Positions 1 through 64,000 of a stretch of DNA of 64,000 bases are shown one piece after another. Every line of letters starts with the position of its first letter. Positions within the stretch are counted from its first letter, which is position 1. Both the position numbers and the translations under genes were made by a program. A model generated the notes under the pieces. That model was given only the letters and a program-made list of their open reading frames with translations, made no database searches and was not told where the DNA came from. This DNA is from Gammaproteobacteria bacterium (GTDB lineage: Bacteria; Pseudomonadota; Gammaproteobacteria; G965277405): positions 2,048,001 through 2,112,000 of the forward strand of contig OZ255726.1 of assembly GCA_965277405.1 (NCBI GenBank), written 5' to 3'.

Positions 1-242
1 TCAACGTCGCTGCCTTTTTCGATCACAACACCGGTGATTTCATGCCCCAAGATTAACCCTGCTTCAGCAGTTGTGCGACCGCGCACCATATGTTGGTCGC
101 TACCGCAAATATTTGTTGAGACAACTTTTAAGATGACCCCATGGTCACACTTGCGTTTTCCCAACGATAGTTTTGGATATTCGATTTCCTGTACTTCGAC
201 TACGCCTGGTTCGATGTAGGCTATGCCCCTATTAGCAAACAT
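1..242 (-). CDS. fdhA: Glutathione-independent formaldehyde dehydrogenase (Zn-ADH family), 5' part; runs off the window
   Basis: Manual translation from ATG at 242: MFANRGIAYIEPGVVEVQEIEYPKL...VILKVVSTNICGSDQHMVRGRT...LGHEITG; GAGGAG RBS upstream. Confidence 0.85.
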   Translation of the reverse strand, partial: MFANRGIAYIEPGVVEVQEIEYPKLSLGKRKCDHGVILKVVSTNICGSDQHMVRGRTTAEAGLILGHEITGVVIEKGSDV

Positions 243-900
243 ATTACTCTCCTCGTTTAATGGTTAAAAAGAGCACATCAGCATGTGGCAGGATGCGCTC
301 CAGCATCCGATACTTTTGCAAGGACGTTGCAGACCATCCTTGATAACGGTTTTAGTATACAATGCTTTTCAGATATGAGGAGTTATTTGCCGCAGCAATA
401 ATCTCGTTCAACGCGTCCAGCCCCAACAACTCAATCCCCACGGATACATGAAAATTCCAGTGATTTTGAGATATTTTCGCAAATTGCAACACACTCAACG
501 CCATTGCAGCAGAGCGTTGTTATACACATTCGGTGTTCCGTATATTATTTACGCAGGGAATCGTCGTGGCCATGCTGGCAACGTCTTGGCGGTTCAACAG
601 GGCGTTTGCGTAATCCTTGGACATCGCAGCAAACACTGTTTGTGTATAGATTTATTGGCAGGAGCTTAATAAGCAAGTGTGTATAAATCCGCTTGCAGGC
701 GCTGATGTATGGTGGGTGGGCAAGCGCTTTCACGTACTATAAGCTAGGTTGCTAAGGTCATTTCCGGATTTGGTTTTTGCTAGACAATATGTCGGGTAAC
801 AATTTCATAGAGGTTTTACCAATCAGTTGACGCGGTTGGTGGATGGTCGTTAATCTAGGCACACAATACTCACTGAGTGTGAGGTTATCAAATTCAATCA

Positions 901-1009
901 TAAATAGTATCTGCACGATAACCAACAACATGTTGAAAAATCAATTATTTACTAATGTAAAAGATCTTGAAAAACACAAAAAAAAGACTAAAAAATTAGT
1001 GTTTTTCGA
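901..1009 (+). repeat. ~105 bp direct repeat, copy A
   Basis: TAAATAGTrTCTGCAmGA..ACCAACAACATGTTGA..CAATTATTTACTAATGTAAAAGATCTTGAAAA..GACTAAAAAAT recurs at 1551-1654. Confidence 0.85.
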
Positions 1010-1152
1010 TTATAATATAAATTTCTTATATATTATACATTGGAATACTAGACAGCAAAGATGGATGCCCTCAATATTTTGTAACCCCATAATGCTCATT
1101 TAGCAAAAAATTTACATTGTTGTTTTTTAGCCACTTGAATAATGATAAACAC

Positions 1153-1557
1153 ATGAAAAAAGCATTTTTAATCGTTTTAATCGTTCTAATATTTATCTTT
1201 GTAGTAATTACTATTGCAGGCATTTATAAATTTAATTTTACGAATGATGACATCTATGTTACTAATCATGATGGTGAAGTTGTACCCATTGATGAACTCC
1301 AAGACACTATCTATTTTGATGAATCAGATCAAAAATGGAAAGATGAGTATGGTGTATGTTATAGCTGTACTTTCGAGAATGGATTTAATCCGCATGGGTG
1401 GCTATTGAGCGATGCTGAGGAGTTATTTACAGCAAAAGTTATTGAGGCTGAACAAAAGCACAAGCTTGATTTGAGTTGGCACAGAATTACATCTCAACAA
1501 CAATTAGATCAACTTATTGCGGAAGCTATTGCAGCAGAAAATTATACTACTAAATAG
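1153..1557 (+). CDS. Hypothetical membrane-anchored/exported protein with a CxxC motif
   Basis: AT-rich ORF; MKK followed by a hydrophobic N-terminal helix; CYSC. Confidence 0.6.
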   Translation: MKKAFLIVLIVLIFIFVVITIAGIYKFNFTNDDIYVTNHDGEVVPIDELQDTIYFDESDQKWKDEYGVCYSCTFENGFNPHGWLLSDAEELFTAKVIEAEQKHKLDLSWHRITSQQQLDQLIAEAIAAENYTTK

Positions 1558-1654
1558 TGTCTGCAAGAAACCAACAACATGTTGATTTGCAATTATTTAC
1601 TAATGTAAAAGATCTTGAAAACAAAAAAAAGACTAAAAAATGAGTGTTTATCGA
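1551..1654 (+). repeat. ~105 bp direct repeat, copy B
   Basis: Highly similar to 901-1009. Confidence 0.85.
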
Positions 1655-1689
1655 AAAAAATGCATATTTTTACCGCATTAAACATTGGA

Positions 1690-1990
1690 CATTCAGCAGC
1701 AGTCCAACCATGGCTAGCCGTTGGCACGCTAACCCCCGATGGTGTATTTTGCGGCATAGCTTGTACTAATACTGGCAAAAACATAATAAAAACTGCGACT
1801 ACGCTGATTATTCTATTTTGTTTTGCTATAAATCCCGCTGATTATCTTCAGTAGGGTAGATTTTCCTGCGCCATTTTCCCCCAGCACACCGAGTACTTCT
1901 CCTGCAGAAATAGCTAAAGTTATTTTGTGGAAGACACGCACCCCCAGCGAATTCCTTGACGATGCCGCGTAACTGCATAATCAGTTGATA
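1690..1990 (-). pseudogene. Fused remnants of a sugar ABC ATPase and a sugar-binding protein
   Basis: With frameshifts: [50 protein letters not shown] (Walker A), then AAKYTI/GVSVPTASHGWTAA (SBP N-terminus-like). Confidence 0.75.
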
Positions 1991-2009
1991 GTTTTGCTTT
2001 ACTTCTTGG

Positions 2010-3182
2010 TTACTGGATATTTGCATGGCTTGCTGCAAGGGGGCACCACGCACTGTCGCGAGCGGATGACTTGAGTACGGCAGTAATGAACTTCATTCCT
2101 TCAACACCGTCGTCAATACTCGGAATCAAACCTTGTACAGCGCTGCTATCAGCTCCGGCTTCAATGGCATGAATTGCACTAGCAATGTCCACATACAGGT
2201 TGGCAAATCCTTCTAAATAGCCTTCAGGGTGGCCAGCTGGTAGCCGAGATAGACGGTTGGCTTCTGCTCCAGCTCCGTGTCCTGCACGGGTGATTTTTTG
2301 TGTTGGTTCTCCAAACATCGAAAGCCATAATTCATTTGGTGATTCTTGAGCCCATTCAACCCCCGCTTTTTCTCCGTAAATGCGGATTTTTAGGCTATTT
2401 TCACACCCTAGCGCGACTTGGCTCGACCACAGCATGCCTTTCGCGCCACCGTCAAAACGCAACATAGCATGGACGTTGTCATCTACACGACGGCCGCTGA
2501 CAAAGGTGGTTAACTCAGCGGACACTTGCAGCACTTTTTGACTAGAGATAAAACAAGCTAAATTGAATACGTGGCTACCAATATCGCCTAAACACCCTGC
2601 TTTACCAGATTTTTCTGGGTCAGTGCGCCATTGCGCCTGTTTGTTGTCGTTGACTTCGACATTTTCGCTCAGCCAATCTTGGGCATATTCTGCTTGTATG
2701 ACTCGCAATTTTCCCAATATTCCAGTGTCAACCAGATGTTTGGCGTGCCGCACCAGCGGGTAGGCGGTGTAATTGTGGGTGAGTGCAAAAAAAGCATTAG
2801 ATTTAGTAACTAAAGCTTGCAGCGCCAATGCCTCGTTTAAGTCTTTCGTAATCGGCTTTTCACAGATGACATGAATCCCTTGCTCTAAAAAAACTTTTGC
2901 TACTGGATAATGCATGTGGTTTGGCGTGACGATAACCACCGCTTGAATACCATCGTTACGCTGTTTTTCTTGTCTAGCCATGATGGCGAACGAAGAGTAC
3001 GAGCGTTCTTGGCTGATGCCAAGACGTCGTGCGGAAGTCAGTGCTCTGGCAGGATCAGCAGACAAGGCACCCGCAACCAACTCAAAACCATCATCGATGC
3101 GGGTAGCGATTCTATGGATGGAACCAATAAAAGCACCATCACCGCCGCCGACCATGCCGATGCGAATACGTTGATATATCAT
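2010..3182 (-). CDS. Gfo/Idh/MocA family oxidoreductase
   Basis: GMVGGGDGAFIG Rossmann motif, TPNHMH, ICEKP, GDIGSH. Confidence 0.92.
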   Translation of the reverse strand: MIYQRIRIGMVGGGDGAFIGSIHRIATRIDDGFELVAGALSADPARALTSARRLGISQERSYSSFAIMARQEKQRNDGIQAVVIVTPNHMHYPVAKVFLEQGIHVICEKPITKDLNEALALQALVTKSNAFFALTHNYTAYPLVRHAKHLVDTGILGKLRVIQAEYAQDWLSENVEVNDNKQAQWRTDPEKSGKAGCLGDIGSHVFNLACFISSQKVLQVSAELTTFVSGRRVDDNVHAMLRFDGGAKGMLWSSQVALGCENSLKIRIYGEKAGVEWAQESPNELWLSMFGEPTQKITRAGHGAGAEANRLSRLPAGHPEGYLEGFANLYVDIASAIHAIEAGADSSAVQGLIPSIDDGVEGMKFITAVLKSSARDSAWCPLAASHANIQ

Positions 3183-3190
3183 GTTCTTTG

Positions 3191-4246
3191 CTAACTCAAA
3201 CCAAGAATGCGTCGGTTGATGTCATCATCAATGCCACTGCTGGCAAAATCATCAAACGCACGGTCTGTCACTTGGATTAAGTGGTCGTTGATAAATTTAA
3301 CGCCTTCTGCGGCGCCAGCTTCAGGATGTTTCATACAGCATTCCCATTCAATGACAGCCCACCCAGCAAAATCATATTGAGTGAGTTTTGAAAAGATGCC
3401 TTTGAAGGCGACTTGACCGTCGCCTAAAGAGCGAAAGCGTCCTGCACGGTCGATCCAATTTTGGTAGCCACCATAAACGCCTTGTTTGCCTGTTGAGTTA
3501 AATTCAGCATCCTTTACGTGCAACATCTTGATGCGCTGATGATAAATATCGATGAACTGCAAATAATCTAATTGTTGTAACACAAAATGTGAAGGGTCAA
3601 ATAGGATATTGGCGCGTGGATGGTGGTCGGTTGCTGCTAAAAATAAGTCGAAGGTGACGCCATCGTGTAAGTCCTCCCCAGGGTGGATTTCATAACAGAT
3701 ATTGACGCCGCAACGGTCAAATGCATCTAAAATAGGTAACCAGCGCTGTGCTAACTCTTTAAAGCCTGCCTCAACCAGACCGGCTGGTCTTTGTGGCCAA
3801 GGATACAGGTATGGCCAAAGGAGTGCACCTGAAAAAGTGGCGTGATTGCTCAGCCCCAAATTTTTTGATGCTTGCGCGGATTTTAAAAGTTGACCGACGG
3901 CCCACTGTTGGCGCGCGTCTGGGTTGCCTTTAACATGATCTGGCGCAAAGCCGTCAAACATCTCGTCGTAAGCGGGGTGAACCGCCACCAGTTGACCTTG
4001 CAAATGTGTTGATAGCTCAGTCACAACCATGCCGTGTGCGGCTAACGTATCAATAATGTATTGGCAGTATTCCAGATCGGTTGCAGCTTTTTCTAGGTCA
4101 AATAATCTATGATCCCAAGTAGGGATTTGCACTCCTTTGTAGCCGAGATTGGATGCCCATTCAACGATGTTTTCCAAACTATTAAATGGTGCTGTATCGC
4201 CTGCAAATTGAGCAAGGAATAGCGCAGGACCTTTTAATGCTTGCAT
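3191..4246 (-). CDS. Sugar phosphate isomerase/epimerase (xylose isomerase-like TIM barrel)
   Basis: YEIHPGED, FDPSH, HVKD and EWECC metal-binding motifs. Confidence 0.9.
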   Translation of the reverse strand: MQALKGPALFLAQFAGDTAPFNSLENIVEWASNLGYKGVQIPTWDHRLFDLEKAATDLEYCQYIIDTLAAHGMVVTELSTHLQGQLVAVHPAYDEMFDGFAPDHVKGNPDARQQWAVGQLLKSAQASKNLGLSNHATFSGALLWPYLYPWPQRPAGLVEAGFKELAQRWLPILDAFDRCGVNICYEIHPGEDLHDGVTFDLFLAATDHHPRANILFDPSHFVLQQLDYLQFIDIYHQRIKMLHVKDAEFNSTGKQGVYGGYQNWIDRAGRFRSLGDGQVAFKGIFSKLTQYDFAGWAVIEWECCMKHPEAGAAEGVKFINDHLIQVTDRAFDDFASSGIDDDINRRILGLS

Positions 4247-4443
4247 AATAATAATCCCATATTTATTTTATTTGAGCGGCATTTTATGTAATCAATTATA
4301 TTACACTTCATAAAAAAAACTTTAACAATAATTATTGCAAAGTATTTTGAAACAGCATACTTGAGTATAGTTGTTTTTGTGACCAAGTAAATGCAGACGG
4401 TATTTAAAACCTTAGCTTCGCAGACATAAGCGCAATGTCTTAT

Positions 4444-4747
4444 GGAAGCTCTGATTAAGTCCATGATGGACGAGATGGAGCAACAACGCTGATGAAACTT
4501 AAGCGCAGTGCACAGCTAACATTGGTGGGTCTTGTGGGTCTTGTGGGTCTTGTGGGTCTTGCCAAGTGCAGCAACGACGCAGCGCAGCGTTTTTTCCCGT
4601 CGTTGTGTTGAATATATGATGGTTTGCGGCAATTGCTTACGCTTGCTGTGTTGCATCACTTGGCGTATATGCAACGGTTTGTGCCTGCGGAATGCGCCTT
4701 GCAATTGCAGGTAAATTCGCTCACTCAGCGAGTTAGTCAGATGTTGC
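4444..4747 (+). mobile_element. IS5-type MITE copy 1
   Basis: Starts GGAAGCTCTGATTAAGTCC; decayed right end GAGTTAGTCAGATGTTGC; internal GGTCTTGTG tandem expansion. Confidence 0.85.
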
Positions 4748-4892
4748 TTGGGGAACATATAAGATAATTTAAACGAAATTCAATACCTTACATATCTTAC
4801 ATACATTACAATAGCAAAAGTAGTGTACGTATTAACTGCCTGTAGCTGTGTACACGCTTTAACAATAAGCAGCAACACAGCGATAAGTTCAT

Positions 4893-5020
4893 AAAAAAAG
4901 CCCCCTTACGCCGAGGGTAAACCTAGACGATGCGAGGGCTTTAGGACGCATTTAAGCGGAGCCTGCGAAAAGAATTTCATTGGTATGAAAAGCTAAGCCA
5001 AACTGTAGTCGGTTAAACTA
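4893..5020 (-). ncRNA. tracrRNA
   Basis: Minus strand TTTAACCGACTACAGTTT (5017-5000) is an 18-nt perfect anti-repeat; TTCATA (4989-4984) pairs with TGTGAA near the repeat 5' end; ends in hairpins and T7; TGG-TATGAT extended -10 upstream (~5029-5037). Confidence 0.85.
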
Positions 5021-5062
5021 TCGGATTATCATACCACAACATTCATTTTTTACACAAAAGAT

Positions 5063-8000
5063 ATGAAAAAAATACTTGGTATAGATGTAGGAAGCAATTC
5101 TATTGGTTGGGGCTTAATTACAGCAAGTGACAGTGGCTTGTGTAGCGATGTTGTAGCCTTAGGATCCCGTATATTCATGAAAGCTATTCAGGACGACAGT
5201 ACCAAACCTAAAAACGTCCAGCGCCGTACAAGTCGTTTGTTACGCAGGGTTTTAGAAAGGCGCGCTAGGCGCAAAAGAAATTTGGCAAACTATTTAATAT
5301 CGCAAAATTTACTCCCAGCTGCACTCAGCGACAATTTTCACCAAGAAGGCTTATTAAATAGTTTAGGAGACCCATATGAACTACGTGCTAAAGCCTTAGA
5401 CGACCAGCTTAAACCCTATGAATTAGGTCGTGTTTTGCTGCACTTTGTAGCGCGTAGAGGCTTTTTAAGTTCACGTAAAAGCTTACTCGGAGACTTGGTA
5501 GACGACCCTGACATGCAAGCTTATTTAAACGAAGTAGCAGAGGAAAGCGCCCAGGGTAACAGCCAAACAGAAAAAGAGGAAAAGCAGTTTTTACTAGAAA
5601 TAAGCATTTTACGCAACAAAATTATACTTTCTGGCAAGCGCAGCCTAGGTGAATATTTGTTTGCTTTAGTCAATAGTAACAAAAGAAACAGGAAGCATGC
5701 CTTTGAGATTATTCGTACTGATAGAGCCATGTATCATGAAGAGTTTACCCAAATATGGCAACAGCAAACAACCTTTTTTGCGCACTTACCCAACAGCTTT
5801 ATTGAAAAGGTTGAAAAAATTATTTTTTACCAAAGACCCCTTAAATTAAAAAAAAACCGCATAGGAAAATGCTCGTTAGAAAGGAATAAATACCGTGCAA
5901 AACAAGCCACTTTACAAGCGCAGCAGTTTCGATACTTACAAGACATTAACAACCTTATCATTTATCAAGGTAATGCTGCCGACCGCCCACTTACTCATGA
6001 GGAAAAAGAAAAACTTTATAAAATTTTAGAACAACAAAAAAAAATCACTTACGCCGTTATTAAAAAAAAATTAGGGTTACCTAGAACAATCACTTTTAAT
6101 CTGCAAGCAAGTAAGAAAGAACTTCAAGGCAATGAGACTGCTTGCAATATTCGCTCTGTTATCGGTGAAGTCTGGGACAATATGGAAGATTTAGAACAAG
6201 AAAAATTGGTGGAAGACTTGCTGACCATGAAGAAGAAGTCTGCGTTAAAAAGACGTCTGATAAACTACTGGGGGTTTAGCGTAGACGCAGCCATACAACT
6301 TTGTTTGCTCGAATTTACTGCAGGTCATAGTAACTTATCACTTAAAGCTCTTAATAAATTATTACCTCATCTATATGAAGGGAATATGTATAGCGATGCA
6401 AGAATAAAAGCTGATTATGAGGTTACCCAAGAGTCAAAAAACTTAGACCGTCTCGGCAGCCCGCCTGTAACTTGTAACCCCATTGTCAATAAAGGATTGC
6501 ACGAATTACGGCGCTTAGTTAACGCAATTATCGCCCAGTACGGCAAGCCTGATATTATTCGTGTGGAAATGGCTAGAGACTTAGAGCAAAATACTAAGCG
6601 CTACAAAGCAGCAGAAAAAACACGTAAGGCGAATGAAACACGTAATGAAAAAGCAGCAACGCAGTTTGCATCTTTAATGGGTCCGCACCATAGCAAAAAA
6701 CCCTCGCTAAATGACAAAATTAAATATCGACTATGGCAAGATCAAAACAAACTTTGCGCCTATAGTTGCCAAACCATTGCTGCTACGCAAGTATTTAGTC
6801 TAGATACCGAAATAGACCATATTTTGCCGCGGAGCAAATCCTTAGATAATTCTTATCCTAATAAAGTTATTTGTTTTAGTCAGGAAAATCAGAAAAAACA
6901 CGATACAACGCCCTTCATGGCTTGGGGAGGTGACACTGACAAGTGGCGCAATATGCTACAGGCAGCAAATACATGGAAGATTAAAAAGAAGCTTAGAGAC
7001 AATAAGCTACAGCGTTTTAAAATCACTGCAGAAGAGTTAAAGGAAATAGCACGTGGCGCTGTTACTACGCAGCTCAACGATACCCGCTATATTGCACGCG
7101 AAGCCTTAAGTTATCTAGCTACATTAGGTTGCGATACGCATGCTGTAAAAGGTCACACTACTGCATGGCTACGGGGTAGACTGGGCTTTAATTTCTTACT
7201 TAATGTTGATGATACAAAAAATCGTGAAGATCACCGGCATCATGCCGTTGATGCTGTCGTAATCGCTGCCACATCGCGCCAGCTATATCAAAAAATTGTC
7301 GATGCAATAAAACAACAACAACAACATGGTTACAAAGCACCATTGATATTAGATGACTATGCCCACATTCGCCAACGCTTGCTCGTGCTGTTACAACACG
7401 TTACTGTATCTTATATACCACAATACCAGCTAACAGGCGCGCTGCACGAAAGCAGAGGGCTTGGGTTTATCACTGTAAAGGAAGACAATACTGAAATTAC
7501 GGGAACAGTTAATAGAACGGCTGTAGATAAAAAATTGAATAGTAAGCGTGCTTTAAAAATTATTGATAAACAGGTGCGTGAACTAATTTTAGCACAGCTA
7601 ACAGCACATAATAACAATCCCAAAGAAGCATTTATAGACAATAACTACCCTTTGCACAAAGATGGTAAAACCCCCATTAAGCGGGTGCGTATATGGAAGA
7701 CAAAGATATCAACAGAAAAACTCCATGCTACCAAATTAGCCATACATGACCAAGCGGGCAAGGTATTCAAATGGTGTCTTTTTGGCAACACCCACCATGT
7801 AGAAGTCATTAAAGAAAAAGCAACGGGGAAAATTGCAAGTAAATTTATTACGATGTACGCAGCCAGTTGTCGTTTAAAGGGTATTGGGGTAGCGCAATCT
7901 GCTGCGGTGATAACCAATCATGGGCAAGAGTATGAATTTATTATGGCGCTGCATATCAACGACACGGTAAGTTTGCGCATCACAGGCAATGACGAACGCG

Positions 8001-8197
8001 TGTTGTATAGGGTGCAGAAGTTCAGTTTGGATACGAACACTCTTTTCTTGTGTTTAAACGTGGCGGCAACTTTACACCATAAAAATCAACAGCTTAGCAT
8101 GAACATCAACACCGCTAATTTTGAAAAATACCAACCTATGTTACATAAGGTCAATGCTATAGGTCAAGTTGTGCGTGTTATTGCCAGTTATCCTTAA
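5063..8197 (+). CDS. cas9: Type II-C CRISPR endonuclease Cas9 (1044 aa)
   Basis: RuvC-I LGIDVGSNSIGW, Arg-rich bridge helix, RuvC-II VEMARD, HNH EIDHILP..DNSYPNKV..EN, RuvC-III HHAVDA. Confidence 0.97.
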   Translation: MKKILGIDVGSNSIGWGLITASDSGLCSDVVALGSRIFMKAIQDDSTKPKNVQRRTSRLLRRVLERRARRKRNLANYLISQNLLPAALSDNFHQEGLLNSLGDPYELRAKALDDQLKPYELGRVLLHFVARRGFLSSRKSLLGDLVDDPDMQAYLNEVAEESAQGNSQTEKEEKQFLLEISILRNKIILSGKRSLGEYLFALVNSNKRNRKHAFEIIRTDRAMYHEEFTQIWQQQTTFFAHLPNSFIEKVEKIIFYQRPLKLKKNRIGKCSLERNKYRAKQATLQAQQFRYLQDINNLIIYQGNAADRPLTHEEKEKLYKILEQQKKITYAVIKKKLGLPRTITFNLQASKKELQGNETACNIRSVIGEVWDNMEDLEQEKLVEDLLTMKKKSALKRRLINYWGFSVDAAIQLCLLEFTAGHSNLSLKALNKLLPHLYEGNMYSDARIKADYEVTQESKNLDRLGSPPVTCNPIVNKGLHELRRLVNAIIAQYGKPDIIRVEMARDLEQNTKRYKAAEKTRKANETRNEKAATQFASLMGPHHSKKPSLNDKIKYRLWQDQNKLCAYSCQTIAATQVFSLDTEIDHILPRSKSLDNSYPNKVICFSQENQKKHDTTPFMAWGGDTDKWRNMLQAANTWKIKKKLRDNKLQRFKITAEELKEIARGAVTTQLNDTRYIAREALSYLATLGCDTHAVKGHTTAWLRGRLGFNFLLNVDDTKNREDHRHHAVDAVVIAATSRQLYQKIVDAIKQQQQHGYKAPLILDDYAHIRQRLLVLLQHVTVSYIPQYQLTGALHESRGLGFITVKEDNTEITGTVNRTAVDKKLNSKRALKIIDKQVRELILAQLTAHNNNPKEAFIDNNYPLHKDGKTPIKRVRIWKTKISTEKLHATKLAIHDQAGKVFKWCLFGNTHHVEVIKEKATGKIASKFITMYAASCRLKGIGVAQSAAVITNHGQEYEFIMALHINDTVSLRITGNDERVLYRVQKFSLDTNTLFLCLNVAATLHHKNQQLSMNINTANFEKYQPMLHKVNAIGQVVRVIASYP

Positions 8198-8221
8198 ATT
8201 TTGCTAGCTGTACAAAAAATA

Positions 8222-9115
8222 ATGATTAAACGCATTATTGATATTGGGCAAGCAAGTTACTTGCATATTCAGCATCAACAACTATGCATTGAACAAGCAG
8301 GTAAACAAGTAGGGCGTATTCCCATAGAAGATATAGCTATTATTATTATTCACGATACTGCTAGCTACTATACTCATGCCTTGTTTATCGAGCTATTAAG
8401 ACATAATGTTGCAGTAGTGTTTTGCGACCGCCATCATCTACCCTTGGGACAACTAGCCCCTATAGCATCTCATAGTTTGCATACCAAAATCATTCACGAG
8501 CAAATACAAGTTAAAAAATCCACTAAAAAACGCCTGTGGAAGCTGATAGTCCAAGCAAAAATTCGTGAACAAGCCACCACTTTGAGGTTGACAGGCAAGG
8601 ATGCACAAAAAATAAGCGCCCTTGTTGACCAAGTAAAAAGTGGAGATAGTGCTAATGTAGAAGCCAATGCTGCGCGTTGCTATTTTAATGAATTATTTGG
8701 CAACGCCTTTAGACGCGACAGGCAACAAGCTGGCATAAATGCTCTGTTAAATTATGGGTATAGTGTAGTGCGTGCAATGTTTGCGAGGGCTATTGTTGCC
8801 ACGGGCTTACACCCCACTTTTGGCATCCAGCATTCTAACCAATACAATCACCTATGTTTAGCAGATGACTTAATGGAGCCATTTCGCCCTTGGGTGGATG
8901 AAGCGGTGTATGCGCTGACACATAAAAACGAGGTTATATCCGTTGACAAAGCAAGCAAAACGACGGTACTTAATCTGTTGAGTAACAATGTAGTATGGAC
9001 GAAGAAACACCAACCTTTTATGGTTGTGAGCCATTATTTAGCGGCAAACCTCAAACAAGCTTTAGTAACGAACCAGCCTGTTTTTAGCATTCCACAAAGA
9101 GTTGACAAACAATGA
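8222..9115 (+). CDS. cas1: CRISPR-associated integrase Cas1 (type II)
   Basis: SGDSANVEA, NALLNYGY, GIQHSNQYN..LADDLMEPFRP. Confidence 0.96.
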   Translation: MIKRIIDIGQASYLHIQHQQLCIEQAGKQVGRIPIEDIAIIIIHDTASYYTHALFIELLRHNVAVVFCDRHHLPLGQLAPIASHSLHTKIIHEQIQVKKSTKKRLWKLIVQAKIREQATTLRLTGKDAQKISALVDQVKSGDSANVEANAARCYFNELFGNAFRRDRQQAGINALLNYGYSVVRAMFARAIVATGLHPTFGIQHSNQYNHLCLADDLMEPFRPWVDEAVYALTHKNEVISVDKASKTTVLNLLSNNVVWTKKHQPFMVVSHYLAANLKQALVTNQPVFSIPQRVDKQ

Positions 9116-9471
9116 GCAGCAGGGATTGTACTTACAATAAAGTTATATTTGGCGGACTTAAAACCATGTGGATAATTGTGCTATTTGACTTGCCTACAGT
9201 AAGTAAAACAGAACGCAGAGCCTATACTGTTTTTCGTAAGCATTTACTCAATGACGGTTTTAATATGATGCAGTTTTCCGTGTACATGCGTCATTGTGCT
9301 AGCGAAGCAAACGCGCAGGTGCACGAGACGCGCATACAAGCAGCCTTACCGAGCTTAGGAGAGGTAAGGGTCATAAAAATAACCGATAAGCAATTTGGTA
9401 AAATTCAAGTTTTTTATGGTAAAAAACGCAAAAAAACCGAAATTCCGCCATTACAAATGGATCTTTTTTAA
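9112..9471 (+). CDS. cas2: CRISPR-associated Cas2 (alternative start 9166)
   Basis: MWIIVLFDLP, GFNMMQFSVY, ITDKQF. Confidence 0.95.
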   Translation: MSSRDCTYNKVIFGGLKTMWIIVLFDLPTVSKTERRAYTVFRKHLLNDGFNMMQFSVYMRHCASEANAQVHETRIQAALPSLGEVRVIKITDKQFGKIQVFYGKKRKKTEIPPLQMDLF

Positions 9472-9521
9472 ATGCCACTTAGGCATACAACCCTTACCAA
9501 CCAAGTAGTTTCCCACTTTGT

Positions 9522-10800
9522 ACTTTAACCGACTACAGTTTAACCACAATTCACAACAATCCGCACGACCATCTGCGAGACAACCATACTTTAACCGACT
9601 ACAGTTTAACCACAATTCACAACTCTCATTGTTCAAACGGCAGGGCATTGTTAACTTTAACCGACTACAGTTTAACCACAATTCACAACAAAGAGAGTTA
9701 ATGAATAGCTACATGGAAGACTTTAACCGACTACAGTTTAACCACAATTCACAACCGGTCACGTTGTCGTGACGGCAATGTATTTACTTTAACCGACTAC
9801 AGTTTAACCACAATTCACAACGACGAATGATGATACTCGCTACTGTACCAACTTTAACCGACTACAGTTTAACCACAATTCACAACACCTAGGACTGTTG
9901 CGATTTAGGTAATCAACTTTAACCGACTACAGTTTAACCACAATTCACAACTGGTTTCGGCACGTTAAAAAAATAGCAGACACTTTAACCGACTACAGTT
10001 TAACCACAATTCACAACCGAAAGCTACGGACGACGAAATAAGCTTGGACTTTAACCGACTACAGTTTAACCACAATTCACAACACTCCGAATGCAATCAT
10101 CAATACCGCATTTACTTTAACCGACTACAGTTTAACCACAATTCACAACAGAAATCGGCTAAATCCGACTAAATCGTCTACTTTAACCGACTACAGTTTA
10201 ACCACAATTCACAACAACAATATGAGCGTGATAATTGCGTTTCAACTTTAACCGACTACAGTTTAACCATAATTCACAACAAAAGCTAAAGGGGATATCT
10301 GCTTTGAAGGACTTTAACCGACTACAGTTTAACCACAACAATGGCTGTGTTATTGAACCTGCGGCTATACTTTAACCGACTACAGTTTAACCACAATTCA
10401 CAACAACTGACCATAGCTTGTTACGATTTAGCAAACTTTAACCGACTACAGTTTAACCACAATTCACAACAATTTGACCGCTGTCATAAACTTTAGAATA
10501 ACATTAACCGACTACAGTTTAACCACAATTCACAACAATTTAACCGCTGTCATAAACTTTAGAATAACTTTAACCAACTACAGTTTAACCACAATTCACA
10601 ACAACCGACCATAGCTTGTTACGATTTAGCAAACTTTAACCGACTACAGTTTAACCACAATTCACAACAATTTAACCGCTGTCATAAACTTTAGAATAAT
10701 TTTAACCGACTACAGTTTAACCACAATTCACAACAAATACAAGTTGCCAAACTTACTGATGCAAACTTTAACCGACTACAGTTTAACCACAATTCACAAC
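9522..10800 (-). CRISPR. CRISPR array: 20 repeats (36 nt), 19 spacers (29-30 nt)
   Basis: Repeat ACTTTAACCGACTACAGTTTAACCACAATTCACAAC on the + strand; crRNA sense is the minus strand, inferred from tracrRNA complementarity; no csn2 or cas4, hence II-C. Confidence 0.98.
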
Positions 10801-10832
10801 AGTTGTGAGAATCGTGATAAAAAGGCTGGGGT

Positions 10833-11117
10833 GTTACCCTCTTGACAAAAATGCTCTAATACAGTGAGTTGGTTGGCAATTGTTAATGGTAGATGATGGT
10901 ACGGTGCGAGCCAAAGCATGCCTGCCACGGATGCAACATAGCAAGTGAGGGCAATTACTGCAATCTGCAAGTATATTGAACACAGGGATGGAAAAAAAGC
11001 TGCGCTAACGTCGTTGCAGCACTTGATAATACCACCAAGTATTATTTGCGCACTGCGGCTAGTTATCATCAGCGTTTTTTCTCCGTCTCGCCCATCATGG
11101 ACTTAATCAGAGATTCC
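10833..11117 (-). mobile_element. IS5-type MITE copy 2 (diverged)
   Basis: Ends ...CCCATCATGGACTTAATCAGAGATTCC at 11117; inner end decayed. Confidence 0.8.
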
Positions 11118-11359
11118 TTGTAGGGTTATATTATACACTAGTCTTGACCACCCACGGGTGAGCAGATTGGTGTTATGCAGGATAAACGCGGTCAAAGTCC
11201 AGCAATCGACAGCAACACCCAAATTGACAAAACCAAGCCCTAAAATTAGAAATATCAGCCATTTAGTGGCAATTTATCATTCACTAGCTAGTATTGACCC
11301 TGACGATATGACTTTTTTTTATGTCATTCTTATACGTTAAAGCGATTGTCGGGGGGTCA

Positions 11360-12829
11360 ATGCGTCGCACTATATGTTTCGTCCATAAGGGGCAGATAAG
11401 AGAGTTGGTACCGAGAGAACCAACACAAACTGTCCTGAATTTTCTGCGGTATGAAGACGCCTTGACTGGTACGAAGGAAGGCTGCGCTGAAGGAGATTGT
11501 GGTGCATGCACCGTTGTCCTTGGCGACCTTGAGCTAGACGGCTCAATTCGCTATCTGGCCGTCAATTCCTGCATTCAGTTTTTACCAATGCTGGATGGTC
11601 GAGAGTTGATTACCGCAGAAGACCTGAAATTAGCAGACGGCTCTTTGCATCCAATCCAACAAGCAATGGTTGACCACAACGCCACCCAATGCGGCTTCTG
11701 CACCCCAGGATTTGTCATGTCTCTGTTTGCTGAAAAGCACGGCAGCAATTCTGCTGATACTTGGGACGTCAATAATGTACTTGCGGGGAATCTGTGCCGC
11801 TGTACTGGGTATGGGACCATTATTGCGGCTGCAAAGAGCGCAGCTGCAAGCCACGCTGACGATCAATTTGATGGGACAATGGAGACCAGAGCCGGCATGC
11901 TGAAATCTCTTCAGCAAAATCCCCCCCTTGCTCTGCAGGCAAAAGGTAACCGCTATTTCGCTCCCACATCAATAGCTGAGCTTGCCGATTTGCTGGCAAC
12001 CTATCCGCAGGCCATCCTCCTTGCTGGTGCGACGGATATCGGGCTGTGGGTGACTAAGCAGCATCGTCAACTCGATACACTCATTTATCTCGGGCGGATA
12101 CAAACACTCAAAGCAATGGTACTGGATGAAAACTCGATCTCGATTGGCGCGGGCGTCACGTATGCAGAAGCTTGGAAAACACTGGGGTCAGAGTATGCGG
12201 ATCTGCATGAACTAATCCGCCGCATTGGCTCTACACAGATCCGCAATTCCGCAACCATTTGCGGTAATATTGCCAACGGATCGCCGATCGGAGATATGCC
12301 GCCAGCGCTGATCGCGCTTGACGCCACGGTGACCCTAACGAGCAAACGAGGTAGTCGTAGCATCGCGCTTGAAAAATTCTTCATCGGCTATAATACGCAA
12401 GATTTGCAGCCGGGGGAGTTTGTAGAAAAAGTATCTATACCAAGACCATCGGCTACTAAGCAGTTCAGGGCCTACAAAATATCTAAAAGGTTTGACCAGG
12501 ATATTTCAGCTTTGTGTGCCGCTTTTAATCTCACATTGGCAGGGATAACGGTCAAAGACATCCGCATATGTTATGGGGGCATGGCTGGTACGCCCTTGCG
12601 CGCTCAACAAACCGAAGCTGCCGTCATCGGCAAAGACTGGGTGCGCGCAACCATTGATACGGCCTTGCAGGCTATGAGCAAAGATTATCAACCGCTCAGC
12701 GATATGCGGGCGAGTGATCGGTACCGGATGGCGGTGGCACAAAATCTGTTGTTGAAATTTTTTATTGAGACAACAGATCGGCACACGGCAACCCGTCTGC
12801 TCGGCGATATGGAGCGCGCCCATGCGTAA
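11360..12829 (+). CDS. xdhA: Xanthine dehydrogenase small (Fe-S/FAD) subunit
   Basis: GTKEGCAEGDCGAC, QCGFCTPG, GNLCRCTGY, KISKRFDQDIS. Confidence 0.95.
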   Translation: MRRTICFVHKGQIRELVPREPTQTVLNFLRYEDALTGTKEGCAEGDCGACTVVLGDLELDGSIRYLAVNSCIQFLPMLDGRELITAEDLKLADGSLHPIQQAMVDHNATQCGFCTPGFVMSLFAEKHGSNSADTWDVNNVLAGNLCRCTGYGTIIAAAKSAAASHADDQFDGTMETRAGMLKSLQQNPPLALQAKGNRYFAPTSIAELADLLATYPQAILLAGATDIGLWVTKQHRQLDTLIYLGRIQTLKAMVLDENSISIGAGVTYAEAWKTLGSEYADLHELIRRIGSTQIRNSATICGNIANGSPIGDMPPALIALDATVTLTSKRGSRSIALEKFFIGYNTQDLQPGEFVEKVSIPRPSATKQFRAYKISKRFDQDISALCAAFNLTLAGITVKDIRICYGGMAGTPLRAQQTEAAVIGKDWVRATIDTALQAMSKDYQPLSDMRASDRYRMAVAQNLLLKFFIETTDRHTATRLLGDMERAHA

Positions 12830-15173
12830 TTCTGTTCCTAGCAAAACCGAAATTCGCGGTAAGATTGGCAGGCAGCTGATGCACGACAGCGCTGTCAAGC
12901 AGGTTGCAGGCGCAGCGCACTATATTGATGATGTTGCGGAACCTAAGGATCTGCTGCATCTGTATGTCGCCAAGAGCACGATGGCCCACGCAACAATCAG
13001 TAAACTCGACGTGTCGCAAGCCAGCGCTGCCGCAGGTGTCGCCGTTGTCTTGACTGCAGCAGATGTGCCTGGCGTCAACGATGCCTCTCCCGTGGCAGGG
13101 GACGACCCAGTTTTTGTAGAAGACCTAGTTGAATATGTCGGACAGTCGTTGTTTGTCGTTGCCGCCGATAGCCTGGAGCAGGCGCGAGCGGCCGCGGCTC
13201 TTGCTGTTGTGGAATATGAACAACTCCCTACTGTGCTGACAGTTGAGCAAGCACTCGCAGCGGGTTCGTTCGTGCTGCCAAGCCGTCACCTTGTCAAGGG
13301 AGACCCTGCATCAGCCCTCAAAACGGCCGTAAATAGATTGCAAGGTCGCGTTGAAATTGGTGGTCAGGACCATTTTTATCTTGAAGGTCATATCTCCGTG
13401 GCAACCCCGCGCGAGGATGGGGATGTCCACGTTCATTGTTCGACGCAACACCCGACTGAAGTTCAGCATAATGTCGCAAAGTTTCTTGATGTGGCGGACC
13501 ATTCGGTCTGCGTTGAAAACAGGCGAATGGGCGGTGGGTTTGGCGGCAAGGAAACACAAGGGGCGTGGTTTGCCGCGATGGCAGCATTAGTGGCAACAAC
13601 AACCGGGCGCCCAGCAAAACTAAGGGTGGACCGGGATGATGATATGATTATGACTGGGAAACGCCATGACTTTGTGATCGAGTATGATGTCGGGTTTGAC
13701 GATGACGGCAAGATTGACGGCGTGGAATTTATGTTTGCATCGCGCTGCGGCCGCTCTGCGGACCTATCTGCTGCGATCAACGACCGAGCCATCTTCCATG
13801 CGGATAACTGCTATTTTATGGAAAATATCTCGATTATTTCGCACCGTTGCAAGACCCATACGGTCTCCAATACCGCCTTCAGGGGTTTTGGCGGCCCGCA
13901 GGGGATGATCGGCGTTGAACGGATGATTGACGAGATTGCACACGCGCTTGGCAAAGATCCTCTCGACATCCGCAAAATCAACCTATACGGCAAAACGGAG
14001 CGCAATGTCACTCCGTATCATATGGAGATTAAAGATAATATTATAGCGGAAATTATCGCCGATCTTGAGAAAAAATCAGCCTATGCGGCGCGCGTCAAGG
14101 CTGTCCGTGAGTTTAATGCCAGCAGCGCGTATCTGAAAAAGGGCATTGCGTTGACACCTGTCAAATTCGGTATATCTTTTACCACGACATTCCTCAACCA
14201 AGCTGGCGCACTCATTCATGTTTACACTGATGGCAGCGTCATGCTCAACCATGGCGGCACCGAGATGGGTCAGGGTCTGTTCATCAAGGTGGCCCAGGTT
14301 GTTGCCGAAGAATTGCAGATTGATATCGAGAGGGTAAAAATCACAGCAACGACAACCGACAAGGTGCCAAACACGTCAGCAACAGCCGCGTCCTCTGGAT
14401 CTGATATGAACGGCAAGGCGGCACAAATCGCCGCCAGAACAATTAAAGACCGATTAACCAAGTTTGCAGCAGAGCATTATCAGGTTGCTGCAAACGCTAT
14501 TCGCTTTCTGCCCAATCGCATCCAAATTGGCAATAAGGTTGTTACATTTGCCGCACTGGTCGAGCAAGCCTACCTAAACCGAATTTCTCTTTCCGCGACT
14601 GGATATTATAAAACACCGAAAATCCACTATGACGCGGAAAACTATTCTGGACGCCCGTTTTACTATTTCGCATACGGAGCCGCTGTCGCGGAAGCCATGA
14701 TTGATACGTTGACTGGTGAGAGCAAAATCATGCGGGTTGATATCATCCATGATACTGGCAAAAGCCTTAATCCAAGCATTGATCTTGGTCAGATTGAAGG
14801 GGGCTTCATCCAGGGAATGGGATGGCTGACAACCGAGGAACTGGTGTTTGACGAGCGGGGTAACCTGATGACGCATGCCCCGTCTACATATAAGATCCCA
14901 ACGTGCAGCGACCGTCCCGCTATTTTCAATATGGAAATCTATGCTGGTGGCGAGAATGTGGAAAACAGCATTCACAAGTCAAAAGCAGTTGGCGAACCGC
15001 CGTTAATGCTGGCGATTTCTGTCTTTAATGCGCTAACCGACGCCGTCAGAAGCGTTGCTGACTACCGCGAATTTCCTGCACTGGATGCCGCTGCGACACC
15101 AGAGCGAATTCTGCACGCCGTGCAGGATTTGCAGGAAAGGATGCGCAATAGCCAAAGGACTCCACCCGCATGA
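12822..15173 (+). CDS. xdhB: Xanthine dehydrogenase molybdopterin subunit
   Basis: GGQDHFYLE, RMGGGFGGKE, AFRGFGGPQG, SKAVGEPP. Confidence 0.96.
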   Translation: MRNSVPSKTEIRGKIGRQLMHDSAVKQVAGAAHYIDDVAEPKDLLHLYVAKSTMAHATISKLDVSQASAAAGVAVVLTAADVPGVNDASPVAGDDPVFVEDLVEYVGQSLFVVAADSLEQARAAAALAVVEYEQLPTVLTVEQALAAGSFVLPSRHLVKGDPASALKTAVNRLQGRVEIGGQDHFYLEGHISVATPREDGDVHVHCSTQHPTEVQHNVAKFLDVADHSVCVENRRMGGGFGGKETQGAWFAAMAALVATTTGRPAKLRVDRDDDMIMTGKRHDFVIEYDVGFDDDGKIDGVEFMFASRCGRSADLSAAINDRAIFHADNCYFMENISIISHRCKTHTVSNTAFRGFGGPQGMIGVERMIDEIAHALGKDPLDIRKINLYGKTERNVTPYHMEIKDNIIAEIIADLEKKSAYAARVKAVREFNASSAYLKKGIALTPVKFGISFTTTFLNQAGALIHVYTDGSVMLNHGGTEMGQGLFIKVAQVVAEELQIDIERVKITATTTDKVPNTSATAASSGSDMNGKAAQIAARTIKDRLTKFAAEHYQVAANAIRFLPNRIQIGNKVVTFAALVEQAYLNRISLSATGYYKTPKIHYDAENYSGRPFYYFAYGAAVAEAMIDTLTGESKIMRVDIIHDTGKSLNPSIDLGQIEGGFIQGMGWLTTEELVFDERGNLMTHAPSTYKIPTCSDRPAIFNMEIYAGGENVENSIHKSKAVGEPPLMLAISVFNALTDAVRSVADYREFPALDAAATPERILHAVQDLQERMRNSQRTPPA

Positions 15174-16270
15174 CGGATTGGGCAGATATCCTCAGCAAAC
15201 ACATGGAAAACGGCTGCCACTCCATCTTGTTGACGATTGCCGCCGTCCGCGGTTCTACCCCACGGGAAACTGGGACGCGGATGTTGGTCACGATGCAGCA
15301 GACGTTCGGAACAATCGGCGGCGGAATGCTCGAATATCGGGCAATTCAACACGCAACTGGGCTGTTGCAGTCTGCTACGACTACCCCAGCAATTTTAAAA
15401 ATCCTGCTCGGTCCAGAGCAGGGGCAATGTTGCGGTGGGCTGGTTGAACTGCTCGTCGCGCCTCTTGGTCAGCAAGATCTTGTGTGGATGAAAAATATTG
15501 TGGCGGCGAACAAACACTCACGGTGTGCTGTTCTGCATACCCGCTGGCAGGGCGGACAGATCCAGCGCCAGGTATTCTGTAACCTTGATGACATTCCTGC
15601 CAATGAAAATTTGCTCAGACAACTATCGAGGATGGTTAGCAGCGATGGCACACCCCTTGTTGCAACCACCCCTGCGGGCGCAGATTTTACAGTTATAGAA
15701 GCCTTGAGCACTAACAAATTTCACCTTGTGCTGTTTGGTGCAGGTCATGTCGGCAAAGCCATCGTCCAGACTCTGGCAGGCTATCCCTGCTCGATCGCAT
15801 GGGTCGATGAGCGCGCCGATATGTTCCCAGCAACCCTCCCTGCGATTGTAGAAAAATGGGTTACACCCTATCCTGCACGGTTGGTTGGTGAAACCCCACC
15901 AAATAGTTATTTCCTCGTGATGACCCATAGCCATCAACTGGATATGGAGATATGTGCGGCCATATTGAAGCGCGGTGCTTTTGGATATCTTGGGTTGATT
16001 GGCTCGAAAACGAAGCGGAATAAATTTGTAAAACGGTTAAAATTCAGAGGGTTTTCTTCAACGCGTATCAGTAAACTCGTTTGCCCAATCGGGGTTGCTG
16101 CCATCAGCGGCAAGCATCCAAATGAAATTGCCATCAGTGTCGCAGCGCAGTTGCTGCAGCACCAGGAAATGCGTCAGTTGGCATCGAGAGATCTCGCAGT
16201 GTTTACCAGAGTTGAGGAAAAACGTAAGAAACTGACTCAGGTTACTGCAAAGTTTGAGACTAGTTTATAG
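15170..16270 (+). CDS. xdhC: Xanthine dehydrogenase accessory protein
   Basis: GSTPRETG, GTIGGG, LFGAGHVG, MTHSH, GLIGSKTK. Confidence 0.92.
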   Translation: MTDWADILSKHMENGCHSILLTIAAVRGSTPRETGTRMLVTMQQTFGTIGGGMLEYRAIQHATGLLQSATTTPAILKILLGPEQGQCCGGLVELLVAPLGQQDLVWMKNIVAANKHSRCAVLHTRWQGGQIQRQVFCNLDDIPANENLLRQLSRMVSSDGTPLVATTPAGADFTVIEALSTNKFHLVLFGAGHVGKAIVQTLAGYPCSIAWVDERADMFPATLPAIVEKWVTPYPARLVGETPPNSYFLVMTHSHQLDMEICAAILKRGAFGYLGLIGSKTKRNKFVKRLKFRGFSSTRISKLVCPIGVAAISGKHPNEIAISVAAQLLQHQEMRQLASRDLAVFTRVEEKRKKLTQVTAKFETSL

Positions 16271-16312
16271 GAGCATAGCTAATTCTGGATTAAACAACAG
16301 AGAGACCGATAT

Positions 16313-17857
16313 ATGGAGACACAAGTTGCGCCGACACCCCGCCTAGAACTGAAGGGTATTACCAAAGCCTATCCTGGCGTGTTGGCTAATGATAGCATCG
16401 ACCTGAAAATTTTCCCTGGAGAAATCCATGCTCTTTTTGGCGAAAATGGAGCCGGAAAAAGTACGCTCGTCAAAATCATATATGGGGTTTTGCAAGCCGA
16501 TTCTGGCATAATGGAATGGGATGGTAGGCCATTGCAAATTGCCAATCCCCACGCTGCGAGGAAAATCGGCATTGGTATGATTTTTCAGCATTTCTCACTC
16601 TTTGAGGCAATGACTGTTGTCGAGAATATCACGCTGGGGCTGCCATACCGCGAGAATATGGCTGAACTCGCGCAACGCATCCGCGAAATTTCAGAAAATT
16701 ACGGTCTCCTCCTCAACCCGTACCGATATGTCCATACGCTCTCTGTAGGCGAAAAACAGCGGATAGAAATTGTCCGTTGTCTGCTGCAAAACCCTAAATT
16801 GCTCATCATGGATGAGCCAACATCAGTTCTCACGCCGCTAGAAGCTGACAAGATGTTTACAACGCTACGCTGTCTGGCAACTGAAGGGGTTGCCATACTC
16901 TATATCAGCCATAAACTTTACGAAATACAGACCCTTTGCCATAAGGCAACAATCCTGCGGGGCGGCAAGTACATTGCAGAATGTGACCCAAGCGTAGAGA
17001 CCGCTAAAAACCTCGCCGAGATGATGACTGGCACCAACTTTACTGCAGCAAAGCACAGCGATAATAGCACGCGTGATCTGGTCTGCCTCAAGGTCAACAA
17101 CCTCTCTTTGGATAGTACTGGTCAGTTTGGCACCGACCTCAATTTGATCAATTTCGAAGTAAGAAGCGGAGAAATTTTCGGAATTGCCGGGGTTGCTGGC
17201 AATGGGCAAGTTGAGCTGCTAGCAGCACTTAGCGGCGAAGTAACGTGCAAAAATGCGCACGACATTCTGCTTGAACAACAACCGATTGCCCATACAGGTC
17301 CCAATCAACGCAGGGAACTTGGTGTTGCATTTGTCCCCGAAGATCGGTTGGAGCATGGGTCTGTGGCTGACATGAGTTTGGTGGATAACGCCTTCCTCAG
17401 CGCCTATGGGCAGAAAAAACTTGTATGCATTGGTTGGATTAAAAGGCGCAAGACGATGAAATATGCAGATGAGATTGTCGCCAAGTTCGATGTACGAACC
17501 ACAGGGATTACCCACATGGCCAGCAGCCTGTCAGGCGGAAATCTGCAAAAATTTATCGTCGGCCGCGAAATGCTGAAAAAACCGAAATTGATCATTATTG
17601 CGCATCCTACGTGGGGGGTTGATGCATGTGCCGCCGCGGCTATCCAGCAGGCAATAATCGACCTCGCCGCAACAGGTACAGCTGTTTTGGTGGTTAGTCA
17701 GGACCTAGACGAACTATTTGCCATCAGTCATCGCATCGCGGTCATAGCAGCGGGCCGACTGTCCATCAGCCGCGCTGTTGATGAAATAGCAGTCGAGGAT
17801 ATCGGCGAGTTGATGGGCGGCGCCGCGGCAAAAATGGAATGTAACAATGTTGCTTAA
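16313..17857 (+). CDS. Purine/nucleoside ABC transporter ATP-binding protein
   Basis: GENGAGKST, two ABC domains, LSGGNLQK. Confidence 0.9.
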   Translation: METQVAPTPRLELKGITKAYPGVLANDSIDLKIFPGEIHALFGENGAGKSTLVKIIYGVLQADSGIMEWDGRPLQIANPHAARKIGIGMIFQHFSLFEAMTVVENITLGLPYRENMAELAQRIREISENYGLLLNPYRYVHTLSVGEKQRIEIVRCLLQNPKLLIMDEPTSVLTPLEADKMFTTLRCLATEGVAILYISHKLYEIQTLCHKATILRGGKYIAECDPSVETAKNLAEMMTGTNFTAAKHSDNSTRDLVCLKVNNLSLDSTGQFGTDLNLINFEVRSGEIFGIAGVAGNGQVELLAALSGEVTCKNAHDILLEQQPIAHTGPNQRRELGVAFVPEDRLEHGSVADMSLVDNAFLSAYGQKKLVCIGWIKRRKTMKYADEIVAKFDVRTTGITHMASSLSGGNLQKFIVGREMLKKPKLIIIAHPTWGVDACAAAAIQQAIIDLAATGTAVLVVSQDLDELFAISHRIAVIAAGRLSISRAVDEIAVEDIGELMGGAAAKMECNNVA

Positions 17858-18926
17858 GATCGAAAAACGCCTTGAGCCTTCGCGGTCAATGGTGTATGTA
17901 ACTCCAGTTCTTGCCATATTTTTCACTATTGTCACGGCGATGGTGCTCTTCACGTTTATGGGAGTCGACCCTATTGATGCTCTCATAAATTTTTTTATTG
18001 TCCCGATCAACAACGAGTATGGTGTCACCGAGGTTCTCGTTAAAGCAACACCGCTAATCCTTTGTGCCATCGGTCTTTCTGTGGGATTTCGGGCGAATAT
18101 CTGGAATATTGGTGCAGAAGGGCAGCTAACGCTCGGTGCTATTTTTGGCGGGGGTGTTTTTGTCTATTTTTACGATGTTGACAGCGGGTTTCTGCTGGTG
18201 GTCATGATTATCATGGGTGCCGTCGGCGGTGCACTCTGGGCTGCCATTCCGGCTTTCCTTAAAACCCGGTTCAATGCCAATGAAATCCTCACCAGTCTGA
18301 TGCTGGTGTATGTTGCTCTGCTGATCTTGAGTTTTCTGGTCCACGGACCGTGGAGCGATCCAGACGGGTATAATTACCCTGAATCAAGAATGTTCAGCGC
18401 CAGCGCGACCATGCCGATTCTGTGGCAGGGAACGCGCTTGCATCTGGGAACGATCCTAGCATTATTCGCCGTCTTCACCACTTGGATAATGCTGGCGAAA
18501 ACGCTGATTGGTTTTCAGATCAAAGTCATCGGCTCAAGCGCAAAAGCATGTAAGTATGCTGGTTTCAGCCAAAAAAAAATTACTTGGTTCTGCCTGCTTT
18601 TTGGTGGAGGTATGGCTGGAATCGCGGGGATTTCCGAAGTCGCAGGTCCAGTTGGTCAACTGGTGCCCATCATCTCCCCAGGGTATGGATTTACAGCCAT
18701 TATTGTTGCATTTCTCGGGCGGCTTCACCCAGTCGGTATTATTTTCGCTGGGCTACTAATGGCGCTGACCTATCTTGGCGGTGAAACGGCGCAGCTCAAT
18801 CTAGGACTGCCAACTGCCGTGACTGGTGTCTTTCAGGGAATGGTTCTCTTCTACCTGCTGGGCTGCGATGTGTTGGTCAATTACCGTTTTCGTCCGCTTG
18901 GTTTTGCACGGGCTGTTCATGAGTGA
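17847..18926 (+). CDS. Purine/nucleoside ABC permease
   Basis: WNIGAEGQ, ANEILTSLM, multiple TM segments. Confidence 0.9.
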   Translation: MLLKIEKRLEPSRSMVYVTPVLAIFFTIVTAMVLFTFMGVDPIDALINFFIVPINNEYGVTEVLVKATPLILCAIGLSVGFRANIWNIGAEGQLTLGAIFGGGVFVYFYDVDSGFLLVVMIIMGAVGGALWAAIPAFLKTRFNANEILTSLMLVYVALLILSFLVHGPWSDPDGYNYPESRMFSASATMPILWQGTRLHLGTILALFAVFTTWIMLAKTLIGFQIKVIGSSAKACKYAGFSQKKITWFCLLFGGGMAGIAGISEVAGPVGQLVPIISPGYGFTAIIVAFLGRLHPVGIIFAGLLMALTYLGGETAQLNLGLPTAVTGVFQGMVLFYLLGCDVLVNYRFRPLGFARAVHE

Positions 18927-19848
18927 TTTTAGCTTGTTAGTCCCAGTAATTCTAACTGTTATCACCGCGGCAACACCGCTGGTTTTGGCCAGCATTGGCG
19001 AATTGGTGACAGAAAAATCTGGCGTTCTTAACCTAGGCATAGAAGGCATGATGATTGTCGGAGCTGTAGCCGCATTTGTGACTGCAAAAGTGACCAGCAG
19101 CTATATTCTTGCTGTCCTTGTCGCCGCGCTGGCGGGTACTTGCATGGCGTTTATATTTGGTATCCTCACCCTTTCCTTGATGGCTAATCAGGTAGTAACT
19201 GGGCTGGCGCTGACGTTGTTCGGGACAGGTCTATCCTCGCTGGTTGGGCAGGACTTTGTCGGGGAGCCAATCGCTGCGATTGTCAAACTCGATATCAATG
19301 GCTTAACGACTCTGCCGATTGTCGGCCCCATCCTGTTTGGTCAGGATGCCTTGGTGTATTTGTCATTTGTGATGGTGGTGCTGGTTATCTGGTTCCTTAA
19401 TACAACCAAAGCAGGCCTGATTCTTCGCGCTGTGGGTGATTCGCATGATGCTGCACATTTAATCGGATATTCGGTTATCGGCATCCGTTATCTTGCCGTT
19501 ATGTTTGGTGGGGCCATGGCTGGAATTGGCGGCGCCTACCTCTCCTTGGCCTATACCCCGATGTGGGCGGAAAACATGACAGCAGGTCGCGGTTGGATTG
19601 CTCTCGCCTTGATTGTCTTTGCAACTTGGAAACCTGGGTTGGTGCTGTTCGGTGCTTATATGTTTGGTGGTATTACCCTGTTGCAATTGCATGCGCAGGC
19701 CGCAGGATTTGGCTTGCCGTCGCAAATGTTATCGATGTTGCCTTATCTGGCGACAGTGATTATCCTAGTTTTGATTTCTAAGGACGAGTCACGTATCCGC
19801 AGACACGCTCCAGCTTGTATTGGGAAGATATTTCACCCTGCAGCGTAA
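18919..19848 (+). CDS. Purine/nucleoside ABC permease
   Basis: EKSGVLNLGIEG, AGRGWIALA. Confidence 0.9.
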   Translation: MSDFSLLVPVILTVITAATPLVLASIGELVTEKSGVLNLGIEGMMIVGAVAAFVTAKVTSSYILAVLVAALAGTCMAFIFGILTLSLMANQVVTGLALTLFGTGLSSLVGQDFVGEPIAAIVKLDINGLTTLPIVGPILFGQDALVYLSFVMVVLVIWFLNTTKAGLILRAVGDSHDAAHLIGYSVIGIRYLAVMFGGAMAGIGGAYLSLAYTPMWAENMTAGRGWIALALIVFATWKPGLVLFGAYMFGGITLLQLHAQAAGFGLPSQMLSMLPYLATVIILVLISKDESRIRRHAPACIGKIFHPAA

Positions 19849-19925
19849 TGCCCAAATTTAGGGAATTATATACCATTTTAGCCAAGCACCACTTAACATA
19901 TAGTTATTAAATGGTTTAAATACTA

Positions 19926-19953
19926 TTGACAAATAAATTTATTCCCCTACAAT
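19926..19953 (+). promoter_or_regulatory. sigma70-like promoter inside the element
   Basis: TTGACA-16 nt-TACAAT upstream of the transposase start. Confidence 0.65.
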
Positions 19954-19976
19954 TCTAGCCATAGGAAGGGGGTGTC

Positions 19977-20612
19977 ATGAACAAGCACAACAAACCTGAA
20001 ATTATGAGCGCGTGGGACTTTATGGCGAGGTTCCCAACAGACGAACTGGCACGCGACCATATCGAACGCATGCGTTGGGGCAATGAACCTTATTGTCCAC
20101 ACTGCTGGAGCATATCGGTCAGTCGAATTAAGAACGAAAAACCCCAGCCGTTTCGCTGCAAGGATTGCCGAAAACATTTTTCTGTCACGACGGGTACAGT
20201 TTTCCATTCAACGAACCTATCACCGCGTAAGTGTCTTTATGCAATCTATCTCATGGCTATTGCTAAAAAGTCGATTTCAAGCTGCCAGATGGCGCGGGAG
20301 CTTGGTTGCACACAAAAGACAGCATGGTATCTCGCACAACGCATTCGGGAAACCTGGCTGAATAAGTCCAGCACTGGCGATCTGATGACCGGCGAAATAG
20401 AAATAGATGAAACCTATATCGACGGCATCGAAAAGAATAAGCACGCCAATAAAAAACTTAGGGCCGGTCGTGGGCCGGTCGGAAAACAAGCTGTTATCGG
20501 GGTGCGTGAGCGTAAATCCGGTCGTATTACGGCACGTCCGATTGCCCACATCAACCAAACCATACGTAACGCCGACGGTGTTCTTGGGTACAAGAACCTG
20601 ACGGTTAATTGA
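19977..20612 (+). pseudogene. IS1595-family transposase with internal deletion (211 aa)
   Basis: CPHC..CKDC zinc ribbon, HTH and EIDETY present; the later TD and H-x-N/E catalytic segments are missing. Confidence 0.8.
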
Positions 20613-20623
20613 AAGGATAAACA

Positions 20624-21379
20624 ATGCCGCGCAAAGCCGAACAGCTTATTGAACCCATTGATACGACAATGGACACGCTGACAGCAACTGTCTTTTCAAA
20701 CCAGAGAACTGTGCAGGCCCCGCCGGTTTCTTTACCCAAAGCTTTAACGCCGAACAGCCGCATCAAGATGGACGGGATTACGTTTCTGTCCCTATTGTCG
20801 GAGGCGGTAATCCCAGTCGCGTTTTTCGATCCGCAATATCGTGGCGTTCTCGAAAAGCTATCTTATGGGAACGAGGGGAAGGGGCGCGGAAAACGACGCT
20901 GCGCCTTGGAACAAATGCCCGAGGATGTAATCGCTCAATTCGTGCGCGGTATTGATCGCACCCTGATTCCATCTGGGCATTTGTTTTTATGGGTGGATAA
21001 GTTTCACCTCTGCCAAGGTATTCATGCGTGGCTGGACGGAACCTCGCTTGATATCGTTGATCTGGTTACTTGGGATAAGGGAACCTTTGGTATGGGTTAT
21101 CGGACACGCCGCCGCGCCGAGTACTGCATCATCCTTCAAAAACAGCCGCGCAAGGCAAAAGGTGTTTGGACAATCCATAATATCCCAGATGTGTACCGCG
21201 AAAAGGCCGGACGGAAAGAACACCCGCATATCAAACCTATAGATTTACAAGGCGAACTTATGGCCGCAGTGAGCCGCGAAGGTGATTTCGTGATTGACCC
21301 AGCCGCAGGATCATTTTCGGTTATGCAAGCCACGCTAAATTACCGCCGCACTTTCCTTGGCTGTGATTTGAACGGATAA
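20624..21379 (+). CDS. N4/N6 DNA methyltransferase (beta-like motif order)
   Basis: FFDPQY (motif IV) precedes HPHIKP and VIDPAAGS (motif I). Confidence 0.88.
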   Translation: MPRKAEQLIEPIDTTMDTLTATVFSNQRTVQAPPVSLPKALTPNSRIKMDGITFLSLLSEAVIPVAFFDPQYRGVLEKLSYGNEGKGRGKRRCALEQMPEDVIAQFVRGIDRTLIPSGHLFLWVDKFHLCQGIHAWLDGTSLDIVDLVTWDKGTFGMGYRTRRRAEYCIILQKQPRKAKGVWTIHNIPDVYREKAGRKEHPHIKPIDLQGELMAAVSREGDFVIDPAAGSFSVMQATLNYRRTFLGCDLNG

Positions 21380-21384
21380 CGATC

Positions 21385-22056
21385 ATGGCCCGCATTCGGA
21401 ATGCCCGTCCAAAGAATGTTTCTGGCTCTTACGAGCGGATATTCGACAATGCCGAACTCGGCGCACTCATTAGTAAAGTTCAATCCGCCGTCATCACATC
21501 GGGAACGGAGTTAGAGAAAAGGATCTCTGATATGGTCACCAATATAGACTGTCTGGATTCCTTTCTCAAACAAGAAATTATGCCGGATGGTGTGTGGCTC
21601 GCACGCAAGCGGCAAATTAAACGGAGCGATACCCTAGACTTTGCGGGCGCAGAGCCGGATTTCATGATTTTCAAACGCCGACAAGGTGTCCAGTCCTGCC
21701 ATATCGTTGAGCTAAAAGACGGACACGTATTTGATACCAAGAAAGCCAGTGCGGAACGTCAAGCTATGCATAATTTTATCTCGCACAATGCCCAACACAT
21801 CCAATATCGATTTCAAGCACATTTTTGTGCGTTCAATCAGGATGATCAGAATATGATATGGGTAGGTTTCAAGAAACGAATAGTTTTAAACGAAACAATG
21901 ACAGGGCGCAAGTTCTGCGAGCTTTTAGAGCTAGATTATGACGCTATAATCGAGGCGAGGAAGGCTGACGGACCTGATAATGTCAATTTCTTCCTGTCAG
22001 AACTGGTCAAAATAGAGGGCATCCGTCCGCATCTGTTGGAATTGCTCAATGGCTAA
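21385..22056 (+). CDS. Putative type II restriction endonuclease (PD-(D/E)xK)
   Basis: EPDFMIF...IVELKDG; adjacent to the MTase; stop codon lies within the right TIR. Confidence 0.75.
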   Translation: MARIRNARPKNVSGSYERIFDNAELGALISKVQSAVITSGTELEKRISDMVTNIDCLDSFLKQEIMPDGVWLARKRQIKRSDTLDFAGAEPDFMIFKRRQGVQSCHIVELKDGHVFDTKKASAERQAMHNFISHNAQHIQYRFQAHFCAFNQDDQNMIWVGFKKRIVLNETMTGRKFCELLELDYDAIIEARKADGPDNVNFFLSELVKIEGIRPHLLELLNG

Positions 22057-22136
22057 AATGGTATATAGTTCCCCAAATTTATAATAGTTTTTAACAAAGA
22101 GAGAATGAAATGAAATTTTTAACACAGGAGAATGAA

Positions 22137-23219
22137 ATGAAATTTAAGTCGTTGGTATCCCTTGGTCGCGCATTAGCCGTCGTCGCTGCAGTGCTTGCAG
22201 TTGGCACTGTATCTGCCGCAGACAAGGTCGGGTTTGTCTACGTTGGCCCAGTGGGGGATTATGGGTGGTCATACCGCCATGACATAGGCCGTCAGTCTGT
22301 AGCAAAGGCTTTCGGCGATAAAGTCAAAACAACATTCGTCGAAGACGTCAAGGATGGTGCAGATGCAGAACGCGTCATCCGCCAGATGGCTGCACATGGT
22401 CATAAACTTATCTTCGTAACGTCATTTGGTTTCATGAACCCGATGATGAAAGTTGCCAAACTATTCCCGCAGGTAAAATTCGAGCATGTAACAGGCTATA
22501 AGCGCGCCAATAATGTTAGCACTTATTCTGGGCGTAAGTATGAAGGGCGATATGTAGTCGGAAAAATTGCCGGGATGATGACTAAATCAAACATCATCGG
22601 CTATGTCGCAGCTTTCCCGATCCCAGAAGTTATTCGCGGCATCAACGCAGTTGCGCTTGCCGCTAGCAGCGTCAATCCAGACATCCAAGTTAAAGTTATT
22701 TTGGTCAATTCGTGGTATGACCCAGGTAAAGAAGGGGATGCTGCTAAAGCCCTCATTGACCAAGGCGCAGATATCATTATGCAGCATACCGATAGCCCGG
22801 TTGCCTTGCAGGTTGCGCAAAGCCGCGGCGTTTGGGGGGTTGGGCAGTCTTCAGATATGAAAGTTTTTGCACCAGAATGGCAACTGACGGCGATCATCGA
22901 CAACTGGGACGCATATTATATCGAGCGCACCCAAGCAGCCCTCGACGGTTCGTGGAAATCCCAAGATGTATGGGGTGGTTTGCAATCCAAAATGATCGAA
23001 CTTGCAAAATACAATGACGCCATTCCGGCTGATGTTGTCAACATCGCCGAAGCAACAAAAGCGGCGATTATCGACGGCTCTTTGAAACCTTTTGCTGGCC
23101 CGTTTAACAAACAAGATGGTACGGAAGCCGTGGCGGCTGGTGAAGAACTGGACGATGACGCTCTGCTTGGCATGGACTGGTATGTAGAAGGTGTTCAAGG
23201 AAAATTACCGAATAGCTGA
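22137..23219 (+). CDS. BMP-family ABC substrate-binding protein (purine/nucleoside)
   Basis: VGFVYVGPVGDYGWSYRH, TSFGFM, SWYDPGKE, QHTDSP. Confidence 0.92.
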   Translation: MKFKSLVSLGRALAVVAAVLAVGTVSAADKVGFVYVGPVGDYGWSYRHDIGRQSVAKAFGDKVKTTFVEDVKDGADAERVIRQMAAHGHKLIFVTSFGFMNPMMKVAKLFPQVKFEHVTGYKRANNVSTYSGRKYEGRYVVGKIAGMMTKSNIIGYVAAFPIPEVIRGINAVALAASSVNPDIQVKVILVNSWYDPGKEGDAAKALIDQGADIIMQHTDSPVALQVAQSRGVWGVGQSSDMKVFAPEWQLTAIIDNWDAYYIERTQAALDGSWKSQDVWGGLQSKMIELAKYNDAIPADVVNIAEATKAAIIDGSLKPFAGPFNKQDGTEAVAAGEELDDDALLGMDWYVEGVQGKLPNS

Positions 23220-23291
23220 CCTGATACACCACAACACCCCTCCAAACTCGCACTGGAAGTTGGTTGGTGTTAAGTTACTGGTTATAGAGAG

Positions 23292-23501
23292 CATATCGCA
23301 GCAAGTCTGCAACCCGAGTAGATGTTGATGTTTGCCGAGCGCAATGCTGTCGATTTTTCATTTAAATCGATTGAGGAGGTGCGCTCTGCCTACGAATTCA
23401 GCAGACTTCAGGATATGAAAGATAATGTCATAGCTATAGCCGACGCACTGGATTTGACAAAACATCAAATTGCCACCCTCGAGTCATATTTAAGCGCATG
23501 A
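23292..23501 (+). pseudogene. Adenine/adenosine deaminase remnant
   Basis: HIAASLQPE*MLMFAERNAVDFSFKSIEEVRSAYEFSRLQD joined to a C-terminal-like DNVIAIADALDLTK..ESYLSA*. Confidence 0.75.
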
Positions 23502-24655
23502 CCCTGGTTGCGGATCATACTGAAACCATCATGCATAAAGGCGAAGAAATTCACCTGCCCCTTTTTCTCGACCATCAGTCGACAACCCCTCTCGCTGCGC
23601 AAGCTAGGGAAGCTATGTGGCATGCGTTTGAATTTCCAGGCAACGCACACAGCAAAACCCATATTTTTGGGCTCGATGCTGCTGACCTTATCGAGCATGC
23701 TAGGGGGCAAGTCGCAGACCTGATCGGTGCCCGAGCGGATGAGATCCATTTCACCCCCAGCGCCACCGCCTCCAACCACCAGCTACTGTATCAAGTAGCC
23801 CGTTCTTCTAATAAGTCTGCACATTTTGTCACGCTGAACAGCGAGCATAATTCAATCATTGAGACTTGCGTATCCTTAAGACAAGCAGGTTACGCGGTCA
23901 CCTTCCTCCCGGTGCAAGCCAACGGCAGGCTCGATCTAACATTACTAGATACAGCCATTAAGCCGGAAACCCGGCTAGTATCGATTCAGGCGGCGAATAA
24001 TGAAACGGGGGTGTTGCAGGACTTGGAAGAGGTCAACAAGTTCTGTATCAACCGCAATATCCCCTTTCATACCGACGCGGTGCAAGCTCTCGGTACGCAG
24101 AAGATTGATGTTGAAAATGGCATCGCGTGCATGAGCATTTCGGCGCACAAAATTTACGGACCGCAGGGGGTTGGTGCCTTGTATGTTCGCAGCGACCTTG
24201 GCGATTCTCTGTGTCCCAAACCAGCGGGTACACCAGCCACGGCTCTGATTGCCGGATTTGGTGCCGCGAGCGAACTGGTTTGCATAAGCCGTGAACAGGA
24301 TCATGCGCATCTTCTCACCCTTTCAACCCTGTTAATGTCTATTTTGACCGAGGAACTTGGCAACGATGTTTCGTTAAATGGCGATCGTAACCTTAGTATT
24401 CCCAGCTGCCTGAATATCATGTTTGCTGGCGTTGCAGCAGAAGACCTACTCCTCCAGGTCCCGGCGCTGGGTCTGTCGACGAACTCCGCCTGCCTCTCCT
24501 CATCAGGTGCTAGGTCGCACGTGCTGCAAGCGATGGGGCTGGATGCGACCCAGTCGGAGAGTAGCATCCGTATCGGTATGGGGCGTTATCTCACCGCGAA
24601 TGAAGTTGATTATGCCGCTAACATGCTGGTGGATGCGTATAGAAGTTTGAGATAA
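23498..24655 (+). CDS. Cysteine desulfurase (NifS/IscS-like)
   Basis: FLDHQSTTP, NNETG, HTDAVQ, SAHKIYGP (PLP Lys), STNSAC (catalytic Cys). Confidence 0.88.
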   Translation: MTLVADHTETIMHKGEEIHLPLFLDHQSTTPLAAQAREAMWHAFEFPGNAHSKTHIFGLDAADLIEHARGQVADLIGARADEIHFTPSATASNHQLLYQVARSSNKSAHFVTLNSEHNSIIETCVSLRQAGYAVTFLPVQANGRLDLTLLDTAIKPETRLVSIQAANNETGVLQDLEEVNKFCINRNIPFHTDAVQALGTQKIDVENGIACMSISAHKIYGPQGVGALYVRSDLGDSLCPKPAGTPATALIAGFGAASELVCISREQDHAHLLTLSTLLMSILTEELGNDVSLNGDRNLSIPSCLNIMFAGVAAEDLLLQVPALGLSTNSACLSSSGARSHVLQAMGLDATQSESSIRIGMGRYLTANEVDYAANMLVDAYRSLR

Positions 24656-24665
24656 TAACGCTTAG

Positions 24666-24937
24666 GGAAGCTATGATTAAGTCCATGATGGGCGAGACGG
24701 AGAAAAAACGCTGATGATAACTAGACGCAGTGCGCAGATAATACTGGTGGTATTATCAAGTGCTGCAACGACGTTAGCGCAGCGTTTTTTCCCGGCCTTC
24801 TATTGAATATATGATGGTTTGCCTACAAGCGGTACTTGCTGTGTTGCATCCCTTGGCGTATATGCTACGGCATGCTCTTAGCGGTTTGCGCCTTGCAATC
24901 ATCAGCAATTGCAGGCAAACTCGCTCCATCAGCGAGG
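24666..24937 (+). mobile_element. IS5-type MITE copy 3 (right end truncated)
   Basis: TTAG|GGAAGCTATGATTAAGTCC...; near-identical to copy 6. Confidence 0.85.
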
Positions 24938-25002
24938 CTTCACCAAATGGTAAGCGCACATCAACCAGTTTATACCAGTGCCAATGTTAACTATATTCTT
25001 TT

Positions 25003-25440
25003 TCATGTGCGTGCATATTTTATAAAAGGGGTTTTAGACCCTATCTTGTCGTATAAATTTCGGGCTGCTATATTGAAGTCCTGTGTCAGCCAATACACAC
25101 CTTTCGCGTTTTTCTCGTCTGCACGCGCATAAATTTGTGATATTAATTTGCTGGCAACACCGTGTTTCCTGTAATTTTTATCCACGAATAAATCCTGCAA
25201 ATAGCAGATCTTTTCCTGCTGCCAGAGGTGTAGGTGATAAATACAGTGGACAATTCCCACTGCATTGCCGTCAATGTATGCGATATATCCTTCACATTCT
25301 GCATCTTCGTCAATTAGTCGCGAAAAAGTCAAATCAAAAACAGTGTTGCTCCTTGCCACCTTGTAGAAGGCTAGGTATTGCTTCCATAACCGAGACCATG
25401 AATCTTTATGACAATCTGTTAAAGCGTGAATAGCTATCAT
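25003..25440 (-). CDS. GNAT N-acetyltransferase
   Basis: CYLQDLFVDKNYRKHGVA, YWLTQDFN..ARNLYDK. Confidence 0.9.
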   Translation of the reverse strand: MIAIHALTDCHKDSWSRLWKQYLAFYKVARSNTVFDLTFSRLIDEDAECEGYIAYIDGNAVGIVHCIYHLHLWQQEKICYLQDLFVDKNYRKHGVASKLISQIYARADEKNAKGVYWLTQDFNIAARNLYDKIGSKTPFIKYART

Positions 25441-25454
25441 GTTACATCTCCAAC

Positions 25455-25672
25455 ATATTCACCGCCCTGCGACCCGTAGAAGATTACCCAGGTTTCAAGG
25501 CTGTTATGAAAATAGAAAAATTGCTGCTGCATGATAGCAGAAACAAACAAGAAGTCACATACCTCAAAAGGTACAATTAGTTTTCCATCTGCAACTTGCC
25601 AGAGCCGGAGATCACTACTAGGGTCAGAAATACTTTTTTCATGTTGTTTGGTCTCAGTCGCATTGCATCATA
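25455..25672 (-). pseudogene. Cupin-domain gene remnant
   Basis: VVISGSGKLQM*/IVPFEVCDFLFVSA...ETWVIFYGSQGGE with stops and frameshifts; AGGAGG RBS. Confidence 0.65.
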
Positions 25673-25782
25673 TTACCCTCCTTAGTTGTAAATGCTACGG
25701 AGGTTGTTTAGACATCAGCTAACTAAGAAGCTGGTACTGTATTAGTTACTAAACAAAGGAGTACAGCATGAACAACCCACAT

Positions 25783-25893
25783 CAGCACTTGCTAATACCC
25801 ACAAGTCCCACCAGTGTTATCTGCGCACTGCGCTTAAGTTTCATCAGTGTTGTTGCTCAGTCTCGCCCATCATGGACTTAAGCAGCGGTTGCC
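25783..25893 (-). mobile_element. MITE copy 4 (partial)
   Basis: ...CTCGCCCATCATGGACTTAAGCAGCGGTTGCC. Confidence 0.75.
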
Positions 25894-25896
25894 ATG

Positions 25897-26195
25897 ATTT
25901 AAACAAGTAAACAGCCGCAATGAGTGGACTTGGTACAAAATATATCCTCCATCGCTGCATCTACAGCGATGGCTGAGGTTATACACCACTTGCATCACAT
26001 GTACGCGCAGCAGCGTTTGCAGTGGATATTGCGGGCCGACCGCCTGTTTTGCGCAGGTTTGGTGTAGTGTTTAGCAACAACTGCATTTAACTGCAGTTAT
26101 GGAATAACAGCTGCTAATTTCTCAAGAAATATTTCTCTACGAGATTTGTGGTTTTGCAGTGCGTATTCCGACTCTGCAAACGTCATTTGCTTTAT
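25897..26195 (-). pseudogene. IS5-family (IS5 subgroup) transposase 5' remnant
   Basis: KQMTFAESEYALQNHKSRREIFLEKLAAVIP*...LQTLLRVHVMQVVYNLS..DAAMED resembles the IS5 N-terminal pattern. Confidence 0.8.
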
Positions 26196-26495
26196 ATCAA
26201 TTCCCAAAAATAATAGTTAGAGTATTATGACAGATTAGTAGGGTTTTTTGGGGGGGGGTAGAGTGTCACTAAATAAATGAAGAAAATTGAATGACACGTA
26301 TACTGAATGTATTCCGTAAGTTTGCAGTATGTAATGTTCGTCCGCTACACAAAGCAGTAATATGCCGACAAATTCCCACGTTGTTGGCTGTGCAGACATT
26401 GCATATGTTGACTGAAACCAGAGGATGCGAAGATAAATTGATAGGATGGGAACGATTAAGAAGCCGAGGATAATTCACTTTTTGGAGGTTGGAGT

Positions 26496-27803
26496 ATGAG
26501 CGTAGATTTTTTTAAAGATATTGAACCAGTCACCTTCAAAGGTCCAAGTAGTGATGATGCATTTGCGTTTCATCATTACAATCCAGACGAGGTAGTGCTT
26601 GGGAAGAAAATGCAGGATCAATTGCGTTTTGCTGTAGCTTATTGGCATAGTTTTGCGTGGTTGGGTGGTGATGCGTTTGGTGGACAGACATTTGCAAGAC
26701 CGTGGTTTCCACAGGACAGCATGGCAATGGCAAAAGTTAAAGCTGACCATGCATTTGCAATGTTTAGAATTTTAAACGTGCCATTCTTTTGTTGGCATGA
26801 TGCTGATGTACGCCCTGAAACAGGAAATTTTCGCGATAACCTGAGTACATTGGATGAAATAACCGATTATATGGCAGGAAAAATGGCAGAAACAGGTGTC
26901 AAAGTACTTTGGGGTACGGCGAATATGTTTAGTCACCGTCGTTGGATGGCGGGTGCATCAACCAATCCTAACCCAGATGTATTCGCATTTGCAGCAGCAA
27001 CAGTGAAGTCGTGTATGGATGCAACGCACAAGCTCAATGGTGAAAATTATGTGCTTTGGGGCGGTCGCGAAGGATATGAAACGCTGCTTAACACTGATCT
27101 TAAATCAGAGCTAGACCATATGGGACGTTTTCTTAATATGGTTGTTGAATATAAATATAAGATTGGGTTCAAAGGAATGATTTTGGTAGAACCAAAGCCA
27201 CTGGAGCCGAGTAAACATCAATACGATTACGATGCTGCAACGTGCTATGGTTTTTTGCAAAAATACGGGCTTGAAAATGAAGTTAAACTCAATTTAGAGC
27301 AAGGGCATGCCATTCTTGCCGGGCATACATTTGAACACGAACTCGCAACAGCAGCAGCATTGGGTGTATTTGGCTCGATTGATATGAACAGAAACGATTA
27401 TCAGTCTGGTTGGGATACTGATCAATTTCCAAATAATGTGGCGGAAGTTGCATTAGCGTATTACCAAATTCTTAAAGCGGGCGGATTTACTGCTGGAGGT
27501 ACAAATTTCGATGCGAAATTAAGGAGACAATCAATTGACCCACGTGATTTGATAGCGGCACATATTGGCGGCATGGATGTCTGTGCGCGAGGGCTGAAAT
27601 CTGCGGCTGCGATGATTGAAGATGGTGGTCTTGCAACGCGGTTACAGGCTAGATATTCTGGTTGGCAATCAAAACAAGCACAAGCAATGCTGAACAGCGA
27701 CCTAGCGAGCATTGCGCAAGATGTTCTTAACAAACATACCAACCCTGCGCCGCGATCTGGCGAGCAAGAGCTCCTTGAAAATTATGTGAATAGGTTTGTG
27801 TAA
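26496..27803 (+). CDS. xylA: Xylose isomerase (class II)
   Basis: [39 protein letters not shown]. Confidence 0.97.
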
Positions 27804-27960
27804 CAATTTGCTGCCAACTGCCGCTTCATACCATGCGAGAGCGAACTGCGATGGTGGAATAGTGCGATGGCATAAAGTTTTGACACCAAGTGCAAATTCT
27901 GTATATTGATATTTGGCATGTGAGATGACTCACATATTTGGTAATTTAGGAGAATACAAC

Positions 27961-28986
27961 ATGAAAAAATTTATTTTTATACTTGTTGTTTGCAGTAGTT
28001 TTTGGGCAAACATCTCGCTGGCAGCAGCTGTTAAAGTTGGGGTAAGTTGGTCAAATTTTCAAGAAGAGCGCTGGAAGACAGATGAATCTGCTATAAAAAG
28101 TGCGCTTAAAAAATTAGGTGCGGAATATATTTCAGCAGATGCGCAATCATCCGCAAGCAAGCAATTATCCGATATCGAAAACCTGATAGCTCAAGGTGTT
28201 GATGCCTTGATTATATTAGGTGTCGATACTCAAGCGGTAATACCTGCGGTGCAAGCAGCAGCTGACGAAGGAATTCCTGTTATTGCCTATGACCGCTTGA
28301 TTGAAGATGACAGATCCTTTTACTTGACTTTCGATAATGTTGAAGTCGGTAGAATGCAAGCAAGGGCAGTGTTTAAAATTGCTCCAAAAGGTCGGTATGT
28401 AATGATTAAAGGTTCACCAACCGACCCCAATGCTGACTTTCTACGTGGTGGTCAACAAGAAATTATTCAACAAGCAGTGAGCGCAGGAGATATTACTATT
28501 ATCGGCGAAAGCTATACGGATGGATGGCTGCCAGCAAATGCTCAAGCCAGTATGGAACAGATACTCACTGCACATGATAATCGCGTCGATGCCGTGATTG
28601 CGTCGAATGATGGCACAGCAGGTGGGGTTGTTGCTGCATTAACTGCTCAAGGAATGGAAGGAATTCCGCTTTCAGGTCAAGATGGCGACCATGCTGCATT
28701 GAACCGGATAGCCTTAGGAACACAAACTGTATCTGTATGGAAAGATGCCCGTGCGCTGGGCAAGCACGCTGCAGAAATTGCCGTTGCTCTTGGTAATGGG
28801 GCTGATCTGGATGATGTAGCGGGTTCTGTTGTTTTTAACACACCCAAGAATGTGAAGATGAACGCATTGTTTTTAAACCCAGTACCTATAACAAAAGATA
28901 ACCTTTCCGTAGTTGTCGACGCTGGGTGGATAAGCAAGTCCAAACTCTGCCAAGGAGTAACAGCTAAAGTAGCACCTTGTAATTAA
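27961..28986 (+). CDS. xylF: D-xylose ABC substrate-binding protein
   Basis: SWSNFQEERWKTD, IAYDRLI, FDNVEVG, ASNDGTA. Confidence 0.9.
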   Translation: MKKFIFILVVCSSFWANISLAAAVKVGVSWSNFQEERWKTDESAIKSALKKLGAEYISADAQSSASKQLSDIENLIAQGVDALIILGVDTQAVIPAVQAAADEGIPVIAYDRLIEDDRSFYLTFDNVEVGRMQARAVFKIAPKGRYVMIKGSPTDPNADFLRGGQQEIIQQAVSAGDITIIGESYTDGWLPANAQASMEQILTAHDNRVDAVIASNDGTAGGVVAALTAQGMEGIPLSGQDGDHAALNRIALGTQTVSVWKDARALGKHAAEIAVALGNGADLDDVAGSVVFNTPKNVKMNALFLNPVPITKDNLSVVVDAGWISKSKLCQGVTAKVAPCN

Positions 28987-29064
28987 TCATTGTAATTAAT
29001 CATTAAAAATAGTATGCCCATCCGTTCTGTCTGATTTGATGGGCATATTTTTATGTAAGCCAAG

Positions 29065-30363
29065 ATGAAAAATACTGTAGTTGCAGCAGATACAGCTAGC
29101 AGGCGTTCGTTAGCAAAAATCCTTGAGCTAGACGTGCGACTATTAGGAATGATTGGTGCATTTATTTTTTTATGTATTGCTTTTAATATTGTGACTGATG
29201 GACGCTTTTTAACGCCACGCAATATTTTTAATCTTTCTATTCAAACAGTTTCAGTAGCAATCATGTCCATGGGCATGGTATTTGTGATTGTTACTCGACA
29301 CATAGATTTGTCTGTAGGCGCAGTGCTGGCAATGACATCTGCGCTGATGGCTGTTGCGCAAACTCAGTTCATCCCGTATATATTTAATATTGATATCGGC
29401 GATCCAATGATTGCTCCCGTAACTATAATAATTGGTTTGGCAATAGGTGTGTGCATTGGCTGTTTTCATGGATGGCTGATTGGTTATCAATCTATACCCG
29501 CATTTTTGGTGACGCTCGGGGGGTTATTAGTGTGGCGTAACGTTGCTTGGTTTACCACAACTGGACAAACAATAGCCCCGCTTGATGCAAATCTACGCCT
29601 GTTAGGTGGCGCTGGAGGCACTTTGGGTACCAGCCTGTCTTGGGTAGTTGGCATTGGTATATCTGCAGCAGCATGTTGGTCAATTTGGAGGTCTAGAAAC
29701 AATAAGACGGCGCATAACTTTCCTGTCAAACCACTTTGGGCAGAATTCGTACTCTGCTTGTTGGCAAGCGCAACAGTGCTTGGATTTGTCGCAATTTTGA
29801 ATAGTTATCATATCCCCGCAGCAAAACTTGCCAGAATGTTTGCTGTGCGCGGTGAAACCGTTCCAGCTGGATATTCACAAGGATATGGAATTCCAATTTC
29901 GGTGCTTATTTTGATTATCACTGCAATCGTAATGACAATAGTAGCGCGTAAAACCCGTTTTGGTCGCTACATCTTTGCCACAGGCGGTAACCCCGAAGCG
30001 GCGTTGCTTGCTGGGATAAATACCCGAATGTTAACCATTAAAGTATTTGCGTTGCTTGGGTTTCTTTGTGCACTATCTGCAGTTATAGCCCAGTCACGAC
30101 TGCAAGCACATACCAATGACATTGGTACGCTTGATGAGTTAAAAGTGATAGCTGCCGCAGTTATTGGCGGGACTGCACTTTCTGGTGGAATCGGAACAAT
30201 TTATGGCGCAATACTTGGGGCGATGATTATGCAGTCATTACAATCAGGAATGGCAATGGTTGGTGTGGACGCACCATATCAGAACATCGTTGTTGGCATT
30301 GTGTTAGTGTTTGCTGTATGGGTGGATTTTATCTACAGAAAAAAAGTAGGGTTAAAAACATGA
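29065..30363 (+). CDS. xylH: Xylose ABC permease
   Basis: [23 protein letters not shown]. Confidence 0.85.
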
Positions 30364-31124
30364 CCACAGCGCTCGTTGAAATGCAAAATATGTCGATTGC
30401 ATTTGGTGGCGTGCAGGCTGTTGACCAAGTGAGTGTTGATTTAATGGCTGGCGAAGTTGTAGGGCTATTGGGTCATAATGGCGCTGGTAAATCGACACTG
30501 ATTAAAATGTTATCAGGCGCGTATCAACCAGATAGCGGCACAATACTTGTGAATGGTAAAAATGTAGTAATAAAAAATCCGCGTGATGCGCGCAAATACA
30601 ATATTGAAACAATTTACCAAACACTTGCATTGTCAGATAATCTTGATACTGCAGCAAATATATTTTTAGGGAGAGAGCTGACAACACCATTTGGCTTTAT
30701 AGATGCAGATCAAATGGAAGCGAAATCGAGAAAACTGATGCACCGGTTGAATCCAAACTTTACTAAGTTTGCTGACCCTGTGCATGCACTGTCGGGCGGA
30801 CAGCGGCAATCTGTCGCAATTGCACGAGCCGTGTATTTTAATGCGCGTATTTTGATTATGGATGAACCGACTGCAGCACTTGGACCACAAGAGACGCAAA
30901 TGGTCGCAGCAATCATCAAGGAATTGAAAACGCAAGGCATTGGTATTTTTTTAATTAGCCATGATATTAATGATGTTATGCAACTCTGTGATCGTGCGAG
31001 TGTCATGAAAAACGGTAAACTCGTGGGTACAGTGCAGATTGCTGATGTGACCGATGACGACCTGCTAGGAATGATTATTTTAGGAAAGCAGCCAGCTAAA
31101 ATCGCACACGCTGTGAGCAATTAA
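30360..31124 (+). CDS. xylG: Xylose ABC ATP-binding protein (single domain)
   Basis: [21 protein letters not shown]. Confidence 0.8.
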
Positions 31125-31540
31125 CTGGTGGCAAGCTCTGATATATGCTGTGTTGCAGACGTTCATTTTATAATATATTTGCCACGGGACTGAAAATATC
31201 ATCCGGCAGGCAGGATGATAACCGAGCGCAATGCTCCTGCTAGAATGGTCAAGAATGGTCAAGAATGGTATTGACTTTTGAAATTGGTGTTTAACGTATC
31301 CGCCATGATGACTACTCCATATCAAATATTGAAAGTGATATGGTTTGCTGCTGCAGTTCCAATTATGCCAACAGTTACATCCTACAATTTAAGAATGAAC
31401 AATTACAATCAGAGGTTTATTTGCTAATGGTTGGTGTTGACTTTTAGTTGCTTATGCAAGCAGGATGGAGGGTGTTAGCAGGTGATAGTGGGTGGGACTA
31501 ATTTAAGTAAAAGTTGGGTAAAGTGGGGGAGGGTAAATGT

Positions 31541-31569
31541 GTGCTGCGGAAATGAATATTCCGCAGCAC
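31541..31569 (-). terminator. Hairpin downstream of the cold-shock gene
   Basis: GTGCTGCGGAA-loop-TTCCGCAGCAC. Confidence 0.65.
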
Positions 31570-31584
31570 CGTATTTACGTGGTC

Positions 31585-31791
31585 TTAGACCGCGAGAACA
31601 TTTGTTGCACAAGGTCCTTTTTGACCTTGCCCTACTTCAAACTCAACAGCCTGCCCATCTGCCAGTGTTGCGTATCCGCCGCCATTTTTGATTTCGGAAT
31701 GATGGACAAATAAATCTTGTCCACCAGCTTCAGGAGTGATAAATCCAAAACCTTTGTTGGCATTAAACCATTTTACGGTACCTTTACTCAT
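31585..31791 (-). CDS. Cold-shock protein (CspA family)
   Basis: GTVKWFN, KGFGFI (RNP1), LFVHHS (RNP2). Confidence 0.97.
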
Positions 31792-32005
31792 ATTATATAC
31801 TCTTTAAAAATTGGTGAAACTGTTAGTCTTCTATACATGAATCCACCAGTCCATCATAGAAGTTGTAACGTGCTCATTTGGTCTGCAGTGCTAATACCAA
31901 TACAATCTAATATTCTCATAAGCAGACCATGACAAATTACTCGTATACTGCATGATGCAGTTAGAATTTCTGAATGCAACTGTTTTTGTTAATCTATTTA
32001 GCAGA

Positions 32006-33481
32006 TTAATTGGTGAGGATTCTTGCCACAGCTTGTTTCCAGCGTGCATACAGTGCATCAGCTTGCTGTGACGCTAGCTGCGGAACAAACTGTTGGTCAC
32101 GTTGCCAATGTTGCGAAATTTCCCTCATTGTTGGGTAAATACCTATTTTCATACCAGCAATCCAAGCGACACCGAGCGCTGTTGTTTCTATGATTTTTGG
32201 ACGATCTACAGTGATTTGGGTAATGTCGGCAAGCGTTTGCAGCAGCCAGTTATTTGCCACCATGGCGCCATCTACACGCAAAGAAAATTCAGTGGTGGCG
32301 TTCCAATCTTTCCGCATTGCGTCAAGCAAGTCACGCGATTGAAACGCAATGGCTTGTAAAGCCGCGTGGGTGATTTCTGCGATGCCGCTGTCACGTGTCA
32401 GTCCCAAAATCGCACCGCGCGCGTTGCTGTCCCAATATGGGGCTCCTAGCCCAGTAAACGCTGGCACAAATACCACTGCAGATTGCTTAGCTTGCATTGC
32501 AAGCGCTTCGCTTTGGGATGCGTTTTCTAAGACTTTAATACCATCACGTAGCCATTGGATGACTGCGCCGGCAACAAAAATTGAACCTTCAAGTGCGTAA
32601 GCAAACTCACCTTCGATATCGTAGGCGATCGTTGTTAGCATTCTGTTTGCAGATTGTAATGGGGTCTTACCAGTGTTCAAGAGCACAAAACATCCAGTAC
32701 CATATGTGGATTTCACCATGCCTGGAACAAAACACGACTGGCCAATTGACGCGGCTTGCTGGTCGCCGGCTACAGCAATAATCGGTAGTTGCATGCCAAA
32801 TTGTCGGGTTGTACCAAAATTTGCAGCACATGGGTGCACAGTCGGCAGCATAGAATGCGGGATGTTAAATAGTGCTAATAACTCATCATCCCATTCACGG
32901 CTATGAATATTGTAGAGCATCGTCCGCGCGGCATTGGTGCTATCTGTCGCATAGGTCTTGCCTGCTGTTAAGCGCCAAATGAGAAATGTATCGATTGTAC
33001 CAAAGCGCAATGTGCCATGTGCAGCGGCTTGTCGTGCACCGTTGACGTTTTCTAAAATCCAATGGACTTTAGTAGCAGAAAAATAGGCATCTATCAATAA
33101 TCCTGTTTTCTCACGCACCATTGGCTCGATGTTGTCGGCTTTGAGCCGCTCACACAGTTCAGCAGTCCGCCGATCTTGCCAAACTATGGCGTTGTATATT
33201 GCTGTGCCCGTCGTCGCATCCCACACCACAACTGTTTCGCGTTGATTGGTGATGCCGATGGCCTTAACAGCAAGCGTCGTGTTGGCAATCGCCGTGGTGC
33301 ATACATTCAAGACTGATTGCCAAATCTCTTCTGGGTCATGCTCCACCCAACCAGAATTTGGGAAGTATTGGCTGAACTCTTGTTGCTCAATGTTGGCTAT
33401 CTCCATGTTGCTGTTGAAGATAATAGCTCGGCTTGAAGTGGTACCTTGATCGATTGCTAATATGCCAGGTTGATTATTCAT
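32006..33481 (-). CDS. glpK: Glycerol kinase
   Basis: AIDQGTTSSR, ITNQRET, WQDRR, YFSATK, GDQQAA, YALEG. Confidence 0.95.
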   Translation of the reverse strand: MNNQPGILAIDQGTTSSRAIIFNSNMEIANIEQQEFSQYFPNSGWVEHDPEEIWQSVLNVCTTAIANTTLAVKAIGITNQRETVVVWDATTGTAIYNAIVWQDRRTAELCERLKADNIEPMVREKTGLLIDAYFSATKVHWILENVNGARQAAAHGTLRFGTIDTFLIWRLTAGKTYATDSTNAARTMLYNIHSREWDDELLALFNIPHSMLPTVHPCAANFGTTRQFGMQLPIIAVAGDQQAASIGQSCFVPGMVKSTYGTGCFVLLNTGKTPLQSANRMLTTIAYDIEGEFAYALEGSIFVAGAVIQWLRDGIKVLENASQSEALAMQAKQSAVVFVPAFTGLGAPYWDSNARGAILGLTRDSGIAEITHAALQAIAFQSRDLLDAMRKDWNATTEFSLRVDGAMVANNWLLQTLADITQITVDRPKIIETTALGVAWIAGMKIGIYPTMREISQHWQRDQQFVPQLASQQADALYARWKQAVARILTN

Positions 33482-33605
33482 TCTGTATATTCCATTCATT
33501 GGCAGGTTTGACACAGTCCATGCGAACAGCAAACAGGCATACTGCACAGCTTGTGCTTGCGAACGAGATTGCGGCTATGCGGCTATAGTAGTTGCCATAT
33601 TGTAG

Positions 33606-33638
33606 GGAACCTCTGCTTAAGTCCATGCTGGGCGAGAC
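33606..33638 (+). mobile_element. MITE copy 5 (left-end fragment)
   Basis: GGAACCTCTGCTTAAGTCCATGCTGGGCGAGAC. Confidence 0.65.
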
Positions 33639-33930
33639 ATACAAATAAGTTCTATCCTTTGATTAATAAAATATTGAGCGCTGCAATATACTTGACAAAG
33701 ACAGAGTTAGGATAATAATCGCCAGCAATTCTTATACGCATCGCGTTTTGGATATTGGCGTATGGTGTTAAGATATATCAGCCAAAACCGTTGCACACTG
33801 CGTTTTGCAGCGTTTATGCAAAGCATAAGTATACAGTAGTGTTGAAAACTCATTCTACTATTATCAATCTCGCAAGTTTCGCTGACGTTGACTTCAGCCA
33901 CAATACCACTGCGACAACATAGGAAAAGCT

Positions 33931-35226
33931 ATGAGTAATCGCAAAGCACATCTGCACATTGATGGCAGAGATCCAATTGAGCTAAACATCATCTCTGGAA
34001 CGCTTGGCCCTGATGTTATCGATGTCGCTCCTTTGCTTGCTGAAGGGTATTTTACCTATGACCCGGGCTTTATCGCCACCGCGTCGACCGATTCAAAGAT
34101 TACTTTTATCGATGGTGACGAAGGGATATTGCTCCACCGTGGCTATCCAATCGAGCAACTGGCAAAGGAGTCTAATTATATAGAACTGAGCTATTTGTTA
34201 CTGAATGGCGAGTTACCAACAATTGAGGAATATAACTCGTTCAAACGGCGTATTAAAAATCATACGATGGTCACAGAACGCATGGCCAAATTCATTAATG
34301 GTTTTAGAGCAGACTCGCATCCGATGGCGGTGATGTGCGGATTAGTTGGCGCATTGTCGTCTTTCTACCATGAAAATCTGGATATTTCTAACCCAGAACA
34401 TCGGTGTCAAACAGCGATTCGCATTGTCTCAAAAATGCCAACACTGGCAGCAATGGCATATAAATATTCACAAGGATTGCCGTTTATTTATCCTGATAAC
34501 AGTTTAGCTTTTGCAGAAAACTTTCTCCACATGATGTATGCAACGCCATGCGAAAAATATGTAGTTGACCCGCTGCATGCTCGGGTGATGGATGTGATTT
34601 TTATGCTCCATGCCGATCATGAGCAAAATGCTTCTACTTCAACTGTTCGTCTGGCTGGATCTACCAACGCCAACCCATATGCCTGTGTGGCATCGGGAAT
34701 TGCTGCTTTGTGGGGACCACTCCATGGCGGAGCGAACGAAGCGGTGATTTTAATGCTACAAGAAATCAACTCGGCAGATCGTATTGCTGGATTTGTCAAT
34801 CGTGCCAAAGACCCAAATGATTCATTCCGCTTGATGGGGTTTGGACATCGTGTCTATAAGAATTTTGACCCGCGCGCCAATGTGCTGCGGGATTTTGCCA
34901 AAGAGATCATTGCCAACAGACCAGAAGACGAGTTGAGCAAAATGTTTGTGATTGCCGAAGAATTAGAAAAAATCGCCTTGGAAGACCCGTATTTTATTAA
35001 AAAACAATTGTATCCAAATGTTGATTTTTACTCAGGTATCGTGTTGAGCGCTTTAGGAATTCCAACAACCATGTTCACCGCAATTTTTGCAATTGCTCGG
35101 AGTATTGGCTGGATTTCTCATTGGCATGAGATGAGTAGCAGCCCAGGAAAAATAGGCAGACCCAGACAACTGTATACAGGAGCAACGCGTCGCGATTACA
35201 TTGCTGCAGAACTGCGCTCAGCCTAA
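33931..35226 (+). CDS. gltA: Citrate synthase (type II)
   Basis: [32 protein letters not shown]. Confidence 0.97.
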
Positions 35227-35520
35227 GGAAGCTCTGATTAAGTCCTTGATGGGCGAGACGGAGCAAAAACGCTGATGATAACTAGACGCAGTGCGCAGAT
35301 AATACTGGTGGTCTTGTGGGTATTGCCAAGTGCTGCAACGACGCAGCGCAGCGTTTTTTCCCGTCCTTCTATTGAATATATGATGGTTTGCCTACAAGCG
35401 GTACTTGCTGTGTTGCATCCCTTGGCGTATATGCTACGGCATGCGCTTAGCGGTTTGCGCCTTGCAATCATCAGCAATTGCCAACAAACTCTCTCTATCA
35501 GCGAGTTAATCAGAGGTTCC
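35227..35520 (+). mobile_element. IS5-type MITE copy 6 (complete, 294 bp)
   Basis: TIRs GGAAGCTCTGATTAA / TTAATCAGAGGTTCC; perfect 4-bp TSD CTAA (35223-35226, 35521-35524) that includes the gltA stop codon. Confidence 0.92.
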
Positions 35521-35525
35521 CTAAG

Positions 35526-36425
35526 TGTCAAAACTACACACGTTGTTTACAAAAACCAACAATTCTAGCAGCTGGTGGTAGATTCCCTAAAGCGGAATGT
35601 GTGCGACTGAGGTTATAGTGATTAAGATATTTTGGAAGAGCTTTGTTGCGCTCATCACTTGTTTGCTATGGCTGCGAAAATGCCCATTCCTTGCTAAGCG
35701 TTTGTATCAACCTTTCTGCTTTTCCGTTGGTCTGCGGCCTGTATGGTTTGGTAAAAACGTGCTTGATTTGACAAGCATCAAGATATCGATTTACGAACTT
35801 TGATCGATATGCAGGTCCATTGTCTGTCATCAGCCGGTTCACCGCTATTCCCAAAGATGAAAAATGCTCCAATGCTCGGTGTATAAACCCCTGAGTCGTT
35901 TCCTTTTTCTCATCAGGAAGCACCTCCACAAACGCCCATCGACTATGGTCATCTATACAAACATGGGCGCACTCAATACCATGGCCTGTATTTGCTTTTG
36001 CAGGAGCACCAAATTTATGCCCAGTGGAGTAAAACGTTGCAGTTTGTTGATGTCCAGATGCAGCATGTCACCAGGGTGTTCATGCTCATAGCGATGCGCT
36101 TTTTCTCTTTTTAAGGTCTTTTTTGTAAGGCATAGCCGTCTCAAAATTTTGGTGACAGTGGAGTATGCCAATTGCAAATACTTGGCAATGCTCCGTGCAT
36201 TCATTTGTGACTCTAAATAGAGTTTTTGGATGCGTTGAGCCAAGGTCTCAGCGAGCTTAGCTGGGGTTGAAATTGGCCTGCTGGAAAGATTGTACAGTGC
36301 AGATGTTCCACCTGATTTATAGCGTCTGAGCCACTTGTAAACAGTTAGTAGCGAATAGTATCGAAATGGCAAAATAGTTGGCTACGCGATTCACAGGGTG
36401 ATTGTCGACAAGCACCCTGTGAATC
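35526..36425 (-). pseudogene. IS481-family transposase, frameshifted and 5'-truncated
   Basis: YKWLRRY, RYEHEHPGDMLHLD, MTDNG, YRPQTNGKAER, YN..RTHSALG; right end ...TGACA. Confidence 0.88.
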
Positions 36426-36574
36426 GCGTAATTGTATGTAAACGCCTGAATCACACCTTGTTGCTCAAGCTCATTCAGTTCGCGCTCATCCATAATCGTG
36501 AAGGCCATCTCAAGCTGTTGCAGCGAGCGTTTGAAATTATCGAATCTGTGTATCCAACGAATATCGGGTGACAT
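36426..36574 (-). pseudogene. Truncated HI0074-like (HEPN) gene fused to the IS481 remnant
   Basis: DIRWIHRFDNFKRSLQQL...ELEQQGVIQAFTYNY, then switches to IS481-like sequence. Confidence 0.75.
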
Positions 36575-36638
36575 CAGAATCTCCGTTATGTAAATGCTGG
36601 ACGTAGTTCCTTAAAACTAATTGTTGGGGTACGGGCTA

Positions 36639-37001
36639 TTATTGCTGATTTTTTTTTGCAACATCAGCAAACCGCAGCGCTGGCTTGTTGTCGCAAATTG
36701 GCAAAGGGATTTTTTGTGCGTCGATGATGTCTTTAAAATACGGCGCCACTTGCCGCATATCGACAACATCCACTGTGTAGGGCAAGTGGGATTCGTCAAA
36801 GGCGCGGCTGAGCTGCCTGGAGGTGGAGTGGGCAAGCGCACTTGGGGCTTGGATGGCGATATCCAAATCTGAATTGTGTCTGGTGTGACCGTTGGCGCGG
36901 CTGCCAAACACCCAGACGCGGGTATCATGTGGCAAGATGCTTTGCAATATCTCTTGCACTATGGCGAGTTGTGGTGTTGTTATATCAAGTTGTGCGGTCA
37001 T
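36639..37001 (-). CDS. Minimal nucleotidyltransferase (MNT) antitoxin
   Basis: VWVFGSRANG...SDLDIA...VDVVD. Confidence 0.88.
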   Translation of the reverse strand: MTAQLDITTPQLAIVQEILQSILPHDTRVWVFGSRANGHTRHNSDLDIAIQAPSALAHSTSRQLSRAFDESHLPYTVDVVDMRQVAPYFKDIIDAQKIPLPICDNKPALRFADVAKKNQQ

Positions 37002-37435
37002 TTTTCACCGTTATCCTTGGCTGGCAGGGCGTGCAATAGATAGTCCACTTCATTGCAGAAGGTGTGAATGTCTTGCATGATTTTCAGCACTACATCAAGG
37101 TTGTAACCGTGGGCGGTTTTATTGCGATTGTCTCGATACAACCACCAGCTGTCCCAGCTGCTTTTAATGATTTTTTGGCTGTATGCCTCACGTATTTTGC
37201 CCTGAAAGCTCATTTCGTGTACTGCGCTTGGGTTGGCTGCTGCCATCGAGAGGTGGCGAGTGATCATTTTGGCGGCAAGATCATAACAGTATACGAAACG
37301 TTGGATGCAGGCGTCGCGCACAAATTCGTTGCTGGTGTCTTTGTTATATTCGTCTAACGCTAGTTTGAAGCTGGTCAAAGCTTTGTCTAATGAGGTTAGA
37401 TCAAGGGTTGCTGTTATGTGTTTCTTTGTATTCAT
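36998..37435 (-). CDS. HEPN (HI0074-like) toxin / nucleotidyltransferase substrate-binding protein
   Basis: RDACIQRF; RNKTAH (Rx4H) motif intact. Confidence 0.87.
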   Translation of the reverse strand: MNTKKHITATLDLTSLDKALTSFKLALDEYNKDTSNEFVRDACIQRFVYCYDLAAKMITRHLSMAAANPSAVHEMSFQGKIREAYSQKIIKSSWDSWWLYRDNRNKTAHGYNLDVVLKIMQDIHTFCNEVDYLLHALPAKDNGEK

Positions 37436-37581
37436 TGGCAAGCCATTGCTAAAATGTAGTAAGGCATTCAGCCCACAATACAAATAAATCGGAGTTATTG
37501 TAAGGGATGCAAAGGTTTAATAAATTGCTAATACAAGAATACTGCAAATGAAACCCCACGATAGCGCTTGCAGCTATTGAT

Positions 37582-38256
37582 TCATGGTTTAGCGTATTTC
37601 AGCGCTTGGATTGCCTGGGTATAGCCGCCGTCAGCATCTGGGTTGTTGAATATCGCGCTGCCAGCAACAACCGCACTGGCACCTGCATTTTGGACGGCTT
37701 GGACGGTATGGCTGTTGATGCCTCCGTCAACTTGGAGTTCGATGTGCCTGCCAGTCGTATGGTGGTGAGCGTCTATGCGCAGCTTTGCCGCAGCTATTGT
37801 ATGCAGTGTGTGCGGAATGAATGTTTGCCCACCGAACCCTGGATTAACGCTCATCAGCAACACTAGGTCGATCAGATGGATGGTGTGATCCAACCAAGTT
37901 AAGCTGGTGGCGGGGTTTAATGCAATCCCCGGTTGACAGCCGTGGTCGCGAATTAACGCAATCGTGCGGTCAACGTGTTTGGTTGCTTCAGGGTGGAAGG
38001 TGATGGTGTTGGCGCCTGCTTTGGCAAAGGCGATAGCAATTGCATCGACTGGCTCAACCATCAAATGGACATCTATTGGAATTTCTACTAACGGGCGGAT
38101 AGCAGCACATACCATGGGACCTATGGTTAGATTAGGTACAAAATGATTGTCCATGGCATCGAGGTGGATCCAATCTGCTCCAGCATGCTGCACAGCCTGC
38201 ACTTCTACACCAAGCCGCGCAAAGTCTGCGGATAAAATTGATGGGGCGATAATCAC
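37582..38256 (-). CDS. rpe: Ribulose-phosphate 3-epimerase
   Basis: IAPSILSADF, HLDAMDNHFVPN, MSVNPGFGGQ, VDGG. Confidence 0.96.
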   Translation of the reverse strand: MIIAPSILSADFARLGVEVQAVQHAGADWIHLDAMDNHFVPNLTIGPMVCAAIRPLVEIPIDVHLMVEPVDAIAIAFAKAGANTITFHPEATKHVDRTIALIRDHGCQPGIALNPATSLTWLDHTIHLIDLVLLMSVNPGFGGQTFIPHTLHTIAAAKLRIDAHHHTTGRHIELQVDGGINSHTVQAVQNAGASAVVAGSAIFNNPDADGGYTQAIQALKYAKP

Positions 38257-38510
38257 ATCTGGTCAACTGTTAAAATAAAAGGTTCGTGAAGTGTAGCAAA
38301 TGCGTGGATACGCTAGCTGATGCAAGCTATTTATAATCTGGTTTGCGGTCAACTGCGCGCATTTTAGCTGTGGATACCAATGACACGCTAGCAAACAGAT
38401 TAGCATGTTTAGCTGTAGATATATATACACAAGATGTGTACCGTACCGAGACATTATTCAATAAATTATCACATACAATACATGAATTTCACTTGGGAAA
38501 ACGGCTAGAT

Positions 38511-39434
38511 ATGACGGTGGCCCAGCGCGGTTATGCGTTTGCTTTTTCGGGAACAATATTTGTAACGCTGTATGTGTTAACGTTTTCAAAATTGGCAGAA
38601 ACACTGCCGGTGGGGGTGGCTACTTTTTTATTGTTGTTGTCGGCGTTGCTGCTCAATAGCATTATGTTGCTGGTCAAAAAAAGCAAAAATTGGGCTAAAA
38701 AAGCAAAATCTGAATTTACTGTTGCCAGCGCTGCCCAGCTGGTGTTGATAGCGATTAGCTCAATTTTGGGAAACCAGTTTGTCTTTCTATCGTATGAGCA
38801 TATTTCTCCAGCGCTGACGAATATTATGCAACGCACTGAGTTGTTGTTTGTGATAGTCCTTGGAGCATTGTTGTTTGCCGAACGGATAACGTATCACGTT
38901 GTTATTGCCGCATTGTTGGTGGTAATGGGCATTATTATCATCAATTACCATCCAAGTATGTTTGAAATAGGACATTGGTTTGGTCCAATTTTTGCAATAT
39001 TAGCTGGGGTCAGTTTCGCAATAATGATTGTGATGATACGCTATAGTAGTCATTATTTTTCGGTAACGTTGATAAATCAATACCGACTGCTGATTGCAGT
39101 TGTGATTTTGGCTGCCGTTCCTGGGGTATTGCAGCGGTTGTATTCTGTAAATCTTGAGGAAGTGATGTACGCGTTTCTCGCCGCATTTGGCGGGCCTTTT
39201 ATTTCTCGGCTGTGTTATATCCGCGCGGTTGCATATTTGCCGGTTGCTAGTATTTCGTTGATTGGAACAAGTTCGCCCGTGCTTACGTTGTTGGCGATGA
39301 TGGTTATTTATAATATTTATCCAACGTTCAACCAATTGATTGGCGGCGCAATGGTACTGTTTGCCGTAGTGTTTCTAGTATTGTCTAAACCTGAAAAATT
39401 GCCGAATGTCAAAACTAAAGCGGAATTAACCTAA
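38511..39434 (+). CDS. DMT/EamA family transporter
   Basis: ~10 TM segments, LFAERIT, GGAMVL. Confidence 0.8.
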   Translation: MTVAQRGYAFAFSGTIFVTLYVLTFSKLAETLPVGVATFLLLLSALLLNSIMLLVKKSKNWAKKAKSEFTVASAAQLVLIAISSILGNQFVFLSYEHISPALTNIMQRTELLFVIVLGALLFAERITYHVVIAALLVVMGIIIINYHPSMFEIGHWFGPIFAILAGVSFAIMIVMIRYSSHYFSVTLINQYRLLIAVVILAAVPGVLQRLYSVNLEEVMYAFLAAFGGPFISRLCYIRAVAYLPVASISLIGTSSPVLTLLAMMVIYNIYPTFNQLIGGAMVLFAVVFLVLSKPEKLPNVKTKAELT

Positions 39435-39444
39435 GGATATCCAT

Positions 39445-41169
39445 TCACACCAACACACCATTGTCGAGCGTATATTTTGTATGACTGCGTGACAGGTGGC
39501 TGGTTTTATGCGAGATAATAATAGTGGTAGTATTAGCGCAGTATTCCTCCATCGCATTTAAGACATGCTGTTCTGTGGCATTATCTACAGCTGAGGTAAC
39601 TTCATCAAGAATGACAATTGATGGCTGAGTAACAAATAAGCGTGCCAACGCTAGGCGCTGGCATTGACCACCTGATAATTGCAGTCCTTGACGCCCAATA
39701 TTGGTGTGTATGCCTTCTGGCAAGCCGTGGACTAAATCTGCGAGTTGTACTCGTTCCAATGCCTGCCAGATACGCTGTTCATCATAATTGCTACCTAAAC
39801 AAATATTGGCATAAATACTGTTATGGAGTAATGCTGGATTTTGCAATGAGCAAACCACATATTCTCTGAGTTGGCGTGGGTCAATCGATGATAATTCGTT
39901 GCCGTTGAGTAGAATTGACCCGCTGGTGTATGGATATAGAGCACATAGCAGTTGCGCGATGGTCGATTTGCCGCTGCCGCTGACACCAGCAATAGCGATA
40001 TGTTCGCCAGCGGCGATGCGGAGTGATAGGTTGCATAAAACTGGGAAACCTTGCCGATAGCTAAATGATAGACCTTGAATATCGACAGACCATGCTGGTT
40101 GTGGTGCTACGATATTGGTGTGATACTGCTGGCGCTCGCCGCGGCTGACTAACGCTTCAAATTGTTGTAACCGAGCAAATGAAGCATTGGCAGCACGCAG
40201 ATGGACTTGCATATCAATGATTTGCTGCATCGCGCCGGCAGTAATCCACAGGTAGCCAAACACAGCAAACATGTGGCCGATTGACAGGTTAGAAAACAAC
40301 ACGAAGGCAAGACAGGCACCGCGGAAAATATCAAAGCCTGTCATAAACACGGCATTGCTCGACCGTGAAGCTATTTCGCTATGCCATTGAAAATAAAAGC
40401 TGGCTGTGGCAATCCGTTGCACCACTTGTTGCATGTCTTGTAGATAATTGCGTTCACGGTTGCTCACCCGCAACTGATGTGCTGAGTCAATATATTCGGT
40501 GAGGTGTTCTTGCAGTAGCTGCGTTTGTTCATGGTCTTGGCGTTTGAGCGCTGTTACTTTACGGCTGAAGCGTTGGACAGCTGCAATAGTGAGTGGGTTC
40601 AGTACCAACATATACAGCCCTAACCACGGGTGGATAATGGTCACCACAGCTAGCACGCCGATTGCTGTGGCAATGCTAATAAAAAAATTGCTCACAGTAA
40701 CGCCGATAAAGCGGTCGATATTGTCGACATCGTTGACGATATTACTGACTAGTTTTCCGCTTTTTAAAGTGTCTAGGACTTGCATTGAGAAGTTGCTTAC
40801 TTGTGCCAATAAGCGTTGGCGGAGTGTTGCCGTGATCCGTTTGGAAATGGCAATAAATAAGTGGGTTTGCAATAGGTTGAAGCCGAGGGTGAGGAGGCGT
40901 AACATGAGTGAAATCAACAACACAATGCAGATGTAAACAACTGGCGTCTGCCATGAAACGCGCAAAACAGTATCAAGGATAGGCAGCATCCACCCGTCTT
41001 GTTGCAAAATGACTTCGTCGATGAGCACTGGCAGCAACAGCGGCAAGGGAACAAAAATTATCACCGCTGCCAATGCGCAGACGTTAGCAAGCAAAAATTG
41101 TTTTTTGTAGTTGTGTAGCTGGTGTGCGACCCAGCGTACGCTCAGCGCGGGATTGGTGTTATTGCTCAC
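39445..41169 (-). CDS. ABC exporter, fused permease/ATPase
   Basis: N-terminal TM domain, GVSGSGKST, LSGGQCQR, ILDEVTS. Confidence 0.9.
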   Translation of the reverse strand: MSNNTNPALSVRWVAHQLHNYKKQFLLANVCALAAVIIFVPLPLLLPVLIDEVILQQDGWMLPILDTVLRVSWQTPVVYICIVLLISLMLRLLTLGFNLLQTHLFIAISKRITATLRQRLLAQVSNFSMQVLDTLKSGKLVSNIVNDVDNIDRFIGVTVSNFFISIATAIGVLAVVTIIHPWLGLYMLVLNPLTIAAVQRFSRKVTALKRQDHEQTQLLQEHLTEYIDSAHQLRVSNRERNYLQDMQQVVQRIATASFYFQWHSEIASRSSNAVFMTGFDIFRGACLAFVLFSNLSIGHMFAVFGYLWITAGAMQQIIDMQVHLRAANASFARLQQFEALVSRGERQQYHTNIVAPQPAWSVDIQGLSFSYRQGFPVLCNLSLRIAAGEHIAIAGVSGSGKSTIAQLLCALYPYTSGSILLNGNELSSIDPRQLREYVVCSLQNPALLHNSIYANICLGSNYDEQRIWQALERVQLADLVHGLPEGIHTNIGRQGLQLSGGQCQRLALARLFVTQPSIVILDEVTSAVDNATEQHVLNAMEEYCANTTTIIISHKTSHLSRSHTKYTLDNGVLV

Positions 41170-41414
41170 AAGCTACTATCGCCGACTGTGGTATAGACTG
41201 AGTTGCTGGCTTTGGGTATCCCGCTCACACAGGCTTGGTCTTGGGTGTTGTGACGGTCCGAATGTCATTGTGTCAAGATAAATAATACTTACTGGCATTT
41301 GGGTGTTAGCAAGTTTTTGATATATCATAATGTTGCGTGCTGTAGATGGGTATTCAATATTTCGCGCAATTCTAGCCATAACATTGTGGCGGTATATACA
41401 TAATTAGGGATTAC

Positions 41415-41774
41415 ATGGAAAAGCAGACTAAATTTGAACGGCCTTGGGGTTGGTACGATTCGATCACGCAGGATGACGGGTATCAAGTCAAAATTATTTG
41501 CGTGCATCCAGCGCAAATATTATCACTACAAAAACACATGCACCGCAGTGAACATTGGGTGGTGGTGCGTGGCACGGCATGGGTGACTGTCGATGGTGCT
41601 GTTCTCAAACAAGAAACTGGGAGTCATGTGTATATTCCGCTTGAGGCAAAACATCGCTTAGAAAACCGTGATGACAGTGATTTGTATGTTATCGAGGTGC
41701 AGTGCGGCGCTTACTTGGGTGAAGATGACATTATTCGTTTTGAAGATAAATACCATCGAAAAACATCCGCATAA
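41415..41774 (+). CDS. Phosphomannose isomerase type II C-terminal cupin protein
   Basis: RPWGWY, LSLQKHMHRSEHWVVV, HRLEN, YLGEDDIIR. Confidence 0.88.
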   Translation: MEKQTKFERPWGWYDSITQDDGYQVKIICVHPAQILSLQKHMHRSEHWVVVRGTAWVTVDGAVLKQETGSHVYIPLEAKHRLENRDDSDLYVIEVQCGAYLGEDDIIRFEDKYHRKTSA

Positions 41775-41844
41775 AACATCCACATAAAACCACGCTGACG
41801 GCGTGGATGTTGGCACAGCTAATATCTGCAGGTTGTACAATTTA

Positions 41845-41866
41845 ACTTCACATAAACTTCATTAAA
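41845..41866 (+). promoter_or_regulatory. Pho box-like site upstream of phnG
   Basis: ACTTCAC-ATAA-ACTTCAT-TAAA, 11-bp period. Confidence 0.6.
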
Positions 41867-41920
41867 TCCAATAAGCGCCGCTTATTATCGCTAGCCAATC
41901 GATTATTAGCATGAGGGCTT

Positions 41921-42382
41921 GTGCAACAAAAATTACATAATGATTCATCCAGGCAGCACTGGATGAGTGTGCTAGCGCGTTCCACCGCGGATAAGTTGGC
42001 AGGCTACTGGCAAGATAACGCTACCAATATCACCTATCAATTCTTGCGCAAGCCAGAACGTGGTCTGGTTATGGTCCAAGGTCGCGCAGGTGGAACAGGT
42101 CAACGCTTTAATCTCGGTGAAATGACTGTCACCAGATGTAGTGTCAAGCTTGCCAATGGGCTGGTAGGGCATTCCTATATCAAAGGACGAGATTGCCAAC
42201 ACGCAGAGTTTGCCGCAGCATTTGATGCTCTTTTTCAGGATAAACAACAGTCACAATTGCTGCGAAATACCATGCTCGAAGAGTTAGACAGTAGCTATCG
42301 GGAGCAGCGACAAGCTCGATCGAAAAAGGCAGCTGCTACCAAGGTAGATTTTTTTACTATGGTGCGTGGAGAAGATGGATAA
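41921..42382 (+). CDS. phnG: C-P lyase subunit PhnG
   Basis: GRAGGTGQRFNLGEMTVTRC, ATKVDFFTMVRGED. Confidence 0.95.
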   Translation: MQQKLHNDSSRQHWMSVLARSTADKLAGYWQDNATNITYQFLRKPERGLVMVQGRAGGTGQRFNLGEMTVTRCSVKLANGLVGHSYIKGRDCQHAEFAAAFDALFQDKQQSQLLRNTMLEELDSSYREQRQARSKKAAATKVDFFTMVRGEDG

Positions 42383-42984
42383 TGGATAGTTCTAGCATAG
42401 ACATGTGTTGCGGTTTTCAAAACCCTGTTATCGACGCAACTATGTGCTTTCGCCTTATTTTAACAGCTATATCACACCCTGCACAACCAGTAGCGTTTCC
42501 TGCCAAGCTGCCAAGCTGCGATGTATTGAACGGCGCAGCTGTAGCCATCGTATTAACCTTGGGAGATGTCGATACCAACATTTATCTAGCCCCAGAATGT
42601 GACACTGCTGCTACGAGAGAATATCTAAAATTCCACACAGGATGCGCGATTACCGATACCCCATGCGCTGCAACATTCGCCGTGCTGACAGCGAAATCGA
42701 ATGTAGATATCCTCGATACGCTGCCACATGGCACAGACGAACATCCAGACCGTTCAGCTACAATAATTCTGCTGTGTGACGACATAACAAATGCTGCAGG
42801 GCATATTGTTAGCGGACCTGGAATTCAGGGTAAAAAGCACTTCAACGTCGCCAGGTTGCCTGAATTATTTTGGGATAAAATATTCATGAACCATACTTGT
42901 TTCCCGCGTGGGCTAGATTTTATTTTTGCAAGTTCTAGGCATATCGCAGCGCTTCCTAGAACCAGCAGATTGGAGCGTAGCTGA
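42382..42984 (+). CDS. phnH: C-P lyase subunit PhnH
   Basis: LKFHTG, GTDEHPDRSAT, SGPGI, FPRGLD, LPRT. Confidence 0.93.
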   Translation: MDSSSIDMCCGFQNPVIDATMCFRLILTAISHPAQPVAFPAKLPSCDVLNGAAVAIVLTLGDVDTNIYLAPECDTAATREYLKFHTGCAITDTPCAATFAVLTAKSNVDILDTLPHGTDEHPDRSATIILLCDDITNAAGHIVSGPGIQGKKHFNVARLPELFWDKIFMNHTCFPRGLDFIFASSRHIAALPRTSRLERS

Positions 42985-44084
42985 TGTATGTAGCAGTGAA
43001 GGGTGGCGAGAAAGCCATCGATAACGCCCATCACTATTTGGCGGCAGAAAGGCGGGGCGATACATCCGTGTTAGAGTTGACAATTGAGCAAATTAAACAA
43101 CAGATGAGCCGCGCAGTTAGCCGGGTTATGGCTGAAGGGTCATTGTTCGATGGTGATTTGGCAGCGCTTGCTATCAAACAATCGTGCGGGGATTTAATCG
43201 AGGCTATATTTCTAATTCGCGCATATCGCACCACCTTGCCACGGTTTGTGTATTCGAAAGCTATCAAAACTAGCGAGATGTTATTGGATCGTCGGATTTC
43301 AGCAACCTTTAAAGACTTGCCAGGCGGGCAAATCTTAGGGCCTACTTTTGATTACACCCATCGACTTATAAATTTTAGCTTAGCTGCGGATGGCGTGGAT
43401 GTTGCTGCTGCAGCAGAAGCCGACCTGCCGTTGGATAATGAAATGCCGCGAGTTTTAGAATTGCTAAACAGTGAAGGTCTAATCGAAGCTGCGATGACAG
43501 CTGGTGTTGATGACGCCGGTCCAGTTGGCGATTTAACGAGAGAGCCGCTGCAATTCCCTGCTGACCGCGATTTAAGGCTACAAAACTTGGCACGCGGCGA
43601 CGAGGGCTTCATGTTGGCGCTCGCGTATTCAACACAACGCGGTTATGCCAGAAATCATGCCTTTGTCGGTGAGATACGGCTAGGTGATGTCGCTGTTGAA
43701 ATCGAGCCTGAGGAATTAGGGTTCTCCATAGATATCGGCGATATAACTATCACCGAATGTGAAACCGTCAATCAGTTCATTGGCAGCAAAGCAATACCCC
43801 CGCAATTCACCCGTGGATACGGGCTGACTTTTGGGCATAACGAACGAAAAACAATCGCGATGGCGTTAGTGGATAGAGCGCTGCGCTGCAAAGAATTTGG
43901 TGAAGAACAGGTTGCAGCCGTACAAGACGATGAATTCGTGTTATCTCACAGTGATAACATTCAATCCACTGGATTTGTTGAACATATAAAACTTCCTCAT
44001 TACGTAGATTTTCAATCCGAGTTGGAGCTTATTCGCAAGCTACGTAATAAAATTTCAGAACAGCAATCCCACGCGGCAGAATGA
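42984..44084 (+). CDS. phnI: C-P lyase subunit PhnI
   Basis: MYVAVKGGEKAI, RRISATFKDLPGGQ, HIKLPHYVDFQ. Confidence 0.96.
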   Translation: MYVAVKGGEKAIDNAHHYLAAERRGDTSVLELTIEQIKQQMSRAVSRVMAEGSLFDGDLAALAIKQSCGDLIEAIFLIRAYRTTLPRFVYSKAIKTSEMLLDRRISATFKDLPGGQILGPTFDYTHRLINFSLAADGVDVAAAAEADLPLDNEMPRVLELLNSEGLIEAAMTAGVDDAGPVGDLTREPLQFPADRDLRLQNLARGDEGFMLALAYSTQRGYARNHAFVGEIRLGDVAVEIEPEELGFSIDIGDITITECETVNQFIGSKAIPPQFTRGYGLTFGHNERKTIAMALVDRALRCKEFGEEQVAAVQDDEFVLSHSDNIQSTGFVEHIKLPHYVDFQSELELIRKLRNKISEQQSHAAE

Positions 44085-44094
44085 TTTATAAACT

Positions 44095-44994
44095 ATGAAT
44101 GAAGATCAACATTACAATTTCGCTTATTTGGACGAACAAACAAAACGCATGATCCGCAGGGCAATTTTAAAGGCAATTGCAATCCCCGGTTATCAAGTAC
44201 CTTTCGCCAGCCGTGAAATGCCAATGCCGTATGGCTGGGGGACTGGTGGCATTCAAGTAACAGCTGCTATTATTTGTCCTAACGACTGCCTCAAAGTGAT
44301 CGACCAAGGCTCTGATGACACGACAAATGCCGTTAGCATTCGCAAGTTTATAAAAAAAACTACGAATGTGGAGACAACCTGCGCTACTGAAGAAGCAACC
44401 ATTATTCAAACACGCCACCGCATTCCAGAAACGCCTTTACAGGAAAACCAGATACTGGTGTATCAAGTGCCGATTCCAGAACCCTTACGGTTTTTAGAAC
44501 CGCGCGAAACCGAAACAAAAAAAATGCATGCCCTGGCAGAATACGGCCTGATGCATGTGAAACTGTATGAAGATATTGCCAAACATGGTGCTATCGCGAC
44601 AACTTATGCGTATCCAGTTACCGTGAATGGGCGCTATGTTACCGACCCTTCACCTATCCCAAAATTCGACAACCCTAAAATGAACCAAATGCCAGCTTTA
44701 CAGTTGTTTGGTGCCGGGCGGGAAAAACGCATTTACGCAATTCCGCCTTACACCGATGTGCAAAGTTTAGATTTTGAAGATTATCCGTTTGAGATCCAAA
44801 CATGGGATGAACCATGTGCACTGTGTGGGGTACGAGGCAGTTTTCTTGACGAAGTTGTGCTCAATGATACAGGCGGGCGCATGTTTGTCTGTTCAGATAG
44901 TCATTATTGTCAAACACGTCAAAATAATGGTCACATCGGCAGTATGTCGCCCACCTCTTGTGCCTATATTCAGCAAGTGGTAGCCAATGACTAA
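44095..44994 (+). CDS. phnJ: C-P lyase radical-SAM subunit PhnJ
   Basis: YNFAYLDEQTKR, IPGYQVPF, CX2C...CX5C cluster motif. Confidence 0.97.
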   Translation: MNEDQHYNFAYLDEQTKRMIRRAILKAIAIPGYQVPFASREMPMPYGWGTGGIQVTAAIICPNDCLKVIDQGSDDTTNAVSIRKFIKKTTNVETTCATEEATIIQTRHRIPETPLQENQILVYQVPIPEPLRFLEPRETETKKMHALAEYGLMHVKLYEDIAKHGAIATTYAYPVTVNGRYVTDPSPIPKFDNPKMNQMPALQLFGAGREKRIYAIPPYTDVQSLDFEDYPFEIQTWDEPCALCGVRGSFLDEVVLNDTGGRMFVCSDSHYCQTRQNNGHIGSMSPTSCAYIQQVVAND

Positions 44995-45766
44995 TCAAAA
45001 CCAATTGCTAAAAGTTACCAATGTTACGGTTAAATACGGGGACCGTATCGGCTGTACAGGCGTCTGCTTCGATTTGTTCCCCGGTGAAGTTTTAGGTATT
45101 GTTGGAGAATCTGGTTCGGGAAAGTCAACTTTGATGAATGCTGTATCTGGGCAACTCAAGCCATCGGCGGGGTCGGTTGACTATCACACCCGCGACCATG
45201 GTTGGGAAAATATTTTTTTGATCAGTGAGGTTGAACGCAGATTACTGATGCGCACTGATTGGGCGTTTGTGCACCAAAACCCACGGGATGGATTACGGAT
45301 GAATGTTAGTGCGGGCGCCAATATCGGTGAACGCTTAATGGGCATAGGCAAGCGCCACTATGGTAAGATACGTGCGGCAGCTACATCTTGGTTAGATAAA
45401 GTCGAAATCATTGCAGAGCGTTTGGACGATTTGCCATCTACTTTTTCTGGAGGCATGCAACAACGCTTGCAAATAGCGCGTAATTTAGTTTCAGAACCCC
45501 GACTGATTTTTATGGACGAACCAACTGGCGGTTTAGATGTTTCTGTGCAAGCGAAATTATTGGATCTGTTAAGGGGTTTGGTTACCGATTTAGGTTTATC
45601 AGCCATCATCGTTACCCATGATTTAGCCGTAGCAAGGCTGCTTTCACACCGCCTCCTTGTGATGAAAGATGGAAATGTTATAGAAAGTGGTCTCACCGAC
45701 CAAGTGCTCGATGATCCGCAACACGCTTATACCCAGCTTCTCGTTTCTTCTGTTCTCCAAGTTTAG
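44987..45766 (+). CDS. phnK: C-P lyase ATPase PhnK
   Basis: GESGSGKST, FSGGMQQRLQIARNLV. Confidence 0.95.
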   Translation: MTNQNQLLKVTNVTVKYGDRIGCTGVCFDLFPGEVLGIVGESGSGKSTLMNAVSGQLKPSAGSVDYHTRDHGWENIFLISEVERRLLMRTDWAFVHQNPRDGLRMNVSAGANIGERLMGIGKRHYGKIRAAATSWLDKVEIIAERLDDLPSTFSGGMQQRLQIARNLVSEPRLIFMDEPTGGLDVSVQAKLLDLLRGLVTDLGLSAIIVTHDLAVARLLSHRLLVMKDGNVIESGLTDQVLDDPQHAYTQLLVSSVLQV

Positions 45767-45775
45767 GGAAATAAT

Positions 45776-46480
45776 ATGACCGCAATGCTCAAAGCAGTAA
45801 ATGTCGCAAAAAACTTTACCTTACATGTGCAGCAGAACACCATTATCCCAGTATTCAAAGACATTAACCTAACCATCCAACAAGGCGAGTGTGTCGCCTT
45901 GACGGGGTCTTCTGGTGCTGGAAAAAGCACATTCATGCGTATGGTCTATGCAAATTATGTATGCCAGCAGGGGTCGATTTTTGTCCGCCATCGAGACGAT
46001 TGGGTCGATATGGTGAATGCGTCGGCGCACACGGTTTTAGACGTTCGTAACAAAACGATGGGCTATGTAAGTCAGTTTTTACGGGTCATTCCACGGGTTT
46101 CAACCTTGGACATTGTCGCCGAGCCTTTAAAATCAATCGGTATTGCTAAACAACAAGCAAACGCTACAGCTGCCAACCTATTGAACCAATTAAACATCCC
46201 CAAAAATTTATGGCAGCTTTCCCCGCTCACATTTTCTGGTGGAGAGCAACAACGCGTCAATATTGCGCGAGGTTTTATCGCAGCACATCCAATGTTGCTG
46301 CTCGATGAACCGACAGCATCTTTAGATACTGTTAATCGCGAAATTGTTCTACAGTTAATCAATGACGCCAAGGGGAACGGTACGGCGATACTCGGTATTT
46401 TTCATGATCAACCAGCGCGTGATGCTGTATGCAATCGTGAATTTGATATCTCAAAATTTAGGATCAAAAATCATGGATGA
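45776..46480 (+). CDS. phnL: C-P lyase ATPase PhnL
   Basis: GYVSQFLRVIPRV, TFSGGEQQRVNIARG. Confidence 0.95.
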   Translation: MTAMLKAVNVAKNFTLHVQQNTIIPVFKDINLTIQQGECVALTGSSGAGKSTFMRMVYANYVCQQGSIFVRHRDDWVDMVNASAHTVLDVRNKTMGYVSQFLRVIPRVSTLDIVAEPLKSIGIAKQQANATAANLLNQLNIPKNLWQLSPLTFSGGEQQRVNIARGFIAAHPMLLLDEPTASLDTVNREIVLQLINDAKGNGTAILGIFHDQPARDAVCNREFDISKFRIKNHG

Positions 46481-47615
46481 ACAAGTTTATACTAATGCAA
46501 AAATCGTCTTGTCCGACCAAGTTGTATTAGGAAGTTTATGTGTTAAAGACGGCGTAATATCAGATATTTCTGACGGTTCATCCAATATATCCAGCGGCAT
46601 CAATTGTAATGGTGACTATTTAATGCCTGGGTTTGTGGAACTGCATACAGATAATTTAGAAAAACATATGACCCCTCGCCCAAACACCGAATGGCCGCCA
46701 ACATCTGCTGTAATCGCCCATGACAACGAAATAGCTGCAGCCGGAATTACGACTGTTTTGGATGCCATTTCTTTGGGGGACATCAAGCATGGCAGCACAA
46801 GAATTCGCCGCTTAGACGAAATAATCGCAGCTGTCTGCGATGCAGCAGATCACAACTTGTTAAAGTCAGAACACTTGCTCCACCTGCGTTGTGAGGTAAG
46901 TTATGCTAATTTACCTAAAGCATTAAGCGATATTGTGCATAACCCGCGTGTCAAAATGCTATCAGTTATGGACCATACACCTGGGCAAAGACAGTTCGTC
47001 AATTTGGACGCCTACTATATTTTCTATCAAGGAAAATACGGACTTAGCGACGAGCAAATTGATGAGTTCATTCGAACAAGCAAGCGCGATAACAACCAAT
47101 TTGGTAAATTGCATCGGGACATGGTGGTTGCTATTGCCAAAGAAAATAAGATTGCTCTGGCAAGCCATGACGATGCAACCGTAGCGCATGTCAACGAAGC
47201 CAAAGATGATGGCGTGGTCGTTGCCGAGTTTCCAACAACGTTGGCTGCTGCAACTCATTCACATCAAGCAGGGATAAGCGTGATGATGGGCAGCCCCAAT
47301 ATTGTACGCGGCAAATCTCATGCTGGCAATGTATCCGCGCGCGCGTTAGCAGAACACGGGTATTTAGATATTATTGCCAGCGATTATGTCCCCCACAGTT
47401 TATTGCAAGCTGCAATGATTTTGTTTGATGATTTCCCAGAAATCAGCTTACCTGATGCAATCAAAACCATTAGTAAAACACCTGCTAATCGAATTGGCAT
47501 GGACGATCGCGGCGAAATAACACCAGGCAAACGCGCCGACCTTGTGCGGGTGCATCATTCACCGCATCACCCTATTATCCGTGGGGTTTGGTCGGCTGGG
47601 CAGCGCATTGCATAA
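46473..47615 (+). CDS. phnM: Ribose-1-methylphosphonate-5-triphosphate diphosphatase PhnM
   Basis: PGFVELHTDNLE, HLRCE, MDHTPGQRQF, ASHDD, ASDYVP. Confidence 0.95.
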   Translation: MDEQVYTNAKIVLSDQVVLGSLCVKDGVISDISDGSSNISSGINCNGDYLMPGFVELHTDNLEKHMTPRPNTEWPPTSAVIAHDNEIAAAGITTVLDAISLGDIKHGSTRIRRLDEIIAAVCDAADHNLLKSEHLLHLRCEVSYANLPKALSDIVHNPRVKMLSVMDHTPGQRQFVNLDAYYIFYQGKYGLSDEQIDEFIRTSKRDNNQFGKLHRDMVVAIAKENKIALASHDDATVAHVNEAKDDGVVVAEFPTTLAAATHSHQAGISVMMGSPNIVRGKSHAGNVSARALAEHGYLDIIASDYVPHSLLQAAMILFDDFPEISLPDAIKTISKTPANRIGMDDRGEITPGKRADLVRVHHSPHHPIIRGVWSAGQRIA

Positions 47616-48156
47616 ACCTGTTGGTAAATTAGTATTGGTAGTTGGTCCCAGCGGTGTTGGCAAAGATACGCTGATCAATCTCGCAAAAGAGCAACTAGCT
47701 GCCAAGGATGGGTTTCATTTTCCAACCCGCTACATTACCCGCAGTAAGGATGCTGGCGCAGAACAACATATCGCAATATCACCACAACAGTTTTGTGAGC
47801 TTAAAGCCCGCAATGAATTTATTTTATGCTGGGCTGCTCATGGTCTAAACTATGGTATTGCGAAGACCATAGACCAACATTTGGCAGCTGGTGAAACTGT
47901 GGTGGTCAATGTTTCTAGATCAGTGATTGAAGATGCTCAAAAGATTTTTGCGAATGTCAAGATTATTCATATTACGGCATCCAAAGCAACGTTGCTGCAA
48001 CGCTTGCAGTTGCGTGGTCGGGAAGCACCAGACTCCATTCTTACAAGGCTAAATCGGCTAGCAAACTATGATGTCTCAGGTAAAAATGTGCAAACAATTT
48101 ACAATGACGGATTATTAACGCATTGCTACGAAAAATTCGTAGGCGCGCTGTATTAA
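47608..48156 (+). CDS. phnN: Ribose 1,5-bisphosphokinase PhnN
   Basis: VVGPSGVGKDT, RYITR, WAAHGLNYG, NVSR. Confidence 0.9.
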   Translation: MHKPVGKLVLVVGPSGVGKDTLINLAKEQLAAKDGFHFPTRYITRSKDAGAEQHIAISPQQFCELKARNEFILCWAAHGLNYGIAKTIDQHLAAGETVVVNVSRSVIEDAQKIFANVKIIHITASKATLLQRLQLRGREAPDSILTRLNRLANYDVSGKNVQTIYNDGLLTHCYEKFVGALY

Positions 48157-48857
48157 CCGGTCAAAGCAATCCGCTTTAACAGCTGAAAATTCCTTCCTTG
48201 CCCTGGGTCCCCAAACACTGCAATAGTATCAATGGCAATTGGTTTAGTGATCATGGGGTTAAGTATTGGGCGGAGCAAATCGGCTAGCTGGTCGCATTGG
48301 TCCTTGCCAATAGCATTTGTCAGCGTTAGGTGGAAGCGAAACTCATCGAGCACAAATGGATACCCCCAGCGCACCAGCAGTGCGTCTTGGCGAGAAGTCA
48401 GCCCGTTCTGCCGTCTTGCAGCAAGGTTATTTTGCGTAAGTGGCATTCTATATTGATCTAAACCCTGCACACAAGCTGCGGCTAAATCGCTAAGCTCGAT
48501 CGATGTATCGGTTGGGGTTAGAGCCAAAAACTTGCCAATTGTTGTTAAACTAAAACCTCGGCTGAGATAACAGGGCGCGTGGTTGGCGGCTAGCTGTGCT
48601 GCCGCCTTAATAAAATTATTTTTGCTGTAACCCCAAGCCAACTCAAATGGGGGTTTGAGTGTACCATGAAACCCATAGCGTTTAGGTATACTGGTAATTT
48701 TCACAATTTCTTTCATTGCAAGACCAGCTATTGTTGGCCTTGAAATATCATATCCATGCACAGGGTCATGCCCTAGCCAGGCATTGCCGAATTCCCCTAG
48801 GGCATGTTCGCTGTTTGGGGCAAAGTAGATGGCGTAACGAAAAAAATCTTTCATCAA
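48153..48857 (-). CDS. DUF1045 family (2H-like) phosphonate-associated protein
   Basis: [34 protein letters not shown] (two HxT motifs). Confidence 0.88.
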
Positions 48858-49660
48858 GTAACCAGTTTCCGCAACCGTTGCGATAACATATCCAACAAGC
48901 TAACCGACACAATAATCAGCACAATCACCGCAGCAGTTTCTGCATAGTAAAAACCCCGAACATTTTCCCACAGCACCATACCTATGCCGCCAGCACCAAC
49001 AATTCCTAATACTGTTGCCGAACGCACGTTCGATTCAAAACGATACAAGCTGTAAGAAATCCAGAGAGGAAGCACCTGTGGTATCACCCCATATATGATT
49101 TCGTGGAGCGCATTTGCACCTGTTGCCCTAATCCCTTCTACAGGCATTGGATCAATAGCTTCTACTGCTTCTGAAAACAACTTCGCCAAAATACCAGTAG
49201 TATGTACCCACAACGCCAATACCCCAGCAAAAGGACCCAAACCAACAGCAACGACGAACAGCATGGCAAAGACCATTTCATTGATCGCCCGCGCGCAGTC
49301 CATTAAACGCCTCGTTGGTTGGCATATCCACCAAGGTACAATATTTTCAGAAGACATTATTCCAAAAGGGATCGATAAAACTATAGCAAGAAAAGTGCCC
49401 CAAATTGCTATTTGCATGGTGATCCATATTTCACTGACATACATTTTCCATTCCGTGAAATCAGGTGGAAAAAAACCAGCAGCATATTGCACAATATTGT
49501 CAGCATCACGGATTAAATCCATTGGGCGCATATCAGAGCCTTCCCATGATAAGGCGAGCAAGGCAAACAATATGCCCCATCCTACTATGTTAGTTGCGGT
49601 TCGTTTTAAATTTTTCTTAGGCACTTGAATATCTAAAAGTTTTGATGTGGCAATTGTCAT
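48854..49660 (-). CDS. phnE: Phosphonate ABC permease
   Basis: [25 protein letters not shown]. Confidence 0.94.
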
Positions 49661-49681
49661 TTCATAGACCTCGATAGTTAT

Positions 49682-49970
49682 GGAAGCTCTGCTTAATTCG
49701 TTGATGGAGCGAGTTTACCTGCAATTGTCGATGGTTGCCAGGCGCATGCCGTAGCATATACTCCAATGGATGCAACTCAGCAAATACCTCAAAGCGCAAG
49801 TATATTGCAGAGTATATTGCAGAGTATATTGCAGAAAGCGACTGAAACACGCAGCGCTAAGTCGTTGCTGCACCTGATAATTCCAGCCAGTGTTAGCTGC
49901 GCATTTCTCTAATTTATATTCATTGTTGTTGCTTGCTGTTGCCCACCATGGGTCTTAATCAGATGTTGCC
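49682..49970 (-). mobile_element. MITE copy 7 (diverged), between phnD and phnE
   Basis: GGAAGCTCTGCTTAATTCG...TCTTAATCAGATGTTGCC; internal AGTATATTGCAG x3. Confidence 0.75.
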
Positions 49971-49982
49971 AATACAAGCAAA

Positions 49983-50010
49983 AAGAGCGTCACTCGACAG
50001 TGACGCTCTT
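49983..50010 (-). terminator. Hairpin/terminator after phnD
   Basis: AAGAGCGTCACT-CGAC-AGTGACGCTCTT with T-tail on the minus strand. Confidence 0.75.
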
Positions 50011-50024
50011 GCCGTCGATAAAAT

Positions 50025-51044
50025 TTATTGATGCGCTACAAGAACATCTAAATCAGCTAATTGTTTATCAATGGCAGCAATTTTTTTTGCTTTAGCAGTA
50101 GCCGACGCGCCTGTGCTATTTTCAATTTTCATTTTGTTCTTGAACAAAGCCAACTGACGGATTGGATACAACTGGGTATTATTACTCTCCATAAAGAAGC
50201 CGTAGCCATCGCTAATATTTGCTAATACTGCTTTGGCTTTTTCCACATTACCATAACGACCATAGGACAAGAAGAAGCCTTTGATACGCGATTTAAGTTC
50301 TTTTGACATGTCTTTACGATAAACTACAGGGTCTGATGGGATTAACGGCGATGTCCAAATTATTTTGATTTTTTTAGCTGCGGCTGGTGCTCTCAATTTA
50401 GAACGGGCAACTTGCTCTGAATTGTTCGCCGCGACGTCCACCTGTTTGTTGGCTGTCGCCATTAGGTTTGTTTCGTGATTAGCATTGCGGACAGTTTTAA
50501 AACATTTTTTAGGATTAATGCCATTTTGTGCAAACACATAATATGACGGCACTAGGAACCCAGAAGTTGAATTTGGGTCACCAATACCAAAATCCAAAGA
50601 TTTGTCACATTTAAAGATATCTTGCAGGCTATTTATTTCTGTATTATCAACATGCGTGATGATATGAGAATAGTAGCCTTGCGAGCCATCAGCTTTTGAA
50701 GTTTGCACAAACACTTCACCACCAGAGCGATCAACGGCTTCCATGCCAGATTTATTACCATACCAGGCAATATGCACCTTACCGAAACGCATCGCTTCGA
50801 TTACGCCGGCGTAATCAGGGGCGAAGAAAGGATTAACTTTGATTCCTATTGCTTCTTCCATGTCTTGCATAAAAGGAAGCCATTGTTCCTTTAAGCCAGC
50901 TGAAGATTCGGTAGCAATGATGCCGAAGTTAATCTCCTTTGGGTCTTCTGCTAGAGGTTTAAAGTTAGATGCTGTAGCTATTGTAGTCGCCAATACAGTG
51001 ACAGCTAACACAGTCGTCAATAAAAGATTTCGTAACATGTTCAT
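50025..51044 (-). CDS. phnD: Phosphonate ABC substrate-binding protein
   Basis: FGIIATES, DYAGVIEAMRF, DPNSTSG, ANHE, SPLIPSDP. Confidence 0.95.
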   Translation of the reverse strand: MNMLRNLLLTTVLAVTVLATTIATASNFKPLAEDPKEINFGIIATESSAGLKEQWLPFMQDMEEAIGIKVNPFFAPDYAGVIEAMRFGKVHIAWYGNKSGMEAVDRSGGEVFVQTSKADGSQGYYSHIITHVDNTEINSLQDIFKCDKSLDFGIGDPNSTSGFLVPSYYVFAQNGINPKKCFKTVRNANHETNLMATANKQVDVAANNSEQVARSKLRAPAAAKKIKIIWTSPLIPSDPVVYRKDMSKELKSRIKGFFLSYGRYGNVEKAKAVLANISDGYGFFMESNNTQLYPIRQLALFKNKMKIENSTGASATAKAKKIAAIDKQLADLDVLVAHQ

Positions 51045-51069
51045 ATACTCCAATATTTAGATTTAAAAA

Positions 51070-51996
51070 TTAGGCTGACCCAATTGCTTGAGCCGATTCT
51101 GTATGTATATTCACTCCCAAATTGGGAATGATTTCGTTTAGTTGTTGAGGTTGTTGTTGTTGGAGGAATTGTTGTTGTTGTTGGAGGAGGGATTGTTGTT
51201 GTTGGAGGGGTTGTTGTTTAGACATTGGCATGAGTTCAATGCTGTCATCGCCGTATAACTCACGCAAAAAAGCTGGCGTTAGTTGCTGGCTGGCACCATC
51301 AAACACAATTTGACCATCTCGCATCGCAATAGTACGCTGGCAATATTTTTTCGCATACGACACTTGATGGAGAGACACTAAAATAGTCGTCCCATTTTGT
51401 TGATTTATGCTATTTAAATTATCCATTACTTTTTTTGCAGAAGCGGGGTCCAAAGAAGCGACCGGCTCGTCTGCCAAAATCACCTTTGCGCCTTGCACAA
51501 TCGTGCGCGCAATGGCTGCGCGTTGTTGTTGCCCACCAGACAAGCTAGATGACCGTCGCGCCGCAAAATCACCCATCCCGACCCGTGCTAACGCTTGCAT
51601 TGCGCTTTGTTTTTCTCGTTTTGTGAAAATGCCACAAATCGTGCGCAGACTTGGCGCCTGTCCTAACACTCCCATGAGGACATTTGTCAAAACAGACAGT
51701 CTCGCTACCAAGTTAAACTGTTGAAAGACGACACCGATATCGCTGCGTGAGTTTCTAGCCCCTTTTGAAATTTTTCCATTCTCTTGAATGGCTTTCCCAA
51801 AAACTTCAATGCAACCAGGCTTGTTATCGGCGCATACTAACCCTGCGATGTGGCGGATCAGCGTCGACTTGCCAGAGCCAGACGCCCCGATCAACGCAAC
51901 CATCTCCCCCTGTGATACCCGAAAAGATACATCTTTAAGAGCTTGCGTCCCATCATTAAATGCTTTGCTCAAATTAGTTACTGAAATTGCTTGCAT
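51070..51996 (-). CDS. phnC: Phosphonate ABC ATPase with Gln-rich C-terminal tail
   Basis: GASGSGKST, FQQFNLV, LSGGQQQR, ADEPVASLDP; GGAG RBS before ATG 51996. Confidence 0.93.
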   Translation of the reverse strand: MQAISVTNLSKAFNDGTQALKDVSFRVSQGEMVALIGASGSGKSTLIRHIAGLVCADNKPGCIEVFGKAIQENGKISKGARNSRSDIGVVFQQFNLVARLSVLTNVLMGVLGQAPSLRTICGIFTKREKQSAMQALARVGMGDFAARRSSSLSGGQQQRAAIARTIVQGAKVILADEPVASLDPASAKKVMDNLNSINQQNGTTILVSLHQVSYAKKYCQRTIAMRDGQIVFDGASQQLTPAFLRELYGDDSIELMPMSKQQPLQQQQSLLQQQQQFLQQQQPQQLNEIIPNLGVNIHTESAQAIGSA

Positions 51997-52049
51997 AGTG
52001 TTCTCCATAACATCATTTGTTTTGATGCGGGTAGGATAGCCAGCTAGAG

Positions 52050-52079
52050 TTTCAGTTTTTATGAAGTATTTATGATGAT
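52050..52079 (-). promoter_or_regulatory. Pho box-like site upstream of phnC
   Basis: Minus strand TCATCAT-AAAT-ACTTCAT-AAAA-ACTGAAA, 11-bp period. Confidence 0.62.
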
Positions 52080-52220
52080 ATAGTGGCTGCAAGGCAATGG
52101 CTGCCAGATGAAGTGGGTAAATAGCAGCAGTAACAACCGCAGCGAGAGCTACCTTTAAAAATTTTAGGAGTGCAATATTATTCTTGTATGGAGGTTTAGA
52201 CCTGTAGCCACACAAATAAT

Positions 52221-53244
52221 GGCTTTATTTGAATAAATTGTTGAAATATGATATGCTACAAGTATCAATCACATCCACAATGCTCTAAATCATGAAGACC
52301 TCTGAATTTAATCAGTTAAAACAAGCAGTTAATGGGCTTTCTCCAAAGCAAAAGGCTGACTTAGAACAGCATTTAATCAATCCAGAATCGCAACCTCAAG
52401 TGCTGAAATTACTTGAACAAGCGGTACATGGATGCCCTCATTGCCAACATGACAGTACCTATAAGTGGGGCACGTCAAAAGGACGTCAGCGGTATCGTTG
52501 TCGATCATGCTTAAAAACCTATAATGCACTAACGGGTTCAGAATTGAATGGTCTGCATAAGCCTGAACTCTGGGAACAATACTGCCAAACGATGGTTGAT
52601 TCAAAATCGCTGCGCATTGCAGCAAAGGAATGCGGCATCAACCTCACCACGGCATTCACATGGCGTCATAAATTTCTTAAATTGGCTGATTTACTTATGA
52701 GCAAGCAGCTTGAAGGCATTGTCGAAATGGATGAAACTTGGTTTAAATATTCTGAAAAAGGCAGTCGCTATTTAACCACTGGCAAGCCGCGAAAACGCGG
52801 TAATAGCAAAGCATCTACAGTGAAAGCTGTTATTGGCATCGATCGAAGTGGCAACATTGTCGATCAGGTTGTAGAGCACTTTACGCTGGATCAATTACAG
52901 GCAACCTTTGTACCTAAACTCGCCGACGATCTGGTTCTCTGTACCGACGGTCATATCAATTATGAGCATCTAGCCAAGCAGAAAAATATCAATCATGTCG
53001 TGTTAAATCAACGCCTTGGTGAGCGGGTCAAAGACAAAGTTTTTCATATTCAAACGGTGAACGCTTACCACATGAGGCTCAAGCAATGGCTAGCCCCTTT
53101 TCATGGTGTTGCAACTAAAAATCTTCATAAATATTGTGGATGGTTTCGTTGGTTTGAGCTTAATAAACGGGGAGATATATCCCCTGCCAGCTTCATGAGG
53201 GATATGCTGTATACAGCATTTCAACAAACTATCAGAACATAGCC
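52221..53244 (+). mobile_element. IS1595-family IS copy A (1024 bp); transposase at 52292-53242
   Basis: Imperfect TIRs GGCTTTATTTGAATAAATTGTTGAAAT / ATTTCAACAAACTATCAGAACATAGCC; TSD CAAATAAT; CPHC..CRSC, MDET, CTDG, HIQTVN. Confidence 0.95.
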
Positions 53245-53467
53245 CAAATAATGGTAGAACCAAATAATTCTTGCCACAAACGCAAATATTTACGGGGTTT
53301 TTACAAAAAACCCAATACAACCCTCTATATTTAACGTGATTTGACAGATCGTTTATAGACTTTTATAAAAAAATATCAGGATATATGGATATTATTGCAA
53401 TCATTGTATGCCTAGTACTTTTAGTTGTTTTGCTGCTTAACAGCGGTAAAACTAATGCTACGCCTAC

Positions 53468-53694
53468 GCAACCTTTGATTAAGTCCATGATGGGCGAGAC
53501 GGAGCAAAAACGCTGATGATAACTAGGCGCAGCAGTTGACAATACTGGTGGTCTTGTGGGTGTTGCCAAGTGCTGCAACAACGTTAGCGCAGCGTTTTTC
53601 CCGTCCCTCTATTGAATTTACTATGGGTTTGCGCCTTGCAATCATCAGCAATTGCAGGCAAACTCGCCCCATCAGCGAGTTAATTAGCGCTTCC
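53468..53694 (+). mobile_element. MITE copy 8 (internal deletion)
   Basis: GCAACCTTTGATTAAGTCC...GAGTTAATTAGCGCTTCC|TTAG. Confidence 0.82.
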
Positions 53695-53762
53695 TTAGGG
53701 CGGACTAGGCAAAATTTTAGAAAATATTGTAAATTATTTCATTGGCGGGTCGGGTATTGTAG

Positions 53763-53981
53763 TTAATTCCTGTAGCGGTTGGACTTAATGTTGATTTCAT
53801 TTCTCTCTTCTCTGAACTAAACCCTAAAATATTTCTCGGTGGAGACAATGTAATCTTTTGGAGTCCACTAGCGTGGACGGTAATTTACGGTTTAACTGAA
53901 GCTACATTCTTAACTTGGATTATCGTTCCAGTATTGTTTAATATTGGTTACCGAATAAAACTTTTTATTTATAAAAGGTAG
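53763..53981 (+). pseudogene. C-terminal fragment of an RND (AcrB-family) permease
   Basis: LIPVAVGLNVDFISLFSELNPKIFLGGDNVIFWSPLAWTVIYGLTEATFLTWIIVPVLF...*. Confidence 0.72.
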
Positions 53982-54047
53982 CTAAACTTTGTTGTAGGTA
54001 CTTGGTTATCAAAAAAATAAAATAAATAGCAAAACAAAGAGAAACAC

Positions 54048-55136
54048 ATGAAAAAAATATGTTTTTTAAACAGTGCTAAAACTTGGGGAGGGGGAGAAAA
54101 ATGGCATTTAGAGGTTAGCACATATATGCATAACAAAGGTTATGGTGTTTTGGTAGTCACAAACAAAGAAAGTGCGCTTTATGATAAATTACAAAACACA
54201 AACATTAATAGTGTAGGCATTAAAATAAATAATTTTAGTTTTTTAAACCTTTTCAAAATTAATGCTTTAAAAAAAATATTAAAAAAACATAAAACAGATA
54301 TTATTGTCATTAACCTATCTAGGGATTTAAAATTAGGAGGGTTAGCGGCAAAAAAAGCTGGAGTACAAAAAATTATATATGGGAGAGGTAGTGCCATTCC
54401 TATAAAAAACAATATCTTAAACAGATTTTATTTTAAAAAAATAGTAACAGATGTTTTAGCCAATTCTAAAGCTACAAAACGTACCGTTTTAGAGAAAAAT
54501 AAAAAATTATTTCCTAAAGAAAAAATAAAAGTTCTTTACAATGCCTTGGATTGTAAAGAATTATCAAAAAGAAAAACAGAGCTAGTCTATAAAAAAATTA
54601 AAGAAAATCAAATAGTACTTACAAGTTTAGGGAGATTAGAGTATGAAAAAAATTATAGCTTTTTGATTTATTTATCTAAAGAATTAAAAAATAGAAACAT
54701 TGAACATAAAATCCTGGTTGGTGGTGAAGGCTCTTTAAAAGAAAAATTAATAGCACTATCCAAGAAGTTGGATGTAAATAAAGAAATTGATTTTTTAGGT
54801 TTTATAAATAATCCAAAAGACATATTACTTAGTGGAGATATTTTTGTTCATCCATCATTATGGGAAGGTTTTGGTTACGTATTGGCAGAAGCTTTATTAT
54901 GTAAAAAACCAGTAATTGCTTTTAATACAACTAGTATCCCTGAAATAATACTCCATAATAAAAGCGGATATGTTTTGGAATTGAATAATATTAAAAAAGT
55001 AGCTGACAAAATAGAACTTCTTGCATCTAATAAAAAATTAAGGGATGATTTAGGTGAGTATGGACATAATTTTGTAACTAAAAATTTTGACAGTACTCTC
55101 ATTTACAAACAAATGGAAGATTATTTTGTGCTATAG
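54048..55136 (+). CDS. Glycosyltransferase family 4 (GT-B), very AT-rich
   Basis: WGGGEK, GRLEYEK, PSLWEGFGYVLAEA. Confidence 0.92.
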   Translation: MKKICFLNSAKTWGGGEKWHLEVSTYMHNKGYGVLVVTNKESALYDKLQNTNINSVGIKINNFSFLNLFKINALKKILKKHKTDIIVINLSRDLKLGGLAAKKAGVQKIIYGRGSAIPIKNNILNRFYFKKIVTDVLANSKATKRTVLEKNKKLFPKEKIKVLYNALDCKELSKRKTELVYKKIKENQIVLTSLGRLEYEKNYSFLIYLSKELKNRNIEHKILVGGEGSLKEKLIALSKKLDVNKEIDFLGFINNPKDILLSGDIFVHPSLWEGFGYVLAEALLCKKPVIAFNTTSIPEIILHNKSGYVLELNNIKKVADKIELLASNKKLRDDLGEYGHNFVTKNFDSTLIYKQMEDYFVL

Positions 55137-55285
55137 AATAAATTGTCTCAACTTGCAAGTTGCGATGGTGTATAAAACAGCAAATAATCTTTTTCGATAT
55201 TATTATAAATGGTGAGCACTTAAACGTTTTTTTATACTCTCCTAATAACCTATTTCTTGGTTATCTGGGGCAGCCACAGTTTTGA

Positions 55286-56056
55286 CTATTCATCCAAACG
55301 GCGTCGCTGCACGCTCGCATCCAATAATTGCTGGGTATAAGGGTGCTTGGCTTGCAGCGCGCGCATATCCTCTACAGTCAGAAATTCTACTATTTCCCCT
55401 TGATTCATAACGGCAATTTCGCTGCACATGTGGGCAACCACTGCCAAATCATGAGAAACCATAAGATATGTCAGGGATCTATCAACCTGCAAATCAGTCA
55501 GCAAGTTCAGTATTTCTGCCTGTACTGAAACGTCTAACGCAGAGGTTGGCTCGTCCAATAACAGTATTTCAGGTTGAATCACCAGTGCCCGCGCAATGGC
55601 TACACGTTGGCGCTGACCACCGGAAAGTTGGTGTGGATAGCGAAAGCGCAAACTTTGGCTTAAGCCGACATTACCCAATACTTGCACAATGCGTTTATCC
55701 GCATCAGCAAACCCCTGCAAATACAGCGATTCAGCTAAAACATGGTCGATGGTTTTACGCGGATGCAAGGATGCATAGGGGTCCTGAAACACCATTTGCA
55801 CTTTTGCATAAAAACTACTGGTTCTGGTTTTACCGAGGCCTTCGGCTAGCGCCGTAATCTTGCCAGACCAGTCAGGGATCAACCCGGTGATCGCGCGCAA
55901 CACGGTAGATTTTCCGGATCCTGATTCACCAACAAGCCCAAAGCTACTGCCTTTTTCCAGCGTAAAAGTTGCATTAACTACTGCATCAACCCGCGTAGCG
56001 CCTGCGCCAAAGCCGACGCAGAGGTTATCAACTTGTATACTTACCTCGCCGACCAT
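55286..56056 (-). CDS. Peptide ABC ATPase (DppF-like)
   Basis: GESGSGKST, FQDPYASL, LSGGQRQR. Confidence 0.9.
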   Translation of the reverse strand: MVGEVSIQVDNLCVGFGAGATRVDAVVNATFTLEKGSSFGLVGESGSGKSTVLRAITGLIPDWSGKITALAEGLGKTRTSSFYAKVQMVFQDPYASLHPRKTIDHVLAESLYLQGFADADKRIVQVLGNVGLSQSLRFRYPHQLSGGQRQRVAIARALVIQPEILLLDEPTSALDVSVQAEILNLLTDLQVDRSLTYLMVSHDLAVVAHMCSEIAVMNQGEIVEFLTVEDMRALQAKHPYTQQLLDASVQRRRLDE

Positions 56057-56928
56057 TATGCGCGCTGCGCATCAATAATGCCACTAACACTGGGCGCCGT
56101 ACCCCAGGCATCATCACGTTGCAATGTTTCTAGCCGTTCAACCCTGCGTTCGAGTTGAGGCAGCGATTTTAGTAGATTCTGCGTATACCCATGCTTTGCC
56201 TTATTAAGTTCATCGGCACGGCATGTTTCAACAATCTTACCCGCATACATGATCAACACCCGGTCACAAAAAGCAGCAACAACATTGAGGTCGTGACTGA
56301 TAAATATCAGCCCCATATCGCGTTCGCGGACCAACTTGTCCATAATATCGAGCAAGTTCTTTTGCACCGTCACATCAAGCGCTGAAGTGGGTTCATCGGC
56401 AATCAGGATTTGCGGGTCAGGAATAAGCATCATGGCAATCATTACCCGCTGTGCCATACCACTAGATATTTCATGAGGATATGCTTTAAAGACACGTTGA
56501 GGATCGCGGATCAACACCGTTTCCAACATCTCAATAGTCTTTTTGACCGCTTCCCTACGCCCAACTTTGGCGTGTAATCGATACGCTTCACAAATCTGTG
56601 TGCCGGCCCGCATCACCGGGTTGAGTGAAAATTTAGGGTCTTGCATAACCATGGAAATCCGGTGACCGCGAATACTCCGCATCGCTTTTTCAGAGAGCTT
56701 GAGCAAATCCTGCCCTGCGAGGAGAATATGGTCGGCGCTAGCAATGCCAGGTTTCTTAATCAACCGCAATATCGCCCGCGCGGTGATCGATTTGCCTGAT
56801 CCTGACTCACCAACAATACCAAGTCGTTCTTTACCTAACGAGAATGAAATATTACGCACCGCCTTCACCACGCCAGTCCGGCTGGGAAACTTGACTCTAA
56901 GATTTTTAACTTCGAGTAGGTTGGTCAT
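56056..56928 (-). CDS. Peptide ABC ATPase (DppD-like)
   Basis: GESGSGKS, YPHEISSGMAQR, ADEPTSALD. Confidence 0.9.
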   Translation of the reverse strand: MTNLLEVKNLRVKFPSRTGVVKAVRNISFSLGKERLGIVGESGSGKSITARAILRLIKKPGIASADHILLAGQDLLKLSEKAMRSIRGHRISMVMQDPKFSLNPVMRAGTQICEAYRLHAKVGRREAVKKTIEMLETVLIRDPQRVFKAYPHEISSGMAQRVMIAMMLIPDPQILIADEPTSALDVTVQKNLLDIMDKLVRERDMGLIFISHDLNVVAAFCDRVLIMYAGKIVETCRADELNKAKHGYTQNLLKSLPQLERRVERLETLQRDDAWGTAPSVSGIIDAQRA

Positions 56929-57861
56929 TTATTTGTTGTTTTTTGGGTCGAGCACATCACGCAGGCCATCACCTAACAAATTGAAGGCAAGCGATACGCT
57001 AAAGATCGCCAAGCCAGGCATGGTGACCACCCACCAATGATCGAGAATAAACATGCGGCCTGCTGAAATCATCGCACCCCATTCAGGCGATGGTGGCTGA
57101 GCACCAAGCCCAAGGAATCCGAGTCCTGCTGCGGTCAAGATGATCCCTGACATATCCAGCGTTACCCGAATGATTAGCGATGAAATACACAAGGGCCAGA
57201 TATGGCGCGTGATGATATTCAACGCACCGCTACCTTGCAATTTAATCGCGTGGATATAGTCGGCGTTGCGGATGGTCAAGGTCTCAGCTCGAGCAATCCT
57301 TGCATAGGGCGGCCACGCAGTAAGCACGATTGCCAGCACCGCGTTATCAATCCCTGCTCCAAGCGCTGCAACAAAAGCAAGCGCCAGAACCAATCGCGGA
57401 AATGCCAAGAAGATATCGGTGATACGCATCAGCACAACATCGACCCAGCCACCAAGATAGCCAGCAACTGTTCCGACCAACAGCCCGACAACCGGCGCAA
57501 TCAAAGCCACCAGCGCAACGATATACAGCGTGATAAGCGATCCGTGCATTAACCGGCTCAAAATATCGCGTCCAAGCGAATCTGAACCGAGAATAAACCC
57601 GCCTTCTCCAGGTGGTAGGAGGCGAGCGGCAAGGTCTTGGGCAAACGGATCAGCCCCAGCCAACCATGGTGCAAACGTTGCAATAAACAACAATGCCGCC
57701 AAAATCGCCAGACCAAACATCGCCATCGGGTTCGACTTTAGCGTCAACCACGCACGATAATACGCTGATAATTTTGCCTGTTTACGCGATGTTGGCGCGT
57801 CGCTGGTTAACCAGTCGTGCCAGTTTTGTTTAGCCTTAGGGCTGGCATTGAATTCACTCAT
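56929..57861 (-). CDS. Peptide ABC permease (DppC-like)
   Basis: LGSDSLGRD, LGFLGLGAQPPSPEWG, GDGLRDVLDP. Confidence 0.92.
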   Translation of the reverse strand: MSEFNASPKAKQNWHDWLTSDAPTSRKQAKLSAYYRAWLTLKSNPMAMFGLAILAALLFIATFAPWLAGADPFAQDLAARLLPPGEGGFILGSDSLGRDILSRLMHGSLITLYIVALVALIAPVVGLLVGTVAGYLGGWVDVVLMRITDIFLAFPRLVLALAFVAALGAGIDNAVLAIVLTAWPPYARIARAETLTIRNADYIHAIKLQGSGALNIITRHIWPLCISSLIIRVTLDMSGIILTAAGLGFLGLGAQPPSPEWGAMISAGRMFILDHWWVVTMPGLAIFSVSLAFNLLGDGLRDVLDPKNNK

Positions 57862-58952
57862 TTGGTCCTTGGATCGAAGACTTTATACAGCATGTCGGAG
57901 AAGATGTTGAGGCTGACAAACACTAGCCCAACAACCACCGTGCCGCCGAGAACCGCATTCATATCCGCAGATAACAATGAAGTTGTGATGTATAAACCGA
58001 TACCAGGCCACGCGAAAATAGTTTCTGTCAAAACGGAACCCTCGAGCAGCCCAGCATATGAAAGCACAATCACGGTAACCAGTGGCACTTTGACATTCCC
58101 TAGCGCATGTACCCAAACCACATAGGGTTCTGCAAGCCCCTTAACCCTCGCTGTGGTGATATATTCCTGATCAAGCTGCTCGAGCATAAAGCTGCGCGTC
58201 ATGCGAGAAATATAGGCCAGCGAGTAATAGGCGAGTAATCCTGCTGGTAAAATGATGTGTGAAACAGCATTCCAAAAAATAGTTTTATCACCAGCAATCA
58301 GGCTATCAACGAGGATCATCCCAGTCACCGCTGGCACAATATCGGCGTAATAAATATCAAGGCGTCCTGGCCCTGCCACCCAATCTAGCTTGCCATACAA
58401 CACTATCAGTCCAATCATACCAATCCAGAAAATCGGCATGGAATAACCAATCAGCGCGACGACGCGGGCGGTGTAATCAACCCATGTGCCTTGTCTTACA
58501 GCAGCGATAACACCAAGCGGAACGCCGAGAACGATACCGATCATAATACCGACCGTTGCCAGTTCAATTGTCGCTGGAAACACGCGGATCAAATCCTGCG
58601 CTACAGGACGCGCAGTCAACAAGGATTCGCCAAAATCACCGTGCAACACATCCTTGAGAAAAATGAAAAATTGGATAATCAGTGGTTTATCCAGCCCCAG
58701 ATCGCGGTAGGCCTGCTGATAAGTCTCATTGCTAGCCGCTTCGCCAACGATGGCAAGCACTGGGTCAATCGGCATCACCCGACCAATAACAAAGGTCATA
58801 CATAACAGACCAATCATGGTGATCAGCACGGTAAAAATTGTTTTGCAGATGCCAACTACCCAATCCGCAGTAACCGAGTTCAGCAAACGCTGCGAAAAAT
58901 ACAACGCCTGCCAACTTCCTCCATCGTTTCCAGTAGGCAAAACTCCCATCAA
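57858..58952 (-). CDS. Peptide ABC permease (DppB-like)
   Basis: GDFGES, FPATIEL, TARVKGL, TETIFAWPGIG. Confidence 0.92.
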   Translation of the reverse strand: MMGVLPTGNDGGSWQALYFSQRLLNSVTADWVVGICKTIFTVLITMIGLLCMTFVIGRVMPIDPVLAIVGEAASNETYQQAYRDLGLDKPLIIQFFIFLKDVLHGDFGESLLTARPVAQDLIRVFPATIELATVGIMIGIVLGVPLGVIAAVRQGTWVDYTARVVALIGYSMPIFWIGMIGLIVLYGKLDWVAGPGRLDIYYADIVPAVTGMILVDSLIAGDKTIFWNAVSHIILPAGLLAYYSLAYISRMTRSFMLEQLDQEYITTARVKGLAEPYVVWVHALGNVKVPLVTVIVLSYAGLLEGSVLTETIFAWPGIGLYITTSLLSADMNAVLGGTVVVGLVFVSLNIFSDMLYKVFDPRTK

Positions 58953-58961
58953 TTGCTGGGA

Positions 58962-60554
58962 CTATTTAGTAATCGGCCAATACATTATCGAGGTGACAGC
59001 ACCACCAGTATTCAGGTGTTTGATGTTGGCGCGAATACCACTTTGGGAAATTTGCTGGAACATGATGGCAAACGGCGCACGTTGTTGGTGGTCGCGTTGA
59101 ATAGCTTGATACATCGCTGCGCGTTTTGCTGGGTCGCTTTCCTCAACTGCAGCCTTGGTAGCTTTTGACATTTCTGGTAAATACCAGGAATTGCGCCAAG
59201 CAAGCAGGCCAGTGGCGCTGGCTGCGTCAGAGTTATCGGGGTTAAACGCAAATGTTGCAGCATTGGTATTTGGATCTGGATAATCCGGTCCCCAAGAACC
59301 AACATAAATTTGATGTTTACGCGCGCGGTATTTAGCGAGTGTCTGCTTACCAGTACCAACTTCAATGCTAACATTGATGTTGGCTTTGGCAAATGAGTTT
59401 TGGATTGATTGGGCAATCTCAATGCGATCCTGAGAGTTACGGACGATTATTTTCAGGTTAAACCCACCTTCAAGACCGGCTTCTTGCAGCAGCGCTTTGG
59501 CTTTATCAACGTCATATGTATACGGCTGGTCAGTAATTTCACCCAGAAACGTACGCGGCAGGAATGCCTGGTGCACGGTATATTGGCCTTTGAGGAATGA
59601 ATTCTGCATTCCTTGATAATCAATCAAATATTTTAGAGCTTTGACAACCTGTGGTTTGGCAAGGTTTGCGTCTTGCTGGTTCATCGATATATACATCAAG
59701 CGTCCACGCAGATCGTTTACCACGGCAAGATCACTATTTTCTGCAAGACCGGCAACATCTGCAGGATTCAGCGAGCGGGCAATGTCGATATCGCCTTTTT
59801 CGAGCAACAGCCGCTGGGTGGCAGATTCCTGAATGTGGCGTACAACGACTTTCTCAATTTTTGGTGCGCCTGCAAAATACTCGGCATTTGCAGTTAGTAG
59901 ATACGATTCATTTGGTTTCCAGTTGACCAGTTTGTAAGGCCCAGAACCAGCGGAATGGGTTTTTAGCCAGCCATTCCCCATATCGCCATTTTTTGCGTGG
60001 GACATAACTGTTTTCGAATCGACAATCCCCCCGATATTAGCGGTAAGGCAGTTGAGCACGAATGATATAGCGTATTTCTTATCGGTGGTTATCACGAAAC
60101 TCATATCATCAACCAACTTGATGGTGTCAGCAACATTATCAGCAGTAAATCCAAATTGCGTCAGGATGAAAGCTGGGGTTTTGTTGAGTTTCACCGCGCG
60201 TTGCAGCGAATACACCGCATCGTGTGCGGTTACCGCATTGCCAGAATGGAATTTTACCCCAGCGCGCATTTTAAAAGTAATGCTCCTGCCATCTGCAGCA
60301 ACGCTCCAGCTTTCCGCCAGACTGGGCAGATACCCCTTGGAAAAGTCAGCAGGGTCAAAAAACATCAGGTTATTATATACGTTACGGTTCAAGTCGTTGC
60401 CCGAGAATTCAAAGGATTGCGCAGGATCAAGCGATATGATGTCATCGATGTGTGTGGCGATAACCAGCATATTTGCTGGAGTGGCAGCATTCGCCATGTT
60501 CGCGGTTGTCAGAACGCTAACCGCCACCAGTACTAAACGTTTAATTATTTTCAT
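58962..60554 (-). CDS. Peptide ABC substrate-binding protein (family 5)
   Basis: Signal peptide, SLDPA, LAESW, FHSGN, GSGPY, WGPDYPDP. Confidence 0.93.
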   Translation of the reverse strand: MKIIKRLVLVAVSVLTTANMANAATPANMLVIATHIDDIISLDPAQSFEFSGNDLNRNVYNNLMFFDPADFSKGYLPSLAESWSVAADGRSITFKMRAGVKFHSGNAVTAHDAVYSLQRAVKLNKTPAFILTQFGFTADNVADTIKLVDDMSFVITTDKKYAISFVLNCLTANIGGIVDSKTVMSHAKNGDMGNGWLKTHSAGSGPYKLVNWKPNESYLLTANAEYFAGAPKIEKVVVRHIQESATQRLLLEKGDIDIARSLNPADVAGLAENSDLAVVNDLRGRLMYISMNQQDANLAKPQVVKALKYLIDYQGMQNSFLKGQYTVHQAFLPRTFLGEITDQPYTYDVDKAKALLQEAGLEGGFNLKIIVRNSQDRIEIAQSIQNSFAKANINVSIEVGTGKQTLAKYRARKHQIYVGSWGPDYPDPNTNAATFAFNPDNSDAASATGLLAWRNSWYLPEMSKATKAAVEESDPAKRAAMYQAIQRDHQQRAPFAIMFQQISQSGIRANIKHLNTGGAVTSIMYWPITK

Positions 60555-60700
60555 TTTTCTCCCCTTTTGATAAATCAATTATTTTTTTTGACCGTTGCAG
60601 CGCTGTTTACGTGCAGACTAAAAGTATGAATTATACCCCAATATGCATCATTTAGCACGCATTCTTTTAGCCGATGCTTCCCCCCTTGTATCGGTTGCAT

Positions 60701-61786
60701 TCAACCCTTGAGAGTCTTCTCCAGCACGCGTAGCCAATTGCCGTGGCAGACCTTGGTCATCAGTTCTTCACCATAGCCATGTGCACGCATCCCAGTACGC
60801 AACGCTTTTAATCCCACTACGTCTTTGATCGATTCAGGCAGCAACACCCCTTCAAAATCGGAGCCAATCCCAACTCCATCCTCCCCAACATGTTCGATCA
60901 AATAATCAAGATGGCGCAGCATATCATCAATGGTTACATCAGAACGCATCTGCCCGTCAGCACGAATGAAGGCACAGCCAAAATTCAGCCCGACCATGCC
61001 TGCACTCGCACGAATCGCCGCCAATTGCTTATCGGTTAAATTGCGAGCGTGGGGACAGATGGCATATGCGTTGGAATGGGTCGCAACCAGCGGCGCATCG
61101 CTAATTTTTGCCACATCCCAAAACCCAGCTTCGTTCAAATGAGACAAATCGATCACCATGTTAAAATGGTTTTGCACCTTGACCATTTCCTTGCCAAAAT
61201 CCGTGAGACCCGCACCGATATCGCCTGTTGAAGGGTAGCGAAACGGCACCCCGTAGCCACACTGTGTCGGACGGCTCCAAACGGGTCCAATCGAACGCAG
61301 CCCAGCCGTGTGCAGAATTTCAAGCGCATTAAAATCCTTATCAATTGCTTCCGCGCCTTCAAGATGCATCAGCATGGCGAGGGTATCGGTTGCAAGACAT
61401 TGGCGAATATCAGCAGCAGAACGGCAAATTTTTGCAGCGCCACTTGCATCACGTTCAATTCGCAACAGGATTGCCGCCATCGCCAGCGTAACCCGCAAAG
61501 CCTCCGCAACCGGAATTTCATCCGGTAATGGAAGATCGTAGCTAGGGCGGCACATTTCCTGATAACGATCCAAATTAGCGGGTGGTGATGGTACGTAAAT
61601 GGCAAAAAATCCTCCAGCAAACCCTGCAACTTTGATGCGGGGCATGTCCAGATGCCCACCTTCGCGCCCATCAATTTCGCGCCCATCAATAAAGTGGCGC
61701 TGGGCATTGGTCTCATTCATCATATACAGCCGCAGCAATATATCATTATGACCGTCGAAAATTAAAGGTAGTCGGTTATCATCCAT
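60701..61786 (-). CDS. Membrane dipeptidase (peptidase M19)
   Basis: FDGHND, HLEGAE, IDLSH, ATHSN, RNLTD, GSDFEG. Confidence 0.92.
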   Translation of the reverse strand: MDDNRLPLIFDGHNDILLRLYMMNETNAQRHFIDGREIDGREGGHLDMPRIKVAGFAGGFFAIYVPSPPANLDRYQEMCRPSYDLPLPDEIPVAEALRVTLAMAAILLRIERDASGAAKICRSAADIRQCLATDTLAMLMHLEGAEAIDKDFNALEILHTAGLRSIGPVWSRPTQCGYGVPFRYPSTGDIGAGLTDFGKEMVKVQNHFNMVIDLSHLNEAGFWDVAKISDAPLVATHSNAYAICPHARNLTDKQLAAIRASAGMVGLNFGCAFIRADGQMRSDVTIDDMLRHLDYLIEHVGEDGVGIGSDFEGVLLPESIKDVVGLKALRTGMRAHGYGEELMTKVCHGNWLRVLEKTLKG

Positions 61787-62013
61787 CGGAATTACGCGTA
61801 AGGCGGGTACTGAAGATTATGAATTATTGTTTAATTTTTACGTTTTATCAATGGTTTTAATTGCTATTGACGTTCCTTAAAATAAATTCATACGAAGAAA
61901 CTCATATAAAACGAGAAATCACATTAAACTCACATTATTAGCAACAGAGCCGCCCGTACTATTATGGGTCTCGACCTGTGACGCTGTCAGACGGCATAGC
62001 AGGTTGGCAAATT

Positions 62014-63945
62014 CTAAATATTTATACTTTTTGTTAAGAATTTATGTTTACTTGCTACCCAAACGCCGATTAAAGAAAGAGCCATACCAGCCCATGCAAT
62101 AGCAGGCATAAATTCATCTAATACAATACTCGCAATAATCAATGCAAAGGGCGGAACTAAAAAAAACAAAGAGTTGACACTGGTTAAATTGTTTTTTCTA
62201 ATCAATAGTAGCAGTATAGAAATAGAAATTATCGTATTGAAAATCACTAGATAAAAAAGAGATCCTATCAGCGAAAACGACCAAATTATTTTGTTTGTCT
62301 CAAATGCAAGCGCGAATGGTAGCGTGAAAATTAAGGCAATTGAGCACTGTATACAACTTGCAATTAAAGGGTGACAAAGAGTTTTGTGGCGTTTTTCATA
62401 AATTATTCCAATTGTCATTCCTGCAAGGGATATACATGCCAAAAGTAAACTATTCAGAGAAGTGAATTCGACTGTGGATTTAGCCATAACAACTATTATT
62501 ACACCTAAAGTTCCCAAAAGAAGACCAACCCATTGCAGATAAGAAATTTTTTCATTCAGAATATAAAGGGATATAATTCCTACCAAAATAGGTTGCATTG
62601 AAGCTATCATAGCAAACGTTCCAGCAGACAATCCAGCACTAATTGAAAGATAGAAGAAACAAAAATATACAAATTGTATTAACAAGCCGATTGGCTATGT
62701 TCTGATAGTTTGTTGAAATGCTGTATACAGCATATCCCTCATGAAGCTGGCAGGGGATATATCTCCCCGTTTATTAAGCTCAAACCAACGAAACCATCCA
62801 CAATATTTATGAAGATTTTTAGTTGCAACACCATGAAAAGGGGCTAGCCATTGCTTGAGCCTCATGTGGTAAGCGTTCACCGTTTGAATATGAAAAACTT
62901 TGTCTTTGACCCGCTCACCAAGGCTTTGATTTAACACGACATGATTGATATTTTTCTGCTTGGCTAGATGCTCATAATTGATATGACCGTCGGTACAGAG
63001 AACCAGATCGTCGGCGAGTTTAGGTACAAAGGTTGCCTGTAATTGATCCAGCGTAAAGTGCTCTACAACCTGATCGACAATGTTGCCACTTCGATCGATG
63101 CCAATAACAGCTTTCACTGTAGATGCTTTGCTATTACCGCGTTTTCGCGGCTTGCCAGTGGTTAAATAGCGACTGCCTTTTTCAGAATATTTAAACCAAG
63201 TTTCATCTATTTCGACAATGCCTTCAAGCTGCTTGCTCATAAGTAAATCAGCCAATTTAAGAAATTTATGACGCCATGTGAATGCCGTGGTGAGGTTGAT
63301 GCCGCATTCCTTTGCAGCAATGCGCAGCGATTTTGAATCAACCATCGTTTGGCAGTATTGTTCCCACAGTTCAGGCTTATGCAGACCATTCAATTCTGAA
63401 CCCGTTAGTGCATTATAGGTTTTTAAGCATGATCGACAACGATACCGCTGACGTCCTTTTGACGTGCCCCACTTATAGGTACTGTCATGTTGGCAATGAG
63501 GGCATCCATGTACCGCTTGTTCAAGTAATTTCAGCACTTGAGGTTGCGATTCTGGATTGATTAAATGCTGTTCTAAGTCAGCCTTTTGCTTTAGAGAAAG
63601 CCCATTAACTGCTTGTTTTAACTGATTAAATTCAGAGGTCTTCATGATTTAGAGCATTGTGGATGTGATTGATACTTGTAGCATATCATATTTCAACAAT
63701 TTATTCAAATAGAGCCAGCCGATTATAGAAATATTTAACCAAGAATACACATTTTTTGGCCATTTTAGTTTTAAAAGAAAAATTATTGGTAGGGTAAGTA
63801 TTATTACAAAAAAATAACGCATGGCAAGAAATGTTAATGGTTCTATATATTCGAGTCAAATTTTTACAAATGAAAATCCTGACGCACATAGCAGTATAAA
63901 AATTATTGGAAGAAACAAAGAAAACACAAGATTACTATTTTTCAT
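62014..63945 (-). pseudogene. EamA/DMT transporter split by IS1595 copy B
   Basis: 5' part MKNSNLVFSLF...VKI*LEYIEPLTFLAMRY...IIG rejoins LLIQF... across the TSD; premature TGA at 63856-63858. Confidence 0.88.
62693..63716 (-). mobile_element. IS1595-family IS copy B (1024 bp); transposase at 62695-63645
   Basis: Near-identical to copy A (3 aa differences); TSD AGCCGATT at 62685-62692 and 63717-63724. Confidence 0.95.
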
Positions 63946-64000
63946 ACAACAACCTTTTTATAACTTTAACTTATCAACGGTTCGTGAAGGCAGCTCCGAT

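Follow-up and report, generated by a model that had tools for sequence, protein, structure and literature searches.

An IS1595-type element with a defective transposase and a predicted type II restriction-modification cargo in a gammaproteobacterial ABC transporter operon

Restriction-modification systems have long been argued to be mobile and selfish, and to our knowledge compact restriction-modification units with a clear mechanism of transposition are rare. The locus described here raises the question of how such a unit may travel. In the window, i.e. the whole stretch of 64,000 nucleotides that was analysed, 2.2 kb of foreign DNA interrupts an ABC transporter operon; it has the orientation of the operon and codes for a transposase-like protein, a methyltransferase and a nuclease. 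What is this DNA, can it still move, and what does it presumably do to its host? The host genes around the insertion are the following:

11321-16270: xdhABC, directly before the ABC ATPase gene
16313-17857, plus strand: ABC ATPase of a BMP-family transporter
17847-18926, plus strand: first BPD_transp_2 permease
18826-19848, plus strand: second BPD_transp_2 permease
22110-23219, plus strand: Bmp/PnrA-like substrate-binding protein (Pfam Bmp, E 2e-50)

The insertion point lies downstream of xdhABC, in the spacer that follows the second permease gene and precedes the binding-protein gene, and the host operon carries on at both sides of the element. The initial annotation had spoken of a purine operon; this fits by context, xdhABC lying directly upstream, and the label denotes that context, not the substrate. 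The features of the insertion itself are:

19853-19860, no strand: left target-site duplication of 8 bp, CAAATTTA, by direct reading the same as at 22074-22081
19861-19884, plus strand: left terminal inverted repeat, 24 bp, 0 mismatches
19926-19953, plus strand: sigma-70-like promoter, TTGACA-16 nt-TACAAT
19956-19962, plus strand: TAGCCAT motif directly 3' of the -10 box, a candidate operator for the DNA-binding domain of the transposase
19977-20612, plus strand: truncated IS1595-family transposase, 211 aa
20624-21379, plus strand: beta-class type II N6/N4 DNA methyltransferase, 251 aa
21385-22056, plus strand: PD-(D/E)xK-class type II restriction endonuclease, 223 aa; stop codon within the right repeat
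22050-22073, minus strand: right terminal inverted repeat, 24 bp, 1 mismatch
22074-22081, no strand: right target-site duplication, CAAATTTA, by direct reading

The element thus listed extends from 19861 to 22073 (2,213 bp). Short terminal inverted repeats and an 8-bp target duplication are typical of the IS1595 family, and the element has both: repeats of 24 bp that match at 23 positions, and a perfect 8-bp CAAATTTA on either side, as the initial annotation had described. It is this duplication by itself that would argue for a clean insertion. No further match to the 24-mer repeat was present across the 64 kb at ≤3 mismatches; none is expected by chance, and none of 100 shuffled sequences contained even one match. 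The left duplication follows the stop codon of the permease gene (19846-19848) after 5 bp. At the other end the stop codon of the nuclease gene (22054-22056) had been placed inside the right repeat and does lie there. The genes for transposase, methyltransferase and nuclease are tightly packed behind one near-consensus promoter, the latter two sitting between the transposase gene and the right repeat. This is the layout of a tIS, an element in which an IS transposase and passenger genes lie between short inverted repeats and which is said to be restricted to the IS1595 and IS66 families (10.1101/2021.05.26.445724). Read from its sequence, the window element is a transposase-defective tIS with a restriction-modification cargo, and the core of the initial reading, a non-autonomous IS1595 derivative that carries a type II pair and transposed into an ABC transporter operon, is supported. 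A plasmid DNA search with the whole element in distant mode gave no match, and tRNA and Rfam scans across the 64-kb window found nothing.

The family assignment of the transposase follows from an N-terminal zinc ribbon and an ensuing ISXO2-like DDE domain. Zn_ribbon_IS1595 (PF12760) was matched with E 4e-12 and 46.3 bits (cut-off 25.4), DDE_Tnp_IS1595 (PF12762) with 32.9 bits (cut-off 27) at profile positions 3-60 of 153 only, and NCBIfam transpos_IS1595 (NF033547) with 76.9 bits (cut-off 75) at positions 2-116 of 215. The zinc-ribbon cysteines (C40, C43, C61 and C64), the helix-turn-helix region and the first catalytic aspartate (D144) are kept. The closest relatives are IS1595 transposases of 311 aa with ≈72-78% identity by BLASTP and 74-83% in the alignment; compared with them, one block of 100 residues is gone and the frame resumes for the last 22 residues. 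The initial description of a protein that retains ribbon, helix-turn-helix and first Asp and has lost about one third in frame is therefore borne out by 100 of 311 missing residues and by 300 missing bases in the DNA alignment. Columns T-D and HTNGIESFW, nearly invariant in 58 aligned relatives, fall into the deleted block, i.e. the second Asp and the Glu, and D144 is what is left of the DDE triad. Since the 300-bp deletion took the region of the second Asp and the Glu, the window copy is non-autonomous and, judged by the protein that it encodes, cannot transpose by itself. The protein alignment puts the deletion junction near 20543/20544. In the DNA alignment the gap is misplaced, and just its length of 300 bases in all can be trusted; with no more than ≈70% DNA identity to the nearest full-length relatives, the junction is not placeable at base level.

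The promoter had been called near-consensus, and its match of 11 of 12 positions agrees with this. It is the sole plus-strand promoter-like site in a scan of 19700-22300, a region in which such sites are not above chance (5 found, 4.2 expected), and its -35 and -10 positions are kept in nine of nine aligned left ends. The intergenic gaps measure 11 bp between transposase and methylase and 5 bp between methylase and nuclease. Because of these gaps and the one plus-strand promoter found we read the genes as a single operon, in which the promoter of the transposase gene most likely also serves methylase and nuclease.

Both cargo genes had been described as intact, which is confirmed by proteins of full length in comparison to hundreds of homologues. 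The methyltransferase has the two motifs expected in a type II system, the catalytic motif IV (DPQY at residue 69) and the AdoMet-binding motif I (DPAAGS at residue 225). Among the 120 homologues listed, relative to which the protein is full length, DPQY is present in 118 and DPAAGS in 117. Pfam N6_N4_Mtase (PF01555; E 2e-10) and PADLOC MTase_II (E 8e-82) were both matched, and its PDB sequence matches are N4/N6 methyltransferases.

For the downstream reading frame the initial annotation had made its case depend on nuclease homology, and such homology was found: PADLOC REase_II is matched with E 7e-41 over positions 1-221 of a 227-position profile. The catalytic residues D92, E109 and K111 are present and ≥90% conserved across 84 family members, and the pattern PD..E[LIV]K occurs in all of 120 close nuclease homologues, window copy counted. 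Pfam assigned no family to the window protein even at E up to 1, and the 84 members gave scattered weak matches of the PD-(D/E)xK type (NERD, UL24, TnsA_N, PDDEXK_9 and Hjc), with 2-4 members each. A HinfI-type identity, suggested by a language model, was dropped: the 84 members matched 72 Pfam families, and PF09520 is not among the 25 that were hit most often. Searched by sequence against PDB chains, the nuclease gave a match at chance level only (E 0.93). Its structural model has a pLDDT of 95.9, and the fold search of the PDB with this model returned no match at E ≤0.001; the top matches were all type II restriction enzymes (EcoO109I, Nt.BspD6I, FokI, BstEII and MunI). EcoO109I, the best of them (probability 0.99), resembles the window nuclease in the PD..ExK motif, but identity (13%), TM-score on the query (0.49) and E-value (3.5e-3) are such that a shared specificity is not inferable. 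We thus deal with a separate protein of predicted nuclease fold, by fold scores that are weak, encoded 5 bp from a methyltransferase gene, as a type II endonuclease would be. Homologues with 35% identity are present on five Campylobacter plasmids, three annotated as 'restriction endonuclease' and two as 'hypothetical protein', and each adjoins a DNA methyltransferase; phage records contained no match to the nuclease protein. Palindrome counts in the window yielded no specific candidate for the recognition site of the pair. GGCC, CCGG and GATC show under-representation, and the counts of GANTC, CTNAG and TCNGA are low in relation to base composition; none of the six points to this system.

Relatives of the element were collected by a scan of genome collections with the nuclease family, and the loci were fetched with a closer, 31-row alignment. 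Of the 59 genome records in which the nuclease is present, 58 are metagenome-assembled by title, and 20 contain transposase-methylase-nuclease elements or remnants. By record title the family spans seven phyla, and many uncultured marine bacteria carry it. The relatives keep the gene order and the spacing of the window element and share the outer 13 bases of the left repeat. Eight loci outside one Ruegeria genome have both 24-bp repeats (L003, L005, L008, L024, L031, L032, L036 and L061); of the corresponding 8-bp duplications six are perfect, that of L036 is one base off and that of L005 two. The initial annotation had proposed a search for siblings with a full transposase, and these exist: L005, L008, L024 and L033 have open 311-aa transposases with the complete triad, in a family with the same repeats and 8-bp duplications. 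The transposases of other relatives show frameshifts, stops and insertions. The Ruegeria genome, a single record, contains at least 18 loci of a 2.75-kb version; 13 of 18 have the standard length of 2,747-2,748 bp, and in 10 of 18, which sit at different sites, the 8-bp duplication is perfect. Locus L061 is a cassette of repeat, methylase, nuclease and repeat that lacks a transposase (1,485 bp) and is bordered by a perfect duplication, AAAATTTA.

Among known elements, MTnSag1 and tISCpe8 have repeats of 25 bp, and tISCpe8 carries lincomycin resistance according to the title of a reference (PMC5704250). As in the window element, a single IS1595-type DDE transposase and passenger genes lie between short repeats, but those elements are mobilisable, whereas the window copy lacks the catalytic core and carries both members of a type II restriction-modification pair. 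Our literature search, which covered sources other than ISfinder and the 2009 IS1595 family paper of Siguier et al., found no paper on an IS1595 element with a restriction-modification cargo; such an entry may already exist in those two. Furuta, Abe and Kobayashi described in 2010 transposon-like restriction-modification units with inverted repeats and 8-bp duplications at their borders; these have no transposase and no identified family, and the authors consider that a transposase supplied in trans may have inserted them (PMC2853133). The present family differs in that a transposase or its remnant lies inside the element, autonomous relatives exist and one genome contains 18 loci; within it, the 2010 units are most closely matched by the L061 cassette. 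The family unites in one lineage autonomous elements, decayed copies such as that of the window, a transposase-free cassette and an 18-locus genome, and would supply pieces missing from the 2010 survey. With it there is a specific vehicle, open to testing, by which restriction systems could spread between uncultured marine bacteria; at 2.2-2.75 kb it is also a small natural model for the mutual regulation of a transposon and an addictive cargo.

We consider it very probable that 19861-22073 is an IS1595 tIS with a complete type II restriction-modification operon that inserted at CAAATTTA and whose transposase gene was partly deleted later or already in the donor. As the anatomy and the relatives indicate, a full-length ancestor of ≈2.5 kb entered the 8-bp CAAATTTA by DDE transposition and duplicated this site. 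The 300-bp in-frame deletion, after insertion or in the donor, removed the second Asp and the Glu region. From methylase and nuclease, if expressed and active, the host would acquire a barrier by restriction, and a gain of this kind is probable. Some type II restriction-modification systems penalise their own loss, and the present pair may in the same way penalise loss of the element, i.e. cause addiction.

The inserted copy had been pictured as locked in place. Both repeats are intact (23 of 24), so that the element could be moved by a full-length copy situated at another place in the genome. With its intact ends and defective transposase it is a candidate for a non-autonomous derivative of the MIC or MITE-like kind, which would depend on movement in trans. 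That a full-length IS1595 transposase of the same genome indeed still moves it in trans is possible, although we regard it as unlikely. The transposase-free L061 cassette with its AAAATTTA duplication is compatible with such mobilisation, and multi-copy genomes exist; however, in L061 the transposase may just as well have disappeared once the cassette had inserted, and the 64-kb window contains no second copy of transposase, methylase, nuclease or repeat.

What the 211-aa remnant does is a related matter. It is either inert or, as the less likely option, a repressor at the TAGCCA sites of ends and promoter. The same TAGCCA that follows the -10 box is found in both repeats, in the left one at the inner end (19879-19884), and its presence at all these places makes autoregulation plausible. 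IS1 offers a precedent: InsA is an N-terminal DNA-binding product of the transposase gene, with zinc finger and helix-turn-helix but no catalytic domain; IS1 produces it by design, by means of frameshift control, and its role as a repressor was shown experimentally. The title of the 2009 family paper states a relation of IS1595 to the IS1 family. The 211-aa protein resembles InsA as a zinc-finger and helix-turn-helix protein from the 5' end of a transposase gene that has no catalytic domain, but it arose by a deletion in one copy, and any regulatory role of it is putative. A remnant kept as a DNA-binding regulator would repress the operon at TAGCCA sites, control methylase and nuclease and inhibit transposition; we regard this as doubtful. 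TAGCCA(T) is invariant beside the -10 box and at the inner end of the repeat in nine of nine left ends, in surroundings with a mean column identity of 64%. The motif ATTNTAGCCA occurs four times in the window, three times inside the element, as compared to 0.81 expected for the whole window, but one of 100 shuffles also reached four. In the structural model most of residues 6-131 is predicted with confidence, residues 132-211 being mostly below a pLDDT of 50, and the zinc-ribbon cysteines and the helix-turn-helix region are intact. From the consensus the protein departs at only 3 of 70 highly conserved columns; full-length relatives vary as much (21 of 57 with three or more such departures), and the count is therefore uninformative on relaxed constraint; one substitution, G44W, adjoins a zinc-binding cysteine in a column that is ≥90% conserved, which speaks against the regulator. 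The deletion is in frame, but this has a chance of one in three and is therefore by itself silent on selection, and an in-frame remnant could persist simply by avoiding polarity on the downstream methyltransferase gene. Moreover, the 211-aa form occurs in no other genome among the 120 relatives listed, and the damaged transposases of other loci are what plain decay would produce.

A more far-reaching reading, which we judge improbable, is that of a self-stabilising transposon family. The N-terminal half of the transposase would bind TAGCCA both as transposition factor and as controller of methylase and nuclease, so that copies dead in catalysis would stay regulated and addictive. Such a family would have spread across phyla of uncultured marine bacteria with bursts of at least 18 loci per genome, and would repeatedly insert into, and inactivate, orphan methyltransferase paralogues of the host, whose activity would otherwise cancel the addiction.

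It is decidedly improbable that the cargo no longer works as a restriction system, e.g. with an inactive nuclease and a methyltransferase that has become an orphan-like epigenetic enzyme. Methylase homologues (5,181 at E ≤0.001) far exceed those of the nuclease (469), relatives also carry orphan methylase paralogues, and L036 keeps the nuclease in the absence of the methylase, a hint that the nuclease is tolerable. Against this, both reading frames are full length with all conserved motifs, the nuclease pattern and the three catalytic residues being conserved as given above.

The weakest alternative takes the restriction-modification genes as residents beside an unrelated dead IS, represented by the IS1595 fragment and the repeats; 39 of 58 loci outside the Ruegeria genome contain the nuclease, mostly with the methylase, and no trace of a transposase, but this reading is contradicted by the anatomy and highly improbable, since repeats and duplication enclose all three genes with the nuclease stop codon in the right repeat, a chance right repeat is very unlikely by the shuffles, the same enclosure recurs at eight other loci and at 18 loci of one genome, and the host operon continues on either side. 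The 39 transposase-free loci, with the methylase-nuclease pair or the nuclease alone, mean that the pair also exists outside recognisable elements. All eight Poribacteria loci in the tree, which likewise favour separate neighbours, form a transposase-free clade, and the tree gives no direction as to loss or gain.

Downstream of the element, the binding-protein gene lies on the same strand, and the terminator scan found one weak terminator-like site only, within the methyltransferase gene; on this basis it is plausible that the element promoter reads through into the binding-protein gene. The latter has a second in-frame ATG at 22137. At the other side, a CRISPR-Cas9 locus is located 10 kb upstream of the element.

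A 24-base repeat at 19861-19884 returns as its reverse complement at 22050-22073 with one mismatch, and the 8-base word CAAATTTA flanks both repeats directly outside (19853-19860 and 22074-22081). These repeats and the flanking duplication define the element proper as 19861-22073 (2,213 bp); no further match to the repeat with up to three mismatches was present in the 64-kb window, and none occurred in 100 shuffles. The element and its surroundings contain the following features:

11321-16270: xdhA, xdhB and xdhC, upstream of the element
ending at 19848: ABC ATPase followed by two permeases, between the xdh genes and the element
19926-19953, plus strand: promoter-like site TTGACA-16-TACAAT, 11 of 12 consensus positions, 5' of ORF1
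19977-20612, plus strand: ORF1, IS1595 transposase fragment, 211 aa
20624-21379, plus strand: ORF2, predicted beta-class N6/N4 DNA methyltransferase, 251 aa
21385-22056, plus strand: ORF3, predicted type II restriction endonuclease, 223 aa
22110-23219: Bmp/PnrA-type binding protein (Pfam E 2e-50), downstream of the element

The three ORFs are separated by only 11 bp (ORF1-ORF2) and 5 bp (ORF2-ORF3), and the stop codon of ORF3 (22054-22056) falls within the right repeat. Promoter-like sites as such are not above chance in this region (5 vs 4.2 in shuffles); the site at 19926-19953 is the sole one found on the plus strand and its position is kept in relatives. The initial annotation had listed 24-bp repeats with one mismatch, a perfect 8-bp duplication, a near-consensus promoter and a nuclease stop inside the right repeat, and direct reading and scanning bore out each of them.

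ORF1 matches the IS1595 zinc ribbon (E 4e-12), and the ISXO2-like DDE domain of Pfam is covered only over the first 60 of its 153 positions; the NCBIfam IS1595 model is matched just above its cut-off (76.9 vs 75 bits) over profile positions 2-116 of 215. Its nearest relatives are 311 aa long and about 72-78% identical by BLASTP (74-83% in the alignment of the truncated protein with these relatives), and ORF1 differs from them by the absence of a single 100-residue block, after which the last 22 residues follow in frame; at the DNA level 300 bases are absent. The proposed in-frame loss of about one third of the transposase, with retention of the zinc ribbon and the first Asp, is thus correct. 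An alignment of 58 sequences shows that ORF1 keeps all four cysteines of the zinc ribbon as well as the first Asp (D144), and that the nearly invariant T-D and HTNGIESFW columns lie inside the absent block. Read against the family motif, these columns would correspond to the triad's second Asp and Glu, and the alignments show the predicted catalytic core to be lost in the window copy. The AlphaFold model is mostly confident for residues 6-131 and mostly below pLDDT 50 for residues 132-211.

The cargo resembles a complete restriction-modification pair. ORF2 matches Pfam PF01555 and the PADLOC MTase_II profile (E 8e-82). Its motifs DPQY (residue 69) and DPAAGS (residue 225) are present in 118 and 117, respectively, of the 120 homologues listed. 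We take the Asp-Pro-x-Tyr form to suggest adenine-N6 over cytosine-N4 methylation. For ORF3 no Pfam family was found. It matches PADLOC REase_II (E 7e-41) across nearly the whole profile, and conservation of its PD..ExK residues D92, E109 and K111 is 90% or more across a diverse set of 84 family members; both results bear out the nuclease homology postulated for the downstream ORF. The structure model of ORF3 (mean pLDDT 95.9) retrieved type II enzymes as top PDB fold matches, EcoO109I first (probability 0.99); none of these PDB matches reached E 0.001 and the best TM-score was 0.49. Homologues of 35% identity adjoin methyltransferase genes on five Campylobacter plasmids and are annotated as 'restriction endonuclease' in three of them.

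In a large protein set, 469 homologues of the nuclease and 5,181 of the methyltransferase were found at E ≤0.001, the best non-self nuclease being 79% identical. Several matches to the nuclease, the methylase and the 311-aa transposase come from contigs of equal size (e.g. 5714, 4489, 53907, 4468087, 234136, 7593), a hint that the three travel together. When species-representative genomes were scanned with a nuclease alignment of 31 rows, at least 76 loci from at least 59 genome records were recovered (best match 77% identical; loci are designated L with a number and have local coordinates), and the window's own genome was absent from the results. Among the matches listed, all genome records but one are titled metagenome-assembled, and by record title they belong to seven phyla: 43 Pseudomonadota, 10 Poribacteria, 2 Spirochaetota and single records of Latescibacterota, Actinomycetota, Bdellovibrionota and Chloroflexota. 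By tblastn among these matches, the cargo is immediately preceded by a transposase or its remnant in 19 of 58 non-Ruegeria loci and in all 18 loci of one Ruegeria sp. record; a transposase trace was present in 20 of 59 genome records, and 39 loci were without any.

Siblings with a full-length transposase were sought and found, with open 311-aa frames in L005, L008, L024 and L033. Other transposases are damaged, by one in-frame stop (L003, residue 127), by frameshifts (L031, L059) or by interruption (L032). Both 24-bp repeats were recovered in eight loci (L003, L005, L008, L024, L031, L032, L036, L061), and the 8-bp duplications are perfect in six of these, off by one base in L036 and by two in L005. 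L061 is a 1,485-bp repeat-methylase-nuclease-repeat cassette without transposase, flanked by the perfect duplication AAAATTTA. L036 (4715-5686), 972 bp long, lies between imperfect duplications (CAAATTGT vs CACATTGT) and has both repeats, a transposase stub of 48 residues and a full-length nuclease gene, but no methylase. Unless the nuclease is inactive or a different enzyme guards the site, carrying a nuclease in the absence of its methylase should kill the host. In a tree of concatenated methylase and nuclease (43 rows, with three stop-containing loci omitted and one Ruegeria copy), the window element stands beside L003, all eight placed Poribacteria loci form one transposase-free clade, and loci with and without transposase are interleaved, requiring at least nine changes. 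Unrooted and made by a quick method, the tree does not tell loss from gain of the transposase.

The Ruegeria record holds at least 18 loci of a 2.75-kb version (L010-L023, L051, L053, L055, L065), that is, many copies of a restriction enzyme gene in one genome. The transposase of this version shares only 46% identity with the 311-aa type, its methylase and nuclease share 77% and 71% with those of the window, and the outer 13 bases of its repeat, GGGAATTATATAC, are common to the window repeat. The standard length of 2,747-2,748 bp is found in 13 of the 18 loci listed, perfect 8-bp duplications at differing sites in 10 of the 18, and several copies are interrupted by insertions of 1.2-2.3 kb. 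Of 16 copies checked, 15 have an open 341-aa transposase frame; the remaining one was misread through a one-base coordinate offset. Seven loci have badly matching flanks (2-5 of 8 bases), which suggests recombination between copies. Note that this version carries TGGCTANAAT at 5620-5629 on the minus strand, about 40 bp before the nuclease gene end and about 300 bp short of the true right repeat; it may be a relic of an older, window-type right end.

In L003 (2661-5931) and in L005 and L008 (about 2923-6194) the whole three-gene element lies inside a second, orphan methyltransferase gene, which in L003 and L008 is 67-74% identical to the window's methylase. With the element and one copy of the duplication taken out, the frame is open again over 262, 245 and 292 aa in L003, L005 and L008. 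The element entered at different points, near residue 172 in L003 and near residue 90 in L005 and L008, and hits at two or more positions of a 750-bp paralogue look like more than chance in these sequences. The split gene of L003 sits amid housekeeping genes (PGK, hexapeptide transferase, PhyH), and a methylase fragment directly follows the nuclease in L076 (5713-6195) and L071 (5676-5807).

The observation of a non-autonomous IS1595 derivative carrying restriction-modification genes is confirmed and its core interpretation supported by the IS1595-type ends, the 8-bp duplication, the gene order and the lost catalytic core; sequence comparison adds multi-copy and predicted autonomous relatives. 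We assume that CAAATTTA was the site into which a full-length ancestor, about 2.5 kb long, transposed, and that a 300-bp in-frame deletion then disabled this copy. The three genes would form a single transcript from the transposase promoter, and the methylase-nuclease pair would restrict foreign DNA and penalise loss of the element; some type II systems are described as penalising their own loss (PMC2853133). The initial annotation's 'locked in place' goes beyond the data, because the ends are intact and the search for helper copies covered only 64 kb. Transporter IS have been defined as a class that is said to occur in the IS1595 and IS66 families only (10.1101/2021.05.26.445724), with MTnSag1 and tISCpe8 as named IS1595 examples (PMC5704250). 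Furuta et al. described type II systems between inverted repeats and 8-bp duplications without transposase, allowed for a transposase acting in trans, and cite a 2009 IS1595 paper for IS-flanked restriction-modification systems or solitary methylase genes (PMC2853133). In the literature outside ISfinder, REBASE and that 2009 paper, we found no IS1595 element with a complete restriction-modification pair. We file the window's element under an already known kind of mobile unit; of more interest is the range of the family, with autonomous, decayed, cassette and burst forms in seven phyla by record title.

An alignment of nine left ends (mean column identity 64%) has two invariant blocks, one (TAGCCA) at the repeat's inner end and the other (TAGCCAT) right after the -10 box (19956-19962); the inner end of the right repeat is the reverse complement of TAGCCA and there also codes for the nuclease stop. 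The word ATTNTAGCCA has four copies in the window, of which three lie in the element (0.81 expected; four reached in 1 of 100 shuffles). With 0.81 matches expected, the fourth ATTCTAGCCA copy, outside the element at 41369-41378, is probably a chance match. A candidate site for the transposase's DNA-binding domain at the transcription start would imply autoregulation, and the 211-aa protein retains precisely this domain. The conserved motif supports a putative 'regulator' role, as raised earlier, more strongly than the in-frame deletion does. A dead remnant is the simpler explanation and fits as well; its open frame would spare the methyltransferase from polarity, which is perhaps why it is tolerated.

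The element has the orientation of the host operon, in which the spacer at the insertion site would otherwise measure about 70 bp. The 'purine' label of the transporter is reasonable from its xanthine dehydrogenase neighbours, the substrate assignment being putative; NCBIfam matches to a putative B6 transporter were far under cut-off. Since the scan gave a single terminator-like site, weak and located within the methyltransferase gene, transcription from the element could plausibly read into the binding-protein gene. A 27-bp tandem duplication (22088-22145; 2.1 copies, 93% matches) begins 7 bp past the right target duplication and spans the ribosome-binding site and start codon of that gene, whose two in-frame ATGs (22110 and 22137) result from it. 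The window also holds a compact type II CRISPR-Cas locus (5063-10792) with a Cas9 of 1,044 aa (HNH, Cas9 alpha-helical lobe and RuvC_III domains), Cas1 (8201-9115) and an array (about 9514-10792) in which about 20 repeats recur every 65-66 bp and some adjacent units look duplicated.
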